A stretch of DNA of 64,000 nucleotides, from assembly GCA_963719225.1 (NCBI GenBank), contig CAVRAY010000001.1:192001-256000 (forward strand). The letters are read 5' to 3'. This stretch comes from Thermoanaerobaculia bacterium (GTDB taxonomy: Bacteria > Acidobacteriota > Thermoanaerobaculia > UBA5066). Made by a program: the position numbers and the translations under genes. Below are positions 1-64,000 of the stretch, in pieces (positions within the stretch are counted from its first letter, which is position 1; each line of letters begins with the position of its first letter). The notes beneath the pieces are model-generated. The model made no database searches, was not told where the DNA came from, and saw only the letters and a program-made list of their open reading frames with translations.

Positions 1-2
1 GC

Positions 3-1553
3 AAGTGGGCGGGCGCGGACAAGGGCTCGGCGGGTACGACCGCGGCGAAGGTCGGCAGCGGCGTCTCGTCCGACGACTTCAACGCGCTCCGCAACGCTCC
101 GCCCGACCCCGAGCGCGGAAAAGGCGCGGCGGGCGTGTCGGGCGCGGCCCTCGCCGGGTCCGGACGGCTCAGCCGGCCGCTCGTCGTGGCGATCAACACG
201 TGGGCCGGGCACGCGCCGGGCATCGTGGCCGCGAACGGCATGTCGAGCGGCCCGAATTCCCGCTACAAGCAGACCTACGCCCTGGACGTTAGGTTCGTCC
301 TCCTCGAGGACCCGGCCGCCAAGCTCGCGGCATTCCGCAAGGGCGACGTGGACGTCATGTGGAATACCGTGGACAACTGGGCCCGCGAGGCCTCGATCCT
401 CGCCGAGCAGAACCAGAAGGCGAAGTCCGTTCTGATGCAGGACTGGTCGCGCGGGGGTGACGGCATCGTGTCGCTTTCGACGATCAAGTCCATCGAGGAG
501 CTCAAGGGCCACAAGATCTCGTGCACGCAGTTCACGCCCTCGCACTTCCTGCTCCTCTATCTCCTCGCGCAGTCGGGCCTCTCCTCCGACGATCGCGCGG
601 CCCTCGAGAAGAACATCATCTTCACGCAGGACGCGCCGGCGGCCGCCGCCATGTTCAAGGCGAAGCAGGTGGACGCCGCCGTGACGTGGGAGCCCGATCT
701 TTCCTCGGCGGTGACGGCGCGGGGCGACGAGGCGCACGTGCTCGTCTCCACGACGGCGGCCACGAACATCATCGCCGACACGCTCTGCGCGCGGCAGGAT
801 CTCATCGACAAGGCTCCCGACACGCTGCGCGACTTCATCCACGGCTGGTTCGACGGCATCGAGATGATCAAATCCGACCCGAACGCGGCGTATGCCGTCG
901 TCGCCAAGGCGCTGAAGCTCGACGCGGACACCGTGTCGGGGATGCTCTCCGGCCTGAAGCTCACGCCCTATGCCGACAACGCGCAGTTCTACGGCCTCGC
1001 GGGCGGGAAGGCGCACTACGAGACGCTCTTCGACACGGCTTTCGTCATCTGGCGGAAGAAGGGACTCGTGACGAGGCCGGTCGAGGCGAAGGACTGGGCC
1101 GACACACGCTTCTTGTCGGCGCTCGCGGCGAACTACCCGCAACAGAAGGTCGAGGAGCCGAAAATCGCCGCGAAGGCGCCCTCGTCGAAGGACCGCGCCA
1201 TCCTCAACAAGCAGATCCAGATCCACTTCACGCCGGGCTCGGACGAGATCATGCCGGGCTCCAACTTCGTCCTCGACGCTCTCGGCGAGACGATGACGTC
1301 GTTCGGGAACACGTACCTGCGCGTGGAAGGGAACACCGACGCCACGGGCAGCCCGACCTCGAACATGACGCTCTCCGAGCGGCGCGCCCTCGCGGTGAAG
1401 AACTACGTCCTGAAGAACTTCCCGAACATCCCGCCGCAGCGCTTCCAGACGATCGGGCGCGGCTCGACGCAGCCCGTGGCCCCGAACACGACGGAGGCGG
1501 GACGGCAGCTCAACCGGCGCACGGACATCAAGGTCGTGCTCGCGAGTGAGTGA
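3..1553 (+). CDS. ABC transporter substrate-binding protein (NMT1/SsuA-like) fused to C-terminal OmpA-like peptidoglycan-binding domain; 5' truncated by window edge
   Basis: Frame open from position 3. SsuA/TauA-like motifs (DWSRGGDGIV, DAAVTWEP). C-terminal OmpA motifs (VEGNTD, NMTLSERRALAV, GRG..QP, NRR). Confidence 0.85.
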   Translation, partial: KWAGADKGSAGTTAAKVGSGVSSDDFNALRNAPPDPERGKGAAGVSGAALAGSGRLSRPLVVAINTWAGHAPGIVAANGMSSGPNSRYKQTYALDVRFVLLEDPAAKLAAFRKGDVDVMWNTVDNWAREASILAEQNQKAKSVLMQDWSRGGDGIVSLSTIKSIEELKGHKISCTQFTPSHFLLLYLLAQSGLSSDDRAALEKNIIFTQDAPAAAAMFKAKQVDAAVTWEPDLSSAVTARGDEAHVLVSTTAATNIIADTLCARQDLIDKAPDTLRDFIHGWFDGIEMIKSDPNAAYAVVAKALKLDADTVSGMLSGLKLTPYADNAQFYGLAGGKAHYETLFDTAFVIWRKKGLVTRPVEAKDWADTRFLSALAANYPQQKVEEPKIAAKAPSSKDRAILNKQIQIHFTPGSDEIMPGSNFVLDALGETMTSFGNTYLRVEGNTDATGSPTSNMTLSERRALAVKNYVLKNFPNIPPQRFQTIGRGSTQPVAPNTTEAGRQLNRRTDIKVVLASE

Positions 1554-2358
1554 AAAGAAGAGGAAGAGAAGCGAGCTCTTCCAGCTTCGCACCGCGCTGC
1601 CGCGCTCGACGGCGTTCGTTCTCGGGCTCGTCGCGCCGACGCTCGTCCTCGGGGCATGGTGCGCGGCCTCCTACGGGGGCCTCGCGCCGCCCGACTTCCT
1701 GCCTTCTCCGACGGAGGTGGTGAAAGGCACGCTGCAGCTCTTCCTGCAGTACGACCTCGGGGAGGCCATCCTCGTCTCCACGCGCCGCATCCTCCTGGCG
1801 TTCTTCCTGGCCTCGGCGCTGGCGTTGCCGCTCGGCATCCTGATGGGCGCCTTCGAGCCCGTGAACCGGTTTTTCGAACCCGTCGTGGCGCCGCTGAGGT
1901 ACATGCCGATCTCGGCTTTCATCCCGCTCCTGATCCTCTGGTTCGGGATCTACGAGAAGCAGAAAGTCGCGTTCCTGTTCCTCGGGGTCTTCGTCTATCT
2001 CCTGCCGGTCGTCGTGACGGCCATCCGCGCCGTCCCGGACGAGCTCGTGCAGACCGCTCTCACGCTGGGCGCTTCGCGCGTTCAGGTCGTGCGCACGGTG
2101 CTCCTGCCGTCCGCTCTTCCCGAGATCTTCGACTCCTTTCGCGTCATGAACGCCATCTCCTGGACGTACGTCATCCTCGCCGAGGCCGTGAACCCCGAGC
2201 ACGGGTTGGGCTACATGGTGGAGCTCGCGCGCACGCACCAGAAAGCCTCGTGGTCTTTCGCGGGGCTCCTCGTCATCGGCGGCATCGGGCTTCTGACGGA
2301 CTTCATCATCCGCACCGTCTCGAGGATCCTCTTCCGGTGGCGGGAGGTCGCGGCGTGA
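1546..2358 (+). CDS. ABC transporter permease (SsuC/TauC-like)
   Basis: Multiple TM helices, LPSP motif, EAA-loop-like ELVQTALTLGAS; overlaps upstream stop. Confidence 0.9.
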   Translation: MSEKKRKRSELFQLRTALPRSTAFVLGLVAPTLVLGAWCAASYGGLAPPDFLPSPTEVVKGTLQLFLQYDLGEAILVSTRRILLAFFLASALALPLGILMGAFEPVNRFFEPVVAPLRYMPISAFIPLLILWFGIYEKQKVAFLFLGVFVYLLPVVVTAIRAVPDELVQTALTLGASRVQVVRTVLLPSALPEIFDSFRVMNAISWTYVILAEAVNPEHGLGYMVELARTHQKASWSFAGLLVIGGIGLLTDFIIRTVSRILFRWREVAA

Positions 2359-3251
2359 GAGAGGACGACGCGCCGAAGGCGGCGCCCCAGGCGGGCGAGC
2401 CGGGCACCGTCGCCGTCGACGTCGGCCCCGCGGGGGAAAAGAAACCCAGCTACCGCGCCGACCTGAAAGGCGCCGCGCCGAAGCTGCGCGTGAAGGACCT
2501 CTCCGTCACGTACATCAATCGCGACGGCGACGGCACCGAGGCCGTGCGGGATATCTCGTTCGACGTGGAGGACAAGCCCGGGGTGGGCGAGGTGGTCGTG
2601 TTCCTCGGACCCTCGGGCTGCGGCAAGTCCACGATCCTGAAGGCCGTCGCGGGGCTCCTCCCGCCGACGAAAGGGGAGATCCTCGTGGATGGAAGTCCGG
2701 TGGACGGCGTGGGAAAAGACCGCGGCATGGTCTTCCAGGCCTACACGTCGTTCGGGTGGCTGACCGTCCGCGATAACGTGGAGTACGGACTGAAGCTGCA
2801 GGGGCTGTCGGCCGCCGAGCGCCGGGAGAGGTCCGAGAAATATCTCAAGGCCGTGGGCCTCTCGGACTTCGCCGGCCGGTATCCGAAGGACCTTTCGGGA
2901 GGCATGAAACAGCGCGTGGCCATTGCGCGCACGCTCATCAACCGGCCGCGTGTGATCCTGATGGACGAGCCGTTCGGAGCGCTCGACCCGCAGACGCGTT
3001 GGGGGATGCAAGGCCTCCTCCTCGATGTCTCGCGCGCCGAGGACCCGACGATCCTCTTCGTGACGCACGACGTCTCCGAGGCCGTCTACCTCGCGGATAC
3101 CGTGTACATCCTCTCCTCGCGTCCCGCGCGCGTCCTGCACCGCGTGGACGTGCCGTATTTCCCGGTCCGGAACATCGACCTGAAATCGGCGCCCGAGTTC
3201 CGGGCGGTGGAGAAAAAGCTGCTCGACCTCCTGTATACGCAGGCGCCCTAG
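2355..3251 (+). CDS. ABC transporter ATP-binding protein (SsuB/TauB-like)
   Basis: GTG overlapping permease stop (GTGA). Walker A GPSGCGKST, signature LSGGMKQR, Walker B ILMDEPF, H-loop VTHD. Confidence 0.92.
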   Translation: MREDDAPKAAPQAGEPGTVAVDVGPAGEKKPSYRADLKGAAPKLRVKDLSVTYINRDGDGTEAVRDISFDVEDKPGVGEVVVFLGPSGCGKSTILKAVAGLLPPTKGEILVDGSPVDGVGKDRGMVFQAYTSFGWLTVRDNVEYGLKLQGLSAAERRERSEKYLKAVGLSDFAGRYPKDLSGGMKQRVAIARTLINRPRVILMDEPFGALDPQTRWGMQGLLLDVSRAEDPTILFVTHDVSEAVYLADTVYILSSRPARVLHRVDVPYFPVRNIDLKSAPEFRAVEKKLLDLLYTQAP

Positions 3252-3272
3252 GGCGCATCATTGCGTCGACCC

Positions 3273-4184
3273 ATGGGAACCGTCGAGACGCCGAAAACGC
3301 CCATGAAGACCGCGCCGAAGACGGCGCCGGCCGCCGCCCCCACGGTTCGGGACGGCATCAGCGACGCGGCGCGCCAGATCGCTCGCGGAACGGTCCTCGA
3401 CAGGAACCCGTACCTGAAAATGGCCTTCACGAACCCCTACAACCTGTCGCTCTTCGCCGGAGCGCTCGCGGCCGCGGGAATCACGCTGAACCCGATCCTC
3501 GCGGTCGTGGCGCTGGGCCTCGAAGGTCTCTGGCTCCTCCACGCGCCGGACAGCAAGCGGCTCAAGCATCTGCTCTGGGACCCGAGATTCGAGAAGCTCC
3601 GGAGCGCTCTCCAGGCGCAGGAGCGCGCGGCGCGCCTCGGGAACGTCGGAGAGGAGGAGCGCGGGCGCGTGGACACGCTCGTGGCGCGGCAGGAGGAGAT
3701 CCGCCGCCTCGCGGCGCAGAACCCGTCCTTCACGGGCGACCTCCTGAGGGGCGAGCTCGTGAAGACGGATCGCCTCGTGGACGCGTTCGTGGAGATGGCC
3801 GTGACGTGCGCGCGTTACGAGTCCTACCTCGGATCGATCGACACCGACGCCCTGGAAAAGGACCGGCGACGGTACGAGCAGGCGTCCAAGGGCGGTGAGC
3901 CCGCCGACCCGCGGACCACGATCGCGAAGAAGAACCTCTCGATCGTCTCGCGCCGCCTCGAGAAGGTGCAGGAAATCCGAAGCTACCTGAGCGTCGCCCG
4001 CGGCCAGCTCGACCTCATCGAAAACTCGTTCCAGCTCATCGCGGACCAGATCGTCACGATGCAGTCGCCGCAGGAGCTCTCGGGCCAGCTCGACGAGCTC
4101 CTGGACGGCGTGGAAGCCATCCGCCAGACGGCGCAGGACACCGAAAAGATCCTGAGCGGCATCGGCATCGAGCGGGAGATGTGA
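3273..4184 (+). CDS. Membrane-anchored (2 TM) coiled-coil protein, possibly divergent PspA/Snf7(ESCRT-III)-like
   Basis: Hydrophobic hairpin near the N-terminus followed by long amphipathic helices; 1 nt from the AAA ATPase gene. Family call is inference. Confidence 0.55.
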   Translation: MGTVETPKTPMKTAPKTAPAAAPTVRDGISDAARQIARGTVLDRNPYLKMAFTNPYNLSLFAGALAAAGITLNPILAVVALGLEGLWLLHAPDSKRLKHLLWDPRFEKLRSALQAQERAARLGNVGEEERGRVDTLVARQEEIRRLAAQNPSFTGDLLRGELVKTDRLVDAFVEMAVTCARYESYLGSIDTDALEKDRRRYEQASKGGEPADPRTTIAKKNLSIVSRRLEKVQEIRSYLSVARGQLDLIENSFQLIADQIVTMQSPQELSGQLDELLDGVEAIRQTAQDTEKILSGIGIEREM

Positions 4185-4185
4185 C

Positions 4186-5919
4186 GTGCCTGACTCTAAG
4201 GTGTCCAAGACCGTTCTCCCCGAGGCCCGCGTTCTTCCTGCCTGGGCCGAGGATCTCCGCCGCCGGTACCTGAGGAACGAGGCCTCGATGTTCGTCCTGC
4301 ACGGAAACGTGTACGACGTCGTCCTCTTCGGCGGGAAGATGCTCTCGCTGTCGGACTTCCTCACGGGCGTCCTCCTGAAAGACTCGAAGGAAACGGTGCT
4401 CCTCTACAACGTGGCGACGGGAATCCGTTTCACGAAGAAGGGTCCTTTTGCGGAAGCGCTCGACGACCTTTCCACGGTCACGCAGAAGGACCGCGTCCTG
4501 CCGGCGCTGGAAAGGCTCCTCTCGGCGTCCAACAAGACCGCCGTCGTCCTCGAATATGCCGAGGCCCTCGCGCCCACGGGCGATCCCGCGTTTCAGGGCG
4601 ACTCCGACCGCGCGGCGCTCGTGACGCTCCACCGCTGGTCGTTCCTGCCCGAGATCGAGAAGGGCGACAACGTCGTCCTCCTCGTGGCCGAGAACCTGAT
4701 GGACCTTTCGCCGAAGCTCCTCTCGAACCCGAAGGTGGCGGTCGTCGAGGTCCCGATGCCGGACCGGGCCACGCGCCGGGCGGCGGCGAAGCAGGCGGAC
4801 CCGGACCTTCCCGACCGGGACGCGGACAGGTACTCAGACGCCACGGCCGGGCTGAAGTCGATCCAGATCGCGACGCTCATCACGCCCGCCATGAGCGACG
4901 CGGCGCGGGCGGAGGCGGACAAGCTCATCGCGGAGAGAAAACGCGAGATCCTCGAGCGCGAGTGCTTCGGCCTCGTCGAGTTCCTCTCGCCCGAGCACGG
5001 TTTCGAGGTCGTCGGCGGCATGGACGAGGTCAAGAAGGACCTTTTGCTCATCGCCGAGAACATCCGCGAGGGGCGGACGAGCCGCGTGCCGATGGGCATC
5101 CTCTTCACCGGTCCGATGGGCACCGGCAAGACGTTCGTGGCGGAGGCTTTCGCGAAGGAGTGCGGCCTGACCACGATCAAGCTGAAGAACTTCCGCAGCA
5201 AGTGGGTGGGGGCCACGGAGGGCAACCTCGAGAAGATCCTGAACGTCATCAAGGCCATCGGCCAGGTCGTCGTGATCATCGACGAAGGCGACCGCGCGTT
5301 CGGGTCCGGAGAAGGGGAGTCGGACGGCGGGACCTCCTCGCGCGTCATCGCGCGCATCAAGGAGTTCATGTCCGACACCTCGAATCGCGGCCGCATCCTC
5401 TTTCTCGTCATGACGAACCGGCCCGACAAGCTGGACGTGGACCTGAAGCGCGCCGGCCGCCTCGACAAGAAGATCCCGTTCCTCTACTCGCAGTCGCCCG
5501 AGGAGGTCGAGAACGTCGCCCGGGCGCAGGTGAAGAAGAATCACATCAATACCCTGGTGGATTTCGCGAAGCTGAGGGACTCGTTCTCCCGGAAGCTCGT
5601 GGGCTACAGCAACGCGGACGTGGAGGCCGTCATCCTGATGGCGAACGACGACGCCGCCCGGGAGGCGGGAGGCGCGGGGACTCCGAACGGGTCCCCGCGA
5701 GAAAGCGGTGACGCGGAGGTGAAGGCGGAGCACCTCATTCGCGCGGCGCGCGACTACTTCCCGAGCCGCGACGTGGAGCTCCTGGAGTACATGGAGCTGC
5801 TGGCGGTCTTCGAGGCCTCCAGCCGCCGCCTTCTCCCGGCGAAATACGCGAACATGACTCCGGAGGAGCTGGACGCGCGCCTCCGCCTTCTTCGGGCGAC
5901 GGTCGGCAACCGACGATAG
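4186..5919 (+). CDS. Classic-clade AAA+ ATPase (Cdc48/Vps4-like) with degenerate N-terminal AAA-like domain
   Basis: Walker A GPMGTGKT, pore loop KWVG, Walker [24 protein letters not shown]; N-terminal VLHGNVYD region lacks a P-loop Lys. Confidence 0.88.
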
Positions 5920-5935
5920 GGCCGGACCCCGCGCC

Positions 5936-6754
5936 ATGTGCCTGATCGTGCTCGCGTGGAAAGCGTCGCCGTGGACACGCCTCGCGGTCGCCGCCAACCG
6001 CGACGAGTTCTTCGCGCGCCGTACGGCGCCGGCCGCGTGGTGGAGAGACGCGCCGGACGTTCTCGCGGGACGCGATCTCGAGGCGGGCGGAACGTGGCTG
6101 GGGATCACGCGAGAGGGCCGGTTTGCGGCGCTCACGAATTTCCGGGACATGTCGGCTCCGAAGAAGGACGGCGCGCCCTCGCGCGGGGCGCTCGCCGCCG
6201 ATTTCCTGCGCCGCCGCTCGGCGGCGGCGGACTACGTCGTCGCGATCCAGGCCGGGGCCGGCCGTTACCACGGCTTCAACCTTCTCGTCTCGGACGGAGC
6301 CGAGCTCTGGTCCTTCTCGAACGTGGAGGGAGACCCCGAGCGCCTCCGTCCCGGAATCTGGGGTCTTTCGAATCACCTCCTCGAGACGCCCTGGCCCAAG
6401 GTCACGACCGCCCGCCGGCGTCTCGAGGCGGCGCTCGGCGCGGCTGAGGACGCAGAGGACCTCGAGCATCGTCTGCTGGACCTCCTCGCGGACCGGACGG
6501 TTGCGCCGGACGGCGCCCTTCCCGCGACGGGTCTGCCGCCGGAGTGGGAGAGGGCCCTCTCGGCGGCATTCGTCGAGCTCCCCGGCTACGGGACGCGCGC
6601 CTCGACGGTGCTCGTCGTGGGCAGGGATCGCACGGCGTCGTTCAAGGAGAAGAACTTTGGAGCAGGGGGCGCGCCGCTCGGAGACGTGCGCGAGGTGTTC
6701 GCGCTCGGCGCGACGACGGCGCCTCCCGGAGCGACGCATACTCCTGACCAATGA
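5936..6754 (+). CDS. NRDE family (TANGO2-like) protein
   Basis: MCLI N-terminus, AANRDEF, GGTWLG, SRG, YGTR motifs. Confidence 0.92.
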   Translation: MCLIVLAWKASPWTRLAVAANRDEFFARRTAPAAWWRDAPDVLAGRDLEAGGTWLGITREGRFAALTNFRDMSAPKKDGAPSRGALAADFLRRRSAAADYVVAIQAGAGRYHGFNLLVSDGAELWSFSNVEGDPERLRPGIWGLSNHLLETPWPKVTTARRRLEAALGAAEDAEDLEHRLLDLLADRTVAPDGALPATGLPPEWERALSAAFVELPGYGTRASTVLVVGRDRTASFKEKNFGAGGAPLGDVREVFALGATTAPPGATHTPDQ

Positions 6755-7116
6755 GAAGACTCCCGCTCCTCATCGCCTTCCTTTTCCTCGCGCTGCCGCT
6801 GGCCGCGGCGAAGCGGCCCGCCTCCGAACAGGAGAAGATCGACTGGCTCCTCTCTCAGATCGAAAGCTCGGACGCCGTGTTCGTCCGGAACGGCGCCGAG
6901 TACGACGGCCATAAAGCCGCTTCCCACCTGAAAACGAAGCTCTTCTGGGCGGGGAATCAGGTCCAGACGGCGCGCGCCTTCGTCGTGGGCGTCTGCTCGC
7001 ATTCCGAGGCCTCCGGGAAGCCGTACGAGATCCGGCTCAAGGGCGGAGCGCCGCAGCCGCTCGGGAAATGGCTCTTGGAGCGTCTCGAGGCGTTCGAGAA
7101 ACGCCCCGCGCCCTGA
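6751..7116 (+). CDS. Secreted DUF5329/YfeK-like protein
   Basis: Signal peptide; FVRNG.EY...AA.HL..K and S..SGKPY motifs. Confidence 0.75.
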   Translation: MRRLPLLIAFLFLALPLAAAKRPASEQEKIDWLLSQIESSDAVFVRNGAEYDGHKAASHLKTKLFWAGNQVQTARAFVVGVCSHSEASGKPYEIRLKGGAPQPLGKWLLERLEAFEKRPAP

Positions 7117-7136
7117 CGCCGGGTCCCGACGTCGGA

Positions 7137-7508
7137 TCAGGGCCCTGGCTTCTCGGGTTGAATCTCGTTGTAGATCACGGCGACGCCCTTGACGGAGCTT
7201 ACGAGCTTGCCGGCCGCGTCGCGGTCCGCCTCGGTCGCGACCCGCCCCGTCAGCGTGACGATGCCGTTCGCGGGGTCGACCTTCACGTTCGAGACCTTAG
7301 AGAAACGAGCGTCACCGGATAGTTTCGCCTGCAGGGCTCTCTTGATCTCGTCGGTGTCGACTCTCTTCTTGACTTCTTCCTTGCTGGTCGCGGGAGGCTG
7401 CGCCGAGCTGCGTCCGGCGGCTCCGAGAACCGCGACGACCGAGAGCGCCGCGGCGAGTAGGACAGAACGTTTTTTCCTCTTGCCGTTGCAATTCCTGCCG
7501 GTGTCCAT
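7137..7508 (-). CDS. BON domain protein
   Basis: Signal peptide; D.EI...LQAKL, V.V...NGIVTLTGRV, V.GV..IYNEI. Confidence 0.85.
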   Translation of the reverse strand: MDTGRNCNGKRKKRSVLLAAALSVVAVLGAAGRSSAQPPATSKEEVKKRVDTDEIKRALQAKLSGDARFSKVSNVKVDPANGIVTLTGRVATEADRDAAGKLVSSVKGVAVIYNEIQPEKPGP

Positions 7509-7598
7509 GGAAGACCTCTCGTCCCCGAGCTCGCCCGCCCGGGGTCCTCCCAGGTATTCGCAAAAGGCACGCCAGGGTGTCCGTGAAGAGAAGCCCCG

Positions 7599-8720
7599 TC
7601 AGAGCCAGAGGAAGGCCATCGCGACGATCGCGTAGACGACGAGGAGCTGCGCGCCCTCCAGCCAGTTCGACTCGCCGTCGGCGGCGATCTGGCCGGCGAT
7701 GAGGACGGAGACTCCGAGGACCGCGACCTCGAACGGGTTGAAGAAGAGCGTCATCTCCTTCCCGAACACGAGCGACACGAAGACGAGAAGAGGCGCGACG
7801 AAGAGCGCAATCTGCTGGCTCGAGCCGAGCGAGATCGCGAGAGAGAGCTCCATCCGGTTCTTCATGGCCGCCGAGACCGAGACGAGGTGCTCGGCCACGT
7901 TGCCGACGAGCGGAATGAGGACGACGCCGAGGAAGACCTCCGAGACGCCGGTGCGCCTCACGACGGGCTCGATCGCGCCGACGAGGAGCTCGGAGAGGAT
8001 CACCGTCGCGAGAGTCGAACCGACGAGGACGCCCACCGCCTTGCGGACGCTCCACGTGTTCCCCGGCGCGGTTGCTTCCTCGTGGGTCACGCCGACCTCG
8101 GGAGCGATCCCGCGCGAAGGCGTCCCGAGCGAGAAGACGAGCGAGAGGACGTAGACGAGGATCAGGACGGCCGCCACCCCGAGGGAGAGTCGGTCGAGGA
8201 GGGGGTCGGGCGACTCGGAGAGGAGCGGCAGGCGATGCTGAACCTTGTGAACGATCTCGAAGAGCGTCGGAATCAGGAGGCCGATGACGGAGAGCAGCAT
8301 CATCGTCGACGCCGTTCCCGCGGCCCGCGGATCGAAGCGCTGGAGGCCGTTCTTGAGGCCTCCGACGAGGAGCGAGAAGCCGAGGATCAGGAGAAGGTTT
8401 CCGAGGATCGAACCGACGATCGACGCTTTCACGAGCTCGACCTTGCCCGCCTTCAGCGCGACGACCGTGATGATGAGCTCGGCCGCGTTGCCGAGCGTCG
8501 CGTTCAGGAGCCCGCCCACGCGCTCGCCCGTCCGGTGCGCGAGCTGCTCCGTCGCCTCGCCCATCGCGCCCGCGAGCGGGAGAAGGCCGAGGCACGAGAA
8601 GGCGAAGACGAGCGCCGGCGCGTGAAGGAGCCACTCGGCGGCGAGCGCGAGCGGCACGAAGACGAGGAAGAAGCGGAGGATCTTCACCCCGTTGAGGCCG
8701 GCGGACGGCGGTCTCGCCAT
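7599..8720 (-). CDS. cax: Ca2+/H+ antiporter (CaCA/CAX family)
   Basis: Many TM helices; alpha-repeat motifs GNAAE and GNVAEH; GSSQQIALFV; ESNWLEG. Confidence 0.92.
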   Translation of the reverse strand: MARPPSAGLNGVKILRFFLVFVPLALAAEWLLHAPALVFAFSCLGLLPLAGAMGEATEQLAHRTGERVGGLLNATLGNAAELIITVVALKAGKVELVKASIVGSILGNLLLILGFSLLVGGLKNGLQRFDPRAAGTASTMMLLSVIGLLIPTLFEIVHKVQHRLPLLSESPDPLLDRLSLGVAAVLILVYVLSLVFSLGTPSRGIAPEVGVTHEEATAPGNTWSVRKAVGVLVGSTLATVILSELLVGAIEPVVRRTGVSEVFLGVVLIPLVGNVAEHLVSVSAAMKNRMELSLAISLGSSQQIALFVAPLLVFVSLVFGKEMTLFFNPFEVAVLGVSVLIAGQIAADGESNWLEGAQLLVVYAIVAMAFLWL

Positions 8721-8792
8721 TTCGGCGATTCTAACGGCGAGCTCGACCGCGCTCGCGGAGCGGGGGCGGTTCCTCTAGCATCCGAGGCCATC

Positions 8793-9656
8793 ATGGAAAA
8801 AACTGTCGAGGCCCGCCTGATCGCGGTCGTCGGCGCGGGAGCGATGGGGAGCGGCATCGCCCAGGTCGCGGCGACCTCGGGATTCAGGGTTCATCTCTCC
8901 GACGTTTCCGCAGCCGTCCTCGAGAAAGCCCTCCTCTCGATCCGGAAGAGCCTCGCGCGCCTCGTGAAAGCCGGGACGCTGACCGAAGAACGTGCCGCCG
9001 CGGCAATCTCGCGGATCTCGACGATGACGGACCCGGACGAGGCCGTGCGGGATGCCGAGGCCGTCGTCGAGGCCGTGCCGGAGAACCTCGCTCTCAAGAA
9101 GGAGGTCTTCCGCCGCCTCGACGCGGCGGCCCCTGCGGGGGCCCTCCTTCTTTCGAACACCTCCGAGCTCTCGATCGCCGAGATCGCCACCGCCACGAAT
9201 CGGCGGGATCGGGTCGCGGGGATGCACTGGTTCAACCCGCCTCCCCTGATGAAGCTGATCGAGATCGTCCGGGCGGCTGAGACCTCCGACGAGACGGTCG
9301 CGGCCGTCGAGGAGCTCTCCCGCCGGATGGGGAAGGAGACGGTCGTCTGCCGCGACGTCCGCGGCTTCATCACGTCGCGCGCGCTCGCGGCTCACGTCCT
9401 CGAATGTTTCCGGATCGCCGAGGAGGGGATCGCGACACCGAAGGACATCGACACGGCGATCCGTCTCGGCCTCAACTATCCGATGGGCCCGTTCGAGCTC
9501 GCGGATTACGTCGGTCTCGACGTCCTCGCCGCCGCCGCGCGCGGAATGGCCGAAGCGCACGGCGACCGCTTCGCGCCGCCCCGCATCCTCCTCGAGCGCG
9601 TCGAGAAGGGAGACCTCGGACGGAAGACGGGAAAAGGTTTCTACGACCATGAGTGA
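8793..9656 (+). CDS. 3-hydroxyacyl(butyryl)-CoA dehydrogenase
   Basis: Rossmann GAGAMGSGIA, EAVPE...K, SNTS, GMHWFNP, YPMGPFELAD, GRKTGKGFY. Confidence 0.92.
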   Translation: MEKTVEARLIAVVGAGAMGSGIAQVAATSGFRVHLSDVSAAVLEKALLSIRKSLARLVKAGTLTEERAAAAISRISTMTDPDEAVRDAEAVVEAVPENLALKKEVFRRLDAAAPAGALLLSNTSELSIAEIATATNRRDRVAGMHWFNPPPLMKLIEIVRAAETSDETVAAVEELSRRMGKETVVCRDVRGFITSRALAAHVLECFRIAEEGIATPKDIDTAIRLGLNYPMGPFELADYVGLDVLAAAARGMAEAHGDRFAPPRILLERVEKGDLGRKTGKGFYDHE

Positions 9657-10845
9657 GACGGTTCTTCTCTCCTATGCGCGCACCGCTTTCGGAAAGTTCG
9701 GCGGCGCGCTGCGCGACGTGCCCGGTGTCGACCTGGCCGCCACGGCGATCGCAGGCGCCCTCGCGCGCGCAAGTGTCGATCCCGCCGACGTGGACGAGGT
9801 GTTCGGAGGCTGCTGCGCACCGGCCGAAGCCGGCGTCGTCGCGCCCGTCATCGCCAGACGGGCGCTCATGAAGGCGGGTCTTCCCGCGACCGTCCCGTCC
9901 CTGACGCTCGACCGGGCGTGCTGTTCCTCGATCGCCGCTCTCCAGATGGCCGATCGCGCGATCCGCGCGGGGGACGTCCGCATCGCCGTCGTCTTCGGCG
10001 TCGAGAACCTCTCGCGCGTCCCTCTCGTCGTCTCGCCGCGGGTGAGGTGGGGAACGCGCGTGGGACCCGTGACGCTGGAGGACGCGCTCCACCGGATGGA
10101 GTACGCCGAGGCGGCGCCCGTGTCCGTGGACGCCGGCGAGGTGGCCATGGAGCTCGGCATCGGCCGCGAGGAGCAGGACGCGTGGGCTCTGAGGTCCCAG
10201 CGAAACTACGCCCGGGCGCTCGCGGAGGGGATCCCGCAGGAGGAGATCGTCCCCCTCACGCTCGCGGGCGGGAAGCGCTTCGACGCCGACGAGCTCCCGA
10301 GGCCCGAGACAACGCTCGACGCGCTCGCAAAGCTCTCGACGATCTACGGCTCGCCGACGGTCACGGCGGGAAACGCTCCCGGCCTCGACGCCGGCGCGGC
10401 GGCGCTCGTCGTGATGTCGGCGGCAGAGGCGCGGCGGCGGGGCATTCTGCCGCTGGCCCGGCTTCTTTCGTACGCCGCCGTGGCGCTCCAGCCGCGGCGG
10501 ATGGCCGAGGCTCCGGCCGCGGCGGCGGAATGCGTGCTGGCGCGCGCCGGACTTCCTCTCGTTTCCCTCGACCGGGTCGAGATCAACGAGGCTTTCGCGG
10601 CGGTGCCGCTCGTCTCGACGAAGAAGCTTTGCTCAGACGACGCGGAAGAGCTCGCGGTTCTCCGCGAGAAGACGAACGCCGACGGCGGGGCGATCGCTCT
10701 CGGGCATCCGGTGGGAGCCTCCGGGGCGCGCATCGTGGGAACGCTCGCGCTGGCCCTCAGGAGGCGCGGCGGCGGACGCGGGCTCGCGGCGATCTGCGGG
10801 GGCCTCGCCCAGGGCGACGCCGCCCTCCTCGAGGTCGACGCGTGA
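9649..10845 (+). CDS. Thiolase (acetyl-CoA acyltransferase)
   Basis: RACCSS (nucleophile Cys), TAGNA, INEAFA, GHPVGASG, ICGG. Confidence 0.92.
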   Translation: MSETVLLSYARTAFGKFGGALRDVPGVDLAATAIAGALARASVDPADVDEVFGGCCAPAEAGVVAPVIARRALMKAGLPATVPSLTLDRACCSSIAALQMADRAIRAGDVRIAVVFGVENLSRVPLVVSPRVRWGTRVGPVTLEDALHRMEYAEAAPVSVDAGEVAMELGIGREEQDAWALRSQRNYARALAEGIPQEEIVPLTLAGGKRFDADELPRPETTLDALAKLSTIYGSPTVTAGNAPGLDAGAAALVVMSAAEARRRGILPLARLLSYAAVALQPRRMAEAPAAAAECVLARAGLPLVSLDRVEINEAFAAVPLVSTKKLCSDDAEELAVLREKTNADGGAIALGHPVGASGARIVGTLALALRRRGGGRGLAAICGGLAQGDAALLEVDA

Positions 10846-11885
10846 GGGCGAACTTCGGGCGTCCCCTTTCGGGAATCCGCGTCGTCGACCTGACGTCGCT
10901 CCTGCCGGGAGGCCTCGCGACACGCCTCCTCGGCGATCTGGGCGCGGAGGTCGTTAAGATCGAGCCCCCGGGGGGCGAGGCCGGGCGCCGCTTTCCGCCT
11001 CTCGCCGACGGAGTCAGCGTCTACTACCGGCTCACGGCGGGCGGCAAGAAGGTGCGCTTTCTCGATCTGAAGGCGTCGAAGGGGCGTGCGGCGCTGCGCC
11101 GCCTCGTGGCCCGCGCCGACGTCCTGATTCACTCCCTGAGACCGGGCGCCATCCGGAGGCTCTCGCTCTCGGCGCGCGACGTCGCCGCATGGAATCCACG
11201 TCTCGTGCAGGTTCGCATCGCGGGCTTTCGCCGTTCGGAAAAGGCCGGCCACGACGCGAACTTTCTCGCCTCGTCGGGCCTCCTCGACCTGAACCGCGAC
11301 GCGCGCGGGCGACCCGTCATCCCGAGGTTCCAGATCCCGGACGTCGCCGGCGGGACGTGGCCCGCCGTGACGGCGGTTCTGACGGGCCTCCTCGAGCGGG
11401 AAAGGACGGGCCGGGCCACGGCCGCGACCGTGTCTCTCCACGAAGGGAGCCTCGCGCTCCTCTCGTTCGGCGCCGCGGAGTACCTCGCGACGGGGCGTGA
11501 GTCGAGCGGCGGCGCTCTCGTGACGTCCGAGCTCCATCCCTGCTACGGCCTTTATCCGACGAAGGATGGGCGATTCCTCGCGGTGGCCTGCATCGAGTCC
11601 AAGTTCTGGAACGGTTTCTGTGCGGCCCTCGGTTTGCCGGAGCTCGTCCCCTTGCAGTACGCCACGGGCGCGGCGGGACGACGCGCAAGGCGGCGTCTCG
11701 CCGGGGCAACGAGGCGCCGGACGCTCGCGGAGTGGGCCAGGCGGCTCGAATCTCTCGACGTCTGCGTGACGCCGGTCGCGACGCTCGCCGAGGCCGTGAA
11801 AGAAGAGCTCCGGCTGGAGAAAGGCCGCGGCGTCTTCCGCCGGGGCCGCGACGGTCGCTACGAGATCGTCCCGAGGATCCGCTGA
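10842..11885 (+). CDS. CaiB/BaiF family III CoA-transferase
   Basis: GTG overlapping thiolase stop; PLSGIRVVDLT..LPG, DLGAEVVKIEPP, GHD, D..GG, Y.TKDGR. Confidence 0.9.
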   Translation: MRANFGRPLSGIRVVDLTSLLPGGLATRLLGDLGAEVVKIEPPGGEAGRRFPPLADGVSVYYRLTAGGKKVRFLDLKASKGRAALRRLVARADVLIHSLRPGAIRRLSLSARDVAAWNPRLVQVRIAGFRRSEKAGHDANFLASSGLLDLNRDARGRPVIPRFQIPDVAGGTWPAVTAVLTGLLERERTGRATAATVSLHEGSLALLSFGAAEYLATGRESSGGALVTSELHPCYGLYPTKDGRFLAVACIESKFWNGFCAALGLPELVPLQYATGAAGRRARRRLAGATRRRTLAEWARRLESLDVCVTPVATLAEAVKEELRLEKGRGVFRRGRDGRYEIVPRIR

Positions 11886-13028
11886 GTGAAGCCGCTCTTC
11901 GAGGACCTCCGCACGGACGAGCAGCGAGCCCTGGCCGAGACGGTGCGCCGCTTCGTGAGCGCGGAGGTCCGGCCGTATCTCGCCGCCTCGCCGAAGGACG
12001 AATTTCCGCGCGCACTCTTCTCGCGGCTCTGCGCGATGGGCCTCGGGGGCATCCCGTTCCCGGCCGAATATGGCGGGGCAGGCGCCGACTACACGAGCTA
12101 CGCGCTCGTCCTCGAAGAGCTGGCCGTCGCCGGCGGCGCCCTCGCGGGAACGCTTTCCGTCCACGGACTGCCGCAGCTCATCCTGAATCGGTTCGGAACC
12201 GAAGAGCAGAAGCGACGATATCTCCCGCGTCTCGCGGCGGGAGAGCTCCTCGGAGCCTTCGCCCTGACCGAGCCGGAGACGGGCTCCGACGCGGCGGCGA
12301 TCGCGACGCGCGCGGCAGCCGACAAGGACGGCTTCCTCCTCCACGGGAACAAGGCCTGGATCACGCACGCGACGGTGGCCGACCTCTTCGTCGTCTTCGC
12401 GCGGACGGACGAGAAGGAGATCTCGGCGTTCCTCGTCGAGAAGACCGCCCCAGGCTTCACGCCTCTTCCGCCCGAGAGGAAGCTGGGCCTCCGTCGATCG
12501 CCCACCGGTGCGCTCTCCCTCGCCGGCGTGCGCGTGCCGGCCGACGCGCTCGTGGGCCGGCCGGGGGACGGGCTTGGAATCGCCCTGACGGCCCTCGACT
12601 CGGGCCGCATCACGATCGGCGCGCTCGCGGTCGGCCTCTGCCGGGGGGCCCTCGACGCCGCGATCGGCTACGTGCGGACGCGGAAGGCGTTCGGGCGGCC
12701 GCTGGAGAAGAACGACGTCGTGAGGGCCCGCCTCGCCGAGATGGCGGCGCGATGCGAGGCGGCGGCCGCGCTCGTGCGGGAAGCCGCGCGCCTCCGCGAT
12801 CTCGACCGGCCGTTCACGGCCGCGGCCGCGGCGGCGAAGCTCGTCGCCACCGACGCGGCTCTCTTCGTGACGGCCGAGGCGGTCCAGCTCTGCGGCGCGA
12901 CCGGCGTCTCCGAGGAGTTTCCCGCCATCCACCTCTTCAACGACGCGAAGATCGCACAAATCGTCGAGGGCGCCAACGACGTGCAACGGATGGTCCTGGC
13001 GCGGGCGCTCCTGGGCTCGCCTTCGTGA
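11886..13028 (+). CDS. Acyl-CoA dehydrogenase
   Basis: FALTEPETGSDA, GNKAWIT, KLGLR.SPT, RKAFG, IVEGANDVQR. Confidence 0.92.
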   Translation: MKPLFEDLRTDEQRALAETVRRFVSAEVRPYLAASPKDEFPRALFSRLCAMGLGGIPFPAEYGGAGADYTSYALVLEELAVAGGALAGTLSVHGLPQLILNRFGTEEQKRRYLPRLAAGELLGAFALTEPETGSDAAAIATRAAADKDGFLLHGNKAWITHATVADLFVVFARTDEKEISAFLVEKTAPGFTPLPPERKLGLRRSPTGALSLAGVRVPADALVGRPGDGLGIALTALDSGRITIGALAVGLCRGALDAAIGYVRTRKAFGRPLEKNDVVRARLAEMAARCEAAAALVREAARLRDLDRPFTAAAAAAKLVATDAALFVTAEAVQLCGATGVSEEFPAIHLFNDAKIAQIVEGANDVQRMVLARALLGSPS

Positions 13029-13040
13029 AAGGAGAGACCG

Positions 13041-13532
13041 CTACTTCTTGGGCGCGTCCGCCGGCTTGAGGTCGAATTTCCCGTTCACGACCGCGAAGAT
13101 GACGCACCCGTCGGCACTTCCGGCGTCGCACTTTGTCACGTGCTTCACCGTGTGGGGTTCGTACTCGTAGGAGCCGGGCGGGAGCTTCCTCTCCGACTCG
13201 CCCTCCGTTGACGCGACCATCGTTCCCGAGACGACCGCGAAGCGGATGTCCGACGAGTGCGTGTGGAGCGGGGCCGTGAATCCCGGCTTGAACTTGTGGA
13301 AGGCGCCATGGGGTCCCTTGGCCGGATCACCCCAGACCACCGCCATCATGACGTCGGCGTTGGCCGGGTTGGGGACCCATTTCAGCTCGTCGGGTGTCAT
13401 GGTCACGAGCTTGGCGGGCTTCGCGGCGGGTTTCGCCTTTGCAGCACCCGCCTTCGCCTCGTCCGCAAGAGCCGCGGGAGCAAAGAGGGCAACCGCGAGG
13501 ACCATGAGCAGGGTCTTGAGAGCGACTTTCAT
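13041..13532 (-). CDS. Secreted cupin (DUF4437-like) protein
   Basis: Signal peptide; WGDP..GP, PLHTHS, LPPGSY...P...H cupin motifs; SD AAGGAGG. Confidence 0.8.
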   Translation of the reverse strand: MKVALKTLLMVLAVALFAPAALADEAKAGAAKAKPAAKPAKLVTMTPDELKWVPNPANADVMMAVVWGDPAKGPHGAFHKFKPGFTAPLHTHSSDIRFAVVSGTMVASTEGESERKLPPGSYEYEPHTVKHVTKCDAGSADGCVIFAVVNGKFDLKPADAPKK

Positions 13533-13566
13533 GACGCCTCCTTTTCAGAATGCGAATCATATGCGC
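13530..13566 (-). promoter_or_regulatory. Putative -10 (TATGAT) plus SD, copy 1 of duplicated upstream module
   Basis: Minus strand GCGCATATGATTCGCATTCTGAAAAGGAGGCGTCATG; near-identical copy at 16620-16658. Confidence 0.6.
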
Positions 13567-13640
13567 CCCCTGTTCCGGGAGCGCTGGCCGCCGGCCGGAG
13601 GCACAGCTGTCGGAAGACATACAATCACACCAGGTCTTCC

Positions 13641-16241
13641 ATGGCACTCGTTGCGGGACAAAAACTTGGCCCTTACGAGATCCTTGCGCCGCTCGGCGCC
13701 GGAGGGATGGGCGAGGTCTATCGCGCGCGAGACTCGCGGTTGCGGCGCGAGGTCGCGATCAAAGTGCTTCCGCCGGAGCTTGCCGCCGATCCCGACCGGA
13801 ACCAGCGTTTCGAGCAGGAGGCGCGCGCGGCCTCCGGCCTGAACCACCACAACATCGTCACGATCCACGACATCGGGTCCTCCGACTCCACCGTCTTCAT
13901 CGCGATGGAGCTCGTCGACGGGAAGACGCTACGGGAGATCCTGCGGGCCGGTGCGCTTCCGACCCGACGTCTGCTCGACATCGCCGGCCAGGTCGCCGAC
14001 GGGCTCGCCAAGGCGCACGCCGCCGGGATCGTCCATCGGGACCTGAAGCCCGAGAACGTGATGATCTCGAAGGACGGCGTCGTCAAGATCCTCGACTTCG
14101 GCCTCGCGAAGCTCCTGAAGGACCAGCCCGAGGAAGGCACCGACATTCCGACGGCGACGCGCGCCGGCACGGTGATGGGGACGGTCGGGTACATGTCTCC
14201 GGAGCAGGCGAGCGGAAAGCCGGTCGATTTCCGGTCGGACCAGTTCTCTCTCGGGTCGATCTTCTACGAGATGGCGACGGGCAAGCGCGCCTTCGAGCGC
14301 GGGACGACTGCGGAGACCCTCACGGCGATCATCCGCGAGGAGGCAGACCCGGTCGAGAAGCTGAACGCGAACGTGCCCGCGCCGTTCCGTTGGCTCGTGG
14401 AACGGTGCCTGCAGAAGGATCCCGAAGAGCGCTACGCCTCGACGCGCGATCTCGCCCGCGACCTGAAGAGCATCCGCGAGCACCTCTCCGACGCGTCCGT
14501 CGCCGTGTCCGGAGCGGTTTCGGGCCGGCCGGGAGCGGCGCCTCCGGCTCTTCGGCGGCGCTCGGCGCGGGCGGCGGTTTTCGTGGCGGCTCTGCTCGCG
14601 GCTCTCGCCGCCGGGGCGCTTCTCCAGAAGCGCTTCGCGCGGTCCGCGCCGCCCTCCTACCAACAGATCACCTTCGGTAGCGGCACGATCCGTTCGGCGC
14701 GCTTCGCACCGGACGGGCAGACGATCGTCTTCAGCGCGGGCTGGGACGGCGGCCCGCTCAAGCTCTTCCTCAAGCACCCCTCCAGCCCGGACTCTCTGCC
14801 GCTGGCTCTTCCGAGCGCCAACCTGCTCGGGATCTCGCCCTCGGGTGAGATGGCGATCGCGGTCGACTGCCGGTCGAACCACCCGGGGGTCTGCGCCGGC
14901 ACGCTGGCACGCGCCGCCCTGACCGGCGGATCCCCCCGCGACGTGGCGGACGGAATCCAGGAAGTCGACTGGGCGTCGGACGGAGCGACGATGCTCGTGG
15001 TGCGCGACGTCGGCGGGAAGGCCCGTATCGAGTTCCCGATGGGAAAGGTCCTCTACGAGACCTCGGGGCACGTCAGCTACGCGCGCCTGTCGCCGAAGGG
15101 CGACCGGATCGCCTTTCTCGACCACCCTTTTCCGCTCGACGACGCGGGAACGGTCGCGGTCATCGACCTCGCGGGGAAGAAGACGAGGCTGACGGGCCAA
15201 TGGGCGAGCGAGCACGGGCTCGCGTGGGCGCCCTCGGGTCGCGAAGTCTGGTTCACGGCCACGGAAGCCGGCGCGAACCGCTCGCTCTACGCGGTGACGC
15301 TTTCGGGGCACCTGCGCGTCGTGACGCGCGTGCCCGGCGGTCTGAAGCTCCACGACGTCGCCAGGAGCGGGAAGGTCCTCCTGACGCGCGAGAGCCCGCG
15401 CGTCGGAATCCTCGGCATGCTCCAGGGAGACGCGCGCGAGCACGACATGTCGTTCCTCGACTACTCGTTCGCCGCGGACCTCTCGGCCGACGCGCGGCTG
15501 CTCCTCTTCGACGAGGAAGGGGAGGCGGGAGGCGCGAACTACACCGTCTATCTGCGCAAGTCCGACCACTCTCCGGTCGTCCGGCTGGGCGAGGGAAACG
15601 CGCTGGCCCTTTCGCCGGACGGCAAGTGGGCGCTTTCGATCCTGCCGCTGCCCAATTCCCCGTTCCGCCTCCTGCCGACGGGAACGGGAGAGCACCGGGA
15701 GCTGGCGCTGCCGGGCCTCAGCGCGGAACAGGCCGCGACGTGGTTCGTCGACAGCAAGCGAATCGTCTTTGCGGCGAGCGAACCCGGCCACGGCGTCAGG
15801 CTCTTCGTGCAGGAGATCGACGGAGGAAGGCCGCGGCCCGTCACGCCAGAGGGGGTCTCGACGGCTCTTCCGGGCTTCGCCGTTTCTCCCGACGAGAAGT
15901 CCGTCGCGGCGGTCGGGCCGGAGCAGAAGGGCGCGCTCTTTCCCGTGGAGGGAGGCGGCGCGGCGCGGCCGATTCCCGGTCTTCTTCCCGGCGAGTTCCC
16001 GCTGCGGTTTTCGCCGGACGGCCGCTCGCTCTACGTCTGGAAGCGCGGAGATCTGCCCGCGCGCATCACGCGCCTCGACCTCGAGACCGGCAAGCGCGAC
16101 GTCTGGAAGGACCTGCTCCCGGCTGACCCGGCGGGCGTCGAACGCATCTCGAACGTCCTCGTCACGCCGGACGCAAAGGGCTATGCGTACTGCTACGCAC
16201 GCTTGTTGTCCGATCTCTTCGTCGTCGAGGGCCTGAAGTAG
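13641..16241 (+). CDS. Hanks-type Ser/Thr kinase with TM helix and C-terminal TolB/PD40 beta-propeller
   Basis: LGAGGMGEVY, VAIK, HRDLKPEN, DFGLAK, YMSPEQ; repeated SPDG/APDG blades. Confidence 0.92.
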   Translation: MALVAGQKLGPYEILAPLGAGGMGEVYRARDSRLRREVAIKVLPPELAADPDRNQRFEQEARAASGLNHHNIVTIHDIGSSDSTVFIAMELVDGKTLREILRAGALPTRRLLDIAGQVADGLAKAHAAGIVHRDLKPENVMISKDGVVKILDFGLAKLLKDQPEEGTDIPTATRAGTVMGTVGYMSPEQASGKPVDFRSDQFSLGSIFYEMATGKRAFERGTTAETLTAIIREEADPVEKLNANVPAPFRWLVERCLQKDPEERYASTRDLARDLKSIREHLSDASVAVSGAVSGRPGAAPPALRRRSARAAVFVAALLAALAAGALLQKRFARSAPPSYQQITFGSGTIRSARFAPDGQTIVFSAGWDGGPLKLFLKHPSSPDSLPLALPSANLLGISPSGEMAIAVDCRSNHPGVCAGTLARAALTGGSPRDVADGIQEVDWASDGATMLVVRDVGGKARIEFPMGKVLYETSGHVSYARLSPKGDRIAFLDHPFPLDDAGTVAVIDLAGKKTRLTGQWASEHGLAWAPSGREVWFTATEAGANRSLYAVTLSGHLRVVTRVPGGLKLHDVARSGKVLLTRESPRVGILGMLQGDAREHDMSFLDYSFAADLSADARLLLFDEEGEAGGANYTVYLRKSDHSPVVRLGEGNALALSPDGKWALSILPLPNSPFRLLPTGTGEHRELALPGLSAEQAATWFVDSKRIVFAASEPGHGVRLFVQEIDGGRPRPVTPEGVSTALPGFAVSPDEKSVAAVGPEQKGALFPVEGGGAARPIPGLLPGEFPLRFSPDGRSLYVWKRGDLPARITRLDLETGKRDVWKDLLPADPAGVERISNVLVTPDAKGYAYCYARLLSDLFVVEGLK

Positions 16242-16244
16242 CTT

Positions 16245-16622
16245 CTATTTCAGAAGCGAGGCCAGCTCTTTCCGGACCTCGTCCATCTTGACCGTGTGGT
16301 CCGGCTGCTTGAAGAGCACGTCCCCCTTCGCGGAGCGAACCACGAGCCCGTGGTTCTCGAATCCGAGCTCCTTGATCTGCATCTTCGAGTCGGGGGTGGT
16401 CGCATCGACGTTCCTCGCGACGACCTTTCCCGGGAATTCCTTCTCGAGCCCGCTCACGGCAGGCTTCACTTTCGCGCAAACGGGTCAACCCGGCAGGAAG
16501 AAGTAGGTCACCTCCACGGGCTTCGCCACGGCCGCGCCGGCCTTCGTCTCGTCGGCGTGCGCGGCGGGCGCGAGAAAAGCCGCCACGAGAGCGACCAGGA
16601 CGATTCTGAAAGAGGCCTTCAT
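16245..16622 (-). CDS. Probable selenoprotein: secreted thioredoxin-fold protein with UxxC motif (in-frame TGA at 16487-16485)
   Basis: Two track ORFs are in the same frame. Read-through gives signal peptide ...VEVTYFFLPG-U-PVC-AKVKPAV..LEKEF.GKV, a thioredoxin beta1-CxxC-alpha pattern. A hairpin follows the TGA. Confidence 0.8.
16447..16465 (-). promoter_or_regulatory. Candidate bacterial SECIS hairpin
   Basis: AGCCUGC-CGUGA-GCGGGCU: 7-bp stem (one G-U), loop starts 26 nt after UGA, G at second loop position. Confidence 0.5.
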
Positions 16623-16658
16623 GACGCACCTCCTTTTGAGAATGCGTATCATATGCGC
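16620..16658 (-). promoter_or_regulatory. Putative -10 (TATGAT) plus SD, copy 2 of duplicated upstream module
   Basis: Minus strand GCGCATATGATACGCATTCTCAAAAGGAGGTGCGTCATG. Confidence 0.6.
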
Positions 16659-16773
16659 TCCTTCGAAGACGGAACGGCGAGGTTCAGAGCCGGCCGTTCG
16701 CGCACGAGGCGAGGAAGATCCGGCGAGGAGCATCGGAGGCGGCGGGCGGTAGAATCGCGGAAAAGGTGGACAG

Positions 16774-17649
16774 ATGTCGCTCTTCATGAAGTTCAACCTG
16801 ATCCTGATTCTCGTTTTTGCGGTCGCGCTCGTTCCGGCGGGCTACATCTCGAACAGCCTGCTCCAGAAAAACGCACGGACGCAGATCGTCCAGAACGCGC
16901 GGATCATGATGCAGACGGCGATGGCGACCCGGGGCTACACGGTCAAGCAGATCAAGCCGCTCCTGGCGCCGCGCCTCGCGGACGAGTTCCTGCCGCAGTC
17001 GGTCCCCGCCTATTCGGCGACGGAGATCTTCAATTACCTGCGCGAGAAGAATCCCGAGTACACGTACAAGGAAGCCACGCTCAACCCGACGAACCCGCGC
17101 GATCGGACGGTCGACTGGGAAGCGGACATCGTGAACGCGTTCCGCGCGAACGAGAAGCTCCCGGAGCTCATGGGCGAGCGCGACACATCCCTCGGGCGCG
17201 CGCTTTACCTCGCGCACCCCCTCAAGATCACGGACGCGGCCTGCCTTTCGTGCCACACGACGCCGGACGTGGCGCCGGCGTCCCAGGTGAGAGCCTACGG
17301 CACGAGGGGCGGCTACGGCTGGAAGCTGAACGAGATCATCGGCGCGCAGATCGTCTCCGTGCCCATGAACGTACCGATCGCCCTCGCGGACAAGGCGTTC
17401 AAGACGCTCCTGGGCTCCCTGGTCGCGGTCTTCGCGAGCATCCTCGTCGTCCTCAATATCTTGCTCTGGCTCGTGGTCATCCGGCCGATCAAGCGTCTCT
17501 CGCAAATGGCGGACCAGGTGTCGACGGGCAATCTCGACGTCCCCGAGGTGACCGTGAAGGGGTCGGACGAGGTCGCGGTGCTTTCGGGGTCGTTCAACCG
17601 GATGCGGATCAGCCTGACGAAGGCGCTCAAGATGCTCGAGGGCGAGTAA
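16774..17649 (+). CDS. Membrane sensor: DUF3365/Tll0287-like heme c domain plus HAMP, no output domain
   Basis: TM-periplasmic-TM; LNPTNP..R, CLSCH heme motif, YG..GYGWK..EIIGA; C-terminal HAMP (RPIKRL...DEVAVL..SFNRM) then stop. Confidence 0.85.
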   Translation: MSLFMKFNLILILVFAVALVPAGYISNSLLQKNARTQIVQNARIMMQTAMATRGYTVKQIKPLLAPRLADEFLPQSVPAYSATEIFNYLREKNPEYTYKEATLNPTNPRDRTVDWEADIVNAFRANEKLPELMGERDTSLGRALYLAHPLKITDAACLSCHTTPDVAPASQVRAYGTRGGYGWKLNEIIGAQIVSVPMNVPIALADKAFKTLLGSLVAVFASILVVLNILLWLVVIRPIKRLSQMADQVSTGNLDVPEVTVKGSDEVAVLSGSFNRMRISLTKALKMLEGE

Positions 17650-17665
17650 GGCCGGACGTCCTCGG

Positions 17666-19147
17666 ATGACCGACACGATTCCGCACGGCTCCCGATTCGG
17701 CGACTACGAGATCCTGGAGGAGCTCGGCGCCGGAGGCATGGGCAAGGTCTACCGCGCGCGCGATCTCACGCTGGACCGGCTCGTCGCGCTCAAGACGCTC
17801 GCCCTGCAGCTGTCCCAGGACTCGGGCTACGTGCAGCGCTTTCTCAAGGAGGCGCGCGCCGCCGCACGGTTGAACCATCCGAACATCGTGCAGATCTACG
17901 ACTTCGGGTGCGTCGACTCCATCTACTACCTCGCGATGGAGTTCGTGGACGGGCATTCTCTCGGCACGTACCTCAAACGCGGCCATTTCAGCGAGTCGGA
18001 ATCCATCCAGATCATCCGGCACGCGTGCCGCGCCCTGTCGGTCGCGCATGCTGACGGCATCGTCCATCGCGACATCAAACCCGACAACCTGATGCTGACG
18101 AGCCGCGGCGACGTGAAGCTCGTGGACCTCGGCATCGCGAAGCGTCTCGACGAGGAGGCATCGCTCACGCAGACGGGCCAGGCGATCGGAACGCCGCATT
18201 ACATCTCGCCCGAGCAGATCCGCGGGCAGCGGGACGTGGATTCCCGCGCCGACATCTATTCGCTCGGCGCGACGCTCTACCACCTCCTCACCGGGCACAC
18301 GCCGTACAAAGGATCGTCCGGTCCGATCGTCATGTCGATGCATCTCGTCGAGCCGTTGCCGGACCCGCGCCGGTTCGAGGCGAACCTCACGGAAGGCGTC
18401 TGCCGCGTCGTGCGCAAGATGATGGCGAAGAACCGCGACGAGAGGTACCCGGACGTCTATGCGCTCGACCTGGACCTCTATCGCCTCCAGTGCGGGGAAA
18501 CGCCGCAGCCGGAGGCCGGAGCCGCGCCGGCTGCCGAGGCGCGCGCGGGATCCGCCGCGTCTCCGGCCTACGTTCCCACGACCGTCGCCGCGTTCGATTC
18601 GGGAGTCCTGAACCGCATCGAGGAAAGCCTCGCGGCCGCCGTCGGTCCGATGGCGAAGGTTCTCGTCCGCAAGACCGCGCGACACGCGCCGAATTACGAG
18701 GCGCTCTGCGGCGAGCTCGCGCAGCAGGTCTCCGACCCGCGCGCGCGCGACACCTTTCTATCGAAATGTCTCCGCGCGGCGCGCACGCCCACGCCCGCGG
18801 GTCCGAGCGGGGCCGGCCGCATGACCCCCACGCACGGGAGCGAGGCGCCCACCCAGGCCCAAGGGCACAGTCCGTCCGTCGGATCGGGGTCCTCGCGCCA
18901 CTTCTCGCAGGAAGCCTACTTCGGCTCCGGCTCGGCTCCGAGGTCGATCGGCATCTCCGAGCAGGATCTCCACTTCGTGGAGATAGAGCTCGCGAAGCAG
19001 ATCGGCCCCCTCGCCCGCGTCGTCGTGAAACGCGCGGCGAAGACCACCGGCGTCCTGAACGACCTCATCTCGAAGCTGGAGCTCGAGATCCCGACGGACG
19101 ACAGCCGCCGCGCGTTCCGCGACGCGATGCGGAAGCACTTCCGCTAG
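17666..19147 (+). CDS. Cytoplasmic Ser/Thr kinase with two C-terminal helical repeats
   Basis: LGAGGMGKVY, HRDIKPDN, DLGIAK, GTPHYISPEQ; repeats EESLAAAVGPMAKVLVRKTA and EIELAKQIGPLARVVVKRAA. Confidence 0.9.
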   Translation: MTDTIPHGSRFGDYEILEELGAGGMGKVYRARDLTLDRLVALKTLALQLSQDSGYVQRFLKEARAAARLNHPNIVQIYDFGCVDSIYYLAMEFVDGHSLGTYLKRGHFSESESIQIIRHACRALSVAHADGIVHRDIKPDNLMLTSRGDVKLVDLGIAKRLDEEASLTQTGQAIGTPHYISPEQIRGQRDVDSRADIYSLGATLYHLLTGHTPYKGSSGPIVMSMHLVEPLPDPRRFEANLTEGVCRVVRKMMAKNRDERYPDVYALDLDLYRLQCGETPQPEAGAAPAAEARAGSAASPAYVPTTVAAFDSGVLNRIEESLAAAVGPMAKVLVRKTARHAPNYEALCGELAQQVSDPRARDTFLSKCLRAARTPTPAGPSGAGRMTPTHGSEAPTQAQGHSPSVGSGSSRHFSQEAYFGSGSAPRSIGISEQDLHFVEIELAKQIGPLARVVVKRAAKTTGVLNDLISKLELEIPTDDSRRAFRDAMRKHFR

Positions 19148-19172
19148 GCCGTCCGAAGGTCAGGAGTCGGGG

Positions 19173-19607
19173 CTAATCCACGACCTCGATCTTGGGGTCG
19201 ATCTCCTTCGCCTTGTCTGGGGGGTCACCCCAAAGCACGAGCTTGGCCGTATAGGGGAAGACCCCCTTGTTTTTCGCGCGCTCGGACTTCAGGACCTTCT
19301 TCTCGTGCTTGGGAGGGGTGTCGAAAGGCGATCCGCCGCCGAACGAAACCTCCACGTCGCCATCCGGCGAGGCCCAAACGACCCAGTCCTTGTTCTTGCG
19401 GAGGGTAATTTTCTTATCCTCCGCCGGATCGAGTATTTCTCCCCTGCCCGTGTCCTTGTTGTAAATGACGATTACGGCAACCGCGTGGCCGGTATCGAGG
19501 ACGACGGGTTTGTCCTCCCGCTTGTTGCAGCCCGGCAGGGTCAGGGCCGATGCGCCAAGAAGGAAAACGGCCGCGAGGAGGACGGGAAACCGCTTCGAGA
19601 TCTTCAT
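19173..19607 (-). CDS. Small putative lipoprotein, beta-rich, C-terminal IDPKIEV motif
   Basis: ATG overlaps kinase stop (ATGA); SD GGAG; lipobox-like LPGC after a hydrophobic stretch. Confidence 0.7.
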   Translation of the reverse strand: MKISKRFPVLLAAVFLLGASALTLPGCNKREDKPVVLDTGHAVAVIVIYNKDTGRGEILDPAEDKKITLRKNKDWVVWASPDGDVEVSFGGGSPFDTPPKHEKKVLKSERAKNKGVFPYTAKLVLWGDPPDKAKEIDPKIEVVD

Positions 19608-22240
19608 CTTTTCTCTCCTGTTGACGGGGGAACGGCGGTGAGAGTCGGAGCGAGGGACGCGAGCCTTTGGAAATCCGGCTCGCTGCGGAGCGGTATGAAA
19701 TCCGGGTCGTGCTGGATCTCGACGAGGCCGTAACCGCGTGCGACGGCCTTCTGGAGCCACGCGAGGGCCTCGGCTTTCCTTCCGAGAACCATCGCGGCGG
19801 CTGCGGCGGGCTCGAGGACCTCCTGATCCTCCGGAGCGAGCGCGACGCCTCGCCGGATCTCGGACCATGCCCGTTCGGAGGCTCCCGTCCGGGCGAGACA
19901 CCGGCCGAGGAAGACGATGCTCACCGCGTCGGCGGGGTTCACGGTCAGCTCCGCCGTCACGAGCGGAAGCGCCGCCTCGTACGCGGCGCGCGCGCGCCCG
20001 GCTTGCTCCGGGCTCTGCGAGAGCGCGTCGCCGAGGTAGATGTGCCAGCGGTAGTTCTTGGGCGCGAGGTCCGCAGCGCGCTGGAAGGACGCTGCCGCCT
20101 CGGGGAACCGGCCCAGCAGATAGTGCGCGACGCCGAGGTTCGAGTACGCCTCGGCCACCGGGAGGATCCGGATCGAGTCGTCGAGGGCCGCGCGTGCTTC
20201 CTCGAACCGCCCCAGGCGCAAGAGCGCCGCCCCGAGGTTCTGGTGCACCTTCGCGACGTCCGGGTTCAAGGCGATCGCGCGCCGGTAGGCGGCGGCGGCG
20301 CTCTCGTAGCGGCTCGTGCGCCAATAGAGGTTGCCGAGCCGGTTGAACGCGTTCCACGACGTGGACCGAAGCTCGACGAGGCGGAGAAGCGACCGTTCCG
20401 CTCCGGCGATGTCCTGGCTCTTCTGAAGCGCGGACGCCAGGGCGAGAATCGCGGCCACGGAGCTCGGGTCGCGGTCGACGGCCTTCCGGAGGACGGCGAT
20501 CGCGTCGGCGCTCCGGCCGGTCGCCGTCAGGACTTCGCCCAGCGTCACCTGCGCCTCGGGGAGTTCCGGGTCGAGCGTGCTCGCGCGCTGCGCGGCCTGC
20601 TGCGCGAAGCTGGCGAGAGTCACGTCCTTCGTGAGGTTGTAGGAATACAGGTACGCCCGTCCGAGCGCGGCTTGCACGGGCGCCGAGCCTTCGCCTCCGG
20701 GAATTCGCGTGAGGAGCGAGATCGCTTTCTCGACAGAGGCCCTGTCCTCGGACCTCTCCAGGTGCCCGAGCGCCACGACGTAGTCCGTCTGCGGCGGGCC
20801 TGCGGGGACCGACGAAGGCGCAGGGATCGGGACCGCGCCTCCCGACGCGAGGTGGACCTTGAGCGCCGACGCGAGCTTCACCGTGAGCTCGTCCTCGAGA
20901 CGGAAATGTTCGGCCGCGGGTCCGGTCACCTCGCCCGCGGCGATCTGGACGGGAGAGCCCGCGAGCGAGATCGAAAACGAAAGCTGGCGCGTGTCGCCCA
21001 TCTGCCGGACGGCGGGCTGGACGAGGAGGTTTGCGCCCGTGTCGCGCGCCCACTTCGCGACGTCCGTCTCCCTGAGCATCGCCGGGCCCGAGGGCCGCAT
21101 GATCGCGAGTCCCTGGATGCTCTGGAGCTTCACGCCGAGGCTGAACGACACCCCGTCGCAGAGCTGCCGCCCGTCCTCGCGGCCCGTGAGGTCCGTCGCC
21201 GGCAGGATCGCGAGCATCTTCGAAGCGGGCAGGGCCTTCCCGTCGCGGCCGCGCACGGACACCCAGAGGAGCGCGGCGACGACGGCGAGGAACGCGCCCC
21301 CCGCGGCGACGAGCATCCGGCGGCCTCCGCGGCGCGCGAAGGATCCGGAGCGGCGTTCCAACGGAACGATGGCCGTCGTGCGCGAGCCCGCCGCGGCCTC
21401 GAGGAAGGCGCGCGTCTCGCTCACGTTCGCCGGGCGGTCGACGGGGTCCTTCCGGAGAAGGCGTCTGATCAGATCTCGCAAGGGAAGCGGCGTCGCGGCC
21501 GGCAGGGCGGCCCAGTCCGGATCCCGGTCGAGGATCGCGACGAGGATGTCCGAGAGGCTCTCGCCGTCGAAAGCTTTCTTCCCCGCGAGCATCTCGTAGA
21601 GGACGCATCCAAACGACCAGAGGTCCGAGCGGGCGTCGAGCGTGCGGCTGCGCGCCTGCTCGGGGCTCATGTAGCTCGCGGTCCCGAGGACGACGCCCTG
21701 ATGCGTCGCATCGGCCGCGGCCGTCGGCGAATGCGAAATATCGGGCGAGGCGCTGCCGAGCGCGAAAGCCTTCGCGAGACCGAAGTCGAGGAGCTTCACT
21801 TTTCCCTCTGGCGTCACGACGACGTTCGCGGGCTTCAGGTCGCGGTGGAGGATCCCCTTGGCGTGCGCGGCCTCGAGCGCATCGGCGATCTGGAGAGAAA
21901 TGCGCAGCACCTCGCTCGCGGAAAGGGGCGCGCGCATGATGCGCTGCTTGAGCGTCTCGCCGCTCACGAGCTCGAGGACGAGAATGCGGAGGTCGTCGAT
22001 CTCCTCGAGGTTGTAGATCGCCGCGATGCTCGGATGGTTCAGAGAAGCGAGGACGTGCGCCTCGCGCGTGAAGCGGGCGAGCCGATCGGCGTCCTTCGCG
22101 AACGCCGCCGGCATGATCTTGAGCGCCACTTCGCGCTGGAGACGCGTGTCGCGCGCGCGCCAGACCTCGCCCATGCCTCCGGCTCCGAGAGGGCCGAGGA
22201 TCTCGTAGGCCCCGAGGCGGGCGCCCGGTCTGATCAGCAT
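19604..22240 (-). CDS. Ser/Thr kinase with TM, TolB-N/FlgO-like domain and TPR repeats
   Basis: LGAGGMGEVW, HRDLKPAN, DFGLAK, YMSPEQ; LAILP domain; TPRs (AYSNLG, AIALNP). Confidence 0.9.
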   Translation of the reverse strand: MLIRPGARLGAYEILGPLGAGGMGEVWRARDTRLQREVALKIMPAAFAKDADRLARFTREAHVLASLNHPSIAAIYNLEEIDDLRILVLELVSGETLKQRIMRAPLSASEVLRISLQIADALEAAHAKGILHRDLKPANVVVTPEGKVKLLDFGLAKAFALGSASPDISHSPTAAADATHQGVVLGTASYMSPEQARSRTLDARSDLWSFGCVLYEMLAGKKAFDGESLSDILVAILDRDPDWAALPAATPLPLRDLIRRLLRKDPVDRPANVSETRAFLEAAAGSRTTAIVPLERRSGSFARRGGRRMLVAAGGAFLAVVAALLWVSVRGRDGKALPASKMLAILPATDLTGREDGRQLCDGVSFSLGVKLQSIQGLAIMRPSGPAMLRETDVAKWARDTGANLLVQPAVRQMGDTRQLSFSISLAGSPVQIAAGEVTGPAAEHFRLEDELTVKLASALKVHLASGGAVPIPAPSSVPAGPPQTDYVVALGHLERSEDRASVEKAISLLTRIPGGEGSAPVQAALGRAYLYSYNLTKDVTLASFAQQAAQRASTLDPELPEAQVTLGEVLTATGRSADAIAVLRKAVDRDPSSVAAILALASALQKSQDIAGAERSLLRLVELRSTSWNAFNRLGNLYWRTSRYESAAAAYRRAIALNPDVAKVHQNLGAALLRLGRFEEARAALDDSIRILPVAEAYSNLGVAHYLLGRFPEAAASFQRAADLAPKNYRWHIYLGDALSQSPEQAGRARAAYEAALPLVTAELTVNPADAVSIVFLGRCLARTGASERAWSEIRRGVALAPEDQEVLEPAAAAAMVLGRKAEALAWLQKAVARGYGLVEIQHDPDFIPLRSEPDFQRLASLAPTLTAVPPSTGEKR

Positions 22241-22300
22241 GTCGTCATCGGAGATTATCTCGTCCAGCCGTGCGCGTTTCGTTAGACTGGCCGGCATTCC

Positions 22301-23719
22301 ATGAGGATCCCGTGGATCGCGAGTCTCGTTCTCGCGTGCGCCGTCGGCGCGCCGGCCGGCCGCGGCGAAAGTGCGGAGGCATCCGCGCTCTGGAACGCGT
22401 GGCCGCACACGGTCGAGGTTTCGCCGTTCGCGCTCAAGCACGAGGACCTGCGCGTACGGCTCTCCGCCCTCGCCGCGCGGCATCCCGGGCTCTTCGCGGT
22501 CGCCGAGGAGGGCGTTTCGGCCGAAGGGCGGAAGATTCCCCTTCTCGTCGCCGGCTCGGGTCCGACGACGGCTCTCCTCTGGTCGCAAATGCACGGCGAC
22601 GAGCCGACGGCGACGAGCGCGCTCCTGGACATCCTCGAGCATCTCGGAAGGACGAGGAAGACGCCCGAGACCGAGAGACTCCTGTCGCGACTCACGCTCG
22701 CGATCATCCCCATGCTCAACCCCGACGGTGCCGCGCGAACGCGGCGCACGAACGCGCAGGGCATCGACATCAACCGCGATGCGTTGCGCCTCCAGACGCC
22801 CGAAGGCCGCTTTCTCAAGTCCGTGCGCGACCGGCTGAAACCCTCGATCGGATACAACCTCCACAACCACAGCCCGAACGTGACGGCGGGGAAGAGCGGC
22901 AAGCAGGTCGCGATCTCGCTTCTCTCCGTCCCGTTCGACGACGCATTCACCGTGAACGAGGGACGCCGGACGACCATGCGGATGGCCGTCCTGATCCGGC
23001 GGCTTCTCGAGCCGTGGGCGAAGGATCGCGTGGCCCGTTACGACATGGACTACACCGCGCGCGCCTTCGGCGACTCGATGACGCGATGGGGCACGCCGAC
23101 GCTTCTCATCGAGACGGGCGGGTTCTTCGGACCCGGCGAGGCGGACGTGCTCGTGCGCCTCAATTTCGTGGCGCTCCTCGGCACGCTTCACGCGCTCGCG
23201 GACGCCTCGATCGCGAACGTGGACGCCGGGGCATACGACGCGATTCCTCTCAACACGCGGGACCGTCTGTTCGACATCCTCCTTCGCAACGCGCGCGTCA
23301 TCGGAGGCGGCGGCCTCCCGGCGTTTCACGCGGACGTGGGCCTGAACGTCGCGTCCACGCGTCCCGGCTTTTCGGGTCCGTCTCCGCGCGGAATGCGCGG
23401 AGGCGTCCTCGAGGTGGGCGACCTGACGGAGTTCCTCGGCAAGACGGAGCTCGATCTGGGCGGCCGGCTTCTCGTCGTCGCGCCGCCGGGAGGCGAGGAC
23501 GGCTGGAGAAAGACGCTCGCCCGCCTCGCGGGCCGGGGACTCGTGACGGCGGACGGCCTCCTCGCGCTCTCCGAGCCGGACCTTTCCGCCGAGGCGAGGG
23601 TGTGGCTCGGCGGGGCCGCGCCGCTCGCTCCCGGTTACGGCGGGGATTTCCTCGTCCTCGCGCCGGCGGGTGCCGGCCGGTTCCGCGTCGAGCGCCGGAT
23701 TTCGCCCGTCGAGCCCTGA
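22301..23719 (+). CDS. M14 family zinc carboxypeptidase, secreted
   Basis: S.EGR, MHGDE, LNPDG, R.NAQGIDINRD, NLH, LIETG. Confidence 0.88.
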   Translation: MRIPWIASLVLACAVGAPAGRGESAEASALWNAWPHTVEVSPFALKHEDLRVRLSALAARHPGLFAVAEEGVSAEGRKIPLLVAGSGPTTALLWSQMHGDEPTATSALLDILEHLGRTRKTPETERLLSRLTLAIIPMLNPDGAARTRRTNAQGIDINRDALRLQTPEGRFLKSVRDRLKPSIGYNLHNHSPNVTAGKSGKQVAISLLSVPFDDAFTVNEGRRTTMRMAVLIRRLLEPWAKDRVARYDMDYTARAFGDSMTRWGTPTLLIETGGFFGPGEADVLVRLNFVALLGTLHALADASIANVDAGAYDAIPLNTRDRLFDILLRNARVIGGGGLPAFHADVGLNVASTRPGFSGPSPRGMRGGVLEVGDLTEFLGKTELDLGGRLLVVAPPGGEDGWRKTLARLAGRGLVTADGLLALSEPDLSAEARVWLGGAAPLAPGYGGDFLVLAPAGAGRFRVERRISPVEP

Positions 23720-23723
23720 CGCC

Positions 23724-24812
23724 TCAGCCCGAGGCGCCGACGACGTCCCGCACGTACCCGAGACGCCGCATCCCGACGAGAACGATGTCCACGCCCGGCG
23801 TTTCGAGGAGCGCACGCAGCGTGCGCTGAGAGAGGCTCGAGCCTTCGATGCGCGCGGGCGCGAATGCCGTGTCCAGATACGACGCGAGGGACCCGACGCG
23901 CTCCGCGTCCCACGCCGCGTCGCGTCCCAGCTCGCGGAGGATGTCGGGCGCCAGGGCCGCGAACCGCACGAGTCCCCGGGCGGAAAACGCGTTCAGAGGC
24001 CGGTTCACGAGGACGCCGAGACCCGCGCTCTTCGCGACTTCCAGGACGCTCTTCCCGTCCGCCGTGTGAATCGGCTCGCGCGCTCCCGTTTCGAGCGGAT
24101 TGAAGGGAAGCTGAACGACGGCGAAGCCCGGCCCCGCTCTTTCGAGGACGCGCTCGAGCGAGACCGCGTCCTCTTTCTCGTGCGGCACGACGAAGGTGTT
24201 CGACGAGATGCCGTACGACCCGATGCGACCGGCGGCCACCTCCGATTCGAGATGCGCAAGAGCCCGCGAGATGCGCTCGTAGAACGCCGCGCGCGCCTCG
24301 TCCCGCGGCACGCCGCGGTGGGCAGCGTCCATCAGAAAGTACTCGGGGTTGTGGAGGAGAAGAACGTCGACCTTCCCGAGATCGAGCCTTTCGAGCGAAG
24401 CTGTCAGCTGGTCGGCGAGAAAGTCGGGAGAGATCGAGTGCCAGCAATCCGGCGCGTACTCGGTCATCTCGCTCCACGGCCGCCCCGCGCGTGCCCGGCG
24501 GATCGCCTCGCGCTGGTTCGACCCCTGGACGTAGCCCGCCTTCGTCACGAGAACGAGATCCTCGCGCCGGGCGGCGCCGCGTCCCAGGACGTCCTTCACG
24601 ACCTCGCCGACGAGGATCTCGCTGTGGCCGTCGGCGTAATTCGTGGAGGTGTCCACGAGCGAGATCCCCGAGACGAGCGCCTCGCGCAGGGCCTCGCGGT
24701 GGACGTCGGTACGGTCATCCACGCGGTATCCGCCGAAGCCGATCCTCGAGACGCGCGGATGAACGCGGCCGAGGGGGCCGTACGCCGACTCGGGAAGCCG
24801 TGAAAGGGCCAT
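23724..24812 (-). CDS. Aldo/keto reductase
   Basis: SRIGFG, DTS..Y..G.SE, TKAG, SLERL....D..LLHNP, G.I..YGIS. Confidence 0.88.
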   Translation of the reverse strand: MALSRLPESAYGPLGRVHPRVSRIGFGGYRVDDRTDVHREALREALVSGISLVDTSTNYADGHSEILVGEVVKDVLGRGAARREDLVLVTKAGYVQGSNQREAIRRARAGRPWSEMTEYAPDCWHSISPDFLADQLTASLERLDLGKVDVLLLHNPEYFLMDAAHRGVPRDEARAAFYERISRALAHLESEVAAGRIGSYGISSNTFVVPHEKEDAVSLERVLERAGPGFAVVQLPFNPLETGAREPIHTADGKSVLEVAKSAGLGVLVNRPLNAFSARGLVRFAALAPDILRELGRDAAWDAERVGSLASYLDTAFAPARIEGSSLSQRTLRALLETPGVDIVLVGMRRLGYVRDVVGASG

Positions 24813-24819
24813 CGGAGCG

Positions 24820-25938
24820 ATGTTAGGCTCGTACGTGTCCCGGCGTCCTCTCCTCTTGGCGGCGCTTCTCGCGACCCTCGCGCTGGCTGCCGCCTGGGGA
24901 CCGTTCCTCTCGAACATGGACGTGGTCGTGCGCCACTTCGACGGCCCGAACTATCTCGTCGTCGCGAAGACTCTTTACGTGCCCACGACCCAGAACCCTC
25001 TGCCGGGTTACGCCCTGACGCCTTCCTACTTCACGGCGCACACGCCGCTCTATCCGATGGTCCTGAAGGCCTGCGCGCTCCTGGGAGGCTGGAAGGCGGG
25101 TCTCTTCGTCGCGACGGGCCTTCTCGCCGCCGTGTCGGCAGCGGCGTTCGCGGTTTACGCGAAGGAGGCCGCTCCGGAGATTCCGACCCTCGTCGCGGTT
25201 CTTGCATTCCTCTTTCTGCCCGCGCGGATGTTCCTGTACCGCGCGCTCGGGGCGAGCGAAGCGCTCATGTCGCTTCTCGTCGTCCTCGCCGTTCTCGCCT
25301 GGCGCCGGGGACGCGTGGACTGGGCGCTCTTCGCCGCGGCCCTCGCCACGGTCACGCGCACGAACGGGGTTCTCGTGGTTTGCGTTCTCTGCATCGCGCT
25401 TCTCTTCTCGGGTCGTGTGAAGACCGCGCTTCTCGGGGGCGCCCTCGCGGCCGTGCCTCTGCTTCTTCTCTTTTCCTGGCATCGATATCTCTTCGGCGAT
25501 TTCCTCGCGCTCCTCCACGTCCATGCCGATAGCGCCGGAGGAACGGGTCGCCTGGGCCTTCCGTTCGCCTTCGTCGGCGAGATGGCCGCGCGGAACGACT
25601 GGGAGACGGCGGAGCTGCTGCTCGGCCTGCATCTCTTCTACGTCCTGTGTGCGGCGCGGCTCTTCGCGAGGGGAGACCGGCTCGAGGCCGGCCTCATCGC
25701 CGCGCACGTCGCCTTGTTCTCGCTCCTCCGTGAACGCGACCTCGCCCGGTACTACCTGACGGTTGCTCCGTTCGCCGTCGTCGTCGCGTGGCGCGACGTC
25801 TGGAGCCGGCCGCGTCTCGCCGCGGCGGTTATCGCCATCCTTGCGCCTCTTTCCGTCTATTACGCCTGGAAGACGATTCCGATGAACCTGTGCAGCGAAC
25901 CCGCCTACCGGGCCCTGCTCTCGTTTCTCGCTTCCTGA
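24820..25938 (+). CDS. GT-C membrane glycosyltransferase (PIG-V/PMT-like); start may be GTG 24835
   Basis: Polytopic membrane protein; FDGPNY..VA, PLYP, SEAL, TR.NG motifs. Confidence 0.7.
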   Translation: MLGSYVSRRPLLLAALLATLALAAAWGPFLSNMDVVVRHFDGPNYLVVAKTLYVPTTQNPLPGYALTPSYFTAHTPLYPMVLKACALLGGWKAGLFVATGLLAAVSAAAFAVYAKEAAPEIPTLVAVLAFLFLPARMFLYRALGASEALMSLLVVLAVLAWRRGRVDWALFAAALATVTRTNGVLVVCVLCIALLFSGRVKTALLGGALAAVPLLLLFSWHRYLFGDFLALLHVHADSAGGTGRLGLPFAFVGEMAARNDWETAELLLGLHLFYVLCAARLFARGDRLEAGLIAAHVALFSLLRERDLARYYLTVAPFAVVVAWRDVWSRPRLAAAVIAILAPLSVYYAWKTIPMNLCSEPAYRALLSFLAS

Positions 25939-26384
25939 CGCCTTCCCCCGGCGCGGTCGCAGTAGCGCGCCCAGATCGTCGCGGCGGCCAGCAGGATCAC
26001 GCCCACGGTCGTCACGAGGAACACCGCTACCGGCCGGGCCTTGTGAGCGGGAGGGACGGAAAGCGAGGAGATGAGGCGCTCGGCGCTCGTCGTCTGGCGC
26101 GCCTCGGTTTCGAAGACGGCCTCGACCTCGCCGAAGCGCACCGCCGACCCCTTGACGAGCGGCGCCTCCTGGACGCGCGTCCCGGCCACGCTCGTGCCGT
26201 TGGCGCTGCCGAGGTCGCGCACGACCCAGCCCTTCGGCGTCTTTTCCACGAGGGCATGACGGCGCGAGACCGAGCGGCTCGAGAGGGGGACGTCGCAGTC
26301 CGGGTCTCGTCCGACGACCGCCTGCTGCTCGAAAACGTATCGCCGCGCGGCGCCCTCGTCGCGGACGGTCAGGACACCCGGCAT
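25905..26384 (-). CDS. FHA domain protein with C-terminal TM helix
   Basis: VGR...CD, SVSRRHA, DLGSANGT.V, FG. Confidence 0.88.
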   Translation of the reverse strand: MPGVLTVRDEGAARRYVFEQQAVVGRDPDCDVPLSSRSVSRRHALVEKTPKGWVVRDLGSANGTSVAGTRVQEAPLVKGSAVRFGEVEAVFETEARQTTSAERLISSLSVPPAHKARPVAVFLVTTVGVILLAAATIWARYCDRAGGRRQEARNESRAR

Positions 26385-26407
26385 CGTTCTCTTCCTCTCG
26401 CGGAATC

Positions 26408-27781
26408 TTATGCCGGGCGTGGGACGGCGGCTGAATCGTCATCGGAGACGGGAGGCCCGAGGACGAACGCCACGTCCCCGACGTTCGTTTCGGTCGGACC
26501 GGGGGAGAACGCGTCGCCGAGCGCCTGGAAGAACGGTCCGGTGTCGTTCTCGAGGAGCGCGCGCTCGGGATCGAGGCCGAGAGCGCCGGCGCGCGCGAGC
26601 GTGGTCCCGTCGACGAATGCGCCCGCGGCATCCGACTCGTGATCGACGCCGTCCGTTCCCGCGCACAGGATCGCGACGCCGGGAGCCTCCGCGATCTCGC
26701 GGGCGGCGGCGAGCGCAGCCTCGCGATTTCGCCCCCCATGGCCTTGACCCTTGACGGTGACGGTCGTCTCGCCCCCGAGGATCGTCACGTGACGCTTCTG
26801 CGCGAGCGCCGACCTCTGGCGTCTCAGGTCTCCCGCGGCGGCACCCGCGAACGCGAGCCGCCCGCCCGCGACGCGGGCCTCGCCCGAGAGAAGCTCGTGC
26901 ACGACGCGCGGCTCGATGCCGAGGCGCAGCGCTTCGGTCCGAGCGCCTTCGAGCGCCGTCCGCACGTCCGCGAGGAGCACGCTCCAGCGCGGCCCTCCCA
27001 CGCGCGTGGGCGCGGGCTCATGCCCGTACGAGAGGTGCGCGCGCACGGAGGGAGGTACGAGGGGCGCGATCCGGAACCGCTCGAGGATGGCGCGCGCTTC
27101 GGAAGGCCGCGTCGGCCAGCCGAGCGTCGGACCCGAGGCGACGAGATGCCAGCCGGCATCGCCGAGGTCGGAAAGCACGAGCGTCAGGACGTCGGCGGCA
27201 CCCGCGGCCGCTGCGAGACGCCCTCCCTTGACGCGCGACAGCGCGGCGCGCACGGCATTCACGTCGGCGATCGGAGCGCCCGCCGCCAGAAGCAGCGCCG
27301 ACGTCTTCACCTTGTCCTCGAGCGGGATCCCCGGCGCCGGCGCGCACAGAAGGCTCGAGCCGCCCCCCGAGAGGAGAACGACGAAGAGCTCGTCCTTCCC
27401 GAGCGAGTTCGCGAGCGAAAGGGCGGCCTCCCCCGCGAGGAGGCTTCCCGCGTCGGGAAGCGGATGTCGGGCCGCGATCGTGCGCGTCGAGGGAGGCAGG
27501 GTACGGAAGGCAGCGCCCTCGGGCGCGACGACGAGCATCTCGTCGATGCGCGAGCCCAGCGTCGTGTGCGCGGCGGCCGCCATCGGGACCGCCGCCTTGC
27601 CCACGGCCAGCACCACGACGCGGGAAGGCGCGAAGACGAACTCGCGCCGCGTGCGCGACGACACGGAACGGACGAAGACTCCGGTTCCGCGGCGCCCGAG
27701 CGCCTGGGAAACGAGAGCCGCCGGATCGACGGCCGCAACGGCAGCGCGATAGAGCCGTGTGAGAATTTCGCGCGCGTCCAC
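26408..27781 (-). CDS. Glycerate 2-kinase (DUF4147/MOFRL)
   Basis: GKAAVPM, HPLP, LSGGGSSL, KGGRL, ASGP, GGETTV, GGRN, GTDGVD, TETNVGD. Confidence 0.9.
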   Translation of the reverse strand: MDAREILTRLYRAAVAAVDPAALVSQALGRRGTGVFVRSVSSRTRREFVFAPSRVVVLAVGKAAVPMAAAAHTTLGSRIDEMLVVAPEGAAFRTLPPSTRTIAARHPLPDAGSLLAGEAALSLANSLGKDELFVVLLSGGGSSLLCAPAPGIPLEDKVKTSALLLAAGAPIADVNAVRAALSRVKGGRLAAAAGAADVLTLVLSDLGDAGWHLVASGPTLGWPTRPSEARAILERFRIAPLVPPSVRAHLSYGHEPAPTRVGGPRWSVLLADVRTALEGARTEALRLGIEPRVVHELLSGEARVAGGRLAFAGAAAGDLRRQRSALAQKRHVTILGGETTVTVKGQGHGGRNREAALAAAREIAEAPGVAILCAGTDGVDHESDAAGAFVDGTTLARAGALGLDPERALLENDTGPFFQALGDAFSPGPTETNVGDVAFVLGPPVSDDDSAAVPRPA

Positions 27782-27860
27782 GAGCCGCGCAGTCTATCGG
27801 AGGTGCTTCTCGGGAGTAAGATCGTTCGGGGCCGCGCCCGGCGGCGCAGGGAGATTCAAC

Positions 27861-28136
27861 ATGGCACGTACACGGGTTGGCGAAATTTTCGGGTCGATGC
27901 GGGAAGGCCTCTCCGATGCCGGTGAAAGAGGGCAGGAGCTGGCGAAGGACGTGGCAGAGCGCGTCGAGGACGTCCTGGACGAGGCCGGCGTTCAGGGCAA
28001 GCGCATTCGCAAGGAGCTCGCGCGGCGGTGGAAGACGGTCGATAAGGTCGGCCGCGAGAACGCCTTCGTCATGGCGATCGCGGCGCTCGGGGTCGGCATC
28101 GTCGTCGGCTATCTCCTCACGCGCGACGACGACTGA
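27861..28136 (+). CDS. Small tail-anchored membrane protein (ElaB/YqjD/DUF883-like)
   Basis: Charged helical body, C-terminal REN..AIAALGVGIVVGYLL; SD GGGAG. Confidence 0.65.
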   Translation: MARTRVGEIFGSMREGLSDAGERGQELAKDVAERVEDVLDEAGVQGKRIRKELARRWKTVDKVGRENAFVMAIAALGVGIVVGYLLTRDDD

Positions 28137-28150
28137 ACCGGCTTTTCCCG

Positions 28151-28411
28151 CTATGCGAAGTGGTCGGCGTTGATCTTGAGGTAGTGCGCCCACTTCTCCG
28201 GGATGGTCTCTTCCGTGAAGATGGCCTTGACCGGGCATACGGGCTCGCAGTTGCCGCACTGGATGCAGGTGTTCGGATCGATGTAGAGCATCGTCGCCTC
28301 GGCGAACCCGTCCTCGTCCTTCTTGGGATGGATGCAGTCGACGGGACAGACCTCGACGCAGGCGGTGTCCTTCGTTCCGATGCACGGCTCGGCGATGATG
28401 TACATGCCCAT
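28151..28411 (-). CDS. fdxA: 7Fe ([3Fe-4S][4Fe-4S]) ferredoxin
   Basis: CIGTKDTACVEVCPVDC and YIDP..CIQCGNCEPVCP; SD GGAGGAGG. Confidence 0.85.
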   Translation of the reverse strand: MGMYIIAEPCIGTKDTACVEVCPVDCIHPKKDEDGFAEATMLYIDPNTCIQCGNCEPVCPVKAIFTEETIPEKWAHYLKINADHFA

Positions 28412-28526
28412 GCGGCGGATCCTCCTCCGGCCCGGAAAGTCTACTCGACCGCACGCCGCGGGGAAACGCGGTTGACGTCCCCCTCCCGGCCCGTGAAGAT
28501 GCGCTCCTAGAGAGACACCAAAGGCC

Positions 28527-29801
28527 GTGGGACTTTCCGAGCGCCTCCGCGTCCTCAGGACGGGGTTTACACGCACCTTCTGGGTGGCGAACACGATCGA
28601 GCTCTTCGAACGCTTCGCGTTCTATGGCTCGAAGGCGGTCCTTGCCGTCTATCTGAACCGGGCGGTGGGGCTCGGAACGACCGGAAACGACCTCGTCGGT
28701 CTTTACGGGGGCCTCGTCTTCGGGCTTCCGATCCTGGCGGGCGTCGTCGTGGACCGCTTCGGCTTCAAGAGGAGCCTCCTCGCGTGCTTCGCGATCTTCT
28801 CCGCCGGCTACACGCTGATCGGCCTCGCAGGTCTGCCGGCGGGGCAGCCCTTCATCGACGCCCTCGGAAAGAAGGGATTCGTCGTGCTCGCGCTGGTCGT
28901 GACCGCGGTCGGAGGCTCGCTCATCAAACCCTGCATCGTCGGCACCGTCGCGCGCACGACGACCGAGGAGACGAAGGGCCTCGGCTATTCGATCTACTAC
29001 ACGCTCGTGAACTTCGGCGGGTTCTTCGGGCCGATCCTCGCGAGCGAGGTCCGCCTGCGCCTCGGGATCGCGTCCGTGCTCTTCATGTCGGCGGCGGTCT
29101 CGGCCGCGCTCGTCCTCGGCACCTTCGTCTTTTACAAGGAGCCGGCGGGCGGGCGCGAGGGGCGCACGTTCGCGAAGGTCTTCTCGGACGCGGCGCTCGT
29201 CTTCCGGAACGCCCGATTCATCTCCTTCCTCGTCATCTTCTCGGGCTTCTGGATCATGTTCTGGCAGATCTTCTACGCGCTCCCGTTCTACGTGACGGAT
29301 GTCCTGAAGATCGCGCGTTTCGAGCTGCTCGAGACGGTCGACGCCCTCGGGATCATCTTCTTCACGGTTCCGGTGACGGCGCTCATGAAGAAGCTCCGTC
29401 CCATCCGCGCGATGGCCGGAGGCTTCGCGGTCGCGAGCGCCTCGTGGCTCGTCATCGCGTTCAGCCAGAGCTGGCAGGGCGTCGTCGTGGCGATGCTGCT
29501 CTTCGCGCTGGGCGAGTCCATGCAGGCGCCGCGCTTCTACGAGTACGTCGCGGACCTCGCCCCGAAAGAGCAGATGGGCACGTACATGGGATTCGCGTTC
29601 CTGCCCGTCGCGATCGGTGCGTTCGCAGCCGGGCCGCTCTCGGGGTACCTCATCGAGCACTACCTCAAGGGCGCCAATCCCGCAGGCATGTGGATCCTCC
29701 TTTCCGCGATCGGCTTCGGCGCGACGGTCCTCATGCTTCTCTACGACCGGATCTTCGCGCCCAAGGGAGGGCGCGCGTCCGAGGCGGACCGGACGCCGTG
29801 A
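28527..29801 (+). CDS. MFS transporter, POT/PTR-like
   Basis: ELFERFAFYG (ExxER motif), DRFG, ~12 TM helices. Confidence 0.88.
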   Translation: MGLSERLRVLRTGFTRTFWVANTIELFERFAFYGSKAVLAVYLNRAVGLGTTGNDLVGLYGGLVFGLPILAGVVVDRFGFKRSLLACFAIFSAGYTLIGLAGLPAGQPFIDALGKKGFVVLALVVTAVGGSLIKPCIVGTVARTTTEETKGLGYSIYYTLVNFGGFFGPILASEVRLRLGIASVLFMSAAVSAALVLGTFVFYKEPAGGREGRTFAKVFSDAALVFRNARFISFLVIFSGFWIMFWQIFYALPFYVTDVLKIARFELLETVDALGIIFFTVPVTALMKKLRPIRAMAGGFAVASASWLVIAFSQSWQGVVVAMLLFALGESMQAPRFYEYVADLAPKEQMGTYMGFAFLPVAIGAFAAGPLSGYLIEHYLKGANPAGMWILLSAIGFGATVLMLLYDRIFAPKGGRASEADRTP

Positions 29802-32800
29802 TCTTTCTCGCATTCCTGGCGGGAGTCGCGGCGCTCGCCCTCGGCGCATGGCTGAAGGGGCGCCTCGAGCGCGCCGCGGAGCGGGTCGCGCTGCTGGAGT
29901 GGGAGATCAAGGCGATGAGGGAAGAAATCAGGAAGATTTCTGCTCCCGTGCGGGCCGCGCCGGCGGCCTCGTCCCCTGCTGACTCATCTCAGGTGGTCAC
30001 GCCCGAATTTTCTTTGAAGGGGGAAGAGGGGGAAGAGCGCGTCGAACCGGTGGCGCGCGCGAGCGGCGCTGCGGCGCAGGCTGCGCCGCCGATCGCCTTC
30101 CCGATCCCGCCGGTCGCCTTCGCACCGCCATCCATACCCCCTTCTCAGCAAATCTCCGACGCGGCTGCTCCTGCGTCGCCTCCTGACTTCGCCGCTTCGA
30201 TGCGAGAGGGAGCAGAAAATCCTCCTGTCCCCCCGCCGCCGCCAGCGGCGCCGCCTGCGGCGGCGCGCGTCGACTGGGAGAGCTTCGTAGGCGTGAAGCT
30301 CTTCTCTTGGATCGCCGGCATCTTCCTGACGATCGGCGCGGTTCTCTTTCTGCGCTATTCGATCGATCACGGATGGCTGTCGCCGCCGGTGCAGATGGCG
30401 ATCGGGCTTCTCGTGGGAACGTGCCTCCTCGTCGCCTGCGAGCTCAAGGCCGCGCGCCGTTACGCCGTCACGGCGAACGCCCTGGACGCGGCGGGCCTCG
30501 CGATTGTCTTCGCTTCGGTCTTCGCCGGGCATGCCCGGTGGAACCTGATCGGCCTCGGCGCCGCGTTCCTCCTCATGGCGCTCGTCGCGGCGCTCGCCGT
30601 CGCCCTCGCTCTCAGGCGCGATTCCCTGTTCATCGCGGCGCTGGGACTTCTCGGCGGCTTCGCGACGCCCGCCCTCCTGACGACGGGCGAGGACCGACCG
30701 ATCGAGCTCTTCTCGTACCTCCTGATCCTCAATGCGGGGCTCGCGTGGGTGGCGCTCCGGAAGAGGTGGGTGCTTCTCTCGGTGGCGAGCCTGGTCCTCA
30801 CGACGTGCTATCAGTGGGGCTGGGTCGTCCGTTTCCTCGCGGGCGAGAACCTGGGTCTCGCGGCGGGAATCTTCCTCGTGTTTCCGCTCGTCTTCGCGGC
30901 GGCGCCCGCGCTCGCGAGCCGCGAGCCGGGTCCCAGCGACGACGTCTTCGGACGGACGGCGGCCATCGCCGCCGCTCTCCCCGCGCTCTTCGCGCTCTAC
31001 GTCGCGGGCGTCGGCGCCTACGGGGACCACTGGAAGCTCCTCTTCGGCTTCCTCGCTCTTCTGGACGCGGGGCTTTTCGTGCTTGCCGTCTTTCGCGGGC
31101 CGACTCTGCTGCATGCCATCGGGGGGATCGCGACGCTCGCCGTTCTCGGGGCGTGGTTCGTGAAGTCGATGACGCCCCTCCTCATGGAGCCCGGGCTGAC
31201 GGCGGCCGTGGGGTTTTCGCTCTTCTACCTCTTCGCGCCCGCGCTCGCCGGGCTTCTGAGAGGGCGCGCGACGCTCGCCGCACGCCTCTCGGTGCTCGGT
31301 CTCCTCGGGCACGTGCTGCTGCTGTTCGTCGCGACACAGAAAAGCCTTTCTCTCCCGCCCGACCCGCGAGCGGTCGCCGCCCTCGCCCTCGTCACCGTCG
31401 CCGCTTTCTTCGCGGCACGGCGCGAGGGGACGGCGGAGATCCACACGGGAGCCGTCGTGCTGGGCCTGAGCGCCGTCGTTGCGTTCACGTTCATCGGGAC
31501 ACGCGTCCCCTGGCCTGCCGCCGCGATCGCTGCCGCGGTCGCGTTCGCTCTCTGGGGCGTCGGAGCCTGGATCGTGGACGGCCGCCGTGAGTTCGCGCGC
31601 GCCGCATGCGTCTCTCTCGCGCTGGCCCAGATCGCGACGATCACGGCGTCGCTTGCGTCCGGGTCTCCGAAGCTCGCCGTGCCTCTTTCGGCGCTCGCGC
31701 TCTTCCTCGTCGCCCTTTTCGCGGTCGCGGCGGCGTCCGGGATTCCGAACGTGTCGTTCCTCGGCGGCGCGCTTGCGATCCTGGCAGCCTACGTCTGGCG
31801 ACTCGGGCCGCCGCGGCACGACCGCTGGGATCAGGCGTTGATCCTCGGCGCGGTCGTCTGGGCCGTCTGCCTGGCGCATCCCATGGTCCTCGGAAGGCGT
31901 GCCGCGCGCGCGTCGGAGCCGTACCTGCTCGCGGTCCTGGCGAGCATCGCCCTCTTCCCGCTCTTTCGCGTCTCGCTCGAGGAGGGCGGCTTTCATCGCG
32001 TCATCGGTCTCCTGCCGCTCGCGCTTTCGCTCGGGATGTCGGCGCTCCTCGCGCGCCTCCTGACGCTCGGGGTGCCGCCCGAGGAGAATCGCGGCCGGCT
32101 CGCTCTCGTCGCCGGAGCGGCTCTCGCCTTCGTGACCGTCGCGATTCCGCTCCAGTTCGAGCGCGAGTGGCTGACGCTGGGGTGGGCGCTCCTCGGCGCG
32201 GCGCTCGCGTGGCTGTGGGGGCGGATCCCCCACCGTGCGCTCGTCCCCTGGTCGCTGGCGCTCTTCGGGGCGGCCTTCGTGCGTCTCGCGCTCAACCCGG
32301 CCGTCCTCTCTTATCACCCGCGCGCGAAGACGCCCGTCTGGAACTGGTACCTCGCGGTCTACACCGTGGCGGCCGCGGCGTTCTTCCTCGGCTTCGCGCT
32401 CTTTCGCCGCGCGGGACGGGTTCCCTGGAACGGGGCCGTCCGCCTCCTGCCGGCGGGCGGGACGGCGCTCCTCTTCGTCCTCCTGAACCTCGAGATCGCC
32501 GACTACTTCGCCGAGGGAAGGGCGCCTTCGTTCAACGTCCTCTCGTCGTCGCTTTCCGAGGGGCTCGCGTACACGCTTTCCTGGGCGCTGTTCGCGATCG
32601 CGCTCCTCGTCGCGGGCCTCCTCGTGAAGAGCCGAACGACCCGGATCGCGGCGCTCGTCCTTCTCGTGATCACGATCCTGAAGTGCTTCCTCTTCGATCT
32701 CGCGCAGCTCGGCGGCCTCTATCGGGTCGCGTCGTTCGTGGGCCTCGCGGCGTGCCTCGCGGCCGTCGCGCTGCTCCTGCAGCGCTTCGTCCTCGTCAGG

Positions 32801-32818
32801 AGCGATGCAAAGTCCTGA
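29798..32818 (+). CDS. DUF2339 family large membrane protein
   Basis: GTG overlapping MFS stop; Pro-rich linker then WE.FVG....WIAG, GGFATP.L, K.FLFDL..L.GLYRVASF. Confidence 0.85.
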   Translation: MIFLAFLAGVAALALGAWLKGRLERAAERVALLEWEIKAMREEIRKISAPVRAAPAASSPADSSQVVTPEFSLKGEEGEERVEPVARASGAAAQAAPPIAFPIPPVAFAPPSIPPSQQISDAAAPASPPDFAASMREGAENPPVPPPPPAAPPAAARVDWESFVGVKLFSWIAGIFLTIGAVLFLRYSIDHGWLSPPVQMAIGLLVGTCLLVACELKAARRYAVTANALDAAGLAIVFASVFAGHARWNLIGLGAAFLLMALVAALAVALALRRDSLFIAALGLLGGFATPALLTTGEDRPIELFSYLLILNAGLAWVALRKRWVLLSVASLVLTTCYQWGWVVRFLAGENLGLAAGIFLVFPLVFAAAPALASREPGPSDDVFGRTAAIAAALPALFALYVAGVGAYGDHWKLLFGFLALLDAGLFVLAVFRGPTLLHAIGGIATLAVLGAWFVKSMTPLLMEPGLTAAVGFSLFYLFAPALAGLLRGRATLAARLSVLGLLGHVLLLFVATQKSLSLPPDPRAVAALALVTVAAFFAARREGTAEIHTGAVVLGLSAVVAFTFIGTRVPWPAAAIAAAVAFALWGVGAWIVDGRREFARAACVSLALAQIATITASLASGSPKLAVPLSALALFLVALFAVAAASGIPNVSFLGGALAILAAYVWRLGPPRHDRWDQALILGAVVWAVCLAHPMVLGRRAARASEPYLLAVLASIALFPLFRVSLEEGGFHRVIGLLPLALSLGMSALLARLLTLGVPPEENRGRLALVAGAALAFVTVAIPLQFEREWLTLGWALLGAALAWLWGRIPHRALVPWSLALFGAAFVRLALNPAVLSYHPRAKTPVWNWYLAVYTVAAAAFFLGFALFRRAGRVPWNGAVRLLPAGGTALLFVLLNLEIADYFAEGRAPSFNVLSSSLSEGLAYTLSWALFAIALLVAGLLVKSRTTRIAALVLLVITILKCFLFDLAQLGGLYRVASFVGLAACLAAVALLLQRFVLVRSDAKS

Positions 32819-32827
32819 AGTCCGGCT

Positions 32828-35671
32828 TCAGGGCTTCGCGGCGAGCCCCGCCGCGACGTACATCGGATCGTTCGTGCCATTGTCGATGATCGTCGCGTAG
32901 GCCGCCACGAGACCGCCCGACGGCGAGATGCGGATGAGGCCCGAAGGCGGCCCGTCGCCGAGGCCGCGTCCGTGGAAGAGATCGTCGATCTGGACGCCGC
33001 CCGCGAGCGGGATCGGCGTTTCGAACCGGTCCTCGAGGACGCCGCTCTCGTCGAAGAACTCGACGCGGACGCTCACAGGCGGGCCGGACACGAACGAGGT
33101 CGTGAGCTCGACGAGCGCGAGGTTCGTGCGGAAACCGCTTCCTCCCGCGGGCAGGAGGATCTCGAGCGATTCGCCGCCCGCGGCGGACTGGAAAGCGTTG
33201 AGCGCGGGGATGAGCAGGCCGTACGAGCCGCCCGACGGGTTCACCGTGTAGGTCCGCGAGGTCACGCGCACGCCGCCGGAAACGTCGGCGCCTCCGTCCG
33301 TCTGAAAGCGCAGCCGCGCGACGCCCGTCCGGCCGAATGCCGTGAGGAGCGCGTCGCGAATCACCTTCGATTCGCGGGGGAGGAGCGTGAGGACGAGGGT
33401 CTGCTCGCCCTCGTTCGAGCTCCAGCTCTTGGCGAGGAGGCGAACGGAGCGGACGCCGTTGGCGGGGTTGAAGAGGAACAGGTCGCTTCGATAGGCGGCG
33501 CCGTGGGCGCCGTCCGCATGGACGATCGCGGGAATCGTCCGCACGACCGTCGCCGGAATGTCCGGCGGAAAGTACATCGGGTCGTTCGTCGCGTTGTCGA
33601 TCGCGATGACGCCTACGACCGACTCGCCCGACTCCGGCGTCACGAGGAGGGAGCCCGTCCGCCAGAACGGCGCCCCCAAAGTTGCGGCGAGGTCGCTCAG
33701 CTGCGTCTGTCCCCAGGGAGGGGCCGCGAGGGAACCGGCGCCGGCCGAGGGATCGGCCGTGTCCGCGGAGAGGGCCAGCGTCGCCTGCGCGCCGCGCCCG
33801 CTCACGTCGGTAGCGATCAGGTTCGTGCGAAAGCCGGAGCCGAGGAGGCCCGCCGCGAAGGACACGGGGAAGCCGGCGCCGATCCCGGCGAAGACGTCCA
33901 CGGCACCGACCGACATCCCGTAAGAGCCGGCGGCCGTGCTCGTGTAGGTGCGGCTCGTGGCCTCGATCGAGCGGCCGCCCTCCGGCGTGAGGAGCAGCGC
34001 TCCGGACCCGGACTCGAGCTGGAAGAGCGAGGAAAGGACGTCGCTCTTCGTGAGGATCGCACCTCCCGCGAGCGTGACGGAAGCGTCGAAGGCCGCAGAA
34101 ACTCCGGTCGCGTTCGGAAGGAATCTCACCGAGACGGCGACCGGGTCCGGATCCGGATTCCGGAGCACGAGGTCCGTCCGCCACCGGCTTCCGTTCATTC
34201 CGTCCGTGCGCGCGGTCCCCGGAATGACGAGGCGCTGATGGAGCGAGCCGCGCACGACGCCCCACTCCTGGATGACGTCGCCGCCGCCGCCGCTGGCCCC
34301 CGACGGCCCGCCCGGAACGAACACGAGGGAGGGACTGCCGGAATCGAACAGGAAGGGCTCGCCGTTCGAGATCGTGTCCGGATCCACGTGTACGAAGGCC
34401 TTCATCGTCTGCTCGTTCACGAACAGCTCGTCGTAGGAGGCCGGCGCGGGGTGCCCGACTTCCCACACGGCGAGGGCCGGGTCCTTGAAGACGCGCTGGT
34501 CGACCTGCGGACGCGGGCGGTGCACCTGGACGAGGAGGCGCTTTCCCGAGGCGCCCACGTGGAGCGCTTCGACCTCGGGGCGCGTGACGTCGTGCCACGC
34601 TTCGACGAGACCCGTGTCCGGCGTGTGCAACGACAGGACGGTCGGTCCCGTGCCGCGCTGGAGGACCCACGCACCCGAAAAATCGGGTGTCGGGACCGCG
34701 AAGAGATCGGTCGGGCCCGGGTTGACGGCCGCCGCGATCTCGAGGCGCCCGCCGCCCGCGGCGAGAAACAGGGCGTGCCGGCTGCCGGTCGACGTGTACG
34801 TGTCGGCCTCGACGTACGCGCGTCCGTCGGGAGTGATCCACCCGTTTCGAAAGTACGTGTTGGCGGGCTTGTCGGTCAGCGCCTGCGAGCTTCCGTCGGG
34901 GTTCACGACGTACAGGCCGGGAGTCGCGTTTCCGCTTCCCGGTCCGGCGGCGGCGAGCGGGGTTCCCGAGAGAAGCGCACGTCGCCCCTCCGCGTCCGTC
35001 CCGACGAGCGAGCTGTCGCTCGAAGCGAAGGCCCGGCGTGCGACGCCGCCGTTCGCGAAGACGTCCCAGAGTCCGAGACGCGCCGAGTCCGATTCGAAGA
35101 GCGCGAGGAGGAAGGGGGACGCCGAAGTGCCGATGCGAACGGCCGAGTCGCGGGCGCGCACGAACGGGCCGCCGATGTCCGCGGACCACGGAAAGTAAGC
35201 GCCCGCCGAGGGCAGCGGAAGGACCGACCACGTCGTCCCCCCGTCGGCGCTGAAGAGGAAACGGTAAAGGCTGGTCGGATTCTCCCCCGCGGAGAGGCTC
35301 GCGCTCGTGTGCACGAGAAAGACGGGTGAAGAACCGGTCTCCTCGCGGGCCGCCGCGAAGTCGATGCCGGTATCGACGCCCCCCGGCGTCACGTCGCGCG
35401 GCTCTTCCTGGCCGAGGCTGTCGTGAAGGACGAGCCGCGAGGGTGAGGAGTAGCCGCACGACAGGCACGAGGGGCCCCCTCCGACGAAGGTCTGAATGCC
35501 GGTCTGCTCCACGAGGAGCGCGTGCCGGTTCGTCCGCCTCTGGACCGCGGGAATGGCCGTTCTGCTGGTGAGGGGGGCATACGAAATGACTCGCGCCGAT
35601 ACTGTGTCGGCGAGGACGAGGAGGACGAGCGACGCGAGGGCCGCGACGCGGCCGGGCCGGAAGATCGCCAT
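32828..35671 (-). CDS. Large secreted protein with two copies of a beta-rich module ending in DNxTNDP
   Basis: Signal peptide; repeats IPGTARTDG.NGSRWRTDLVLRNP..DNATNDP and IPAIVHADG.HGAAYRSDLFLFNP..DNGTNDP. Confidence 0.75.
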   Translation of the reverse strand: MAIFRPGRVAALASLVLLVLADTVSARVISYAPLTSRTAIPAVQRRTNRHALLVEQTGIQTFVGGGPSCLSCGYSSPSRLVLHDSLGQEEPRDVTPGGVDTGIDFAAAREETGSSPVFLVHTSASLSAGENPTSLYRFLFSADGGTTWSVLPLPSAGAYFPWSADIGGPFVRARDSAVRIGTSASPFLLALFESDSARLGLWDVFANGGVARRAFASSDSSLVGTDAEGRRALLSGTPLAAAGPGSGNATPGLYVVNPDGSSQALTDKPANTYFRNGWITPDGRAYVEADTYTSTGSRHALFLAAGGGRLEIAAAVNPGPTDLFAVPTPDFSGAWVLQRGTGPTVLSLHTPDTGLVEAWHDVTRPEVEALHVGASGKRLLVQVHRPRPQVDQRVFKDPALAVWEVGHPAPASYDELFVNEQTMKAFVHVDPDTISNGEPFLFDSGSPSLVFVPGGPSGASGGGGDVIQEWGVVRGSLHQRLVIPGTARTDGMNGSRWRTDLVLRNPDPDPVAVSVRFLPNATGVSAAFDASVTLAGGAILTKSDVLSSLFQLESGSGALLLTPEGGRSIEATSRTYTSTAAGSYGMSVGAVDVFAGIGAGFPVSFAAGLLGSGFRTNLIATDVSGRGAQATLALSADTADPSAGAGSLAAPPWGQTQLSDLAATLGAPFWRTGSLLVTPESGESVVGVIAIDNATNDPMYFPPDIPATVVRTIPAIVHADGAHGAAYRSDLFLFNPANGVRSVRLLAKSWSSNEGEQTLVLTLLPRESKVIRDALLTAFGRTGVARLRFQTDGGADVSGGVRVTSRTYTVNPSGGSYGLLIPALNAFQSAAGGESLEILLPAGGSGFRTNLALVELTTSFVSGPPVSVRVEFFDESGVLEDRFETPIPLAGGVQIDDLFHGRGLGDGPPSGLIRISPSGGLVAAYATIIDNGTNDPMYVAAGLAAKP

Positions 35672-35755
35672 CGAAGACTCCTTCGAAGCCGCTCCGTCAG
35701 CAGGGGTGCGGTTCACGAGGAAGTGTCGACCGGAAGGACGAGCTTTCCCCTGCCG

Positions 35756-38700
35756 TCAGTACTCGGCCGCCGGGAGCATCCTCAGGACGCTGCCGTCGGA
35801 GGTCTTCCCGTCGTTCAGTACGCCGTACGCGAGCCAGGTGTCGTCGCCGGAGAGCCGTGTGACGACCGCGTAGGCTGCCGTCGTCGAGGCGGGCACCCCC
35901 GCGGTGTCGAAAACGGACGACCACTGCGTCCAGTCGCCCGGCTGGAGCGTGACGGTGACCGGTATGCCCACGGCCAGCGAGGTCGTGGCGTCGTAGAGGC
36001 GCACGGACAGGGAGAGCGGGATCTCCGAGCCCCCGCCCAGATGGACGACCGCCAGATTCGAGCGCACGGAGGCGTCCCGCGCGAGACCCGGCACGAGCGC
36101 CGAGATTCGCGCGCCGCCTCCTTGCGCCGCGGCCGGATAGGCGACGCCGAACGCGCCGCCGGTGGCCACATCGGTGTTCGGGGTCGTCGTGCGCGCGAGC
36201 GCGACGGTCTTCGGCGAATCGAGGTTGCCGAGGTTTCGGAACGCCACGGAAAGCGTGCCGGCCTGGGGACCGGTCGACGGATCCGGGATGTTGATCCCCC
36301 GTAACCTCAGGTACGCGAGGATGTCCGGAATCGTCGTCTGCTGGTGCGCGGCGAGCGTGAAGGTCACGACGGGGACGCCGGTCGAGGATCCGAATCCTGG
36401 CGCCGGCCGATAGACGAGGTCCACGGGCGTAGAGAAGTTCCCGTCGTTCGCGACCGTCAGCTCGGTCGTGTAATGCGATCCGGCGGCGCCGAACACGTCG
36501 AGGACGACGGGCACGACGAGCTTGCGTGCGGCCGCGAGTCCGCCCGGGCGATAGAGCGGCAGGATCGAGCCGTCGGAGGTCTTCGCGTCGTTCACGACGC
36601 CATATGCCGTCCACGCGCCGATCCCGCTCGTCCTCGTGATCTTCGCGTAGCCGTACGCAGGCTCCGCGAGGCCCGCCTGCAGGAGGACTCCGTTGAACTG
36701 CCTCCACTCGCCCCGATGCAGCGTCGTGACGAGGGGCGCACCCGAGGGCGCTCCGCTCTGGTCGTACACCTGTATCGAGAGCGTCGAGGTCCCGTCGCCG
36801 CGGCCCGGGAGATGACCGACCGCGAGATTGGACCGGGACGTGCCGGAGATGCTGCGCAGCCCGTAGACCGCCCCCTCGTCCTCGGCGGCCTCGAGGTCGG
36901 ACGGCGCGTCGAGGAACGTGCCGAAGCTGCCCGAGGCGCCGGCAGTGTAGGCACGGGAAAATGCATAGACGTCATCGGTTGAAGAGGCGGTGTTTGCGGC
37001 TGAGATCGAGACCGAGCCGGCCGTACCGGAAGGGCCGGGCGCGATCACGAGAGCGTGGTCGCGGAAGAACTGGAGGGCGTCCGCTGCGCGAATCTCCGAG
37101 GAGGGCGCGAGGTCCACCGAGACGGCGCCGCCCCCGGCAAGTCCGAAGTCGGGCGCGGGGAAGAACTCCACCAGAACCGTCGCGGGCGAGGCCGACCGAT
37201 TCCCGATCGTGAGGTCCGAGCGGAAGCGCGCTCCGGTGGCCCCGACGACGTCCAGGACCACCGGGATGTACTTCGTGGAGGAGGAAACCGGCGCCCGATA
37301 GAGGCCGCTCCCCGCCGTGCCCGTATACAGCTGCGATCCGTCGGCGCTCAGATGGACGACTCGCGCGTCGACGCCTGGCGGAAGGCCCGCATTCTCCGGC
37401 TGCCAGCCGCCGCTCGTCCTTCGGAGAACGCCCGCCGTTCCCCCGCCCGCGAACGCCTTTCCGCCGCCTGCGTCGAGGGACGTCACGAACGCGGTGCTCG
37501 CTCCGAAGTCGTCCTCGCGCCACTGGCCCGTCGACGAAAAGATCCCGCCGGACACGGGCGCGGCGAAGAGGACGTTCGCGTCACCCCCGAGCGCCCGGAC
37601 GCCCGCGGGTGCGCCGGAGACTGCCTGCCAGGTCTGCGCGCGGACGAAGAGGTTTCCGCTCACGGAGGCGTAGAGCTTTCCGGCGACTTCGCGCGTCGTC
37701 TGCACCGCTCCGTTCGCGGGGAGCCCCGCGTTGTCGGAAGACCACGTGCTGGCCACGAGCCGCCACATTCCCGCGTTCGACGTGCCGCCCGCGATGCTGC
37801 CGCCGGAGACCGCGGCGAGCGACGTGATCGAGACGCCGAGTGGCAAGCCGCTCTCGACGATCGAGGGCGGCGCCTGCAACCCCGGCCCGAGCCCCCAGGC
37901 GTAGAGGTGGCAGTTCGTCGCGGCGAAAAGGCTCAGCGCGTTGCTCGCGATTGCGCCCACGTTCCCGCAGCCTTCCGGGGCGAGATTCACGGCGGGAGCG
38001 AAATCCAATGCGAGGCCCGCGCCGTGCGCGGCCGCAGCGGTTACTCCGCCGACCGTTTTCACGTCCGAGATGGAGGCCGCCCAGAGGCCGGTTCCCGCGG
38101 GGCTCCACGATCCGCTGGAAAGCCGTGCGACGGGAGCGCCGGCCGTGCCGACGTAGAGATCGCTTCCCAGCGTGCCGAAGCTCTTCGCCGACGCGACGAG
38201 AAGACCCGCATTCGTGGCTTGCCAGGAGCCCAGGAACGAGAGAACTCCGGCGTCCGCGGTCGCCGCACGCAGAGTTCCGCCGGCACCCGTGATGGCGCGC
38301 ACGTCGTGCGCCCCGAAGCCGGAGATCGGGACCCAGGCTCCCCCGAACGAATAGAGCGTCTGGTCGGTGCCCGCATAGAGCGTGCCGTTCGCGACACCGA
38401 GGGCCTGGACCGTGGAGGTCGAGGGAAGGCCGGTCGAGATCGAGGTGACGGTCGCGCCCGCGTACTGCGCGGCGCCGCCGCGCAGGCCGACGACGAGATC
38501 GCCGGACGTGACGGCCGCGGCCGTCACGAGCCCGCCGGGATTCGCGAGGAGCGCCCACGATCCGGAGGAGCGCTTCGCGACGCCGAGTCCCGCGGCCCAC
38601 ACGGAGGTCCCGTCCGTCGCCAGGAGAGACGGAAAGACGAGGCCGGCGGGAAGGGCTTCGGCGCTCCATGTTCCGTCGGCGGCGCGCCTCCACACTTTTT

Positions 38701-38989
38701 CTCCGTCGGCCGCGTAGACGGTTTCGGCAACGGCGATCGACGAAATCCTCTGCGCCGAGAGCCCGTCGAAAGTCCACGTGCCGGCGTCCATGCGCCAGAC
38801 TCCGCGCGACGTGGCGGCCCAGAGAGTCGCGCCGCTTCCGGCGAGCGCGGGGACGTCCGCGCCGGGGAGCGTGTTCGCGGGAACGAAGACCAGGCCCGCG
38901 TTCGAGGGCAAAGCGGCCAGCAGAACCATAAGGAGCGCGACCCGGATGGCGGGGGCGGGCAAACCCCGGAACTCGAAATGTCGTCTCAT
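35756..38989 (-). CDS. Large secreted beta-propeller protein with two C-terminal copies of the same module type
   Basis: Repeated LYAGT/W...N.GLP blades; C-terminal IPVVLDV.GA.GA.F/Y..NDAKTSDG twice. Confidence 0.75.
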   Translation of the reverse strand: MRRHFEFRGLPAPAIRVALLMVLLAALPSNAGLVFVPANTLPGADVPALAGSGATLWAATSRGVWRMDAGTWTFDGLSAQRISSIAVAETVYAADGEKVWRRAADGTWSAEALPAGLVFPSLLATDGTSVWAAGLGVAKRSSGSWALLANPGGLVTAAAVTSGDLVVGLRGGAAQYAGATVTSISTGLPSTSTVQALGVANGTLYAGTDQTLYSFGGAWVPISGFGAHDVRAITGAGGTLRAATADAGVLSFLGSWQATNAGLLVASAKSFGTLGSDLYVGTAGAPVARLSSGSWSPAGTGLWAASISDVKTVGGVTAAAAHGAGLALDFAPAVNLAPEGCGNVGAIASNALSLFAATNCHLYAWGLGPGLQAPPSIVESGLPLGVSITSLAAVSGGSIAGGTSNAGMWRLVASTWSSDNAGLPANGAVQTTREVAGKLYASVSGNLFVRAQTWQAVSGAPAGVRALGGDANVLFAAPVSGGIFSSTGQWREDDFGASTAFVTSLDAGGGKAFAGGGTAGVLRRTSGGWQPENAGLPPGVDARVVHLSADGSQLYTGTAGSGLYRAPVSSSTKYIPVVLDVVGATGARFRSDLTIGNRSASPATVLVEFFPAPDFGLAGGGAVSVDLAPSSEIRAADALQFFRDHALVIAPGPSGTAGSVSISAANTASSTDDVYAFSRAYTAGASGSFGTFLDAPSDLEAAEDEGAVYGLRSISGTSRSNLAVGHLPGRGDGTSTLSIQVYDQSGAPSGAPLVTTLHRGEWRQFNGVLLQAGLAEPAYGYAKITRTSGIGAWTAYGVVNDAKTSDGSILPLYRPGGLAAARKLVVPVVLDVFGAAGSHYTTELTVANDGNFSTPVDLVYRPAPGFGSSTGVPVVTFTLAAHQQTTIPDILAYLRLRGINIPDPSTGPQAGTLSVAFRNLGNLDSPKTVALARTTTPNTDVATGGAFGVAYPAAAQGGGARISALVPGLARDASVRSNLAVVHLGGGSEIPLSLSVRLYDATTSLAVGIPVTVTLQPGDWTQWSSVFDTAGVPASTTAAYAVVTRLSGDDTWLAYGVLNDGKTSDGSVLRMLPAAEY

Positions 38990-39090
38990 TTGGCGTGCCT
39001 CGGGCGCCCGAGAGCGCCTTTTTGCAGTGTACATGGCACGACCTGTGCGAATCACGCCCCTGGGGGACGGATTTCCAGAAGGAGAAAATC

Positions 39091-39414
39091 ATGAATCCAA
39101 AGCCCTCTTTCCGATGGTGCGCTACCGGGGCCGCGGCTCTGGCGGCCGCTCTTCTCGGTTCGTGTGTCGTTGGGCCTCCGCCGGGCGCCGTCTACGTGCG
39201 AACGCGTCCACCCGCTGACATCGTCGAGGTCCGGGGAGTGGCTCCGGGACCCGGCCATGTCTGGATCTCGGGCTACCACGCGTGGCGCGGCGGGGTCTAC
39301 GTCTGGGTGCCCGGACACTGGGACGCTCGTCCTCATCCGCGCGCCGTGTGGGTGCGCGGAAGATGGAGACAGCATCGCAATGGCTGGTACTGGATCGAAG
39401 GGCACTGGAAGTAA
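39091..39414 (+). CDS. YXWGXW/WXXGXW-repeat small lipoprotein
   Basis: SD AAGGAG; lipobox LGSC; VWISGYH.W, YVWVPGHW, VWVRGRW, WIEGHW. Confidence 0.88.
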   Translation: MNPKPSFRWCATGAAALAAALLGSCVVGPPPGAVYVRTRPPADIVEVRGVAPGPGHVWISGYHAWRGGVYVWVPGHWDARPHPRAVWVRGRWRQHRNGWYWIEGHWK

Positions 39415-39621
39415 TCTCGCGCCATTCGGTTCGATCCCGAGCGTCTGTTCGCCGACCCTCGCTACGCGGCCTACGCCGCGGCGGGGGTCGCGTCGGTCGA
39501 ACGAGGTACCTGCGACCCGATTTCCGAGGAGCTGGAGAGAGACTCTTCGAGTGGAAGAGGGGGAGGGAGCGAACGCGAGCTCACCGCCGCGTTCGCGCTC
39601 TCGACGCAGGGGCTTTCCTCT

Positions 39622-40647
39622 TTGACGGCGCGCCTCCCGAAAACAGAGTCGCTCCCCCGCGCGCTCGGGCAATTTCTATTCGAAGAAAATCTTCTCTCCA
39701 AGGCCCGCGCGAGGCGCCTTCTCGAAACGCTCGTCGAGACGGTCCGCGCGCTGCGGGCTGCGGCTGTGGAGGTCGTCGCGCTGAAAGGCGCGGCCCTGGC
39801 GTTCTTCCATTATCCGGATCCTGCCCTCCGTCCGATGGGGGATCTCGACCTCCTGCTGCGCGACCCGCGTCAGCTCGGGCAGGCGACCGCCGTCCTCGTC
39901 GGAGGCGGCTGGATCGCTCTCTTCGACACACCGCGCCACCGCGTCTTCGCACGGCCCGGCGAGCGCGTCGCGCGGCCCGCCGCCGAGGATCCGGAGAACC
40001 CGATCCGGCTCGAGATCCACACGTCCTTTCGCCTGCCCGTGCTCGGCGGCCTCTACGACGCGAGTGCGGCGCTGCGCGCCCAGTCGGAAACACGGGATGT
40101 GGACGGCACGGCCGTCGCGATCGCGGCTGGTGCCGCGCTGGTGCCGCACCTCCTCTTCCACGCCGCCGAGGACTTCGCGGGAAACGGGATCCGGGGGATC
40201 CAGGCGTACGACTTCCGCCTCCTCGCGCGGGCGGGCGGCGCTCTCGCGCCGGAGATTTCTGCGAATGAAAGATCGGGCGGAAGTCGCCGAGGAGCCGCCC
40301 CACTGCTGTATGCGGCGGACGCGATCGAGCGTCTCTTCCCTCTTACTTTCAAAGAAGTCTTTCTTTCTTCTCTCTCCTCTAACGTCAATCCGGCCCTGCG
40401 CGCGCGCGCAGCAGCGCTGCCGGCGCTGCGTTATTCGCGCCCCGCGCGCGGCTGGACGCGGGTGCTCCTGTCGCTCGTGGAGGGTCCCGTTCCGCGCGCG
40501 CGTTTTCTCATGCGCACGCTCTTTCCGACGCTGGGCGAAGTGAAGGCGAATGCGGCACCGGACGCGACGGGGTTGGCGCTCGCCGCGGCCTGGGTGCGCG
40601 TCCTCCTCGGCCGCGCCGGCCTTCGACGCCGCCGAGGGCCGCGATGA
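39622..40647 (+). CDS. Nucleotidyltransferase family protein (NTP_transf_5-like); true start probably further upstream
   Basis: LKGAAL...YPDPALRPMGDLDLL, LEIH, HLLFH; frame open back to 39415. Confidence 0.8.
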   Translation: MTARLPKTESLPRALGQFLFEENLLSKARARRLLETLVETVRALRAAAVEVVALKGAALAFFHYPDPALRPMGDLDLLLRDPRQLGQATAVLVGGGWIALFDTPRHRVFARPGERVARPAAEDPENPIRLEIHTSFRLPVLGGLYDASAALRAQSETRDVDGTAVAIAAGAALVPHLLFHAAEDFAGNGIRGIQAYDFRLLARAGGALAPEISANERSGGSRRGAAPLLYAADAIERLFPLTFKEVFLSSLSSNVNPALRARAAALPALRYSRPARGWTRVLLSLVEGPVPRARFLMRTLFPTLGEVKANAAPDATGLALAAAWVRVLLGRAGLRRRRGPR

Positions 40648-42668
40648 AGGGGTCGGTCGGCATCGTCGCCCGCGCCGCACTCGCGGGAGCGCTCGCGATG
40701 ACGGCCTTCGGAATCGTCGAGATCTGGTTCACGGAGCTCTCCGTTTGGGCTTTTCACCGGGGCGCCTTCGCGCCGCTCGAGCGCCCCTTCGCCGCGGTGC
40801 TCTTCCTCCTCTATCCGCTCCTGGGAGCGCTGGCGGCGTCCTTCGCCGCGGCAGCCGCGGGAGCTGCGGGAGTCGCCCTCCAGGGCCGTGCGCTCGGCGC
40901 GCTCGTCGTCCTCGTCGTCCACTTCGTCTTCCGCCTTCCGGCGTACGCGGGCGGCTCCCAGGTCCTTCTTTTCGGGTTGAACGCCATCCTTTTCGGGACC
41001 TCCCTCGCGGCGACCGTGTTCCCGCGTGCGCCGCGCGCGCTCGATGTCTTCACGGGCCCCTGGACGGTCGCGCTGCTTCTCGGCGCCCCGCCCTGGGTGA
41101 TGACCGAGCTCCTCGCGGAGGCGTCCCGGCCCGTGCGTGCGCTCGGATTCGCGACGACGGTCTGCGCCGTCGCCGGGTCCGCTCTCGCGGCTGCGCGCGT
41201 CAACCCCCGTCCCCGGGTCTTCGCCGGGGCGAGCGCGGCCGCCGTGCTGGTGACGCTCGGCGCCGTCTTCGTCGCCGATTCCGGCGCTCCGCGGCAGGCC
41301 GCGGAGACGGGCGCGGCGGTCCCGCGCGGGCCGAACGTCCTTCTCGTGGTCCTCGACACCGTGCGCGCGGACCACCTCTCGCTCTACGGATATCCGCGCA
41401 AGACGATGCCGCATCTCGAGCGCTTCGCGGCGACGGCAACCGTATACACGCGGGCGATCGCGCCGTCGAACATGACGCTCGCGACGCACGCGTCTCTTTT
41501 CACGGGTCTCGCCGCGAGCGAGCACCGTGCGCATTACGACGCGGGACGCCCGGCCGGGCGGCCGCTCGGTACCTCCATGCCCACGCTCGCCGAGAACTTC
41601 GCGAAGAAGGGCTATGACGTGAGCAGCGTGGCCGGGAACTACGGCTTTCTGGGATCTGGCTTCGGCCTGGACCGCGGCTTTTCCTGGAACGATGCACGGG
41701 CACGGCGGAGCACGCTGGGGGTGATCCCCGCGGTCTCGGTCCGCGGCGCGTTCCGCCGGTTCCTTTGCCGGACGCTCGGGCTGTGGCCCGAGAGCGACAC
41801 GCGCGCCCGCGGCGCGGACGAGATCACAGATCTCGCCATCGGCCGGATCGACCGCGCGAAGACCCTCGGCAGCCCGTACTTCCTCTTCGTGAACTACTTC
41901 GACGCGCACGAACGCGTCCTCGTCCCTCCTCCGTGGGCCGGATCCTTCTCCTCGCGAGACGCGCGTCCGACTGGGCCGCTCTTCGAGGCGCGGCTCCGCG
42001 AGATGAACGCCACCGGCCGCGTCTCGATCGATTCCCGAGACCGCGAAGATCTCGTCGCCCGATACGACGAGACCCTCGCTTACCTCGACGCGTCGCTCGA
42101 CCGCCTCCTCGCGCACGCGGCCGGGTCGGACGGACAGGCGGATACGCGGATCGTCGTGACCTCGGACCACGGGGAGGCCCTGGGGGGGCATGACGCGATC
42201 GGCCACGGCTCGAGTCTCTATGACGAGCAGGTGCGTGTGCCCCTCGTCGTGCGCCAGCCCCGTCAGGCGAGCGGGCGCGTGATCGGGGAGCCCATCGGGA
42301 TCGCGGGCGTCTACGAATTCCTTTCGGGCGGATCGCCTGAAGTGCGTGTGGAGGACCCCGTCGTGTCCGAGTCCTTCCCTCTCGTCCCGACGCCCGAGAA
42401 GCCCGGCGTGCGTGGCGGTCGCGCGCTCTTCTCGGGGCCGCACGTCTATGTCCGGGGGATCGACGGGCGCGTCGAGCTCTACGACATGCGCGAGGATCCG
42501 GGCGAGTTGCGGGATCTCTCGGCCGTTCCCGACTTTCGAGGCGCCGTGGCTGGCGCATCAACCCGTCTCGACCGCTGGATTGCGGCCCATCCTCCGCAGC
42601 GCGCGCCCGAGACGCGCGAGAGCCGCGAGGACCGGGCGCGGCTTCGCGCGCTGGGATACCTGCGATGA
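40644..42668 (+). CDS. Membrane-anchored sulfatase/alkaline-phosphatase-superfamily enzyme
   Basis: Several N-terminal TM helices; PNVLLVVLDTVRAD, TLATHASLFTG, NYFDAH, YDE...LD, TSDHGE, VPLVV, ELYD..DPGE, LRALGY. Confidence 0.85.
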   Translation: MKGSVGIVARAALAGALAMTAFGIVEIWFTELSVWAFHRGAFAPLERPFAAVLFLLYPLLGALAASFAAAAAGAAGVALQGRALGALVVLVVHFVFRLPAYAGGSQVLLFGLNAILFGTSLAATVFPRAPRALDVFTGPWTVALLLGAPPWVMTELLAEASRPVRALGFATTVCAVAGSALAAARVNPRPRVFAGASAAAVLVTLGAVFVADSGAPRQAAETGAAVPRGPNVLLVVLDTVRADHLSLYGYPRKTMPHLERFAATATVYTRAIAPSNMTLATHASLFTGLAASEHRAHYDAGRPAGRPLGTSMPTLAENFAKKGYDVSSVAGNYGFLGSGFGLDRGFSWNDARARRSTLGVIPAVSVRGAFRRFLCRTLGLWPESDTRARGADEITDLAIGRIDRAKTLGSPYFLFVNYFDAHERVLVPPPWAGSFSSRDARPTGPLFEARLREMNATGRVSIDSRDREDLVARYDETLAYLDASLDRLLAHAAGSDGQADTRIVVTSDHGEALGGHDAIGHGSSLYDEQVRVPLVVRQPRQASGRVIGEPIGIAGVYEFLSGGSPEVRVEDPVVSESFPLVPTPEKPGVRGGRALFSGPHVYVRGIDGRVELYDMREDPGELRDLSAVPDFRGAVAGASTRLDRWIAAHPPQRAPETRESREDRARLRALGYLR

Positions 42669-42961
42669 CGGAGCAGCGTGTCCTCGCGCGCGGCGAGGTG
42701 CACGTGAACGAGCGCTTCGGCCCGGACGTCGTCAACCGCGGCGCGCTCCTCTACTCGTGTGAATGGGACGGCGGCGTTTTCGAGTCCGGAGTGATGTGGG
42801 GCGGTCTGTTCAGGTCGGGCCGATTTCTCGGCGGCGCGTTCTGGGGAGGATGGTGGCTCGGCGGCGCGTGGGAAGGCGGCTTCTGGCACAGCGGTTTCGG
42901 GCCTGACGGGCGCTATCTTTCGCGCGACGACGCCCCGGTTCCGCGGAGCGGAAGCGCGTGA
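42665..42961 (+). CDS. Small Gly/aromatic pentapeptide-repeat protein A
   Basis: Coupled to both neighbours (ATGA, GTGA); 9 units of [W/F/M]-x-[G/S]-G-x; paralogue at 44865-45146. Confidence 0.8.
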   Translation: MTEQRVLARGEVHVNERFGPDVVNRGALLYSCEWDGGVFESGVMWGGLFRSGRFLGGAFWGGWWLGGAWEGGFWHSGFGPDGRYLSRDDAPVPRSGSA

Positions 42962-43833
42962 CGAGTGTCCTCACCGTCTTCACGGCTTCGGCGCGGCTCG
43001 ACCTCGCGCGCCTCTGGCTGGCCTGCGTGACACGGGCCTTCCCTCGAGGCGAGGTCGTCGTCGAGATCTTCGACGACTCGAAGGACGGCGTTCTGACGCC
43101 GGGCCTTCTCCCGGACGCCGCCGTCCTTCGTCCCGGTCCCTCGCGTCGCGACTTTCAGGAGGCCTACAACGACGCGCTCCAACGCGCGTCGACTCCGTTC
43201 CTCGTCCTCCTCGACACGGACGCGTTCGCGACCTCGGCCCACGTCTGGCCGGCGGTGCGCGAGCGTTTCGCGGACGAAGGCGTCGCCGCCGTCTCGTGCG
43301 CGCCGCGAACGGCGACGCCGGGACACGACACGGTCGCCCTCGTGCTGAGGGTGTCGGCCTATCGCGCGGCGCTCGCGGACGTGCCCGGCGGCTTTCTTCC
43401 ACGCGCCGACCGGCCGGAGCCCGGCAGCCCCCCGGGGCGCTGGTCCGGCCACGACACGGGAGACCTTCTCACGCGCGCCGTCTGTGAGTCGGGGGGGAAG
43501 CACGAGGTCCTCCATCTCGAGGAGGCCGGTTCCTTCGTGCGTTTCGACGCTCTCACGAACGTGCACCTCCTCGCCATCTGGGCCGGCGCCAATCCGCTCC
43601 TTTCGCTGGTGCGGCGTGACGCCTATTTTCGGGAGGGGTGTCTCGGGAACCTCGCACTCAGGCCGATTTACGAAAGGAGGTTTCCCGAAGGGCCGCCCTT
43701 CGCGTTCGGCCTCTCCCGCGCGATGCTCTGGACGGCGCTCGCGTCCGGCGGCCTCGCCACGCTGCGCGACGGAATGAAGCGGGCACGGCGGATGCGCGCC
43801 GGCGCCCGGCGCGTCGAGGAGTTCCTGCGCTGA
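42958..43833 (+). CDS. GT-A/GT2-like glycosyltransferase A
   Basis: DLARLW, AYNDAL..A.TPFLVLLDTD (DxD), VAAVS, DTGD; paralogous to 43843-44868. Confidence 0.6.
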   Translation: MTSVLTVFTASARLDLARLWLACVTRAFPRGEVVVEIFDDSKDGVLTPGLLPDAAVLRPGPSRRDFQEAYNDALQRASTPFLVLLDTDAFATSAHVWPAVRERFADEGVAAVSCAPRTATPGHDTVALVLRVSAYRAALADVPGGFLPRADRPEPGSPPGRWSGHDTGDLLTRAVCESGGKHEVLHLEEAGSFVRFDALTNVHLLAIWAGANPLLSLVRRDAYFREGCLGNLALRPIYERRFPEGPPFAFGLSRAMLWTALASGGLATLRDGMKRARRMRAGARRVEEFLR

Positions 43834-43842
43834 AGAAAGGCG

Positions 43843-44868
43843 TCAGTCGCGGCGGCCGAAGAGGCGCCGCGCCGCGGCCCATGCGTGCGCTTCGAGGATG
43901 CGTCGCGGCGGGAGGACGCGCGGAATGCGCAGGGCGCCCGGCGTGAGCCCCTCCTGGGCGGCGAGCCGGGCGAGCGCGCGGTCGGACCTCTCGAAAGTGG
44001 CGACGAGGCGGGCGAGGAGCGTCCGGTCGCGGATCGTCGCGAACGCCGCGCGCAGCACCTCGGGAGTCGCGCTTCCCGAAAGGTGCGTGTCGCTGTACGG
44101 GGCCGAAAAGAGCGCGGGTTGACGGGCCGCCGCAAACGGCGCGCCGAAGACCTTTCGATAGAGGGATCCGAGAAGGAGATTGTCGTACGCCCCCATCGCG
44201 AAGTACGGCTTCTCGGCGAAGAGCTGGTCGAAGCGCGGTCCGAGGAGGTCGCCGAAGACCTCGCGCGAGGCGCGCACGACGGTCGTGCCGTGAAAGTCCG
44301 CGAGGCGCGAGGCGGCGACGTCGGGCGCCACCTCGACGATCACCTTGCCGCGCGCGCGCAAGGCGATCGCCGCGCGGTCCCCCGGCTGACGGTTGATCGC
44401 GTGCGGCCACCGTTCGATCCCTTCGTAGGAGGGCGCGAGGACGGGCGCCGGAAGAGCGCGGTAGGTCTCGCGCCGCGCGAGAAGCGCGAAGACGCCGGGC
44501 TGGTCGGTGCGGCGGACCAGAGAGACTCCCGCGACCGTGGGGTCCTCGAAGTGGCCGAGGAGGGAGGCGACCCAGCCCCCGTCGAGGATGAAGACGTCCG
44601 CGTCGAGAAGAAAGAGAACGTCGCACGGCCGCTCGAGCGCGAGGTCGTAGAAGGCGATGAAGTCGAGAGCCTCGAGAGAGGGCGCGAGGAGCGTCGCTCC
44701 GGGAAAGAACCTCGGCTCGAAGCCCTCGGGCGTCGTGTCGCGGAAGAGAAGGACTTCCACCTGGGCCCCGACGCGTTTCAGCGCGGGAAGGAGGTCCCGC
44801 GCTACGGACCGGAACCAGAGACGGGCGAGATCCGGATACCGGTGCGCGGAGGCGACGACGACCTTCAA
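43843..44868 (-). CDS. GT-A/GT2-like glycosyltransferase B
   Basis: TTG start overlapping upstream stop; DLARLW, FYDLAL...DVLFLLDADVF (DxD), VAGVS, PGD. Confidence 0.6.
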   Translation of the reverse strand: MKVVVASAHRYPDLARLWFRSVARDLLPALKRVGAQVEVLLFRDTTPEGFEPRFFPGATLLAPSLEALDFIAFYDLALERPCDVLFLLDADVFILDGGWVASLLGHFEDPTVAGVSLVRRTDQPGVFALLARRETYRALPAPVLAPSYEGIERWPHAINRQPGDRAAIALRARGKVIVEVAPDVAASRLADFHGTTVVRASREVFGDLLGPRFDQLFAEKPYFAMGAYDNLLLGSLYRKVFGAPFAAARQPALFSAPYSDTHLSGSATPEVLRAAFATIRDRTLLARLVATFERSDRALARLAAQEGLTPGALRIPRVLPPRRILEAHAWAAARRLFGRRD

Positions 44869-45146
44869 GGATGCACGGTGCGGGGGTGGTATTTCCCGTC
44901 GGGACCGAAGCCGTGCTCCCAGTCGCCGCCCTGCCAGTCACCGCCCAGCCACACGCCGCCCCAGAACACGCCGCCTCGAAACGTGCCGGACCGGAAGAGC
45001 CCGCCCAGCATGACGCCCGATTCGAAGACGCCCCCGTCCCACGTGCACTCGAGGAGGACGGCGCCGCGGTTCACCGTCGCGTGGCCGAACGACGTCTTGT
45101 GGTGAAACTCGCCTTCCTGGAGAACGAGAACGGGCGCGTCGGGCAT
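44865..45146 (-). CDS. Small Gly/aromatic pentapeptide-repeat protein B
   Basis: Starts 1 nt after amidohydrolase stop; shares VNRGA, C.WDGGVFESGVM.GGLFRSG, FWGG.WLGG, GFGPDG.Y with protein A. Confidence 0.8.
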   Translation of the reverse strand: MPDAPVLVLQEGEFHHKTSFGHATVNRGAVLLECTWDGGVFESGVMLGGLFRSGTFRGGVFWGGVWLGGDWQGGDWEHGFGPDGKYHPRTVHP

Positions 45147-45147
45147 G

Positions 45148-46227
45148 TCACGCGATGATACGGCGCAGGTCCGGCACGAGGCGGAAAGCCTTCTCTGCGA
45201 TCGACGCGAGCGGTGAGATCACGTGCTTCGTCACGCCTCCGACGGTGAGCGCCTCCGCGGGAATTCCCGCCGCGTCGAAAACCGCCGCATGCCTCTCGTC
45301 CGCGAGAACCGGACGCCCTTCCACGAGGACGAGCAGGACATCCCGCGGCGCGGCTTCGAGGAGCGGCGCGTCGAGGGCGACGACGTCCGCGCGCGAGCCC
45401 GGCTCGAGGGACGCGGGGGGAAGGAAGAGCCGCCGTCTCGCCGTGGCTCCGACCGCTTCCTCGAGCCGCGCGTCCTCGAGGAAGCCGAGCGCGCGCGCGG
45501 CGCGCAGCTCGTCGAGCAGGGTCCCTTCGCCGCTGACGAGGGCGTCGGTCCCGAGGAGCACGTCGATTCCCGACGTGAAGAGAGCCTGCGGCGCCGTCCT
45601 TCCGTAGAGGAAACCGTTCGAGGTCGGACACCACACGGCGGCGCAGCCGGCGGCCGAGAGCCGGACGACTCCCGCCGGGGAGGCGCCCACGAGATGGACC
45701 GCGACCAGCCGGTCCGAGAGAAGGCCGCGCCGCGCCGCCTCGTCGATCTCGGAAGCCGATCCTTCGTCGGTTCCTTCCGCTAGGTGAAGCGCCCAGGGGC
45801 CCGCGGCGGGAGGAGAGTCGGCATCTTCGAGGGCGTCGACCGCGGGGATGGGCACGACCTTGACGGGGAAGTCCCGGTCGAATTCCGCCTCCCACGGGTC
45901 GTGGTGGACGACCGAGATCGCGCCGCCGAGGATGTTCTTGAGCGCCCCGAAGAGCAACGCGTCCCGTCTGGGCAGCAGTTTCCGGCGCTCGAGATCGTGG
46001 GCGAAGCGCTCGTGGAGATCCGTCCCCCATGCGGCGGCGCTCGCATAGGGCGGCGCGCCGAGCCGCGGGAGGTGATTGCGGTGGAGGTGGTCGTGCGCAT
46101 TCACGAGCCCCGGAAGAAGAACGGCGCCTCCGAGATCGAGCGTGAGGTCGGCGGTACCGCCGGCTGCCCGGAGCCCTCCTTCGGCGACGTCCAACGTCGC
46201 GTTTTTCGCCTCGAGGCGCAACCTCAT
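45148..46227 (-). CDS. Metal-dependent amidohydrolase
   Basis: LPGLVNAHDHL, LHLAEG, VHLV, WCPTSN, LGTD; ATG overlaps upstream stop. Confidence 0.88.
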   Translation of the reverse strand: MRLRLEAKNATLDVAEGGLRAAGGTADLTLDLGGAVLLPGLVNAHDHLHRNHLPRLGAPPYASAAAWGTDLHERFAHDLERRKLLPRRDALLFGALKNILGGAISVVHHDPWEAEFDRDFPVKVVPIPAVDALEDADSPPAAGPWALHLAEGTDEGSASEIDEAARRGLLSDRLVAVHLVGASPAGVVRLSAAGCAAVWCPTSNGFLYGRTAPQALFTSGIDVLLGTDALVSGEGTLLDELRAARALGFLEDARLEEAVGATARRRLFLPPASLEPGSRADVVALDAPLLEAAPRDVLLVLVEGRPVLADERHAAVFDAAGIPAEALTVGGVTKHVISPLASIAEKAFRLVPDLRRIIA

Positions 46228-46910
46228 TTCGAGAAGCGCAACGCGAGGAGCAGCGGCAGGCCCAGGTCCGCGGCGTACCGGTCGAGCTTCTTCGCACGCT
46301 CGTAGAAGGGCCGCACCTCCACGCCCACGCCAAGCGAGCCCGCCGCGTCGAAGGTGAGCCCCGCCTCCCGCGCGGCGGCTTCGTGGGCGTCCGCGTCGTG
46401 CACGACGTGCTCGACGACGTGCGCGGCTCCGGAAGCGTCGCGAAAGGCGCGCGCGTGCCCGCGACGGATGGCGTCCGGGTGGAAGTCCGTCAGGACGGCA
46501 TATCCGCCCTTGCGAAGGACGCGCGCGAGCTCGCGGTACAGCGGCGCGATGTTCAGGAGGTGCCCGACCGCGAGCCGGCACCACACCACGTCGAAGCGCT
46601 CGGCGGCGAAAGGCAGGGCCCTGAGGTCGCCGCCGGCGGTCGTGCGCGGCCGCGCGGGATCCCGGCGTCCCGCCGCGAGCATCTCGAAGACCAGGTCCAC
46701 CCCGCAGGCGCTCTTCGGAGTCTGCCCCTTCGGGAAGACGAGCCGGCGCGCCGTGCCGCAGGCCGCGTCGAGAAGGCTCTTCCCCTGAATGTCGTGCGAG
46801 AAGAACCGGACGGCGAGCGAGTCCATCGTCGTCAGGGGGTTTTCCACGTCGTACGTCGCCGCCCACAGCCGATACGCGGACGCCGTCCCGAGCGGAGGCT
46901 CGGCGCTCAC
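46224..46910 (-). CDS. Class I SAM-dependent methyltransferase (BioC-like)
   Basis: AY.LWA.TYD, LLDAACGT, LPF....FD, ELARVLRKGG, DFHP. Confidence 0.85.
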   Translation of the reverse strand: MSAEPPLGTASAYRLWAATYDVENPLTTMDSLAVRFFSHDIQGKSLLDAACGTARRLVFPKGQTPKSACGVDLVFEMLAAGRRDPARPRTTAGGDLRALPFAAERFDVVWCRLAVGHLLNIAPLYRELARVLRKGGYAVLTDFHPDAIRRGHARAFRDASGAAHVVEHVVHDADAHEAAAREAGLTFDAAGSLGVGVEVRPFYERAKKLDRYAADLGLPLLLALRFSK

Positions 46911-48274
46911 GCGGGCGGCCTCAGGTGTCCATAGGCCTGTGAATCCGCAGGCACGAGCCCTCCCTTGAGCCGCCGCGCGAAGTCTTCCACACGATCCTTG
47001 AGAGGACGTGACAGCCACGGCACGCGCGGGTCCTCGTGCGTCATCCAGCCGACCCACTCGGGCGTCGTCCATTCCTCGAGGGTCGCGGGCGTGGTCGAGA
47101 GCGGGTCGACGTTTCCATAGGTCGCGCGGCGTTGGGGAGTCGGCGTGTAGAAATACGTGATGAGCTTCATGTCCGGATTCACGGCTGCCAGCTTCTCGAC
47201 GAACGCGAGAGTGGTCTCGACGTCCCGTCCGGGCTCGTCGGGATCGCCGAACATGAACGAGAACTCGGGAACGATGCCGAAGCGGCGGGACTTCTCCGCG
47301 AGGGCGAGCGTCTGGACGGTCGTGAGGTTCTTCGACATCTTCCTGAGAGTCTCGTCGGAGCCGGACTCGGCGCCGAAGTAGGCCATTGTGAGGCCAGAAC
47401 TCCGGAGAGCTTCCCACGTCCGGTCGGAGAATCGCAGCATCACGTCGATCCGGGCCTCGCACCACCACTTCAGCCCGAGCGGCGTCATCCTCTCGGCGAG
47501 CTCCAGGGCGCGGGACTCCTTGAGAAAGAAATTGTTGTCGTAGAAATGCACGGCGTCCATGCCGTGGCGCTTCACGAGGTACGCGAGGTTCTCCTCGATG
47601 CGCGCGGGCGACTCGAATTTCTGAAGGCTTCCGAGCGCCGCGATGACGCCGCAGAAGTTGCAGGTGTACGGGCAGCCGATCGAGGCCTGGTAAACCCCGT
47701 TTCGTTTCCCGAAAGCAGTCGGCTGGAGGTAGTCGTCGACGTCGATCCGGGTCCACGGCAGGGCCGGGAACGCGTCCGGGCCTTCCCAGGCGCGCTCCGG
47801 GTTGAGCCGCGCCTCGCCTCTCTCCTTCCAGCCGAGGCCCTGGACGGCGGCGGGGTCGAGACGTCCCGCCAGGACATCGAGCAGCTCGACGAGCGTGCGC
47901 TCGCCCTGGCCGCGCACGAGGAAGTCGACGTAAGACGCGCGCAGCACGGGGGCGGGGTAGAGACTCGGGAAATAGCCGCCCCAGACGATCGGGAGCATCG
48001 GGAAGCGCTCCTTGAGCCGTCGCGCGAGCGGCGCGGCCGAGACGAGCTGCGGCCCCGGCATGACGGTCATCGCGACGAGCGACACGGGATCGTCCGTGAG
48101 CGCGCGCATCCCGACGCAGGTCGCGACCGCCGCCTCGAGGTCGGAGTCCGGCGGGTTGCCGTCGAGGATCTCCCACGAGACGCCGGAAGGCAGAGCGGCG
48201 CCGAGCGTGAGGAGAGAGAGCGGGAAGCGCCGGTTTTTCGGGCGCGTGGCGCGGGGGTTGAGGAGGAGGATCAC
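46907..48274 (-). CDS. B12-binding radical SAM enzyme
   Basis: N-terminal cobalamin domain (PLSL..L, IVWGG.FP, VRGQGE); CPYTCNFC; FYDNNF; FGAESGS. Confidence 0.9.
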   Translation of the reverse strand: MILLLNPRATRPKNRRFPLSLLTLGAALPSGVSWEILDGNPPDSDLEAAVATCVGMRALTDDPVSLVAMTVMPGPQLVSAAPLARRLKERFPMLPIVWGGYFPSLYPAPVLRASYVDFLVRGQGERTLVELLDVLAGRLDPAAVQGLGWKERGEARLNPERAWEGPDAFPALPWTRIDVDDYLQPTAFGKRNGVYQASIGCPYTCNFCGVIAALGSLQKFESPARIEENLAYLVKRHGMDAVHFYDNNFFLKESRALELAERMTPLGLKWWCEARIDVMLRFSDRTWEALRSSGLTMAYFGAESGSDETLRKMSKNLTTVQTLALAEKSRRFGIVPEFSFMFGDPDEPGRDVETTLAFVEKLAAVNPDMKLITYFYTPTPQRRATYGNVDPLSTTPATLEEWTTPEWVGWMTHEDPRVPWLSRPLKDRVEDFARRLKGGLVPADSQAYGHLRPPA

Positions 48275-48281
48275 GCGCGCC

Positions 48282-49091
48282 TCACGCTCTCCGCGCCACC
48301 CACAGGTCGAAGCGCGAGGGCTCCCGCCTTCCGAGGAGACGGGCCCTGAATCCCCGGGTTTCGTAGGCGAGCGGATAGCGGACGCGGCTCTTCTCGAACG
48401 ACAGCCCTGCGGGCGCGGCGGCGCGAACGAGGATTTCCGGCGTGAGGTATTCGACCGGCTGAAGCGCGAGAAGATCCGCCGCGAGGTCGCGAAAGATCCG
48501 CTCCGTGTCGCGCTTCTTCTCCTCGGCCATGGCCTCCCCCGACGCGGACCGCGCGTAGAAAGGAGAATCGAGTATAGCCACGCGTCCGCCCGGGACGGAG
48601 GCGCGCGCGGCCTCCCCCAGAACGCTTCCGAGATCCTCGGCGAGGTGCAGAGATGCGTCGAAGACCACGAGGTCGAAGACCGCGTCGGGGAAGGGAAGCG
48701 CGTCGAAGGACCCGGAGACGCGGCCGAACATGCGCGGCAGATGCCGCCGGAACGCCGCGCCCGCGGCGAGACCATCGACGTCGTCGATCCGCAGGTCGAC
48801 GGCGACGCACCGGTGCCCGTCGCGGCCGAGGCGCGCGCACAGCCAGCCGTTTCCCGCGCCGAGGTCGAGAACCGCGAGCGCGCGGCCGCGCTCCTTCGCG
48901 AGCGGCGCGACGACGCGGCTCCTCAAGGCCTCGAACGTGCGGGCACGAACCGCCCACTGGTCGGCGAGGGGGCCCGCGGTCACGTACGGCAACGCGAGGA
49001 GCTCGGCTTCTCCCCCCGCGCCACGGCCTTCCGTGCGCCTCAGTTGCGCGTAGGCGCGGGCCCACCGTCGCCGGGAAGATTCGGCGTTCAT
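48282..49091 (-). CDS. Class I SAM-dependent methyltransferase
   Basis: VLDLGAGNGW, AVD, LPFPDAVFDLV, SLH, PGG..ILDSPFY. Confidence 0.85.
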   Translation of the reverse strand: MNAESSRRRWARAYAQLRRTEGRGAGGEAELLALPYVTAGPLADQWAVRARTFEALRSRVVAPLAKERGRALAVLDLGAGNGWLCARLGRDGHRCVAVDLRIDDVDGLAAGAAFRRHLPRMFGRVSGSFDALPFPDAVFDLVVFDASLHLAEDLGSVLGEAARASVPGGRVAILDSPFYARSASGEAMAEEKKRDTERIFRDLAADLLALQPVEYLTPEILVRAAAPAGLSFEKSRVRYPLAYETRGFRARLLGRREPSRFDLWVARRA

Positions 49092-49906
49092 GCGGGAACC
49101 GCCGTCCTTTCGAAGTCGCAAAGCACGTGGTCGCCGAGCAGCGCCAGCGGCCGCGCCGCCAGGCGGTCGAGGCGCTCGAGCGCGCCGAGGAGGCGCGGGA
49201 AGCGCGACGCGGCGGGCTCTGCCGAGCTCGGCGGCACGAAGATCCCGATGCCGAGCGTCCTCCGGAGGCGGAACCACGGCGCGAAGGAGGAGGCGAGCGT
49301 CCGCGGCGAGGGATAGGTCACGGTGAACGTTTCGCCTCCCACGCGCGCCGGCGCGGGGGAACCTACAAACCTCCGGAACGCCGCGCGCGCCCTGCCCCGC
49401 GCCAGGAGGACGAGGACCTCGCCGGGGCAGCTCGGGCCGAAGAGGACGAGAAGGGCGCGCCGTCCCGTGGGAAGGAGGCGCGCAAGGCCGCGGGCGACGG
49501 AACCATGGTCCGCCACGCAGTTCAAAGACGCGAAGTTCGAGAACGCGCCGTCGAAGATCGTGCCGCTGCGCGCAGCCGCCCACGTATCGAGCTCCTCGAG
49601 CGAAACGCGCTCCGACGTGACGCGTTCGCCGAGAGCCGCAGCGCGGGCTTTCTCCGCGGCGCGTCCCACCATCGCGGGCGCTCCATCCGTGACGAGAACG
49701 CGGCGTCCACGCTCGGCGAGGAAGATCGCGTCCTCGCCGGTGCCGCCTCCGAGCTCGATCAGCGTGGCGCCCACCGGAAAGGCCTCGAGAAGCGCGCCCC
49801 GCACCGCGCGACGCTGGGCCGCGACGCTCCTCCACCCCGAGAACCGCTCGTCGAACGAGGGAGCGAGGGCGTCGAAGGCGCGGACCGCCGGGGAGAGATG
49901 ATGCAT
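49088..49906 (-). CDS. Class I SAM-dependent methyltransferase (alternative GTG start at 49936)
   Basis: AFD.LA..FD, LIELGGGTGEDA, TD...M, FDGAFSNF. Confidence 0.85.
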   Translation of the reverse strand: MHHLSPAVRAFDALAPSFDERFSGWRSVAAQRRAVRGALLEAFPVGATLIELGGGTGEDAIFLAERGRRVLVTDGAPAMVGRAAEKARAAALGERVTSERVSLEELDTWAAARSGTIFDGAFSNFASLNCVADHGSVARGLARLLPTGRRALLVLFGPSCPGEVLVLLARGRARAAFRRFVGSPAPARVGGETFTVTYPSPRTLASSFAPWFRLRRTLGIGIFVPPSSAEPAASRFPRLLGALERLDRLAARPLALLGDHVLCDFERTAVPA

Positions 49907-49940
49907 CGGCTCTGAAGTGACGTCCCCGAAGCTCACGCGT

Positions 49941-51422
49941 TCATACGCGCATGAGATCGATGGGAGTCGGATCGGCGGGAGGGCGGGGCGGGGCGGCGCG
50001 GAATCCGGCTTCGATCGCGTCGAGCATGCTCCACCGCTCGTCCAGGGCCTTTGCGCCGTTCTGCCCCTCGTCACCCGGCGACGTGTAGGCGGTGACCTCC
50101 GCGTGCAGAAGGTCGCGAACGTGCCGGTAGAAAGACTCCTCGTACGTTCCCTTGAACATCATCGCGAGGTCGTCGCTGTCGCGCCAGTTCGAGCGCGGGC
50201 CGAGCTGTCCCTTGACCGTCTCGTAGAATTTCGTGCCGGGAAGCGGATACGACACCGAGACGCCGATGTCGTCCGGCCGCTCCTCGAGGACGAGCGCGCG
50301 CGTCGCGACGAGGTCCTCCCACGTCTCGCCCGGATAGCCGAGCTGGAGGAACCACGCGGGGCGGATTCCGTGGCTGCGGAGGAGGCGCGTCGCCGTGCGC
50401 ACCTGTTGGATACGCGTGCCCTTTTCCATCGCGTCGAGGATGTTCTGCGCGCCCGACTCGACGCCCATCCACACTTCCTCGGCCCCCGCGCGCGCGAGGG
50501 CGGCGACGGCCGAGGGCGTCATGAGGTCCACGCGCGACTGCATCATGAACGGCACGCGGACGCCTTCCTGCGCGAGGGCTTCGGCATACGACTCGATCCA
50601 CCGCGGCGTCAGGCCGAAGATATCGTCCGCGAACCAGAGGTGGTCGGGATGGACGTTCTCGGCGAGCAGGCGCACTTCACGGGCGACGTTCGCGGGGCTG
50701 CGCTGGGCGTAGCGGGTGCCGTAGAGCGGCTTCGCGCACCAGTTGCAGTGAAAGGGGCACCCGCGCGTCGTCACGACGTTCCACGAAAGGCGGCCATGGG
50801 CGTTTTTCCAGGCCGTGCGGTACGCGTCGGCGTCCGCGAGGTCCCAGGCGGGAAAGGGAAGCGCGTCGAGGTTCTCGACGAAGGGCCGGATTCGGGTTCT
50901 CTTCGGCGCGGTGTCGGCCGAGCTCCCGGGGAGCGCGAGTCCGGGGATGCCCTCGAGCACCGCCCTGGGATCGGCCGTCCACGCCTCCGCGAGCTCGGCG
51001 AACGTGACCTCCGGCTCGCCGAGGATCACGGCATCCGCTCCGGCGGCGAGGTAGGACGTCGCATGGTCCGTCGCGTCCGACCCGTTCACGGCGACCAGGC
51101 GCGAGCGCGCGTGGGCCGCGGCCACCATCGCCAGGGCCGCCTCGCGGTTTCGCGTCGTGCACATTTTCGTCAGGAAGTTGAAGTTGTCCTCGAGGATCCC
51201 GACGATCGAGGCGTCCGAAGTATCGAGGGCGCGCACGAACTCGGCCTCGCTTCCAGCGAGCATCGCGTCGAAGAGCTCGACGTCGAATCCGCGCTCGCGC
51301 AGAACCGAAGCGACGAGGAGAGTCGCGAGGGGCGGATACGGTTTCATCTTCCGCCACTGCTTCGCGTCGTTTGCGAGGTAGTAGGAGTGCGCGAGGAGAA
51401 CCTTCGGCCGGGCTCCGCACAT
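49941..51422 (-). CDS. B12-binding radical SAM enzyme (BchE/HpnP-like superfamily)
   Basis: PYPPLATL, GSDATD, ILGEPE, LPFPAWDL, RGCPFHCNWC, FADDIF, MGVESG, GYPGET, YPLPGT. Confidence 0.92.
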   Translation of the reverse strand: MCGARPKVLLAHSYYLANDAKQWRKMKPYPPLATLLVASVLRERGFDVELFDAMLAGSEAEFVRALDTSDASIVGILEDNFNFLTKMCTTRNREAALAMVAAAHARSRLVAVNGSDATDHATSYLAAGADAVILGEPEVTFAELAEAWTADPRAVLEGIPGLALPGSSADTAPKRTRIRPFVENLDALPFPAWDLADADAYRTAWKNAHGRLSWNVVTTRGCPFHCNWCAKPLYGTRYAQRSPANVAREVRLLAENVHPDHLWFADDIFGLTPRWIESYAEALAQEGVRVPFMMQSRVDLMTPSAVAALARAGAEEVWMGVESGAQNILDAMEKGTRIQQVRTATRLLRSHGIRPAWFLQLGYPGETWEDLVATRALVLEERPDDIGVSVSYPLPGTKFYETVKGQLGPRSNWRDSDDLAMMFKGTYEESFYRHVRDLLHAEVTAYTSPGDEGQNGAKALDERWSMLDAIEAGFRAAPPRPPADPTPIDLMRV

Positions 51423-51480
51423 CGCCCGCGAGCCTAATTCAGTCGTTTTGAAAAAAGTGTGACGTGGATTGCCAATTCGG

Positions 51481-52503
51481 TTACGTGACGAGACTTTTCA
51501 ACAAAGCGACGGCGCCCTCGAGGTCGGAGGCGCCGTCCAGCCGCATCCCGCCCGCGCCGGCCCAGGCGCGCGCGACGGCGCCGGATCCACCGTCGACGCT
51601 TTCCTGGGGAATCTCGCCTTTCGTGAACTCCTCGACGAACTCCGGACCCGCGAGCTGGACGAGACGCGCTGGTCCGGGAACGCGCGGTCCGAGGAGCAGC
51701 GTCGAAACGCGTCGGGCCGCGCGCGCTTCGGGACGCGAGGCCGCGAAGAGATCGATGCGGCGCTTCACCTCGCCGCCCGAGAACCCGGCCTCGGTGCCCG
51801 ACTGGAGGCCCAGAAGAGCCGCGCTGTCCTCGCGCAGCGTCAGCTCGCGGACCGAGGAGGCGAGCTCGTCCGGATCGGCGCGCGAGACGAGCACGCTCTC
51901 GTCTCCGAGCACGCCGAGCCCGGCGGCGTGCGCGGCGGCCACGAGCGTGGACTTTCCGGCGTCCGAGGCCCCGCGCACCACGACGGCGCCCTTCGGACCC
52001 GTGACGGCGCCCGCGTGCAGCGCGCGCCAGCCGCGGCGCGCGAGCAGGATCGCGGCGGGGGCCTCGAGGAGCGTGCGGGCGAGGAAAGAACGAAGAGAAG
52101 AAGAGGAAGATTTCTTAGAAAGGGGAAGATAAGAAAGAAGAGAAGCCGCGATGCGCGCGTCGACGCGCGCTCGCTCGAGATTGATCGTGACTTCCAGGGC
52201 GCCGGGGACCGCGCAGCGAAATTCCGACGCCTCGTGCACCCACTGCAGTCTTTCTTCGAGTGAAAGAATGGGGTCGGCGTCGCGGCGCGGCGAGCTGGGA
52301 GCCGCCACACCGCCCTTTTTCGCGCCTTCCAAGAAATCTTCGTCTTCGTCCCGCGTAACCTCGATCGCGATCGCCGCGCGCGCATGGCCCGTGGGCGCCG
52401 GCGCCCAGAGCTTCTCCGCCAGCTCGAAGAGGAGCGGCTCTTTCGACGTGAGCGCCACGACATCTCCGGGCGGCCCAAAGAGCCGTGTCGTTCCGTCCGC
52501 CAT
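51481..52503 (-). CDS. HprK-related P-loop kinase
   Basis: LHAGAV, GASDAGKSTL (Walker A), LGDES; contains low-complexity inserts. Confidence 0.75.
   Translation of the reverse strand: MADGTTRLFGPPGDVVALTSKEPLLFELAEKLWAPAPTGHARAAIAIEVTRDEDEDFLEGAKKGGVAAPSSPRRDADPILSLEERLQWVHEASEFRCAVPGALEVTINLERARVDARIAASLLSYLPLSKKSSSSSLRSFLARTLLEAPAAILLARRGWRALHAGAVTGPKGAVVVRGASDAGKSTLVAAAHAAGLGVLGDESVLVSRADPDELASSVRELTLREDSAALLGLQSGTEAGFSGGEVKRRIDLFAASRPEARAARRVSTLLLGPRVPGPARLVQLAGPEFVEEFTKGEIPQESVDGGSGAVARAWAGAGGMRLDGASDLEGAVALLKSLVT
52106..52126 (+). repeat. 21-nt motif GAAGATTTCTTAGAAAGGGGA (exact copy at 57053-57073)
   Basis: Direct sequence comparison; inverted related copy at 52325-52341. Confidence 0.8.
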
Positions 52504-52730
52504 GTGCCGCAGCTTGCCACGGAGAGCCCGACGACTCCGGAAGTCCGGCTCAGGGCGGCCATGGGCCGTTCTGCCGGGAAGGCGTAACCTTTCACGATTC
52601 CGTGCGTCATACCGGGATGCTCTCGGCCCCCGGCTGCGTGCGGGCCTTTTCGAGCGCCGTCCTGGCCCTGGAGTTGCTCGGGAGAGAAGGAACCGTGTGT
52701 CCTCGGTCAATTCGGCGTGGAGGTTCTCCG

Positions 52731-55700
52731 ATGAGTCAGCTTCGAGATCGTCGTTCCGGCGCTCGCGGGTGGAACCGCGGCCTCTCCCTGGTGCCGCTTC
52801 TCGTGCTCGCTCTCCTGGCCGGCGGTGCACGTGCCGGGGAGATCCGCGGGCGGCTTCTCGTCAACGATCGCGCGGACAGGCCCGCGGGCGGCCTCACGGT
52901 CAGCGCCGTTCCCTGGGAGACGCCGGGCGAAGAAGCGCGCCGCGCCATGAAAGGAGGCGACCCCCCGAAGCCGATCGCGTCGACCGTCACCGGAGCCGAC
53001 GGCTCCTTCGTCCTGGCCGTTCCCAGCGATCCCGCGGCTGAAAAGACGTTTCGCGTGAGAGTCGAGGGCCCGGGCGTCGTGCCCGTTCTCTTCGAGGACG
53101 TCTACGACGCGTCCGAGACCGGAGATCTCGGCGAGCACACGCTGCCGCACGGCGAGAAGCTCACGGGCATCGCGGTGGACACGTCCGGGAACCCGCTCGC
53201 GGGAGCGGAAGTCTCCCTCGAGGCGGGGGTTGCGGGCGGCGACGACCTCGCCTTCCGGGTCGTGACGCGGAAGGTCGTGACGAAAGAGGACGGGAGGTTC
53301 CAGTTCGAAGAAGCGAGCGCGCTGGGCAACCAGATCACGATCGAGAAGGCGGGCCTCGCGCCCGCGCTCCAGACCGGCCTCAAATCAGGCGCGATTCCGA
53401 GGCCCATCGCGGTCGTCGCGGGCGACCCGGTCACCGGCGTCGTCCTCGGCGCCGGCCGGAAACCCGTGGGAGGCGCCCTCGTGCGGCTGGAGAGCGTCAA
53501 GGCGATGACGCGCTGGGTCGAGACGGATCCCGAGGGACGCTTCACGATCCCGCACGCGCCCGACGGCCGCGGCGCGATCGTCGTGGACGCCGGCGACGGC
53601 GGCTGGGGACGCAAGCCCGACGTCAAGCTCCCTCTCGGCGAGGGCCGATCGCTCGTAATCACCCTCGCTCTGCCGGCCTCGCTCGACGGCAAGGTCGTCG
53701 ACGACAAGTCGGGGCGCATCGTGCCGCGCGCGAAGGTCCTGGCGAAGGCGAACGGCTTCGCGCGCCTCGTGCGCACGGGCCCGGACGGGACGTACCACCT
53801 GAAGGGCATCCCGCCGCAGACCTATCGCCTCACCGTCGACGAGCCACGATACGTGCCGTGGGCGAGGCCGGATCTCGCGCTCGCGCCCGGCGAGGCGAAG
53901 CGCCTCGACATCGCCGTGACGCTCGGAGCCTCGCTCGCCGGGAGGGTCGTGGACGAGAACGGCGCCCCCGTGGCGAGCGCGCGCGGAACCCTCATGCGCG
54001 GAGGCGAGAACGCCCTCCAGGGCATCCGCCGGATGATGCGCGCCGGAGGAGAGGTCACCGCCTTCCGCACGCGCTCCGACGGGACGTTCCGGGCCGCGCG
54101 CCTCGCCCCCGGCGACAACCAGCGCCTCTTCGTGAGCCATGCGGACTTCGAGCGCGCGACGCTCGCCGGACTGTCCCTGCCCTCCGGCGGCACGAAGGGC
54201 GACGTGGCCGTCGTGATGCGCCGGGGCGCCACGATCTCGGGCATCGTGAAGGACACGAGCGACCAGCCGGTCGCGGACGTCGAGGTGCAGGTCGATCCAT
54301 CCGTGAGCTTTCGCGCTGGAGCGGGCGGCATGGTCGCGAACTTCGCGCGCCTCGGCGGCCCGAGCACGCGCCCCAGGACGAAGACAACCGCCGACGGCAG
54401 GTTCCGGATCAAGGGCATGGCCGTGGGCGAGTACGCGCTCCAGATCAGCAAGCCGGGGTTCGCGAGCGAGCGCGTCGACCCCGTGAAGGTGACGGAGAAA
54501 GGCGCCGATCCCGTCGCGGTGACCCTCGGGCCGGGAGCGAGCATTTCGGGGATCGTGCGCCGGAAGAGCGGGGAAGGGGCCGAGGGCTTCTTCGTGCGCG
54601 TCGGCGCCGGCGGCCGCGGGGCGGCCGGTGGAGGCGGTCCGCTCGCCGGAACCGGCACGCCGCTCCCGACCGGCGCGGACGGAACGTTCGTCCTCGACGG
54701 CCTGAAACCGGGTCACGTTTACGACCTCTCCGTCTTCGGCGGGGCAGGCATCGGTCCGCAGAAGCGCGGCGTCGTGGCGCCGGCCTCGAACGTCGACATC
54801 CTGGTTTCCGGCACCGGGCGGATTTCAGGCACCGCGCTCGACGCGCGCTCAGGCCAGCCCCTCAAGAGCTTCTCGGTTTCCTTCGAGCCCGACCGCGGCG
54901 GCGGCACGGTCATCCGTCTCGTTGCCCGCGGCGCGGGTGCCCGTACCGGCATCGGCCAGAAGCGCAATTTCAACACCGACGATGGCGCGTTCACGCTCGA
55001 GGACGTGCCCGCTGGAACCTGGACGGTCGTCGTCGAGGCGAAGGGCTATCTCGAGGCGCGCGTCGCGAACCTCGTGGTCGAGGAGAGTGGCTCCAAGGAC
55101 GGCGTCGAGATTCGCGCGACCCCCGGAGTCGTCCTCAAGGGACGGGTCTCGGACGCGCGCACCGGCCGGCCCGTCGCGAACGCGAGCATCACGCACGAGC
55201 CGGCCGGGGGCGGCGGGCCGGGCGGCTTCGGAGGCCGTATGACCGTGCTCGCGGGGCTCGACGGCGGCGACGACATCACGAGCGACGCGGAAGGCAACTT
55301 CGAGATCGAGGGAATCTCCGTCGGGCGCCTCAAGGTCACCGCGAAGAGCCCGGACTACACGGACGGCAGCGAGGTGGCGGACGTCAAGGAGACCGGCGGC
55401 ACCGTCGAGATCAAGCTCACGACGGGCGGATCGGCGGGCGGCGTCGTCGTGGCCGGCAGCCAGCCGCTCGCGAACGCCCAGGTCTCCCTCGCGGTCGCGG
55501 GCGACGCGGGCTTCGGCCGCATCCTCGGGGGCGGGCAGACCACCACGACGGACGCGACGGGCCGCTTCCGGTTCGACCACCTCGGGGCCGGCCGCTACAG
55601 CGTCTCGGCGGGGACGAGCGGAAAGTCGAGCAACCTCTCGGAGTTCGTCCTGCAGGCGGGCGACTCGAAGAACGACCTCGTGCTGTCGCTCACCTCGGGC

Positions 55701-57014
55701 TCGACGATCCAGGGCACGGTGTCGGGACTTCCGGACGGATGGAGAACCGGCGCGACGGTGATGGCCAGCGGCGTCGAGTCGTTTTTCGAGACGACGAAGG
55801 TCGCCGCCGACGGCACCTTCCAGATCACGGGCGTGCCCGCGGGACCGGTCACGCTCCGCGCGCAGGCGGGCGACGGCCTCGGCACGTCGAGGAGCGCCAC
55901 GAAGCAGGTGACGGCGAGCGACGACGTGCCCGTTCTCCAGGCGGAGATCGTGTTCGACGTCGGCTTCACGCTGACGGGGCGCGTCATGCGAGCGGGGCAG
56001 CCCGCCGCGAACGCGATGGTCGTCGCGAACCTCCAGGGCGGCGGCGGCCGTCAGGCGACGACGCGCGCCGACGAGGGCGGCACCTACACGCTGCAGGGCC
56101 TGCAGGAGGGCTCGTACGTCGTCACGGCGATGGCGGATCCGCTCTCGGGCGGCGGCTCGCAGGTGAGGCAGACGATCTCGCTCACGAACGACCAGAACCT
56201 CGACCTGACGTTCCCGACGGCGAAGGTGGCGGGCACCGTGACGGACGCCGACACGAAGCAGCCGCTCGCCGACGCCACGGTCTCGATCGCCTCGACCTCG
56301 GCCGCGGGCAGCGTCCCGATGCAGAGGATGGCCACGACGGACAGCAACGGGCGCTTTCAGTTCATGGACGTCGTGCCGCAGGCCTACACGCTCAACGCGC
56401 AGAAGACCGACTACGAGTTCGACAAGCGCAGCCTCACGGCCGCCGACGACGGCAGCACCGAGAATCTCGCGATCGAGCTCGTGCACGGGCAGGGCATCGG
56501 CATCCAGGCGCGGGATGCGCTCTACGGCGTCCCGATGCGCAGCGTCTCGGTGCGCGTCCTCGACGGGAACAGGTCGGCCGTCTTCATGGGTACGATCTCT
56601 CTCGACACGAGCGGCGTCGGCGAGGTCCCGTCGCTCAAGCCGGGGACCTATTCGCTCTTCGTGAACGCGAGCGGTTACGCGACGGTCGTCCTCGCGAGCG
56701 TCTCGGCGCCGTCGCAGCAGCCCGTGCCGGTTTCCCTGACGCCCGGCGGCTCCGCCGACATCTCGGTCGGACCGAAGTCGTTCGTGAACGGCATCCTGCG
56801 CGGCACGCTCAAGACGGCGGCGGGCATCCCGTACCCCTACACGCTGTTCGCGGCGGACGGACGAATCGCGATCACCGCCGACGCGAGCGGCCACACGGGC
56901 TTTCGGCGCCTCACGAACCTGGCTCCGGGCAGCTACGTCCTCGCGCTCGACAACGGCGGCGGCACGACCTTCAACGTCGCCGAAGGCAGCATCACGCCGG
57001 TGCCGCTGCCATAA
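52731..57014 (+). CDS. Large exported protein of tandem carboxypeptidase-regulatory-like/prealbumin-fold beta-sandwich repeats
   Basis: Signal peptide; more than 10 repeats of G.V.D..G.P...A.V ... TD.DG.F...G...G.Y; SD GGAGG. Confidence 0.85.
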   Translation: MSQLRDRRSGARGWNRGLSLVPLLVLALLAGGARAGEIRGRLLVNDRADRPAGGLTVSAVPWETPGEEARRAMKGGDPPKPIASTVTGADGSFVLAVPSDPAAEKTFRVRVEGPGVVPVLFEDVYDASETGDLGEHTLPHGEKLTGIAVDTSGNPLAGAEVSLEAGVAGGDDLAFRVVTRKVVTKEDGRFQFEEASALGNQITIEKAGLAPALQTGLKSGAIPRPIAVVAGDPVTGVVLGAGRKPVGGALVRLESVKAMTRWVETDPEGRFTIPHAPDGRGAIVVDAGDGGWGRKPDVKLPLGEGRSLVITLALPASLDGKVVDDKSGRIVPRAKVLAKANGFARLVRTGPDGTYHLKGIPPQTYRLTVDEPRYVPWARPDLALAPGEAKRLDIAVTLGASLAGRVVDENGAPVASARGTLMRGGENALQGIRRMMRAGGEVTAFRTRSDGTFRAARLAPGDNQRLFVSHADFERATLAGLSLPSGGTKGDVAVVMRRGATISGIVKDTSDQPVADVEVQVDPSVSFRAGAGGMVANFARLGGPSTRPRTKTTADGRFRIKGMAVGEYALQISKPGFASERVDPVKVTEKGADPVAVTLGPGASISGIVRRKSGEGAEGFFVRVGAGGRGAAGGGGPLAGTGTPLPTGADGTFVLDGLKPGHVYDLSVFGGAGIGPQKRGVVAPASNVDILVSGTGRISGTALDARSGQPLKSFSVSFEPDRGGGTVIRLVARGAGARTGIGQKRNFNTDDGAFTLEDVPAGTWTVVVEAKGYLEARVANLVVEESGSKDGVEIRATPGVVLKGRVSDARTGRPVANASITHEPAGGGGPGGFGGRMTVLAGLDGGDDITSDAEGNFEIEGISVGRLKVTAKSPDYTDGSEVADVKETGGTVEIKLTTGGSAGGVVVAGSQPLANAQVSLAVAGDAGFGRILGGGQTTTTDATGRFRFDHLGAGRYSVSAGTSGKSSNLSEFVLQAGDSKNDLVLSLTSGSTIQGTVSGLPDGWRTGATVMASGVESFFETTKVAADGTFQITGVPAGPVTLRAQAGDGLGTSRSATKQVTASDDVPVLQAEIVFDVGFTLTGRVMRAGQPAANAMVVANLQGGGGRQATTRADEGGTYTLQGLQEGSYVVTAMADPLSGGGSQVRQTISLTNDQNLDLTFPTAKVAGTVTDADTKQPLADATVSIASTSAAGSVPMQRMATTDSNGRFQFMDVVPQAYTLNAQKTDYEFDKRSLTAADDGSTENLAIELVHGQGIGIQARDALYGVPMRSVSVRVLDGNRSAVFMGTISLDTSGVGEVPSLKPGTYSLFVNASGYATVVLASVSAPSQQPVPVSLTPGGSADISVGPKSFVNGILRGTLKTAAGIPYPYTLFAADGRIAITADASGHTGFRRLTNLAPGSYVLALDNGGGTTFNVAEGSITPVPLP

Positions 57015-57030
57015 GGAGACGAGAGAAAGA

Positions 57031-57108
57031 AAGATTCTTGGAAAGAGAATTAGAAGATTTCTTAGAAAGGGGATTTGGCCGATTCTTCCTTATTACCCTT
57101 CTAAGAAA
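57031..57108. repeat. AT-rich intergenic cluster of the dispersed motif forming an inverted repeat (possible terminator)
   Basis: Copies at 57031-57045 (+), 57053-57073 (+), 57096-57108 (-); TTTCTTAGAA..GGG pairs with CCC.TTCTAAGAAA. Confidence 0.7.
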
Positions 57109-57152
57109 GCGCCGAGACCCGCTGCTTCGAAGTCAGCTATTAAGATCAGCGC

Positions 57153-59150
57153 ATGATGAAGCACGGGAGCAAGACTCTTTTCCTTTCTCTTTTTCTTCTT
57201 GGAATTGCCGCGTTGGCGGCGCGCGCCGAGACGCCCGAGCAGGCGCGAGGGAAGAAGCAGGCCGCCGCGCTGTGGCGCGCGGCCGACGGGGACGCGGCGG
57301 CCTTCGAGGCGTTCGCGAAGGCGAACACCGCGCCCGATGCCGCGACGCGCGACGCCATGTTCATGCGTCTTTCGGCCGCGCTCGTCTCGCTAGAGGGGCA
57401 CATGGACGAGGCGACCCGCGATCTGAGAATGCACGTGGACCTCGACCGGGGACCGATACAGCCGTTCGACGAGGCGCTCGCGGCGTATTACCCCGGCGCT
57501 CACCTCACCGACGACCTTTTCGAGAACAAGCTCGCCTTCACGACTCTCCTCAACTTCCCCGTGTACACGCTCGACGAGAAGCTCCGCCTCGGCCCGAAGT
57601 GGACGCGCCGCCAGTGGGCGGAGGCGCGTCTCGCCGACCGGTTCGCGCGCCGTGTTCCGGCCAGCGTGAACCTCGCGATCGCGAAGGCTTATTCGGACTC
57701 GCAGCAGTACATCGCCTCGTACAACATCTGGATGCACCATCTCGTGGACGACAAGGGCGCCCGCCTCTTCCCCGCGAAGATGCGGCTTCTCTCGCACTGG
57801 AACCTGCGCGACGAGCTCAAGTCCGATTACGCCGACCGCGAGCAGGGGCCCGCGAAGCAGCGCGCGATCCGCAAGGTCATGGAGCGCATCGTCGATCAGA
57901 CGATCCCCTTGGCCGTCCTCGACAACCCAGGGGTGGACTGGAATCCGTTCACCAACGAGGTCAGGAAAGCGGCCGTCAAGGACTCGGACCTGCCGGAGAA
58001 GCCGGCCCCTTCCGGTCCCGAGCCCGACTCGCGTTACGCGGTCCTCCTCGCCGATTTTCGCGCCGTGAGGCAGGCCGATCCCTACTCGCCGACGGCGCCC
58101 ACGTTCATCGCGCGGAAGTTCGAGGAAGGCCGCCAGATCCCCGAAGCGCGCGTTCGGAAGATGCTCGAGGACGTCCTTTCCTCGCCGCTCGTGCCGAAAG
58201 TCGCGGCGCTCATCGAGAAGCGCCTCGGGCGGAAGCTCTCGCCCGTCGACGTCTGGTATTCCGGCTTCCGGCCGCAGCCGGAAAAATCCGGTGCTGAGCT
58301 CGACGCCGTCGTCCGGGCGAAATACCCGACGCCCGAGGCGTACGCAAAGGACATCCCGAACCTTCTCGCCAAGCTCGGCTTCTCGAAGGAGAAGGCCGAA
58401 TTCGTCGCGTCTCGCATGGAGGTGCATCCGGCGCGCGGTTCCGGCCACGCCTCAGGCGCAGAGCTGAAGGGCTACAAGTCGTACCTGAGGACGCGCGTCG
58501 AGAAGGACGGGATGAACTACAAGGGCTACAACATCGCCGTCCACGAGATGGGTCACAACGTGGAGCAGACGTTCTCTCTCTACGAGATCGACGAGCCCCT
58601 GCTGAAAGGCGTGCCGAACACGGCTTTCACCGAAGCGCTCGCATTCGTCTTCCAGGGGCACGACCTCGAGCTCCTCGGTCTCGCGAAGCCGTCGGAGAAG
58701 GCTCTCGCGGAAAAGACGCTCGACGCGTTCTGGGGCACGTACGAGATCGCCGGCGTCGGCCTCGTCGACATGGGCGTCTGGCATTTCATGTACGAGCACC
58801 CCGACGCGACGCCCGCCCAGCTGAAGGCGGCGACGCTCGCGATCGCGCGCGACGTCTGGAACCGTTTCTTCGCCCCAGTTCTCGGCGAGAAGGACGTCAC
58901 GCTCCTCGCGATCTACTCGCACATGATCGACGCGTTCCTGTATCTGCCCGACTACTCGATCGGTCACATGATCGCGTTCCAGGTGGAGCGGCAGATGGAG
59001 AAGGCGGGAGCGATCGGCCCCGAGTTCGAGCGCATGGCGAAGCTGGGAAACATCGCGCCGGATCTCTGGATGACCCAGGCCGCGGGCGCGCCCGTCGGCC
59101 CCGAGGCGCTTCTCGCCGAGACGGAAAAAGCCCTTTCGACGATCCGTTGA
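57153..59150 (+). CDS. Secreted gluzincin-like metallopeptidase (M2/M3-like)
   Basis: Signal peptide; HEMGH followed about 24 aa later by NTAFTEALA; later H..Y..Y motif. Confidence 0.65.
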   Translation: MMKHGSKTLFLSLFLLGIAALAARAETPEQARGKKQAAALWRAADGDAAAFEAFAKANTAPDAATRDAMFMRLSAALVSLEGHMDEATRDLRMHVDLDRGPIQPFDEALAAYYPGAHLTDDLFENKLAFTTLLNFPVYTLDEKLRLGPKWTRRQWAEARLADRFARRVPASVNLAIAKAYSDSQQYIASYNIWMHHLVDDKGARLFPAKMRLLSHWNLRDELKSDYADREQGPAKQRAIRKVMERIVDQTIPLAVLDNPGVDWNPFTNEVRKAAVKDSDLPEKPAPSGPEPDSRYAVLLADFRAVRQADPYSPTAPTFIARKFEEGRQIPEARVRKMLEDVLSSPLVPKVAALIEKRLGRKLSPVDVWYSGFRPQPEKSGAELDAVVRAKYPTPEAYAKDIPNLLAKLGFSKEKAEFVASRMEVHPARGSGHASGAELKGYKSYLRTRVEKDGMNYKGYNIAVHEMGHNVEQTFSLYEIDEPLLKGVPNTAFTEALAFVFQGHDLELLGLAKPSEKALAEKTLDAFWGTYEIAGVGLVDMGVWHFMYEHPDATPAQLKAATLAIARDVWNRFFAPVLGEKDVTLLAIYSHMIDAFLYLPDYSIGHMIAFQVERQMEKAGAIGPEFERMAKLGNIAPDLWMTQAAGAPVGPEALLAETEKALSTIR

Positions 59151-59186
59151 CGCAACTTCAGAGCCTCGGCGCCGTATAGTTCCCCC

Positions 59187-60521
59187 ATGAGAATGACTTC
59201 CTCGACGGCGATCATCACGGCGCTCCTCGCGGCTTCTGCTTCCTCGTTCGCGTCCACGACGAAAGAAGCTGCAAAAGAAGTCCTGCCCTTCATCGCGGAC
59301 GACTACCCGAAGGCCCTCGCGCTCGCGCGCGCCGAGAAGAAGCCGATCTTCCTGGAGACCTGGGCGCCCTGGTGACACTCCTGCCGTGCCATGAGGGCCT
59401 TCGTCTTCACGGACAAGGCTCTCGGGCGGCAGGCCGGACGGTTCGTCTGGCTCTCCATCAACACCGAAAAGCGCGAGAACGCGGCCGTCCTCGCGAAATA
59501 CCCGATCCAGGCCTCGCCCACGCTTTTCGTGCTCGATCCCGTGGCCGAGAAGATCGTCCTCAAGTACGTCGGTGCCGCGACGGTGCCGCAGCTCCAGCGC
59601 ATCCTCGACGATGGCGCACGCGCCGCGGGCCACGGCCGAAAGCCCGACGAGTGGCTCGCGAAGGCGGACGCTTTCTATTCGGCCGGCCAGAACAAGGAAG
59701 CGGCCGAGGCCTATCGCGCGGCCCTGAAGGGCATGGCGCCTTCCTCGCCGTCGTACCCGCGCACCGCCGAGTCGCTCCTCTTCGTGCTTTCCGCGAGCCG
59801 CCAGCACGAGGCGTGCGTCGAGGTCGCGCGCGAAGCGTTCCCGCACCTGAGAACGTCGCCGTCCGCCGCAAACGTCGCGGCTTCGGGCCTCGACTGCGCG
59901 CTCACGCTCGACAAGAAGCTGCCCGCGAGGTCCGCGCTCGTCTCCGAATTCACGGCCGACGCGGAACAGGTCCTGAGCGGGCGGCGCGCAGGCCTCGCGG
60001 TCGATGACGTCTCGTCGCTGTATCTGACGCTCGCCGGCGCGCGCGGGGACGCGGGCGACGAGAGCGGAAAGAGGAAGACGCTCGAGGAATTGGCGTCGTA
60101 TCTGGAAGGCGAGGCCGCGAAGGCGAAGACCGCCGAAGGCCGCGCCGCGTTCGACGCGCACCGCATCACGGCATACCTCGAGCTGGGCCAGCCCCAGCGG
60201 GGAATCGCGATGCTCGAGGCCTCCGAGCGCGACTTTCCCGACGACTACAACCCGCCCGCCCGCCTCGCCCTCGCCTATCGGGCCATGAAGAAGTACGACG
60301 AGGCCCTCGCGGCTTCCGACCGCGCGCTCCAGCGCTCCTATGGTCCGCGGAAGCTCGTCATTCTGCAGGCGCGCGCCCGCATCTACGCGGACAAGGGAGA
60401 TCCCCAGGCGGCGAGAAGGACCCTCGAAGAGGCCCTCGCGTGGGCCGAGGCGCTCCCGAAGGAACAGGTGTCCGAGCGGCAGGTCGCCGCGCTCAAGAAA
60501 CAGCTCGAAGCGCCCAAGTAG
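59187..60521 (+). CDS. Probable selenoprotein: exported thioredoxin-fold (WUHSC) plus TPR protein (in-frame TGA 59373-59375)
   Basis: ORFs 59187-59375 and 59391-60521 share a frame. Read-through gives AL..ARAEKKPIFLETWAPW-U-HSC-RAM, then PTLFVLD and TPR helices. Confidence 0.85.
59393..59423 (+). promoter_or_regulatory. Candidate SECIS-like hairpin
   Basis: GAGGGCCUU/AAGGCUCUC 9-bp stem, bulged C, GUC/GAC, loop UUCACG, starting 17 nt after UGA; loop lacks the usual 5' G. Confidence 0.4.
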
Positions 60522-60547
60522 AATCGGTCCGGCCTGACGGAGGCTCC

Positions 60548-61879
60548 ATGCGGTGGATCCCTCGCGCGATCGTTCCGGCGTTGGTGCTCTTCGCGCCTGT
60601 GGCATTCGCGCAGGATTCGCTGCTCGGGCAGAACGCGCTCGCGACCGAGTCCGGCCGCTTCCGCCTCAAGGCGGAAGTGAAAATGAACGCGCGGACGTCG
60701 ACCGCGATCGAGTTCCCGGTCGCGAACACGGGGACGCCGTTTCCTGTCGTCCTCGAGACCGTCTCCCCGCACACGTCCGCGGAGATCTCGAACATCGCTC
60801 TCACGGCCGAGGGCGACCTCACGCCCGACATCCTCGCCAGGATCGTCATCCACTTCCTCGACCTCTACAACCGCAATCCCACGTCCAGCTCCGACCGCAT
60901 CTTTCTGCGCGAGGCCTTCGTGCGTTTCGGGAAGAAGTGGGACGCGTTGAAGGAGATGCCCGGCACCAGCGTCTATCTCGAGCTCGGCAAGGAGCCGCGT
61001 TTCGCCAAGCAGATCACCCGGCGTCTCGAGAGCTACGGCCTGTGGGGCACGGCCGTGAACCGCTTCGAGGAGACGGGGGCCGAAGCGGGCGGCTCGTTCG
61101 GGCCCCACCTCTACTGGCGCGCGAGCGCCACCGGCGGCACGCCTCTCTACTTCCGCGACACGAACGCGCTGGCGGGAGACAACGGAACGCCCGAGCGCAC
61201 CGTCGGCTCCACGGTTCCGGTGGTCTTCGGCTCGGGAATCCCGATCCTCTACGACACGATGGCGACGGACGTGAGCTTTTCGGGGCGCTTTCAGCTCGGC
61301 GGCGGCGTGGGGCTGCGCTTCAACTGGGGCGAGAGCCGGCGGGACGGAGTGGACCTTCTCGGCTGGTACTTCCGGCGCGACCTCGCCGAGTACGTCCCGC
61401 TGCGGGGCACCTTCTACTCGGGTGATCTCGAGGTCCTGGAGGGTTTCAACAACCCCCTGCCCTTTCAGGGAACGGAGAAGTACGAGTACGGCGTCAACCT
61501 CGAGGCGCGCTTCGGGCCCGTGCACCTCTTCGGGCAGGGCGTCAAGCAGTCCATCGCCGGCCTCGAGCGCGAAGGTTACGAGGTCGAAGCCTCCGTGCGA
61601 ATCGCGCTCCCGGGCCTCTTCGCTTCCGGCGACCAGGCCGTCGTCAACTGGATCGAGCCTGCCGTGCGCGTCTCGTACATCGACAACCTCTTCGACCTGC
61701 CGGCCGGCTTCGTGGCGCCGTCCTTCGGATGGGACTGGCGCAAGTACGATTACGGCTTCCGCCTGGGCATCTTGCGCGGCCTCGATCTGACCGTGGAATA
61801 TTCCCGCCACGAGTCCACGACGCGCAGAGGGGTCCTCCACCCGGACGAAGGCCTCCTGACGCTCCGCGCCGCTTTCTGA
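60548..61879 (+). CDS. Outer-membrane beta-barrel (porin-like) protein
   Basis: Signal peptide; LREAFV, alternating beta-strands, C-terminal Phe; SD GGAGG. Confidence 0.7.
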   Translation: MRWIPRAIVPALVLFAPVAFAQDSLLGQNALATESGRFRLKAEVKMNARTSTAIEFPVANTGTPFPVVLETVSPHTSAEISNIALTAEGDLTPDILARIVIHFLDLYNRNPTSSSDRIFLREAFVRFGKKWDALKEMPGTSVYLELGKEPRFAKQITRRLESYGLWGTAVNRFEETGAEAGGSFGPHLYWRASATGGTPLYFRDTNALAGDNGTPERTVGSTVPVVFGSGIPILYDTMATDVSFSGRFQLGGGVGLRFNWGESRRDGVDLLGWYFRRDLAEYVPLRGTFYSGDLEVLEGFNNPLPFQGTEKYEYGVNLEARFGPVHLFGQGVKQSIAGLEREGYEVEASVRIALPGLFASGDQAVVNWIEPAVRVSYIDNLFDLPAGFVAPSFGWDWRKYDYGFRLGILRGLDLTVEYSRHESTTRRGVLHPDEGLLTLRAAF

Positions 61880-61974
61880 CTCGGCTCCGAGCGCTCGCGG
61901 GGCTGGAATGCCACCGCGGGCGCATAATCGTGCAACCAGATCGCGCAAGATTCCGCGTCTTTCAGGAGTAGAGG

Positions 61975-62781
61975 ATGAAGTATTCCCTTCGTCTCCTTTC
62001 GCTCGCGGCCGCCGGCGTCCTCGCGGCGGGACTCGCCGGTTCCGCGCGCGCCGAATCCGGCCGGCGCGCGGCCGCCCTGGTCGGAAACAGCTACGTTTTC
62101 CCGTCCGTCGCGAACACGCAGGGGCTTTTCAACGCGTTCTTCAAGACGAAAGTCACGCTCTACAACCCCAACACGTTCGACGTCGTCGTCCAGGCGCAGC
62201 TCACGACGACGGCCGGCTCCCCGCTCCCGCAGAACATCCCGCTCGCGGCGGGAGGGTTCCGGCGCTGGGACAACTTCCTTCAGGACGTCTTCGGCTTCAC
62301 CGGCGGCGGCGGCCTCATCTTCACGGAGGCGTCGTCGCACGTCTTCATCGCGGTCGTCGAGGTCTACGTCGACGGCCCGAACGGCCGTTTCACGACCCCC
62401 GTCACGGGACTTCTCCCCGACGACGCGATTCTCCCGTCCTCTCTGGCGACGGGCGCGATCTTCGTGGCGCCGGGCATCCAGAACAACGCCGGCAACCGGG
62501 CGAACTTCGGCTGCCTGAGCCTCGCGCCCATCGCCTCGACGGTGCGCATCGACTTCCACGCGTTCACGAACGACGAGCACACGGTCACGACCACGACGAT
62601 CAACCTGCAGTCCTTCGCGTGGCAGCAGCAGGCCGTTCCGATCTCGGGCGACGACATCATCGCGGTCTTCGGCCTGACCACGGACGACCCCTCTCTCGTC
62701 GCGTACTGCTATGCCGTCAACGTCAACAACGCCTCGAACGACGGCAACAGCATCGTCGCCCGGCGGTCCCCGCCGAAGTAG
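61975..62781 (+). CDS. Secreted protein consisting of a single copy of the DNxTxD-type module
   Basis: Signal peptide; FPSVANTQG.FNAFFKTKVTLYNP, RANFG, VNNASND. Confidence 0.7.
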   Translation: MKYSLRLLSLAAAGVLAAGLAGSARAESGRRAAALVGNSYVFPSVANTQGLFNAFFKTKVTLYNPNTFDVVVQAQLTTTAGSPLPQNIPLAAGGFRRWDNFLQDVFGFTGGGGLIFTEASSHVFIAVVEVYVDGPNGRFTTPVTGLLPDDAILPSSLATGAIFVAPGIQNNAGNRANFGCLSLAPIASTVRIDFHAFTNDEHTVTTTTINLQSFAWQQQAVPISGDDIIAVFGLTTDDPSLVAYCYAVNVNNASNDGNSIVARRSPPK

Positions 62782-62856
62782 CGTCTCGAAGCCGGCTTCT
62801 GGCGCCGATCTTGCGACATTCGAGCTGCGAGGTTCGAACTCGCAGGACGGTGACTC

Positions 62857-63552
62857 ATGCTGGCGAAAAAAATTACAAACGAACGGCGCGTTTACAAAGA
62901 CGTGATGAAAGTCCCCTCGGGTGAAATCGAGCTGCCGGCGGAGATTTCAGTCCCCGAGCTCGCCGACGGGATCGTGGTTTTCTGTCATGGCAACCGGAAC
63001 CGGCGGCACGGCTCCGCGAACCGGGCCGTAGCCGAGAGCCTGGTGCAGGAAGGAACCGCCGCGGCGGTGTGCAATCTGCTCACGCCCGCGGAGGAGAAGC
63101 TCGACGAGCACATCGCGGGCCCGCGATTCGACATCAAGTCCCTCGCGGGGCGCCTCGCGGATCTCACCGACTCCCTCCTGAAGGACGCGAGAACGCGCCA
63201 CCTTCAGATCGCCTACTTCGGTGCGTCGACGGCCGCCGCCGCGGCTCTCGTGGCCGCCGCGGCACGGCCGCTCGTCGTGAGGGCGGTCGTGTCGTTCGGC
63301 GGGCTGCCTCATCTCGCCGGGAAGGCCCTGCCGGAGGTCGAGGCTCCGACGCTTCTCCTCGTCGGCGAGCACGACTGGCAGATCATGGATGGGAATCGGG
63401 AGGCGCTCGCCAGGCTCCGCGCACCGAAGTCGCTTCAGCTCGTTCCCGGCGGGACGCACCTGTTCGCGGCGCCGAGCGCCCTCGCGGAGGCCTCGCGTCT
63501 CGCGTGTGACTGGTTCCGGCACTACCTGAGCCTCGTGAGCGTGACGGCCTGA
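62857..63552 (+). CDS. Alpha/beta hydrolase, dienelactone-hydrolase-like
   Basis: VVFCHG, YFGASTA, AVVS.GG, PTLLLVGEHD, VPGGTHLF. Confidence 0.8.
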   Translation: MLAKKITNERRVYKDVMKVPSGEIELPAEISVPELADGIVVFCHGNRNRRHGSANRAVAESLVQEGTAAAVCNLLTPAEEKLDEHIAGPRFDIKSLAGRLADLTDSLLKDARTRHLQIAYFGASTAAAAALVAAAARPLVVRAVVSFGGLPHLAGKALPEVEAPTLLLVGEHDWQIMDGNREALARLRAPKSLQLVPGGTHLFAAPSALAEASRLACDWFRHYLSLVSVTA

Positions 63553-63595
63553 AGCGGCGTCGACCAGGCGATTACAGGACCGCGCCGATGTGCGC

Positions 63596-63601
63596 TATAC
63601 T
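63596..63601 (+). promoter_or_regulatory. Putative -10 box TATACT upstream of RRM gene
   Basis: Near-consensus hexamer in an intergenic region about 135 nt before the ATG. Confidence 0.45.
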
Positions 63602-63736
63602 TCTTGGGTTCGCCTTCCTCGTACTGACGGAGCGGACCGAAGACCGAAAGGTCCCCGTCGACCATATTACGTACTTCTCCCCACCATCTGCCAGCCGCAC
63701 GCGTCCCTCGGACGACGTGTTTACCAAAGGATCCCC

Positions 63737-64000
63737 ATGAAGCTCTACGTTGGAAACCTGTCTTATTCCGTCAACGATTCCACTCTCCGCGCCCTGTTCG
63801 AGCCCTTCGGCAACATCGAGTCCGCGCGCGTCATTTCCGACCGCGACACCGGCAGCTCGAAGGGCTTCGGCTTCGTCGAGATGTCGGACGACGACGCCCA
63901 GAAGGCGATGGGCGCCCTGAACGGCCGCGACAACGACGGCCGCGCCCTCAAGGTGAACGAGGCCAAGCCCCAGGAGAACCGCGGCGGCGGCGGTGGCTAC
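63737..64000 (+). CDS. RRM RNA-binding protein (Rbp-type, Gly-rich tail); 3' truncated; absent from ORF track
   Basis: Translated by hand: MKLYVGNLSY (RNP2) ... DRDTGSSKGFGFVEM (RNP1) ... LKVNEAKP..GGGG. Confidence 0.93.
   Translation, partial: MKLYVGNLSYSVNDSTLRALFEPFGNIESARVISDRDTGSSKGFGFVEMSDDDAQKAMGALNGRDNDGRALKVNEAKPQENRGGGGGY

What the first reader, a model, noticed from the sequence alone, without database searches (positions are those of the whole stretch)
16245..16622. Hidden selenoprotein 1: small secreted thioredoxin-like protein with G-U-P-V-C
Seen: in-frame TGA exactly at the first position of a CxxC after a beta-strand (VTYFFLPG*PVC), coding-like sequence on both sides, and a 7-bp hairpin with loop CGUGA 26 nt downstream. 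Known: Sec replaces the N-terminal Cys in UxxC thioredoxin-fold proteins, and bacterial SECIS lies just 3' of UGA with a G near the loop 5' end. The resolving region lacks an obvious cis-Pro (FENHGLVV), so this may be an undescribed family. Standard annotation would split it in two.
Basis: partly seen in the sequence, partly recalled or inferred. Interest (0 to 1): 0.75.

Follow-up and report, generated by a model that had tools for sequence, protein, structure and literature searches.

The report
Exported two-histidine thioredoxin-fold selenoprotein
The apparent stop codon in this small bacterial gene almost certainly encodes selenocysteine, so gene finders cut in two a likely exported, thioredoxin-shaped protein that matches no catalogued family checked, lacks the usual active-site proline and has two conserved histidines that may hold a metal such as copper.

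Summary
Observation confirmed; the gene is on the minus strand (16622-16245, 125 aa, TGA at 16487). The host has selA, selB, selD and tRNA-Sec. All 33 homologous loci I extracted, from 33 genomes of the phylum, keep TGA at this codon. They share a hairpin 26 nt downstream whose synonymous sites are almost frozen. Ten metagenome loci have TGC instead and lack that hairpin. Databases hold the gene as 45-aa and 74-aa pieces. The predicted fold is thioredoxin (pLDDT 94, Z 13.7), but no Pfam or NCBIfam model reaches its cut-off, including the Sec family VPGUxxT. His91-Gly92 replaces the cis-proline loop; His91 and His109 are kept in 30 of 30 Sec forms. Three distant relatives are fused to HMA or DUF6370 domains. 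Best guess: a periplasmic Se/S/His/His soft-metal site (about 0.45); rival: His-assisted redox catalysis. There is no conserved gene neighbourhood, and function is untested. In this genome the signal peptide and leader were taken from a cupin gene. The scan reported what appears to be this family before on other DNA (five findings, three with the same metal idea). Verdict: real selenoprotein, uncatalogued family of a known kind.

The parts
16245..16622 (-). Selenoprotein CDS, 125 aa plus TAG; thioredoxin fold, UxxC
16629..16634 (-). Shine-Dalgarno-like AGGAGG, 6 nt before the ATG
   Evidence: sequence
16554..16622 (-). Predicted Sec-pathway signal peptide, residues 1-23, ending A-H-A
   Evidence: sequence; crude hydrophobicity and charge test
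16517..16661 (-). Leader (upstream DNA, RBS, signal peptide) 72% identical over 145 nt to the leader of the DUF4437 cupin gene at 13569-13427; close relatives have another leader on this gene
16485..16487 (-). In-frame TGA, codon 46, inferred selenocysteine
16476..16478 (-). Cys49, second position of UxxC; invariant in 31 of 31 Sec forms
16447..16465 (-). bSECIS-like hairpin, 7 bp, loop CGUGA (16458-16454), 26 nt after UGA
16347..16352 (-). His91-Gly92 at the start of strand beta-3, where thioredoxins have the cis-proline loop
16296..16301 (-). Asp108-His109 in the loop between the last strand and last helix; invariant in Sec forms

Best explanation
This gene has an in-frame UGA followed by a conserved hairpin and almost certainly encodes a selenoprotein, predicted to be exported and thioredoxin-folded, in which Sec46, Cys49, His91 and His109 likely form a soft-metal site (copper most likely) that would buffer or hand over metal in the periplasm. 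Steps: (1) shown: UGA, hairpin, selA/B/C/D, conservation. (2) Inferred with high confidence (about 0.97): SelB binds the hairpin and inserts Sec. (3) Predicted: signal-peptide export and thioredoxin fold. (4) Inferred (about 0.45): without the cis-proline, the selenolate and thiolate can bind a metal, helped by the two histidines; oxidation to a Se-S bond would release it, and a DsbD-type protein might re-reduce it. The confidence given is for the whole chain, step 4 included.
For: Sec machinery: tRNA-Sec 59.9 bits, anticodon tca; selA, selB, selD over cut-off, selD itself with TGA. TGA at this codon in 33 of 33 loci; 10 of 10 family loci from metagenomes have TGC and lack the hairpin sequence (L069-L078; the search pattern required Cys/Pro/Ser/Ala there). 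Fold: pLDDT 93.8, Z 13.7, rmsd 1.7 to a thioredoxin. His91 aligns to the cis-Pro or the residue before it. Passages of PMC2665069 say the loop closely approaches the CxxC, the cisPro-1 side chain is usually within 4 A of the first Cys, and the cis-Pro prevents metal binding; PMC6210436 says P75S/T/A human Trx binds [2Fe-2S]. Both His are present in 30 of 30 Sec forms, 19 of 27 CxxC forms and 1 of 5 Cys-less forms (Fisher p=0.053). Distant Cys members are fused to HMA (P0213) or DUF6370 (P0212, P0243); one member has Cys at the His91 position (P0143). The host has a DsbD-type protein.
Against: No metal binding was measured, and no atomic coordinates were available to check His geometry; the nearness of His109 to the active site rests on recalled thioredoxin topology. 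No conserved neighbours and no metal-handling genes recur in 33 short and 13 longer loci (ORFs read by eye, not scanned). The fusions are 3 distant proteins among 127 hits; HMA occurs once. 8 of 27 CxxC forms lack one or both His. Peroxiredoxins put a catalytic Arg at the cis-Pro position (PMC2757866 passage), so a His there can be catalytic rather than a ligand. selA is also present in 29 of 30 non-carriers, so co-occurrence does not discriminate.
Confidence: 0.45

Rival explanations
1. Metal-free periplasmic redox enzyme: the selenolate attacks a small substrate (peroxide, sulfoxide, halogenated aromatic or organometal), His91/His109 act as acid-base catalysts, Cys49 resolves to a Se-S bond and DsbD recycles it.
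For: UxxC at the start of helix 1 in a thioredoxin fold. Arg at the cis-Pro site is catalytic in peroxiredoxins (PMC2757866 passage). The 2026 review says most such selenoproteins are likely redox proteins. His-assisted Sec chemistry in deiodinases is recalled, not from a call. DsbD present.
Against: No peroxiredoxin TxxU motif or insertion; fusions point to metal domains; both Cys-position residues and both His are kept together.
Confidence: 0.37
2. Ordinary periplasmic thiol-disulfide oxidoreductase (DsbA/DsbC/TlpA-like) acting on protein disulfides, with a divergent loop.
For: Best structural and profile hits are all thioredoxins; the Atlas neighbours of a Cys homologue are thioredoxin-like clusters.
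Against: The cis-Pro, more conserved than CxxC in such enzymes (PMC2757866 passage), is absent in the whole family; scores are far below cut-offs (17.6 against 23.5 bits for PF00085).
Confidence: 0.14
3. TGA is a real stop (pseudogene or two small genes), a sequencing error, or Trp under a variant genetic code.
For: Database gene calls split the gene, and a few read TGA as W (P0003, P0137, P0164, P0184).
Against: Same TGA in 33 genomes with an intact frame on both sides (one locus truncated by its contig end, one frameshifted further down); Cys at the same column in orthologues; TGA is the commonest stop of this host (820 of 1195 coding-like long ORFs); hairpin constraint.
Confidence: 0.03

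Closest known systems
Sec-containing thioredoxin and glutaredoxin (PF00085, PF00462; UxxC), Table 1 of PMC13188914
   Same: Thioredoxin fold, UxxC at the start of helix 1, bSECIS just 3' of UGA.
   Different: Signal peptide; no cis-Pro; His-Gly loop and second His; below Pfam cut-offs (17.6/23.5 and 16.4/22.9 bits).
VPGUxxT family thioredoxin-like selenoprotein (OS_HP5, NF041383)
   Same: Similar residues before Sec (xPGU); thioredoxin-like.
   Different: Model is 287 positions with UxxT; this gene is not among the 4 weak hits in its own genome at E<=10 and not listed for any of 99 family members.
Thioredoxin-like selenoprotein SaoT (NF040730) and Uxx-star family (NF041212)
   Same: Small thioredoxin/glutaredoxin-like (seleno)proteins.
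   Different: Only 4 and 1 of 99 members match weakly (best E 4.5e-4 and 6.4e-3); no Sao operon seen in the neighbourhoods.
ArsF-family protein (NF040494)
   Same: Small thioredoxin-like protein; weak similarity over about 70 residues in 8 of 99 members.
   Different: 14-19 bits against a cut-off of 60; the host's true ArsF member lies elsewhere, beside a DsbD-like gene.
Sco1/SenC copper chaperones (recalled, no call)
   Same: Exported thioredoxin-fold protein using Cys ligands plus His for copper: what this may work like.
   Different: Sco has CxxxC and a peroxiredoxin-like insertion; no Sco hit among the listed structural matches. Not a member.

Membership tests
Bacterial selenoprotein | In-frame UGA with coding sequence on both sides, conserved in orthologues | tested here: met
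   33 of 33 loci
Bacterial selenoprotein | Cys-containing homologues at the same column | tested here: met
   27 CxxC rows in A3; TGC seen in DNA of L069-L078
Bacterial selenoprotein | bSECIS: loop 3-9 nt, stem 4-16 bp, G in first two loop positions, 16-37 nt from UGA, MFE <= -7.5 (PMC13188914 section 5) | tested here: met
   loop 5, stem 7, C-G-U, 26 nt, -11.3 kcal/mol; all 33 loci -8.7 or lower
Bacterial selenoprotein | Covariation proving the hairpin | tested here: inconclusive
   97.4% of cells paired, 22 one-sided changes keep the pair, 0 double changes, shuffles not exceeded; slid controls 19-45% paired
Bacterial selenoprotein | selA, selB, selC, selD in the genome | tested here: met
   selA in 31 of 32 other carriers; the exception G136 has selB and selD
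Bacterial selenoprotein | Se in the protein | not testable with these tools
   needs 75Se or MS
Thioredoxin-fold superfamily | Core beta-alpha-beta, beta-beta-alpha topology with (U/C)xxC at helix 1 | tested here: met
   (predicted model)
Thioredoxin / glutaredoxin proper (PF00085, PF00462, TIGR01068) | Score above curated cut-off | tested here: not met
Thioredoxin / glutaredoxin proper (PF00085, PF00462, TIGR01068) | cis-proline at the start of beta-3 | tested here: not met
   His-Gly instead
NF041383 VPGUxxT | UxxT motif, about 287 aa, HMM above 275 bits | tested here: not met
NF040730 SaoT / NF041212 Uxx-star / NF040494 ArsF | HMM above cut-off | tested here: not met
   (not listed for the window's protein at E<=1)
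Families in BSepDB (111) defined by representative sequences | Similarity to a Table S2 representative | not tested
   supplement cut when stored; no hit for LPGU or PAVSGL in the part held
Metal-binding thioredoxin-fold chaperones (Sco-like function) | Cys/Sec and His side chains converge on one metal | not testable with these tools
   model coordinates not returned; position of His91 inferred
Tat substrates | Twin-arginine signal | tested here: inconclusive
   absent in the window's protein; RR-x-hydrophobic pattern in 11 of 33 homologues; no Tat model listed for 4 of them

The most novel reading that the evidence does not exclude
A widespread family of exported selenoprotein metallochaperones or metal buffers in which a thioredoxin scaffold has been converted to a Se/S/N/N site (Sec46, Cys49, His91, His109), so that selenocysteine serves as a direct ligand for free soft metal rather than as a redox catalyst.
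Probability: 0.35. Interest if true: 0.75.

Novelty: new variant of a known kind. Interest (0 to 1): 0.5.

Why it matters
It adds an uncatalogued selenoprotein family to Acidobacteriota that annotation systematically loses: 161 of 163 listed database relatives are fragments starting after the UGA. It occurs in 34 of 50 sampled genomes of one family. It is also a natural version of the cis-proline-removal experiment, so it makes a direct test possible of whether Sec can act as a periplasmic metal ligand on a thioredoxin scaffold. Sec, Cys and Cys-less forms exist side by side for comparison. New Trx-like selenoprotein families are found regularly (119 families in the 2026 review), so the Sec codon alone is not a surprise.

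Tried and rejected
Plus-strand reading: non-coding-like. Rfam: 0 matches in 15800-17000. PADLOC: none. Sigma-70 promoter scan: 0 sites, no terminator for this gene. Neighbourhood as a clue: none conserved; one locus has an adjacent Prx-like TGA gene (L084). Tree: quick method only, 75 columns, 56 of 96 branches open; Sec, Cys and fragment rows are intermixed, but direction and number of Sec/Cys switches cannot be stated. Two ArsF and NF041383 leads failed cut-offs. Sequencing runs: no run holds half of the words; contigs of two RNA runs span the TGA region at about 91% identity, which are relatives, give no strand and may be DNA, so this is not used as evidence. HH alignment to L079 did not reach the C-terminal half, so His109 could not be mapped on a canonical thioredoxin. 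No complex prediction: no binding claim. Literature: searches found no description of this family; Haft and Tolstoy 2025 (PMC12013261) was not held, and its families were seen only as rows of the review's Table 1 and as NCBIfam models.

Full report
Observation. The coordinates hold a minus-strand gene, 16622-16245, of 125 codons with one in-frame TGA at codon 46 (16487-16485) in VTYFFLPG-U-PVC; the plus strand is not coding-like. AGGAGG lies 6 nt upstream. The gene is single-copy in the genome. The closest named records, 89-97% identical in the matched part, are titled Thermoanaerobaculia or uncultured Acidobacteria, so the host is probably of that class.

Is the TGA selenocysteine? The host has tRNA-Sec (59.9 bits over a 47 cut-off; anticodon tca), selA, selB and selD over their cut-offs, selD with its own in-frame TGA. 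A crude scan shows further TGA candidates of known types (FdhA-like, Prx-like, GrdB/PrdB-like, named from motifs by recall). TGA is otherwise the main stop (820 of 1195 coding-like long ORFs), which excludes a TGA=Trp code. Strong homologues occur in 22 of 60 relatives, 13 of 301 genomes of the phylum sample including the host and 38 of 351 of the class sample, 34 of 50 in family f2. Every strong match lists one TGA; in G594 the match covers only the C-terminal part, so its TGA may be the stop. I extracted 33 loci and all 33 have TGA at codon 46; one is cut by a contig end and one is frameshifted downstream. The unpublished genome G037 is one row in these counts; no claim depends on it. selA is found in 31 of 32 other carriers, and the exception has selB and selD. 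selA is also in 29 of 30 non-carriers, so this shows compatibility only.

The hairpin. A 7-bp stem with loop CGUGA, 26 nt after the UGA, is the consensus structure and meets all four bSECIS constraints in section 5 of PMC13188914 (-11.3 kcal/mol). In 31 full-length genes Ala55 is always GCC, Val56 always GTG, Ser57 always AGY and Gly58 GGG in 30; synonymous identity exceeds expectation by 0.41 in codons 53-59 against 0.05 elsewhere (sequences are related). Ten metagenome loci with TGC at the position (two near-identical) lack this sequence, although some fold other hairpins of similar energy. Against: the wider region folds no better than shuffles, and there are no double compensatory changes, as expected when codons pin the stem.

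Annotation. The collection holds the window's gene as P0129 (first 45 aa) and P0004 (last 74 aa). Of 163 listed relatives begin after the Sec position; four proteins read the codon as W.

What the protein is. The AlphaFold2 model of residues 24-125 has pLDDT 93.8 and matches thioredoxins (Foldseek TM about 0.7; Z 13.7, rmsd 1.7 over 87 residues). No Pfam or NCBIfam model reaches its cut-off for the window's protein, and 99 family members give only weak NCBIfam hits. The look-alike Sec family VPGUxxT (NF041383) does not hit the gene. I read Table 1 of PMC13188914 in full; no row fits except the generic Trx/Grx-type UxxC entries, which I could compare only through their domain models. A basic, hydrophobic N-terminus passes a crude test in 29 of 33 loci; 5 are lipoprotein-like and 11 carry an RR pattern (not confirmed by any Tat model).

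The distinguishing feature. Strand beta-3 begins at Gly92. His91 aligns to the cis-Pro of one canonical thioredoxin-like sequence and to the residue before it in another. Either way the loop has no Pro and carries a His. Passages of PMC2665069 place this loop against the CxxC and state that the cis-Pro prevents metal binding; PMC6210436 reports [2Fe-2S] binding by P75 mutants of human Trx; PMC2757866 notes that peroxiredoxins use an Arg there catalytically (Su et al. 2007 itself was not read). His109 follows the last strand; its nearness to the active site is recalled topology. Both His are kept in 30 of 30 Sec forms, 32 of 33 C-terminal fragments, 19 of 27 CxxC forms and 1 of 5 Cys-less forms (one row dropped as misaligned; p=0.053). 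Among the 127 hits, distant Cys members are fused to HMA (P0213) or DUF6370 (P0212, P0243) (11 hits were scanned).

Mechanism. Sec insertion about 0.97; export and fold predicted; function open. I put a Se/S/His/His soft-metal site, most likely Cu(I), at 0.45, His-assisted metal-free redox catalysis at 0.37 and an ordinary disulfide oxidoreductase at 0.14. No neighbourhood supports any of these: flanking genes differ between genomes. A DsbD-type protein exists in the host as a possible reductant.

Local history. The window's leader (16661-16517) is 72% identical to the leader of the DUF4437 cupin gene at 13569-13427. In G007, G011 and G016 the selenoprotein has another signal peptide and matches only from just before the mature domain. 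In G011 the order is Tll0287/HAMP gene, intergenic DNA, cupin, selenoprotein, and the window matches that intergenic DNA and cupin leader over 244 nt. The window's gene is therefore likely a deletion fusion that put the Sec domain behind a cupin's promoter and signal peptide. A contig in run X1 covers 16223-16764 in one piece, so the arrangement is not unique to this assembly; another X1 contig skips 16253-16721, a relative without the gene.

Novelty. The recoding mechanism is textbook. The family was not found in the papers searched (listings only unless named above; PMC12013277 one passage; PMC13326102 part 1 of 6, passages and a truncated supplement). BSepDB Table S2 and PMC12013261 were not seen and could bear on this. 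Earlier notes of this scan describe what appears to be the same family in other genomes; I had reached the two-histidine reading, and they are not independent support. Verdict: real selenoprotein gene, new variant of a known kind, interest 0.5.

Noticed in passing
window 59187-60521 (+), TGA at 59373: Second candidate selenoprotein: signal peptide, WAPW-U-HSC thioredoxin-like domain with its proline loop, then TPR-like repeats, 444 aa; hairpin of -18.8 kcal/mol after the UGA; no NCBIfam model above cut-off among the 25 shown.
   Followed up: partly
window 13041-13532 (-): DUF4437/cupin gene whose promoter region, RBS and signal peptide are 72% identical to those of the selenoprotein gene.
   Followed up: yes
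G000 C1:736134(-), C1:2923112(-), C2:437698(-), C1:3642345(-), C1:28697(-): Other in-frame TGA candidates: FdhA-like UHGP, Prx-like AWUPAC, GrdB/PrdB-like UPMC, SelD UACK, and an unexplained GCGN-U-GG.
   Followed up: no
L084:6552-7223 (-): AhpC/TSA-family gene with in-frame TGA (GW-U-PYC) directly upstream of the homologue in G178, same strand.
   Followed up: partly
L078:6623-6898 (+): ORF that looks like the C-terminal half of a deiodinase-like selenoprotein (recalled resemblance), 1.3 kb from a Cys-form homologue.
   Followed up: no
L020, L023-L025, L028-L033, L036: 11 of 33 homologues start with a twin-arginine-like signal, while others have Sec-type or lipoprotein signals.
   Followed up: partly
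window 13257-23815: Cluster of three Ser/Thr kinase ORFs (with beta-propeller, or TPR-like C-termini) and a Tll0287/HAMP gene around the selenoprotein gene (third kinase judged by eye).
   Followed up: no
G000 C2:222382-222743 and C2:609793-610153: Two different tmRNA genes with near-identical tags; the assembly is listed at 6.2% contamination.
   Followed up: no
P0127, P0145, P0162, P0163, P0166: Family members that have lost both active-site cysteines; several are lipoproteins.
   Followed up: partly

Follow-up and report, generated by a model that had tools for sequence, protein, structure and literature searches.

A cluster of 13 genes in an uncultured acidobacterium is read here, with a probability of about 0.55, as a composite glycan-tailoring locus that carries an undescribed beta-helix accessory domain of glycosyltransferases (GTs). 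The locus consists of a widespread core, made up of B12-domain radical SAM enzymes (rSAMs), methyltransferases (MTs), a deaminase-like enzyme, a kinase and a nucleotidyltransferase (NTase), plus two copies of a unit in which a small repeat protein is paired with a GT; its likely role is to make or decorate a cell-surface glycan that carries methyl groups.

Gene content and organization of the locus

All 13 ORFs of the originally predicted gene set were confirmed by ORF calling on the window (the whole 64,000-nucleotide stretch analysed), and they form one cluster whose plus and minus arms are convergent, with ends meeting at 43833/43843, exactly where they had been placed. The junctions had been described as mostly overlapping or less than 10 nt wide, and 10 of the 12 were indeed overlaps or gaps of at most 9 nt (4-nt overlaps in seven; gaps of 1, 7 and 9 nt in three), the remaining two being gaps of 34 and 58 nt. 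GC3 ranged from 0.77 to 0.91 across the cluster genes. The two B12-radical SAM enzymes and three methyltransferases that had been proposed all carried Pfam domains above cut-off. The start given for the NTase had to be moved: position 39415 holds no ATG, GTG or TTG, the first canonical start is a TTG at 39622, and ATT 39424 is favoured as the probable start because the N-terminus is conserved.

39424..40647, plus strand: NTase, NTP_transf_5 (PF14907), above the Pfam cut-off; MGDLD motif; probable ATT start
40644..42668, plus strand: membrane-anchored sulfatase/alkaline-phosphatase-fold protein, Pfam Sulfatase above cut-off; optional part
42665..42961, plus strand: small protein A, 98 aa, [F/W/M]xxGx pentapeptide repeat; GT A fusions among relatives
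42958..43833, plus strand: GT A, predicted GT-A (GT2-like) fold; invariant D86-x-D88
43843..44868, minus strand: GT B, GT A paralogue (hhalign probability 99.96); D89-A-D91
44865..45146, minus strand: small protein B, 93 aa, predicted right-handed beta-helix (pLDDT 95.7)
45148..46227, minus strand: TRZ/ATZ-type (deaminase/chlorohydrolase) amidohydrolase; invariant H45, H47, H148, E151, H178 and D228
46224..46910, minus strand: MT3, class I SAM methyltransferase, above the Pfam cut-off; amidohydrolase neighbour as a rule
46907..48274, minus strand: rSAM2, B12-binding and radical SAM domains; C201-C205-C208
48282..49091, minus strand: MT2, class I SAM methyltransferase, above the Pfam cut-off
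49088..49906, minus strand: MT1, class I SAM methyltransferase, above the Pfam cut-off; GTG at 49936 is an alternative start
49941..51422, minus strand: rSAM1, B12-binding and radical SAM domains; C222-C226-C229; invariant K86-M87-C88
51481..52503, minus strand: HprK-related P-loop kinase; GASDAGKST; TIGR04352 match below cut-off

Enzymes and neighbourhood of the core

The Pfam B12-binding and Radical_SAM domains were both above cut-off in rSAM1 and rSAM2, with invariant CxxxCxxC cysteines, and by this domain make-up the two are assigned to class B (cobalamin-domain) radical SAM enzymes. Their NCBIfam scores were all far below cut-off, with HpnJ and BchE on top (best BchE, 105 against 481), and none of the named B12-rSAM equivalogs BchE, HpnJ, HpnR, PhpK, ApyD and rSAM_ocin_1 passed its curated cut-off; because of these scores, the frequent automatic annotation of the rSAM1 group as BchE is unsupported. 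The group is very large, with at least 8,000 candidates, since every one of the 8,000 scored reached E<=1e-50. The core as a whole matched no named pathway in NCBIfam, so the claim that the system is undescribed stands within the libraries and literature searched.

The solved structures nearest to the two rSAMs were AprD4, OxsB and QCMT, AprD4 being the best match of rSAM1 (E 2e-30). AprD4, itself non-cobalamin, is an aminoglycoside-pathway enzyme, and AprD4-like proteins do not bind cobalamin according to PMC12931638, so that B12 use and methylation by the locus rSAMs are not guaranteed. GenK and GenD1 (gentamicin), MoeK5 (moenomycin) and HpnJ have the same combination of B12-binding and CxxxCxxC radical SAM domains as rSAM1 and rSAM2; the account in PMC9204698 gives methylation at carbon centres for the first three and a proposed sugar-ring contraction for HpnJ. 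In contrast to these enzymes, the core has one to five rSAM paralogues per locus, lies in glycan-type neighbourhoods of uncultured bacteria, and its setting is not an antibiotic or hopanoid cluster.

The HprK-like kinase had no Pfam match, and that of the amidohydrolase was below cut-off, with the TRZ/ATZ-type HxH, HxxE, H and D metal/catalytic residues all present; its top PDB matches included the MTA/SAH deaminase 4f0r and TM0936, and also 8-oxoguanine deaminase and AtzA, in alignments that leave out the substrate-binding region. Sulfatases carry a C/S-x-P-x-R motif. This formylglycine motif is absent from the sulfatase-fold protein, which has about six hydrophobic segments and Thr278 at the motif site (residues 274-288, PSNMTLATHASLFTG). 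An HprK-family kinase is also paired with a DxD NTase of an uncharacterised family in the pseudomycoidin pathway (PsmK/PsmN), where the two add a phosphate and then a hexose (PMC6993621). The present locus differs in that lasso B1/RRE and B2 proteins were not found in the host genome, in that it has no precursor, and in that it adds dedicated GT-A enzymes.

A PF14907-type or Pol-beta-type NTase was found at 11/19 core loci of the phylum and 12/29 of the metagenomes. Among 13 NTase-adjacent loci, nine had all their core matches on the opposite strand, showing that the convergent layout recurs, while one had a single core match, one had mixed strands and two had no core match. GT4 or GT9 genes were present at 11 of the 19 phylum core loci. 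Glycan neighbours (GT2, GT4, GT9, GT87, PMT, Wzy, Wzx, priming-GT or GT-like) were tallied at 16 of the 29 metagenome core loci of at least 9 kb, a raw count with no background rate for comparison, and the other 13 had no glycan genes of the types scanned. By Pfam, no flippase, polymerase or priming GT lies within the 13-gene locus, and such genes stand beside the core in some relatives; the host genome has five Wzy_C matches outside the locus and zero PF01943 matches.

These data bear on another reading, which we consider rather unlikely, namely that the product of the core, glycosylated by the GTs, is a small molecule or glycolipid, for example a methylated nucleoside, a methylated aminosugar, or a lipid head group modified in an HpnJ-like way. 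The nearest solved rSAMs and other parts recall nucleoside and aminosugar pathways, the locus holds an enzyme of a heterocycle-deaminase family, NCBIfam ranks HpnJ and BchE highest (though far below cut-off), 8/19 and 11/29 core loci carry a further non-B12 rSAM that weakly matches SPASM/twitch families, and 13 of 29 loci lack glycan genes. However, Wzy, Wzx, priming GT and GT87 are recurrent neighbours, and no conserved exporter or scaffold-forming enzyme appeared among the neighbours scanned.

The small repeat proteins and their glycosyltransferases

The twin repeat proteins of about 95 aa are as had been described, with nine consecutive [F/W/M]xxGx units each (10,000 shuffles gave runs of three at most); they are 65% identical and had zero Pfam matches. 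Small protein B gave an all-beta AF2 model, and the small protein is predicted to fold as a right-handed beta-helix: structure searches returned 6ria (Z 7.6, rmsd 2.3, 77 aligned) and 2n3d (Z 7.3, rmsd 2.9, 84 aligned), right-handed matches as a group having rmsd 2.3-3.5 and Z 6.3-7.6 with bactofilin, TibA and Rfr proteins tied (the right-handed quadrilateral helix of the Rfr fold being one candidate among them), as against an rmsd of about 10.5 for left-handed beta-helices. With no Z-score above 8.1, the fold matches are of a commonly seen strength. Nearest in sequence are long, uncharacterised WxxGx/FxxGx repeat proteins, some of which have the same C-terminal GxDxxGxYH cap. An Atlas look-alike of the small protein was a mostly viral cluster (score 0.89), noted as a lead only. 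Pentapeptide-repeat proteins (PF00805, e.g. CipG) and bactofilins resemble the small proteins in their five-residue period and predicted right-handed beta-helix, but the repeat here is [F/W/M]xxGx, without a Pfam match, and the Atlas feature similarity is weak (0.82-0.83). CipG acts as a scaffold for the GT-A-like sugar-nucleotide enzyme GlgC (PMC13506006).

GT A and GT B (37% identity over 146 aa) are predicted GT-A-fold enzymes with a DxD motif. For GT A the prediction comes from its model and searches, for GT B from its homology to GT A at the profile level. GT A scored 16.9 bits in Pfam GT2 (PF00535), below the cut-off of 23.3, and GT B had no Pfam match; the model of GT A matched GT2 enzymes (Foldseek E 1e-8 to 6yv7; VIA Z 16.9, rmsd 2.9, 178 aligned). 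Although PcManGT, WrtF, SpsA and TarS/TarP share the predicted fold and the conserved DxD, the locus GTs are at most 20% identical to them, differ in their helical C-terminal part, are closely linked to a beta-helix partner, and fall below the Pfam cut-off or have no match.

The small protein and the GT are coupled and in part fused. Across 70 loci, a GT-like gene started within 350 nt downstream in 78 of 81 small-protein matches, the other three being at a contig end, fused behind a GT and in GT-less surroundings. Both domains lay in one reading frame in 17 of 80 frames (small-GT 11, NTase-small-GT 3, GT-small 2, small-GT-small 1), and fusions were also seen in the library proteins P0056, P0058, P0059, P0064, P0067, P0074 and P0077. 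In the phylum sample of 301 genomes, the small protein and the GT were each found in the identical six genomes. The unit comprises two genes in about 1.3 kb and has no membrane segments. The small proteins are thus likely beta-helix accessory subunits of the GTs, not precursors.

It is improbable, in our judgement, that the small beta-helix is instead the protein that its GT glycosylates, as in TibA/TibC, with the core, where present, methylating the attached sugar. The one-to-one pairing and the self-sufficient two-gene unit would suit an acceptor, glycosylated TibA came up as a match of low rmsd (4q1q, Z 7.3, rmsd 3.0, 88 aligned), and the small proteins hold a median of 9-10 Ser+Thr each, with T24, S43 and S53 often retained. 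Yet the locus-derived alignment has no invariant Ser, Thr or Asn, no hydrophobic export segment was found in the small protein, and TibC, as described in PMC4358343, has a GT-B-like catalytic core and acts on a secreted passenger, unlike the GT-A enzymes here. Its fusion to the GT at either end, and its place within NTase-small-GT proteins, are easier to reconcile with a domain than with a substrate.

Separate distribution of the two modules

Core and small+GT unit are distributed separately. In the phylum sample rSAM1 was found in 38 of 301 genomes, 33 of which lack the small protein, as do 79 of 80 metagenome core loci; a core found mostly without small proteins is the first half of what the original prediction had listed as counting against it. 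Conversely, rSAM1 was found in 0/22 genomes of one small+GT clade (E<=1e-60; genome completeness not given), where neighbours are mostly unrelated genes and Wzx/Wzz/Wzy occur in 2/21 loci scanned. Some link between the small protein and the core nevertheless exists, given that two loci (L035, L075) have the small gene placed between an rSAM gene and an MT gene, without an adjacent GT, and that rSAM1 is also present in five of the six small-bearing genomes of the phylum sample.

We see a slim chance that the arms or modules are adjacent by history and serve separate pathways. Either module occurs without the other, and two same-genus-like loci (L053, L059) keep only MT3(-amidohydrolase)-small-GT in genomes where rSAM1 was not found; against this stand the translational coupling running from rSAM2 through MT3, amidohydrolase and small B to GT B, the NTase-small-GT fusions, and the joint occurrence of the modules in several gene orders across Acidobacteriota lineages.

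The original prediction had held the small proteins to be either modified substrates or structural partners in making a surface polymer; the second option fits the evidence, and the first is not supported. RiPP precursors have a conserved leader and a variable core. The polytheonamide (PoyB/PoyC) proteusin pathway likewise has two cobalamin rSAMs beside a Gly-rich small ORF, but the small ORF here behaves like a folded GT accessory rather than a leader-core precursor. There is a very small chance that the proteins are hypermethylated, phosphorylated and glycosylated precursors of this or a lasso-tailoring kind: they are about 95 aa, Gly-rich and set among modifying enzymes, inside an rSAM-MT run in two loci, and pseudomycoidin is phosphorylated and hexosylated by HprK and NTase-family proteins (PMC6993621), but the distribution just given largely refutes it, and further points against it are the confidently predicted fold, the GT fusions in both orders, a repeat region better conserved than the N-terminal part (0.8-0.9 against 1.2-1.3 bits of entropy), the lack of PqqD (PF05402) and Transglut_core3 (PF13471) in the 97% complete host genome and of a lasso cyclase among the 13 locus genes by Pfam, and a search of 1,645 intergenic ORFs at 48 core loci that found no small ORF common to at least three.

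Proposed function

As a glycan-tailoring system, the locus could work as follows. The HprK-like kinase would phosphorylate a hydroxyl, and the NTase would activate the resulting sugar-phosphate to an NDP-donor or cap it, by analogy with PsmK/PsmN. The sugar may be rearranged or C-methylated by the B12-domain rSAMs and may receive O- or N-methyls from the three MTs. The deaminase-like enzyme would remove SAH or 5'-deoxyadenosine, or act on a nucleotide intermediate. GT A and GT B would transfer the sugars in the cytoplasm, with the aromatic- and Gly-rich beta-helix bound, as scaffold or binding module, to the GT or to the acceptor glycan, and the membrane sulfatase-fold protein may serve as an optional phosphoester transferase or hydrolase outside the membrane.

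A bolder version, possible but held tentatively, is that the [F/W]xxGx beta-helix represents a new class of subunit, which an undescribed GT-A family requires as its partner, and forms, with the kinase, NTase and several cobalamin rSAMs, an assembly line whose product is a phospho-linked, C-methylated glycan of the surface, common in uncultured soil bacteria, with the AUU start throttling NTase output.

The analysis removes a false RiPP lead. The small+GT unit would define a beta-helix accessory domain without a Pfam model and a GT family missed by profiles; and if the glycan reading is true, the sugar chemistry of cobalamin rSAMs would reach past antibiotics and hopanoids to radical reactions on surface glycans.

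Gene content and layout of the cluster

All 13 genes of the original prediction were present in the window, in two arms that meet tail-to-tail at 43833/43843, as had been described, with a gap of 9 nt. Adjacent genes overlapped by 4 nt at seven of the 12 junctions, were 1-9 nt apart at three (the tail-to-tail junction included) and were separated by 34 and 58 nt at two. The B12-binding and radical SAM domains of both radical SAM enzymes (rSAM1 and rSAM2) exceeded the Pfam cut-off, as did the three methyltransferases, the nucleotidyltransferase (NTase; NTP_transf_5) and the sulfatase-fold protein (Sulfatase); the amidohydrolase and the glycosyltransferase-like GT A scored below it. No Pfam match was obtained for GT B, the HprK-like kinase or either small protein, and none of the NCBIfam models reached its cut-off with the cluster proteins. 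Sulfatases carry a C/S-x-P-x-R motif, and by analogy the nucleophile of the window's sulfatase-fold protein may be Thr. Named relatives placed the host in Acidobacteriota, Thermoanaerobaculia, and no further copies of the small proteins or GTs were found in its genome. Promoter and terminator signals did not rise above those of shuffled sequences. Among the sequencing runs listed for the sequence none was of RNA, and the shares were at most 0.18.

Sites and flanking features observed in the window
32828-39055, minus strand: two large secreted-looking proteins (962 and 1099 aa), no Pfam match; the closer of the two is retained next to the NTase arm in about 15 loci, as a potential glycosylation target or simply through conserved synteny
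39091-39414: protein of WXXGXW repeats; lipoprotein-like signal, weak match to BcpO
39412-39440: end of the WXXGXW gene and conserved N-terminus of the NTase
51159-51167: residues 86-88 of rSAM1, K-M-C in the B12-binding domain, invariant in 24/24 aligned rSAM1 sequences; a possible metal or cofactor ligand
52485-57014: protein of ~1,400 aa built of numerous CarboxypepD_reg repeats; its gene diverges from the HprK-like one and keeps its position in close relatives

The WXXGXW gene lies directly upstream of the NTase in the window and in several relatives, and its product had five further tblastn matches in the host genome. The conserved NTase N-terminus (IRFDPERLF..PRY) begins three codons past the in-frame stop of this gene, with no ATG, GTG or TTG between the two. 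Its Ile codon was ATT in nine of 10 close relatives, the window included, and ATC in one; across 15 genes of the window, by comparison, ATT made up 19 of the 165 Ile codons. In three relatives at greater distance, an ATG preceded the Ile by two codons. Translation of the NTase probably starts at AUU, or else the upstream stop is read through.

Sequence and predicted fold of the small proteins

Small proteins A and B were 65% identical, and each contained nine consecutive [F/W/M]xxGx units, the maximum across 10,000 shuffles being three. Across the 55 sequences aligned, the repeat was almost fixed in its aromatic and Gly phases. RiPP precursors typically combine a conserved leader with a variable core; the small proteins do not follow this pattern, since the repeat region (entropy 0.8-0.9 bits) was better conserved than residues 6-33 (1.2-1.3 bits). 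The AF2 model of small protein B was all-beta (pLDDT 95.7, pTM 0.85) and had no Foldseek match at E<=0.001. In VIA-align, low rmsd was obtained solely with right-handed beta-helices, left-handed hexapeptide proteins reaching Z values of up to 8.1 but with an rmsd of about 10.5; for this predicted model the Z values indicate architecture, not family or function.

VIA-align matches of the small-protein model
Bactofilin 6ria: Z 7.6, rmsd 2.3, 77 aligned
BacA: Z 7.3, rmsd 2.9, 84 aligned
TibA: Z 7.3, rmsd 3.0, 88 aligned
Pentapeptide proteins: Z about 6.3

The distant sequence relatives were long, uncharacterized WxxGx/FxxGx repeat proteins, one with an M23 peptidase attached. In library proteins P0069, P0073, P0093 and P0176 (the last an M23 peptidase fusion), a C-terminal cap like that of the small proteins accompanies WxxGx repeats of greater length.

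Genes accompanying the rSAM core

Core loci contained one to five B12-domain rSAMs, together with the genes listed below.

Genes at core loci (phylum; metagenome)
Methyltransferases: 16/19; 25/29
Amidohydrolase: 11/19; 3/29
HprK-type kinase: 5/19; 8/29
NTase, either of two families: 11/19; 12/29

The second NTase family (c19) is of the Pol-beta type, and the two families were taken as alternative rather than orthologous because hhalign gave no alignment (probability 1.6). The Pol-beta-type family, which is unannotated (GS..N..DxD; L038:6442-7473 and relatives), recurred beside rSAM1 in core loci without the PF14907 NTase.

We read the locus as glycan-tailoring, with a probability of about 0.55. 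Recurrent neighbors of the core included GT4, GT9, GT2, Wzy_C, Polysacc_synt, sulfotransferases and PIG-L. Among the 29 metagenome loci of at least 9 kb (51 shorter ones being left out), 16 had a glycan gene (a raw tally, uncorrected for background) and 13 had none from the families scanned. Wzx/Wzy were absent from the window's locus; the host genome had five Wzy_C matches away from it and no PF01943 match. That the core product is a small molecule or glycolipid is a distinctly lesser possibility, to be weighed against the same neighbors.

Coupling of small protein and GT

The 70 genome loci retrieved with the small-protein alignment held 81 small-protein matches, and a GT-like gene started within 350 nt downstream of 78; of the others, one was at a contig end, one was fused behind its GT and one had no GT nearby. 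A GT shared the reading frame in 17 of the 80 frames holding the small-protein domain (11 small-GT, three NTase-small-GT, two GT-small and one small-GT-small), and one additional frame, from a frameshift-rich assembly, joined the small protein to an amidohydrolase. Although an isolated fusion might reflect a sequencing error at a 4-nt overlap, both orders exist with linkers, and the same fusions occurred in independent library proteins. By gene linkage, the partner of the small protein is the GT. Those fused GTs that were placed in a quick tree fell in the GT A clade. A single locus, L085 (small protein at about 9990-10260), had the sulfatase in one frame of >1,000 aa with the small protein and GT, perhaps through an assembly error.

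The GT A model showed a GT-A fold (pLDDT 89.7), matching PcManGT in Foldseek (E 1e-8; VIA Z 16.9, rmsd 2.9, 178 aligned), and the DxD motif was invariant; GT A and GT B are paralogues (hhalign probability 99.96). In the passages cited, the pentapeptide protein CipG binds GlgC (PMC13506006) and TibC heptosylates serines of TibA (PMC4358343). The small protein is unlikely to be, like TibA, the acceptor of its GT.

Separate distribution of the two modules

Gene counts within loci come from six-frame scans with HMMs built from the same loci, a few of which are duplicates, scoring identically. Of 301 genomes in a single sample of the phylum, 38 had rSAM1 (E<=1e-80), and the small protein and GT occurred in an identical six; five of these six also had rSAM1, so 33 of the 38 core genomes lacked the small protein. 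The small gene lay within two of 19 phylum core loci (taken from 19 of the 38 genomes, those scoring highest) and one of 80 metagenome core loci, and 17 of 42 full-length small-protein loci had no rSAM. When 30 genomes whose small-protein loci lacked rSAM were searched throughout for rSAM1 (E<=1e-60), it was found elsewhere in six and was absent from all 22 Terriglobia/Bryobacterales-type genomes and two others, completeness not being given and kin not being independent. The small protein-GT and core modules are separable. In two close relatives (L053 and L059), MT3(-amidohydrolase)-small-GT B is all that remains at the corresponding genomic position, and searches of these two genomes gave no rSAM1.

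Around the stand-alone unit, for which 56 of 120 called neighbors were examined, genes were mostly unrelated, Wzx/Wzz/Wzy adjoining in two of 21 loci scanned. Close relatives shared the convergent NTase/core layout, each with its own inserts (GT4, GT9, sulfatase, flavin-reductase-like). It is doubtful that the cluster genes are unrelated neighbors.

The proposal that the small proteins are RiPP-like substrates fared worst and is now very improbable: the core mostly occurs without them, rSAM1 was not found in a small protein-GT clade, and the leader-core pattern is missing. The host genome gave no match to PqqD or Transglut_core3, and among 1,645 small intergenic ORFs of 48 core loci none was common to three loci. 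In the passages cited, PsmK phosphorylates pseudomycoidin and PsmN is required for hexose addition (PMC6993621).

Viral look-alikes in the Atlas had hinted at a phage DNA-modification origin. In viral contigs L201-L205, the look-alikes had longer WxxGx stretches and a comparable cap at the C-terminus (five such ORFs in L203), and no GT or other family match lay nearby. This origin is unsupported, because rSAM1 had no plasmid match at E<=1e-30, small protein B none in annotated phages, the GT B profile no relative in viral contigs, and the window's GTs and small proteins nothing in PHROGs.

Proposed role of the locus

Literature searches, which covered few subscription papers, turned up no description of this system. 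The parts have known folds, and no curated family corresponds to their combination or to the beta-helix-GT unit. In the passages cited, GenK, GenD1 and MoeK5 methylate carbon, HpnJ and BchE being non-methylases (PMC9204698), AprD4 does not bind cobalamin (PMC12931638), and M. jannaschii has a 5'-deoxyadenosine deaminase (PMC6302742). The deaminase-like amidohydrolase would likely clear SAM by-products, since it retains the HxH/HxxE/H/D set and its PDB matches include MTA/SAH deaminases, but other deaminases too. If the locus tailors glycans, activating or capping a sugar phosphate would fall to the kinase and NTase, methylating or rearranging it to the rSAMs and methyltransferases, and transferring it to the GT-A enzymes, each with the predicted help of its own beta-helix.

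Follow-up and report, generated by a model that had tools for sequence, protein, structure and literature searches.

Several described systems resemble parts of the locus analysed here. Pentapeptide repeat proteins (PF00805 clan; MfpA, Qnr, CipG) are right-handed β-helices made of tandem five-residue repeats with inward-pointing residues i and i-2, and CipG is reported to bind a sugar-nucleotide enzyme via one face (PMC13506006). In NDP-sugar pyrophosphorylases, a triangular β-helix (LβH) is packed on a GT-A-like catalytic domain and has structural and regulatory roles (PMC11046441). Bactofilins are small right-handed triangular β-helices, and GT2 enzymes such as BcsA, PcManGT, SpsA and TarS/TarP have a GT-A core with a DxD motif and conserved acidic residues. 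In the TibA/TibC and glycocin (SunS, ThuS) systems a glycosyltransferase (GT) is encoded together with a β-helical or Cys-bearing partner protein, and this partner is the exported substrate. The titles and abstract openings searched contained no description of the solenoid-GT module or of the radical SAM cluster presented below.

In the window, i.e. the whole stretch of 64,000 nucleotides analysed, two genes for short repeat proteins (solenoids A and B) are each followed by a gene for a putative GT2-like glycosyltransferase (GTα and GTβ). The features are as follows.

39622..42668, plus strand: upstream part of the plus-strand operon, with the NTP_transf_5 gene followed by the sulfatase-superfamily gene
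39622-40647, plus strand: NTP_transf_5 nucleotidyltransferase
40644-42668, plus strand: membrane-anchored sulfatase-superfamily protein with five predicted hydrophobic segments
42665..42961, plus strand: solenoid A (P0001), 98 aa
42958..43833, plus strand: GTα (P0002), 291 aa, GT2-like GT-A protein with D40, D86-T-D88 and D169
43843..44868, minus strand: GTβ (P0004), 341 aa, GT2-like GT-A paralogue with D89-A-D91 and a helical C-terminal half
44865..45146, minus strand: solenoid B (P0003), 93 aa, paralogue of solenoid A
45148..52503, minus strand: upstream part of the minus-strand operon, in the order kinase-like protein, B12 radical SAM protein, two methyltransferases, B12 radical SAM protein, methyltransferase, amidohydrolase
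45148-46227, minus strand: amidohydrolase
46907-48274, minus strand: second B12 radical SAM protein
49941-51422, minus strand: B12 radical SAM protein
51481-52503, minus strand: HprK-related kinase-like protein

The overlap of each repeat protein gene with that of a downstream DxD protein, reported in an initial annotation of this DNA, was found in both pairs. It amounts to 4 nt in each case: the GTα start lies within the stop codon of solenoid A, and GTβ begins with a TTG that overlaps the solenoid B stop. The stop of the sulfatase-superfamily gene in turn overlaps the solenoid A start, and the convergent stop codons of GTα and GTβ are 9 nt apart. Neither a terminator-like site nor a sigma-70 promoter was found in region 42000-46000. 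That a frameshift artefact separates solenoid A from GTα was ruled out, as 26 short database proteins and a 10-row clade with support of 99/92 share the split form.

Solenoid A consists of an N-cap (GE..F G..VNRG), ten G-x-[W/F]-x-x units and a C-cap (GF.xxG.Y..R), and the units and motifs quoted in the initial annotation are present in the translations of both repeat proteins. Each solenoid has at least eight tandem pentapeptide repeats, namely ten. The register, with G, A or C at i-2 and F, W, M or L at i, holds for 10/10 units in solenoid A and likewise in B; it was reached in 0/20000 shuffles, the maximum being 6 units. Family-wide, Gly is found at 75% of i-2 positions and F/W at 76% of i positions. 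Solenoid A did not match PF00805, which bears out the earlier view that these proteins do not belong to the classical A(D/N)Lxx pentapeptide family, and solenoid B scored 15.7 bits against PF13576 (cut-off 27). Compared with the PF00805 clan, the solenoids carry Gly at i-2 and Trp/Phe at i, and have only ten units and conserved caps. None of the four proteins (two solenoids, two GTs) matched NCBIfam, PHROGs or PADLOC; PADLOC models matched 0/9 proteins at E 0.01, and absence from that library says little about a role in anti-phage defence.

Solenoids A and B are 65% identical over 86 aa (dS about 1.2). Purifying selection, which had been proposed as a check, was evident for the four genes (overall dN/dS 0.14-0.38), with values of 0.17-0.29 for solenoid A and 0.14-0.38 for B, each against its 10 nearest homologues. 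Among 86 solenoids, C32 and E40 are invariant (86/86 each), followed by Y84 (85/86), R50 (84/86), R87 (82/86) and D35 (79/86). No Ser is invariant (S51, 69/86; S41, 66/86; S76, 22/86). The proteins are of near-constant length and conserved end to end without a variable core. No hydrophobic or signal segment was found in solenoid A, and a transmembrane segment is absent from both solenoid and GT. His was present at solenoid position 75 only with GTα partners (20/29, compared with 0/54 for GTβ); its distribution matches a single clade, and it was not taken as co-evolution.

The solenoid is predicted to be a compact right-handed β-helix (AF2 pLDDT 93), in agreement with the β-solenoid initially proposed. 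Fold comparison of the model returned right-handed β-helices with triangular folds ranking first: bactofilin was the best match (Z 7.8, rmsd 3.0, 82 residues aligned; below the tool's Z 8 guide), and TibA (Z 7.1, rmsd 3.6), BacA (Z 6.9, rmsd 2.6) and pentapeptide repeat proteins (Z 5.5-5.9) were also matched. Foldseek with the same model yielded no match with an E-value of 0.001 or less. Unlike bactofilins, the solenoids have a strict G-x-W/F repeat and capped ends predicted to bind an enzyme, and they did not match the bactofilin Pfam profile at E up to 0.05.

The model probably has three pentapeptides per coil, i.e. three-sided coils of 15 residues. All 17/17 modelled interface residues within the repeat fall on two of the three faces of a 15-residue coil, but would be spread over all four faces of a 20-residue coil. 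Among 92 distant proteins that share the G-x-[W/F]-x-x repeat, the identity maxima are at lags 15 and 30 (lag-15 excess 0.050; 0/1000 unit shuffles). Within the solenoid family, lag identity is highest at 10 (0.346), with 0.292 at lag 15 and 0.283 at lag 20, and does not support this coil; face hydrophobicity separates more with four units per coil (spread 0.77) than with three (0.45), which does not favour the 15-residue coil either. The solenoids lean to three units per coil and not to the four of the PF00805 clan, from which they also differ in that the GT2-like partner is contacted on its catalytic domain in the model. Judged from the i/i-2 register, the aromatic ladder most likely represents the buried core of the coil rather than the glycan-binding surface that had been considered.

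GTα and GTβ, initially described as paralogous but diverged GT-A enzymes, share 37% identity over 146 aa, with a profile-profile probability of 99.8% over 237 columns. GTα scored 16.9 bits against PF00535 (cut-off 23.3), as compared with 16.7-22.8 bits, all under the cut-off, for those GTα-type proteins that match; GTβ gave no PF00535 match. The GTα profile matched PcManGT (6yv7; E 1.1e-6), and a PDB sequence search with the GTβ profile yielded nothing meaningful. The GT-A fold is backed by the GTβ model (pLDDT 85), for which the Foldseek probability to GT2 enzymes was 1.00 and the comparison with BcsA gave Z 17.4 and rmsd 2.5 over 170 aligned residues. The core shared with BcsA, PcManGT, SpsA and TarS/TarP (Z 14-17, rmsd 2.5-3.6, about 170 residues) includes the DxD motif and conserved acidic residues. 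The window GT differs from these enzymes by its low identity (at most 17% in the listed structural matches), its sub-threshold Pfam score, a helical C-terminal half with no match, the lack of a transmembrane segment and a dedicated solenoid partner. Residues D86 and D88 are present in 45/45 GTα; DxD is present in 47/54 GTβ, the second Asp being Gly in 6/54. The position of D169 is acidic in 99/99 proteins (Asp in 45/45 GTα, Asp or Glu in 54/54 GTβ) and, as its location suggests, may be equivalent to the GT2 catalytic base. GTα and GTβ are best regarded as a new GT2-like subfamily of putative glycosyltransferases.

An inverted duplication of a unit composed of repeat protein and GT, as initially postulated, did not hold. 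In nucleotide alignments, similarity is confined to the solenoid genes (75% over 199 nt) and does not extend to the GT genes; a long inverted repeat joining the two units was not found in the DNA. Across all lineages GTα and GTβ form two fully separated clades, the solenoids are duplicated within lineages, and solenoid-GT units of other genomes are located in tandem or apart. GTα and GTβ are ancient paralogues, and the solenoid gene was duplicated later. We infer that the two convergent operons came together once the GT4/GT9 genes lying between them in relatives had been lost. The starting point might have been an ancestral solenoid-GTβ-GTα operon; later solenoid duplications would have given GTα its own copy, often fused and split again in the source lineage, where the intervening GT4/GT9 genes would also have been lost.

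Linkage of solenoid and GT was found almost everywhere. All 31/31 solenoid copies (22 GTDB loci) either immediately precede a GT of the GTα/GTβ family or are fused to one, and 55/61 metagenome loci are likewise linked, the remaining 6 ending at a contig edge. In two unbiased samples, GT and solenoid were present in the same 13/301 genomes of the class and the same 9/401 genomes of the phylum; four genomes are common to both samples, and related genomes are not independent. Genomes G415 and G614 have solenoid, GTβ and GTα on three different contigs, all retained. Among 83 longer solenoid-bearing proteins, 75 are fusions to the GTα/GTβ family with the solenoid at either end of the GT (55 solenoid-GTα, 7 X-solenoid-GTα, 9 GTα-solenoid, 4 solenoid-GTβ); fusions without a GT include four of the HprK-like-solenoid and one of the NTP_transf_5-solenoid type. 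NTP_transf_5 is also fused to solenoid-GTα (L007, L008, P0032). Fusion of the solenoid is therefore promiscuous, as it also involves whichever gene adjoins upstream. The coupling of repeat protein and GT, for which a homologue and fusion search had been suggested, is thus substantiated, and the complex model agrees with it. The strict 1:1 pairing deduced from the two window copies fails at the gene level: solenoid genes are fewer than GT genes in 9/18 positive genomes, one solenoid gene often serving both GTs.

Complex modelling covered one pair, GTα and solenoid A. The ipSAE was 0.88 in three runs, compared with 0.34 for the best of three controls; in calibration the ipSAE mark was reached by 116/157 solved and 2/215 mismatched pairs, counts that are only roughly valid with own alignments. 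The runs agreed in at least 97% of contacts, with a partner pLDDT of at least 91. In the model, a hydrophobic solenoid face (28/43/58 and 30/45/60/75) and the conserved C-cap (78-89) contact the 144-162 loop, the R64-E68 segment and helix 205-221 of GTα, beside the catalytic cleft. The near-invariant C32, Y84 and R87 fall within the interface; D86/D88 and D166-D169 of GTα and the conserved charged solenoid surface (E40, R50, D35) are outside. The solenoid is thus predicted to dock next to the catalytic site and not inside it. AGPase, GlmU and GMPP also have a triangular β-helix that packs on a GT-A-like domain. Their LβH domain, however, is left-handed (mirror matches, rmsd about 10-11) and part of the same chain, whereas the solenoid is right-handed and occurs either as a separate subunit or joined to one or the other end of the GT, and the best matches of GTα and GTβ are glycosyltransferases.

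We favour, with somewhat better than even confidence, a role of the solenoid as non-catalytic partner subunit of a GT2-like glycosyltransferase, forming a short right-handed, probably three-sided β-helix with a candidate binding function. Almost everywhere it is found, the solenoid gene is fused to a GTα/GTβ-family GT or coupled to it in translation. Gly at i-2 and Trp/Phe at i are predicted to pack the core of 15-residue coils, and the hydrophobic face and C-cap to clamp the three GT segments named above. The solenoid may stabilise or complete the acceptor side of the GT (compare the β-helix of NDP-sugar pyrophosphorylases), and one solenoid type could serve both GTα and GTβ.

Judged from the neighbouring genes, there is roughly an even prospect that the heterodimer uses an NDP-sugar to glycosylate the cytoplasm-side precursor of a cell-envelope glycoconjugate, which the adjacent B12 radical SAM, methyltransferase, kinase and nucleotidyltransferase enzymes would also tailor. 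Among the neighbours in related clusters are GT4, GT9, PMT_2-like GT-C, GT87, Wzy_C, a Polysacc_synt flippase fusion, sulfotransferases, PIG-L and GDSL proteins. No NCBIfam equivalog reached its cut-off on the cluster (TIGR04352, E 3.9e-7). The radical SAM gene is missing in 4/13 class genomes with the solenoid-GT module and is present without the module in 27/36 genomes; the module is best read as an optional add-on to the B12 radical SAM/methyltransferase cluster. In lower-GC loci, solenoid and GTβ are found alone among unrelated genes. Plasmid matches to the radical SAM gene were not found.

The same heterodimer might act on something other than an envelope glycan, i.e. glycosylate a soluble small molecule or cofactor of the radical SAM cluster, or a nucleotide or nucleic acid. 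We consider this rather unlikely. The absence of transmembrane segments from both partners would suit a soluble product, as would radical SAM, methyltransferase and amidohydrolase genes typical of a small-molecule pathway, but envelope-type genes recur near the larger cluster. A dUTPase gene adjoins the stand-alone solenoid and GTβ genes, on either side, in 9 lower-GC loci (Pfam-confirmed for L022 only), although this link may reflect one inherited insertion site. A 91% viral cluster in the Atlas was among the nearest GT matches (score 0.97); however, phage records gave no tblastn match to either GT at E 0.01, PHROG and PADLOC families did not match, and the viral fold matches are generic GT-A.

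It is improbable that the solenoid is itself the acceptor, glycosylated on its surface as the β-helical TibA passenger is by TibC, or on Cys as by glycocin S-glycosyltransferases. TibA is among its top fold matches, ThuS and SunS are among the GT Foldseek matches, and C32, Y84 and R87 lie inside the predicted interface. Yet the predicted contacts omit D86/D88 and D166-D169, C32 would occupy an inward i-2 position and Ser/Thr positions are variable. In contrast to the partners in those systems, the solenoid has no signal for export, is fused in many cases and is placed outside the catalytic pocket by the model; being permanently joined to the GT, at one end or the other, suits a subunit better than a turned-over substrate.

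Similarly little credence is given to a bactofilin-like polymer or scaffold that gathers GTα, GTβ, kinase and nucleotidyltransferase. The bactofilin fold match, the fusions to HprK-like and NTP_transf_5 proteins and the conserved charged surface outside the GT interface would be compatible with it. Against it stand the missing bactofilin Pfam match and the persistence of the two-gene cassette without the other cluster enzymes; use of both solenoid caps in the modelled interface would moreover block end-to-end stacking.

Phosphorylation and glycosylation of a lasso peptide by a kinase and nucleotidyltransferase pair are described for pseudomycoidin (PMC9266682). In spite of this precedent and the adjacent radical SAM enzymes, a RiPP precursor as the target of GT, kinase, nucleotidyltransferase and radical SAM enzymes, a variant of the Ser-modified precursor peptide suggested initially, is very hard to reconcile with a confident compact fold of near-constant length without variable core, fusions at both ends, no invariant Ser, a radical SAM cluster lacking the solenoid in 27/36 genomes, and no peptidase, RRE, cyclase or exporter/transporter among the neighbours scanned in solenoid loci.

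If the partner-subunit reading is true, expressing the enzyme by itself would overlook GT-A enzymes dependent on a separate β-helix subunit, a possible reason why orphan GT2-like proteins look inactive. Solenoid and GT form a small, soluble and testable candidate heterodimer. They also offer a candidate first structure for an unnamed solenoid family with probably three repeats per coil, present in many long uncharacterised proteins as well, and a handle on an undescribed B12 radical SAM cluster of soil Acidobacteriota. A broader, doubtful extension is that this unnamed family is defined by the G-x-[W/F]-x-x repeat and a GF/YDxxGxY cap, is built on 15-residue triangular coils and is widespread in long, partly phage-like repeat proteins. 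In its minimal form of ten units, the repeat might have become an interchangeable adaptor subunit that activates two-chain glycosyltransferases of a new class and determines their acceptor; a single adaptor would work with both paralogous enzymes and might also hold kinase and nucleotidyltransferase in place, and solenoid plus GTβ would be a self-sufficient, travelling two-gene modification cassette. One viral contig matched the repeat only (32%).

The window holds four genes at the ends of two convergent operons. In each operon a small protein of G-x-[W/F]-x-x pentapeptide repeats (solenoid A or B) overlaps a GT-A enzyme (GTα or GTβ) by 4 nt, and 9 nt separate the stop codons of the two enzymes:

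42665-42961, + strand: solenoid A, 98 aa
42958-43833, + strand: GTα, 291 aa
45146-44865, - strand: solenoid B, 93 aa
44868-43843, - strand: GTβ, 341 aa

The repeats reported in the initial annotation lie far above chance, with 10/10 units in each small protein and a maximum of 6 in shuffled sequences (n=20000). Solenoids A and B are 65% identical; GTα and GTβ share 37% identity over 146 aa, with homology across 237 columns. The source genome, 4.75 Mb in 2 contigs and 97% complete, contains only these two solenoid and two GT copies. Homologues were found in Thermoanaerobaculia, Holophagales and other Acidobacteriota (titled relatives). Purifying selection on the small ORFs, proposed as a test, was observed: solenoid A gave a dN/dS (Nei-Gojobori) of 0.17-0.29 against its ten nearest homologues, and solenoid B one of 0.14-0.38 against its own ten. 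The median of 2253 pairs with pS 0.1-0.6 was 0.36 (>1 in two pairs), and the A-B comparison gave 0.29 at a dS of 1.22. Judged by sequence, both small genes are real genes.

The expected linkage of homologues to this GT family was borne out. Each of the 31 solenoid copies from the 22 GTDB loci is fused to, or located directly 5' of, a member of the family. The same holds at 55 of 61 metagenome loci; the other six stop at a contig edge. Since these loci had been recruited via the solenoid, unbiased genome samples were also searched with each profile separately. The GT profile and the solenoid profile picked out one identical set of 13 among 301 class genomes, and likewise one of 9 among 401 phylum genomes; together these are 18 distinct positive genomes, among which kin are not independent. 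In two genomes the cluster is spread over three contigs (G415: L133, L134, L135; G614: L136, L137, L138); solenoid, GTβ and GTα are all kept, on separate contigs, the solenoid within a radical SAM/methyltransferase operon. The suggested 1:1 pairing did not hold, as GT genes outnumber solenoid genes in 9 of the 18 positive genomes. GTα genes without a solenoid of their own retain the predicted interface residues.

GT fusions account for 75 of the 83 longer proteins that carry a solenoid; N-terminal solenoid-GT fusions have linkers of 9-43 residues. Five are fused only to an upstream protein (HprK-like, four; NTP_transf_5, one), and three are of other types. Because of these five, fusion in this locus is promiscuous and alone no proof of a solenoid-GT partnership. 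An apparent 1083-aa sulfatase-solenoid-GTα ORF (L110:7665-10916) has an out-of-frame stretch inside it and probably reflects a sequencing frameshift instead of a true fusion.

Complex prediction for GTα and solenoid A, which are halves of a gene fused in relatives, scored 0.88 in three runs (best control, 0.34). Of solved pairs, 116 of 157 pass the mark for such scores, as do 2 of 215 mismatched pairs; these counts are only roughly valid with our own alignments. The runs share at least 97% of contacts, with partner pLDDT of at least 91. No similar complex was found in the PDB by sequence and fold searches. Modelled interface residues are 10-17, 28-33, 42-48, 58, 60, 63, 65 and 75-89 of the solenoid, which under a 15-residue coil would form one face, an edge and both caps, and 59, 64-68, 144-162 and 205-221 of GTα. 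The solenoid face is 76% hydrophobic across 86 homologues. The DxD and D166-D169 are absent from the named GTα contacts, an unnamed residue being uncertain, not excluded. It is quite likely that the solenoid is a partner subunit of the GT, resembling the β-helix partners of sugar-nucleotide enzymes, CipG with GlgC (PMC13506006) and the AGPase LβH domain (PMC11046441).

The compact β-solenoid anticipated earlier agrees with an all-β AF2 model (pLDDT 93, pTM 0.83). All fold matches have Z <8: the right-handed β-helices, which superpose with low rmsd, include bactofilin (Z 7.8, rmsd 3.0), TibA (Z 7.1), BacA (Z 6.9) and classical pentapeptide proteins (Z 5.5-5.9), and left-handed β-helices match as mirror images (rmsd about 10-11). 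By sequence the solenoid belongs neither to PF00805 nor to the bactofilins. The alternative that it is a precursor peptide with modified Ser has a lasso-peptide precedent for kinase/nucleotidyltransferase modification (PMC9266682), but is at odds with a folded protein that is prone to fusion and has no invariant Ser.

The GTβ model (pLDDT 85) has a GT-A core resembling GT2 enzymes (BcsA Z 17.4, 6p61 15.8, PcManGT 15.2; nucleotidyltransferases about 12). Fold comparison gave no clear match for its helical C-terminal half. Both GTs are GT2-like by fold and fall under the Pfam cut-off. Nearly all members of the two paralogues keep D15, R18, W20, D40, D86, R117 and Y135, as well as an acidic residue at position 169. 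In 6 of 54 GTβ the second DxD Asp is replaced by Gly. A GTβ subclade lacking this Asp (DGG, DPG, DAG; L009:11424-12443, L012:12757-13776 and four others) keeps its solenoid and, on sequence, possibly consists of pseudo-enzymes. No transmembrane segments were found in either enzyme or solenoid. With a moment of about 0.65 (no control computed), the C-terminal GT helices are amphipathic, and peripheral membrane binding by them is possible.

An inverted duplication of the whole unit, as initially proposed, was not upheld: at the DNA level only the solenoid genes align (75% over 199 nt), and the GTs form two separate clades. In a midpoint-rooted tree of 99 GT domains, with long branches flagged, one branch (support 100) splits GTα (45) from GTβ (54). 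The solenoid tree (86 sequences, 90 columns, many open forks) places A and B of the window together in a group of 49 rows (97/82). The solenoids that precede GTα are found in more than one place: 22 rows form one clade, six fused ones another, and three rows are unresolved. Because the split solenoid A forms a 10-row clade nested in the 22-row clade, whose remaining members are fused, the split solenoid A/GTα pair likely arose by fission. GT4 and GT9 genes separate the two units in L009, L012, L013 and L016; no orthologue of these was found in the source genome. Other lineages have a tandem solenoid-GTβ-GTα order (L018, L020, L024-L026, L048, L112-L114).

The module is surrounded by genes for NTP_transf_5 and an HprK-like kinase, together with two B12 radical SAM proteins, three methyltransferases, an amidohydrolase and a protein resembling a membrane sulfatase. 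For none of the cluster enzymes did an NCBIfam equivalog reach its cut-off. Clusters of this kind (window:39622-52503, L140, L142-L149) are made up of B12 radical SAM, methyltransferase, amidohydrolase, GT4, nucleotidyltransferase and HprK-like genes. Of 301 class genomes, 36 carry the radical SAM gene; 27 of these lack the module, and 4 of the 13 module-bearing genomes lack the gene. Genome G264 contains the complete cassette but no module. Among the genes seen in versions of the cluster are GT4, GT9, GT-C, Wzy_C, flippase, sulfotransferase, PIG-L and GDSL genes, a content that points to an envelope glycoconjugate. That the module's own substrate is an envelope glycan is an even call. The explanation as a whole is favoured with moderate confidence. 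The module is real and coupled, and is undescribed in the sources searched, where no account of it was found.

Solenoid+GTβ stands alone amid unrelated genes in loci of lower GC content, one of which is titled Candidatus Acidoferrum; this two-gene unit is therefore the smallest form of the module, with a product that may be independent of the larger cluster. It adjoins a dUTPase gene nine times (L017, L022, L023, L058, L060, L062, L071, L072, L082), located upstream in six and downstream in three. In some of the lower-GC loci its neighbours include fragments that, on inspection by eye, resemble integrases or transposases.

The solenoid profile retrieved 427 proteins at E <=0.001; long repeat proteins are the majority of the 150 matches listed. 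Among these, 22 of 127 distant proteins share the C-cap motif (GF/YDxxGxY), though one of them, P0092, probably belongs to the family itself and was mis-called. Also among the matches listed, 92 of 126 distant proteins contain a tract of 10 or more units; in this set identity has maxima at lags 15 and 30, the lag-15 excess was equalled by 0/1000 unit shuffles, and lag 20 had no excess. Within the solenoid family, lag analysis did not discriminate between coil types; face hydrophobicity spread is larger under four units per coil. The coil is probably triangular, with three units per turn. Long proteins with the same G-x-W/F repeat, 15-residue periodicity and C-cap (P0046, P0051, P0053, P0059, P0078, other distant matches, and L089) mostly lack a Pfam or PHROG family, and some possibly derive from large phages. 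An Atlas match of 0.87 (89% viral), one 385-kb viral contig and weak PHROG matches (2 repeat tracts) are no more than a lead to a phage link of the wider repeat family.

Several neighbours recur. A small WXXGXW-repeat protein (PF12779; window:38995-39414, +) just 5' of the + operon is retained in about 10 related loci. Two large secreted-looking proteins without a Pfam family (947 and 1057-1099 aa; window:32828-38929, -) lie nearby; at 23 loci within the lineage the larger one borders the module. A protein of about 320 aa with a C-terminal flavin-reductase-like domain (L008, L011, L021, L024-L026, L061, L116, L139, L140) often adjoins the solenoid-GT genes.

Follow-up and report, generated by a model that had tools for sequence, protein, structure and literature searches.

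Is a TGA codon that stands in the place of the first active-site cysteine of a thioredoxin gene read as selenocysteine (Sec), and which RNA structure would direct its insertion? The question is raised by a gene in a 64,000-nucleotide stretch of a Thermoanaerobaculia genome (hereafter the window), where an original prediction, made from the letters of the DNA, had proposed an exported thioredoxin fused to TPR repeats (Trx-TPR) with Sec in its active site. From the sequence comparisons presented below, the UGA is very likely read as Sec. The explanation as a whole, in which the gene encodes a predicted exported Trx-TPR redox protein and the signal for SelB is a hairpin at +66 brought close by an intervening hairpin, we regard as likely.

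The reading frame and its in-frame UGA

As originally described, the TGA stands at the first Cys of a WCxxC motif: the codons TGG TGA CAC TCC TGC occupy 59370-59384 of the window in a WAPW-x-HSC context, with the TGA at 59373-59375. If TGA is translated as U, a single frame of 444 residues spans 59187-60521; its lone TGA is codon 63, and 381 codons lie 3' of it, close to the 380 or so first estimated. The standard code leaves as an open reading frame only a 376-aa tail that starts at Met69. The features of the gene are as follows (window coordinates):

59175..59180 (+): -10-like hexamer TATAGT, 6 nt before the ATG, without a Shine-Dalgarno (SD) sequence
59187..60521 (+): whole coding sequence, 444 aa, signal peptide, thioredoxin and TPR, with one in-frame TGA and ending in TAG; full-length homologues exist
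59187..59252 (+): predicted Sec-pathway signal peptide, about residues 1-22 (by inspection; hydrophobic 9-mer in homologues; low-confidence N-terminus of the model)
59277..59624 (+): thioredoxin-fold domain, about residues 31-146 (Pfam, AlphaFold2 strand/helix order, PDB profile matches)
59373..59375 (+): in-frame UGA, codon 63, predicted selenocysteine at the first position of U-H-S-C (TGA/Cys pairing in homologues)
59382..59384 (+): resolving Cys66 (Cys in 94/96 aligned rows covering the site)
59517..59519 (+): Pro111, presumed cis-proline position of the thioredoxin fold (Pro in 132/133 aligned proteins)
59643..60509 (+): TPR-like helical solenoid, about residues 153-441 (Pfam TPR, model, consensus TPRs as best Foldseek matches)

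The predicted fusion of thioredoxin to TPR repeats was confirmed with Pfam, where three thioredoxin models (PF13899, E 2.9e-11; PF00085; PF13098) and several TPR models scored above cut-off. Profile matches of the thioredoxin domain in the PDB comprise 2kuc (a putative disulfide isomerase, E 5.9e-21), 2lst and DsbD-gamma, and the AlphaFold2 model (133-row alignment, pLDDT 94.6) shows a helical solenoid after the thioredoxin domain. The Pfam matches, the UxxC at the first helix and the cis-proline position place the protein among the thioredoxin-fold UxxC proteins, and oxidoreductase activity is predicted from fold and motif. In NCBIfam, no thioredoxin or selenoprotein model scored above its curated cut-off for the Trx-TPR query or for the Cys homologues P0084, P0122 and P0272, and TPR models (NF052415 and others) matched below cut-off only. 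Within the solenoid, Cys210 and Cys237 are Cys in 117/133 and 116/133 rows, respectively, and are likely to form a structural disulfide. Export, also part of the original prediction, appears likely, with a hydrophobic 9-mer leader before the thioredoxin fold in 112/120 homologues. A TANNNT box was found 5-8 nt before an in-frame start in 83/118 homologues (background: 83 of 41655 codon positions), and the Trx-TPR transcript is likely leaderless.

Matches covering the codon-63 site were identified in 39 of the 41 genomes searched (source genome included), with TGA in 36 of them and TGC or TGT in the other three. A search of the class gave matches in 89/201 genomes, where 79 of 90 places had TGA and 11 did not, and a search of the phylum gave matches in 18/301 genomes. 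The pattern used on metagenomes permitted TGA, TGC and TGT; among the matches listed, 71 of 80 loci had TGA and 9 had Cys, one of the 9 being a plain thioredoxin. Homologue records are named Thermoanaerobaculia or Acidobacteriota. Three unpublished genomes enter these counts (G025 as one TGA row, G472 and G475 in the class tally), and the conclusions are independent of them. Database proteins covering the codon-63 site have Cys there in 94 of 96 aligned cases, and across homologues the TGA pairs with Cys, the pairing that the original prediction had looked to for support. We therefore reject a chance nonsense mutation, held unlikely from the outset, and an assembly error: TGA is shared by most relatives in both searches rather than being unique to this assembly, and a contig from an independent run (run X2, record 11) that spans 59281-59455 has zero differences. 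The contigs of the four runs compared are flagged as probable DNA and carry no information on transcription.

Could the UGA nevertheless be a true stop, either in a conserved split gene or ahead of an N-terminally shortened TPR protein made from Met69, without any selenium? Gene callers side with this reading, and 102 of 120 homologues among the matches listed start at Met69 in databases, mostly under the name TPR protein; annotation with the standard code cuts the gene at the UGA and keeps only the Met69 tail. Against this, the stop at codon 63 is always TGA and never TAA or TAG, and at the sites read it alternates only with Cys codons. The half of the gene upstream of the UGA is coding, with differences by codon position of 714/417/949 and an in-frame stop in 1 of 124. 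Met69 is preceded by no SD-like 4-mer and by a -10 box in 0/127 cases, whereas the upstream ATG has its -10 box in the 83/118 homologues counted above, and a break at Met69 would, in the model, split the thioredoxin fold at the catalytic helix. A true stop is thus very improbable, and decoding of the UGA as Sec is the reading we adopt.

Forms with Cys are scattered across the family. A quick tree was computed for 115 proteins (12 short rows omitted) from the residues that lie beyond the hairpins described below; on it, the 10 Cys forms need 9 changes, of which at least 7 are forced by well-supported branches. Some Cys forms are longer through fusion: P0226 carries a DsbA-like domain, P0202 an additional TPR block at the N-terminus and P0274 a membrane domain. 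One locus (L231, G358:C30:1831-4489) has two tandem Trx-TPR copies, each with TGA and an intact second hairpin.

Two hairpins downstream of the UGA

In a consensus bacterial SECIS, a G is among the first two loop bases, the loop measures 3-9 nt and lies 16-37 nt downstream of the UGA, the stem has 4-16 bp and the energy is at most -7.5 (PMC13188914). In the available part of a report on the SelB structure, the loop G is about 20 nt from the UGA (PMC4605307). Two hairpins follow the UGA in the Trx-TPR gene:

59381..59432 (+), +6 to +57: hairpin 1, predicted spacer; core 59393-59423, loop UCAC without G, loop at +32
59433..59451 (+), +58 to +76: hairpin 2, predicted SelB-binding SECIS; GUU loop 59441-59443, loop at +66

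By implication, the original prediction took as SECIS the strong hairpin that starts 17 nt after the UGA. The strength of this structure, the core of hairpin 1, was reproduced (-18.8 kcal/mol, z -4.5, 0/200 shuffles as good). Its role as SECIS is disfavoured: the loop, UCAC, has no G, and neither has the loop of the predicted fold in 98/113 genes. The sequence of hairpin 1 varies, and the invariant G-U is located in hairpin 2, which was absent from the original prediction. In the Trx-TPR gene we found no rule-abiding SECIS at +16 to +37, where the best stem with a GG or GU loop has -0.2 kcal/mol. Hairpin 2, with a stem of 9 bp, a GUU loop and -13.4 kcal/mol, agrees with the consensus in loop size, stem, loop G and energy and departs from it in spacing, its loop being at +66 instead of the permitted 16-37 nt. 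A comparable stem at +64 to +67 was present after 24/1544 ordinary TGA stops.

Conservation of hairpin 2 was compared between TGA and Cys genes. From 138 loci, 7 identical, 3 short and 1 unrelated were removed, leaving 115 TGA and 12 Cys genes. Hairpin 2 was intact (7/7 pairs and GU) in 113/115 TGA genes versus 2/12 Cys genes, and in the two TGA exceptions it was shifted by indels, with 7/7 and 6/7 pairs. For a held-out test, the rule was fixed first and then applied to unused genes, namely those of all 8 new class genomes without the stop, of 12 TGA genomes taken by choice (13 sites, 1 already seen) and of 40 further metagenome loci, of which 3 had been seen before and 3 were short. In this set, hairpin 2 was intact in 43/43 TGA genes and 3/11 Cys genes. 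Since the sequences are related, Fisher p-values overstate these differences.

Synonymous sites required by the stem were found to be fixed. Relative to a background given by the codon use of the same genes, Ala is GCC in 112/113 (background 0.37), Gly is GGR in 112/112 (0.36), Arg is CGG in 78/78 (0.25) and Val is GTC in 107/107 (0.59). Covariation is scarce because hairpin 2 is strongly conserved: 4 of the 7 pairs are invariant, and 5 double changes occur in one pair. At the protein level, the hairpin-2 heptapeptide A-G/R-R/Q-F-V/A-W-L is present in 44/46 Met-truncated proteins versus 4/90 full-length CxxC proteins, counted on 50% cluster representatives with 14/150 unclassified and with the TGA of the Met-truncated proteins presumed; among close Cys proteins, 10/18 keep the motif. 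Hairpin 2 is retained in 5/23 Cys genes over both sets. Two of these are on the tree, where they are sister to Sec genes, a placement that would fit recent reversion; the three from the held-out set are unplaced. An Rfam search of 59100-59700 gave no family and one chance match only (E 3). We regard hairpin 2 as the likely SelB site. A natural spacing variant was also observed: in the TGA homologue L093 (G281), one codon is deleted within hairpin 1 and hairpin 2 lies at +63.

What hairpin 1 contributes was addressed with synonymous shuffles, against which its mean z is -2.57 in 113 TGA genes and -0.43 in 12 Cys genes; in the same test, control regions gave z of -0.21 and -0.02. In the structure as named, 88% of cells pair, as opposed to 30-44% when it is slid, and 50 cells have changes on both sides, a number reached by 0/500 shuffles; the structure was derived from the same sequences, which biases these figures in its favour. 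The pairs of hairpin 1 hold in just 82-85% of cells, and RNAalifold returned no consensus for it. In TGA genes, selection acts on both hairpins. When the first 11 nt are kept unpaired, as they would be under the ribosome, and a stem counts as a single step, the predicted path to G+66 has a median of 26 (range 22-58) in TGA genes versus 48.5 in Cys genes. Hairpin 1 is probably a spacer.

An alternative would keep Sec at the UGA and assign SelB binding to hairpin 1, or to a refold of it with the loop at +22, leaving hairpin 2 to act, for example, in ribosome pausing or mRNA stabilisation. In its favour, the spacing of hairpin 1 is ordinary (loop at +32) and selection on it is confined to TGA genes; 70/113 TGA genes also permit a weak 5-bp stem whose loop, at +22, begins with G; and reviews note that some bacterial SECIS elements depart from the model. 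However, the mean pairing probability of the +22 stem is 0.009, most hairpin 1 loops lack G and its sequence is variable, with the invariant pair of loop bases lying in hairpin 2, and the other Sec genes of the genome use GU or GG loops (see below). We consider this alternative unlikely and retain hairpin 2 as the predicted SelB site.

Selenocysteine machinery and decoding of the UGA

The Sec machinery on which any such reading depends is present: the genome carries tRNA-Sec, selA, selB and selD, the last with its own in-frame TGA, as well as FdhA with TGA. The locus thus combines a UGA aligned with Cys and coding conservation on both sides with selA, selB, selC and selD in the genome. Among 41 related genomes, selA was matched in 40, 38 of them above cut-off, and selB was above cut-off in 21/21 further genomes. 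The latter include Cys-form genomes, and the Cys forms therefore do not mark loss of the machinery; all genomes probed for selB have selB, and no loss-of-machinery contrast is available. Reading of the UGA as Cys or Trp by near-cognate or special tRNAs, which would give an ordinary or inactive thioredoxin, would be compatible with the Cys that works at codon 63 in at least 23 homologues. Yet the only UCA-anticodon tRNA called scores as tRNA-Sec, TGA terminates ordinary genes of this genome (1544 long coding frames) and a SECIS-like hairpin tracks TGA; such readthrough is most improbable, and Sec remains the preferred reading.

The original prediction suggested a selenoprotein-rich organism. 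Scanning 86018 TGA junctions with a codon model, followed by filtering and reading by eye, indeed yielded eight plausible Sec genes, a list that is possibly incomplete. FdhA and SelD are two of them, and the Trx-TPR gene and a second gene in the window with the motif LPG-U-PVC are two more. The others we take, from their motifs, to be a BCP-type peroxiredoxin, an AhpC/TSA-type peroxiredoxin, a GrdB/PrdB-like UxxC protein and a rhodanese-like CxU protein. Candidates besides the two in the window are located as follows (source genome G000):

C1:736134(-), 3642345(-), 116472(+), 2923112(-), 446129(-); C2:437698(-): FdhA, SelD, two peroxiredoxin-like, rhodanese-like, GrdB/PrdB-like

A perfect stem with a GG or GU loop is found at +17 to +27 in 6/7 of the other Sec genes (LPG-U-PVC gene included), with -6.7 to -13.4 kcal/mol, and three of these other genes have GUC loops, close to the GUU of hairpin 2. 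The rhodanese Sec gene has a bulged stem only and fails the perfect-stem test, which is therefore not exhaustive. Given these stems, SECIS recognition in the genome looks ordinary, and the relaxed or non-canonical recognition that had been proposed from differing loops is not borne out: the oddity of the Trx-TPR gene is in the distance, not in the loop.

Several further observations were made on this genome. FdhA and SelD have the loop core CAGUCUG in common. The LPG-U-PVC gene, the second UxxC gene of the original prediction, is real (16251-16622 of the window, minus strand, TGA at 16487); it is thioredoxin-like and exported-looking, with a weak Pfam thioredoxin match and an ordinary SECIS-like stem (loop CGUGA at +27). 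Its protein has no NCBIfam match at E 0.001, and no significant profile match relates it to the Trx-TPR protein. At G000 C1:1533894 (+), an in-frame TGA in a long repeat frame (beta-propeller-like) has neither a Cys motif nor a SECIS-like stem and is possibly a nonsense mutation. Contig C2 has two tmRNA genes with slightly different tags (C2:222382-222743 and C2:609793-610153) and a duplicated tRNA-Pro(TGG), and contamination of the assembly is given as 6.2%.

We propose that the mRNA, likely leaderless, would be translated from the ATG at 59187. With the UGA in the A site, hairpin 1 would stay folded from about +12 to +51, and the predicted distance to the hairpin 2 loop G would fall from 66 nt to a median of about 26 steps. 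SelB-GTP-Sec-tRNA would then bind hairpin 2 and insert Sec; the alternative at the UGA would be termination by RF2 after 62 residues. A two-part SECIS, in which a spacer conserved in structure only folds away about 40 coding nt and a standard GU loop follows at +66, operating in an uncatalogued and widespread family of exported Trx-TPR selenoproteins, is on balance a probable description of this gene. In the parts of the sources available, hairpin 2 is like the bSECISearch model and fdhF-type SECIS of E. coli in its loop of 3-5 nt, its stem of 7-9 bp and the G then U at the start of the loop (PMC13188914, Fig. 2 legend; PMC4605307). It differs from the consensus element in the 66 nt that separate its loop from the UGA and in the second selected hairpin that fills this gap.

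Our literature search retrieved no Trx-TPR selenoprotein and no distant bacterial SECIS; classic work on spacing in E. coli was not covered, and engineered precedents may exist. A 2005 paper reportedly described a 3'-UTR SECIS in E. coli. Table 1 of a 2026 review, with 119 families, has no Trx-TPR entry, and 'TPR' and 'tetratricopeptide' occur 0 times in its available text (PMC13188914). The word 'tetratricopeptide' is also absent from the available text of deep-Sep (PMC12013277), BSepDB (PMC13326102) and PMC9312934. BSepDB, in its accessible portion, includes Thermoanaerobaculia genomes (PMC13326102), and Trx-TPR genes may be held there under a generic thioredoxin name. In BSepDB, just 87.4% of entries have a canonical SECIS, and the remainder is called uncharacterised (PMC13326102). 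If true, a two-part SECIS may account for some of the bacterial selenoprotein genes without a canonical one, and SECIS predictors would need a spacer-aware rule. It would also free the residues just after the active-site Sec from constraint on RNA sequence and allow recombinant Sec placement with the sequence-specific loop about 20 codons from the active site. The hairpin pair is a concrete, conserved and mutable candidate for one class of non-canonical SECIS, and the Sec and Cys forms of the gene provide a natural series of controls. Taken by itself, the protein adds another, if common, member to the thioredoxin-type selenoproteins; what surprises is the RNA signal.

Predicted function and gene neighbourhood

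We favour, with moderate confidence, a function as an exported (periplasmic) disulfide reductase or isomerase with client-binding TPR. Placing Sec at the attacking position strengthens the nucleophile, a property suited to reducing, isomerising or repairing envelope proteins. Once exported, U63 and C66 would cycle between selenolate/thiol and selenenyl-sulfide, and disulfides of envelope proteins would be reduced or isomerised with the clients held in the TPR groove. Recharging of U63/C66 would probably be by DsbD, whose membrane domain is present in the genome.

The closest selenoproteins in kind are Sec-thioredoxin (PF00085) and 'thiol:disulfide interchange protein' (PF13098) (PMC13188914, Table 1), which likewise have a thioredoxin fold, a UxxC with attacking Sec and Cys homologues; the Trx-TPR protein adds a predicted signal peptide and a TPR solenoid of about 290 residues in which a Cys pair is conserved. 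The best profile matches of the thioredoxin domain are the extracytoplasmic redoxins of the DsbD-gamma and Thioredoxin_7 (PF13899) type (2kuc, 2fwe). Unlike DsbD, the Trx-TPR protein is stand-alone and soluble, with TPRs and no membrane transporter, and it scores 35 of 330 bits, far under the family cut-off. Similarly, TsoB (NF045694, 30.5 of 805 bits) and Trx7/PDZ (NF041199, 18.7 of 300 bits) from NCBIfam have a thioredoxin-like stretch in common with it and differ in architecture and motif.

Instead of a general Dsb-type enzyme, the protein could be mainly a holdase chaperedoxin similar to CnoX, or an unfolder of disulfide-bonded peptides for a neighbouring M3-like peptidase. In the available part of the source, CnoX has an N-terminal thioredoxin and a C-terminal TPR domain and acts with the cytoplasmic GroEL and DnaK (PMC8129009). 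The domain order of CnoX/YbbN is the same as that of the Trx-TPR protein, and 3qou and 3qdn are among the Foldseek matches. These YbbN matches are weak (TM 0.19-0.20; for 3qou, TM 0.19 and rmsd 24), and the Trx-TPR protein differs in its predicted export, away from the cytoplasmic partners, in its longer solenoid and in its intact U/CxxC motif, which is SxxC in CnoX of E. coli. The peptidase half of this alternative concerns the gene upstream:

57153..59150 (+): HExxH metallopeptidase-like gene, 665 aa, no Cys, likely signal peptide

Its protein matched no Pfam or NCBIfam family, and its nearest Atlas clusters are M3/oligoendopeptidase F-like. In favour of a link, an M3-like peptidase and the Trx-TPR protein are fused in frame, in about 1085 aa, at L064:997-4257 (G012, with TGA) and L074:973-4248 (G016, with Cys), and further fusions are the proteins P0272 and P0273. 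The fusions lose the second signal peptide, and the closest relatives of the G012 and G016 fusions differ and are unfused. The G012 fusion keeps the UGA, at which termination would yield only the peptidase and insertion of Sec the whole fusion protein. Although such fusions hint at joint work of peptidase and Trx-TPR protein, they may be only deletions between adjacent exported genes. Further, apart from the fusions, the peptidase is upstream in only 17/137 loci, and all these cases belong to one clade; having no Cys, it is not itself a disulfide substrate. A chaperedoxin or peptidase partner is therefore possible and rather doubtful as the main function, and we keep to the predicted reductase or isomerase.

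A conserved operon was considered and rejected, as neighbours differ by lineage and these 17 loci form the largest neighbour cluster; the gene context is therefore uninformative on function. Downstream, the gene at 60548-61879 (+) of the window encodes about 443 aa with a likely signal peptide and a C-terminal Phe and is outer-membrane-barrel-like by inspection; its protein has no Pfam or NCBIfam match, and the gene is linked downstream of the Trx-TPR gene in the same clade as the upstream peptidase. Further upstream, 52485-57014 (+) encodes a protein of 1509 aa that contains about a dozen carboxypeptidase-regulatory-like repeats.
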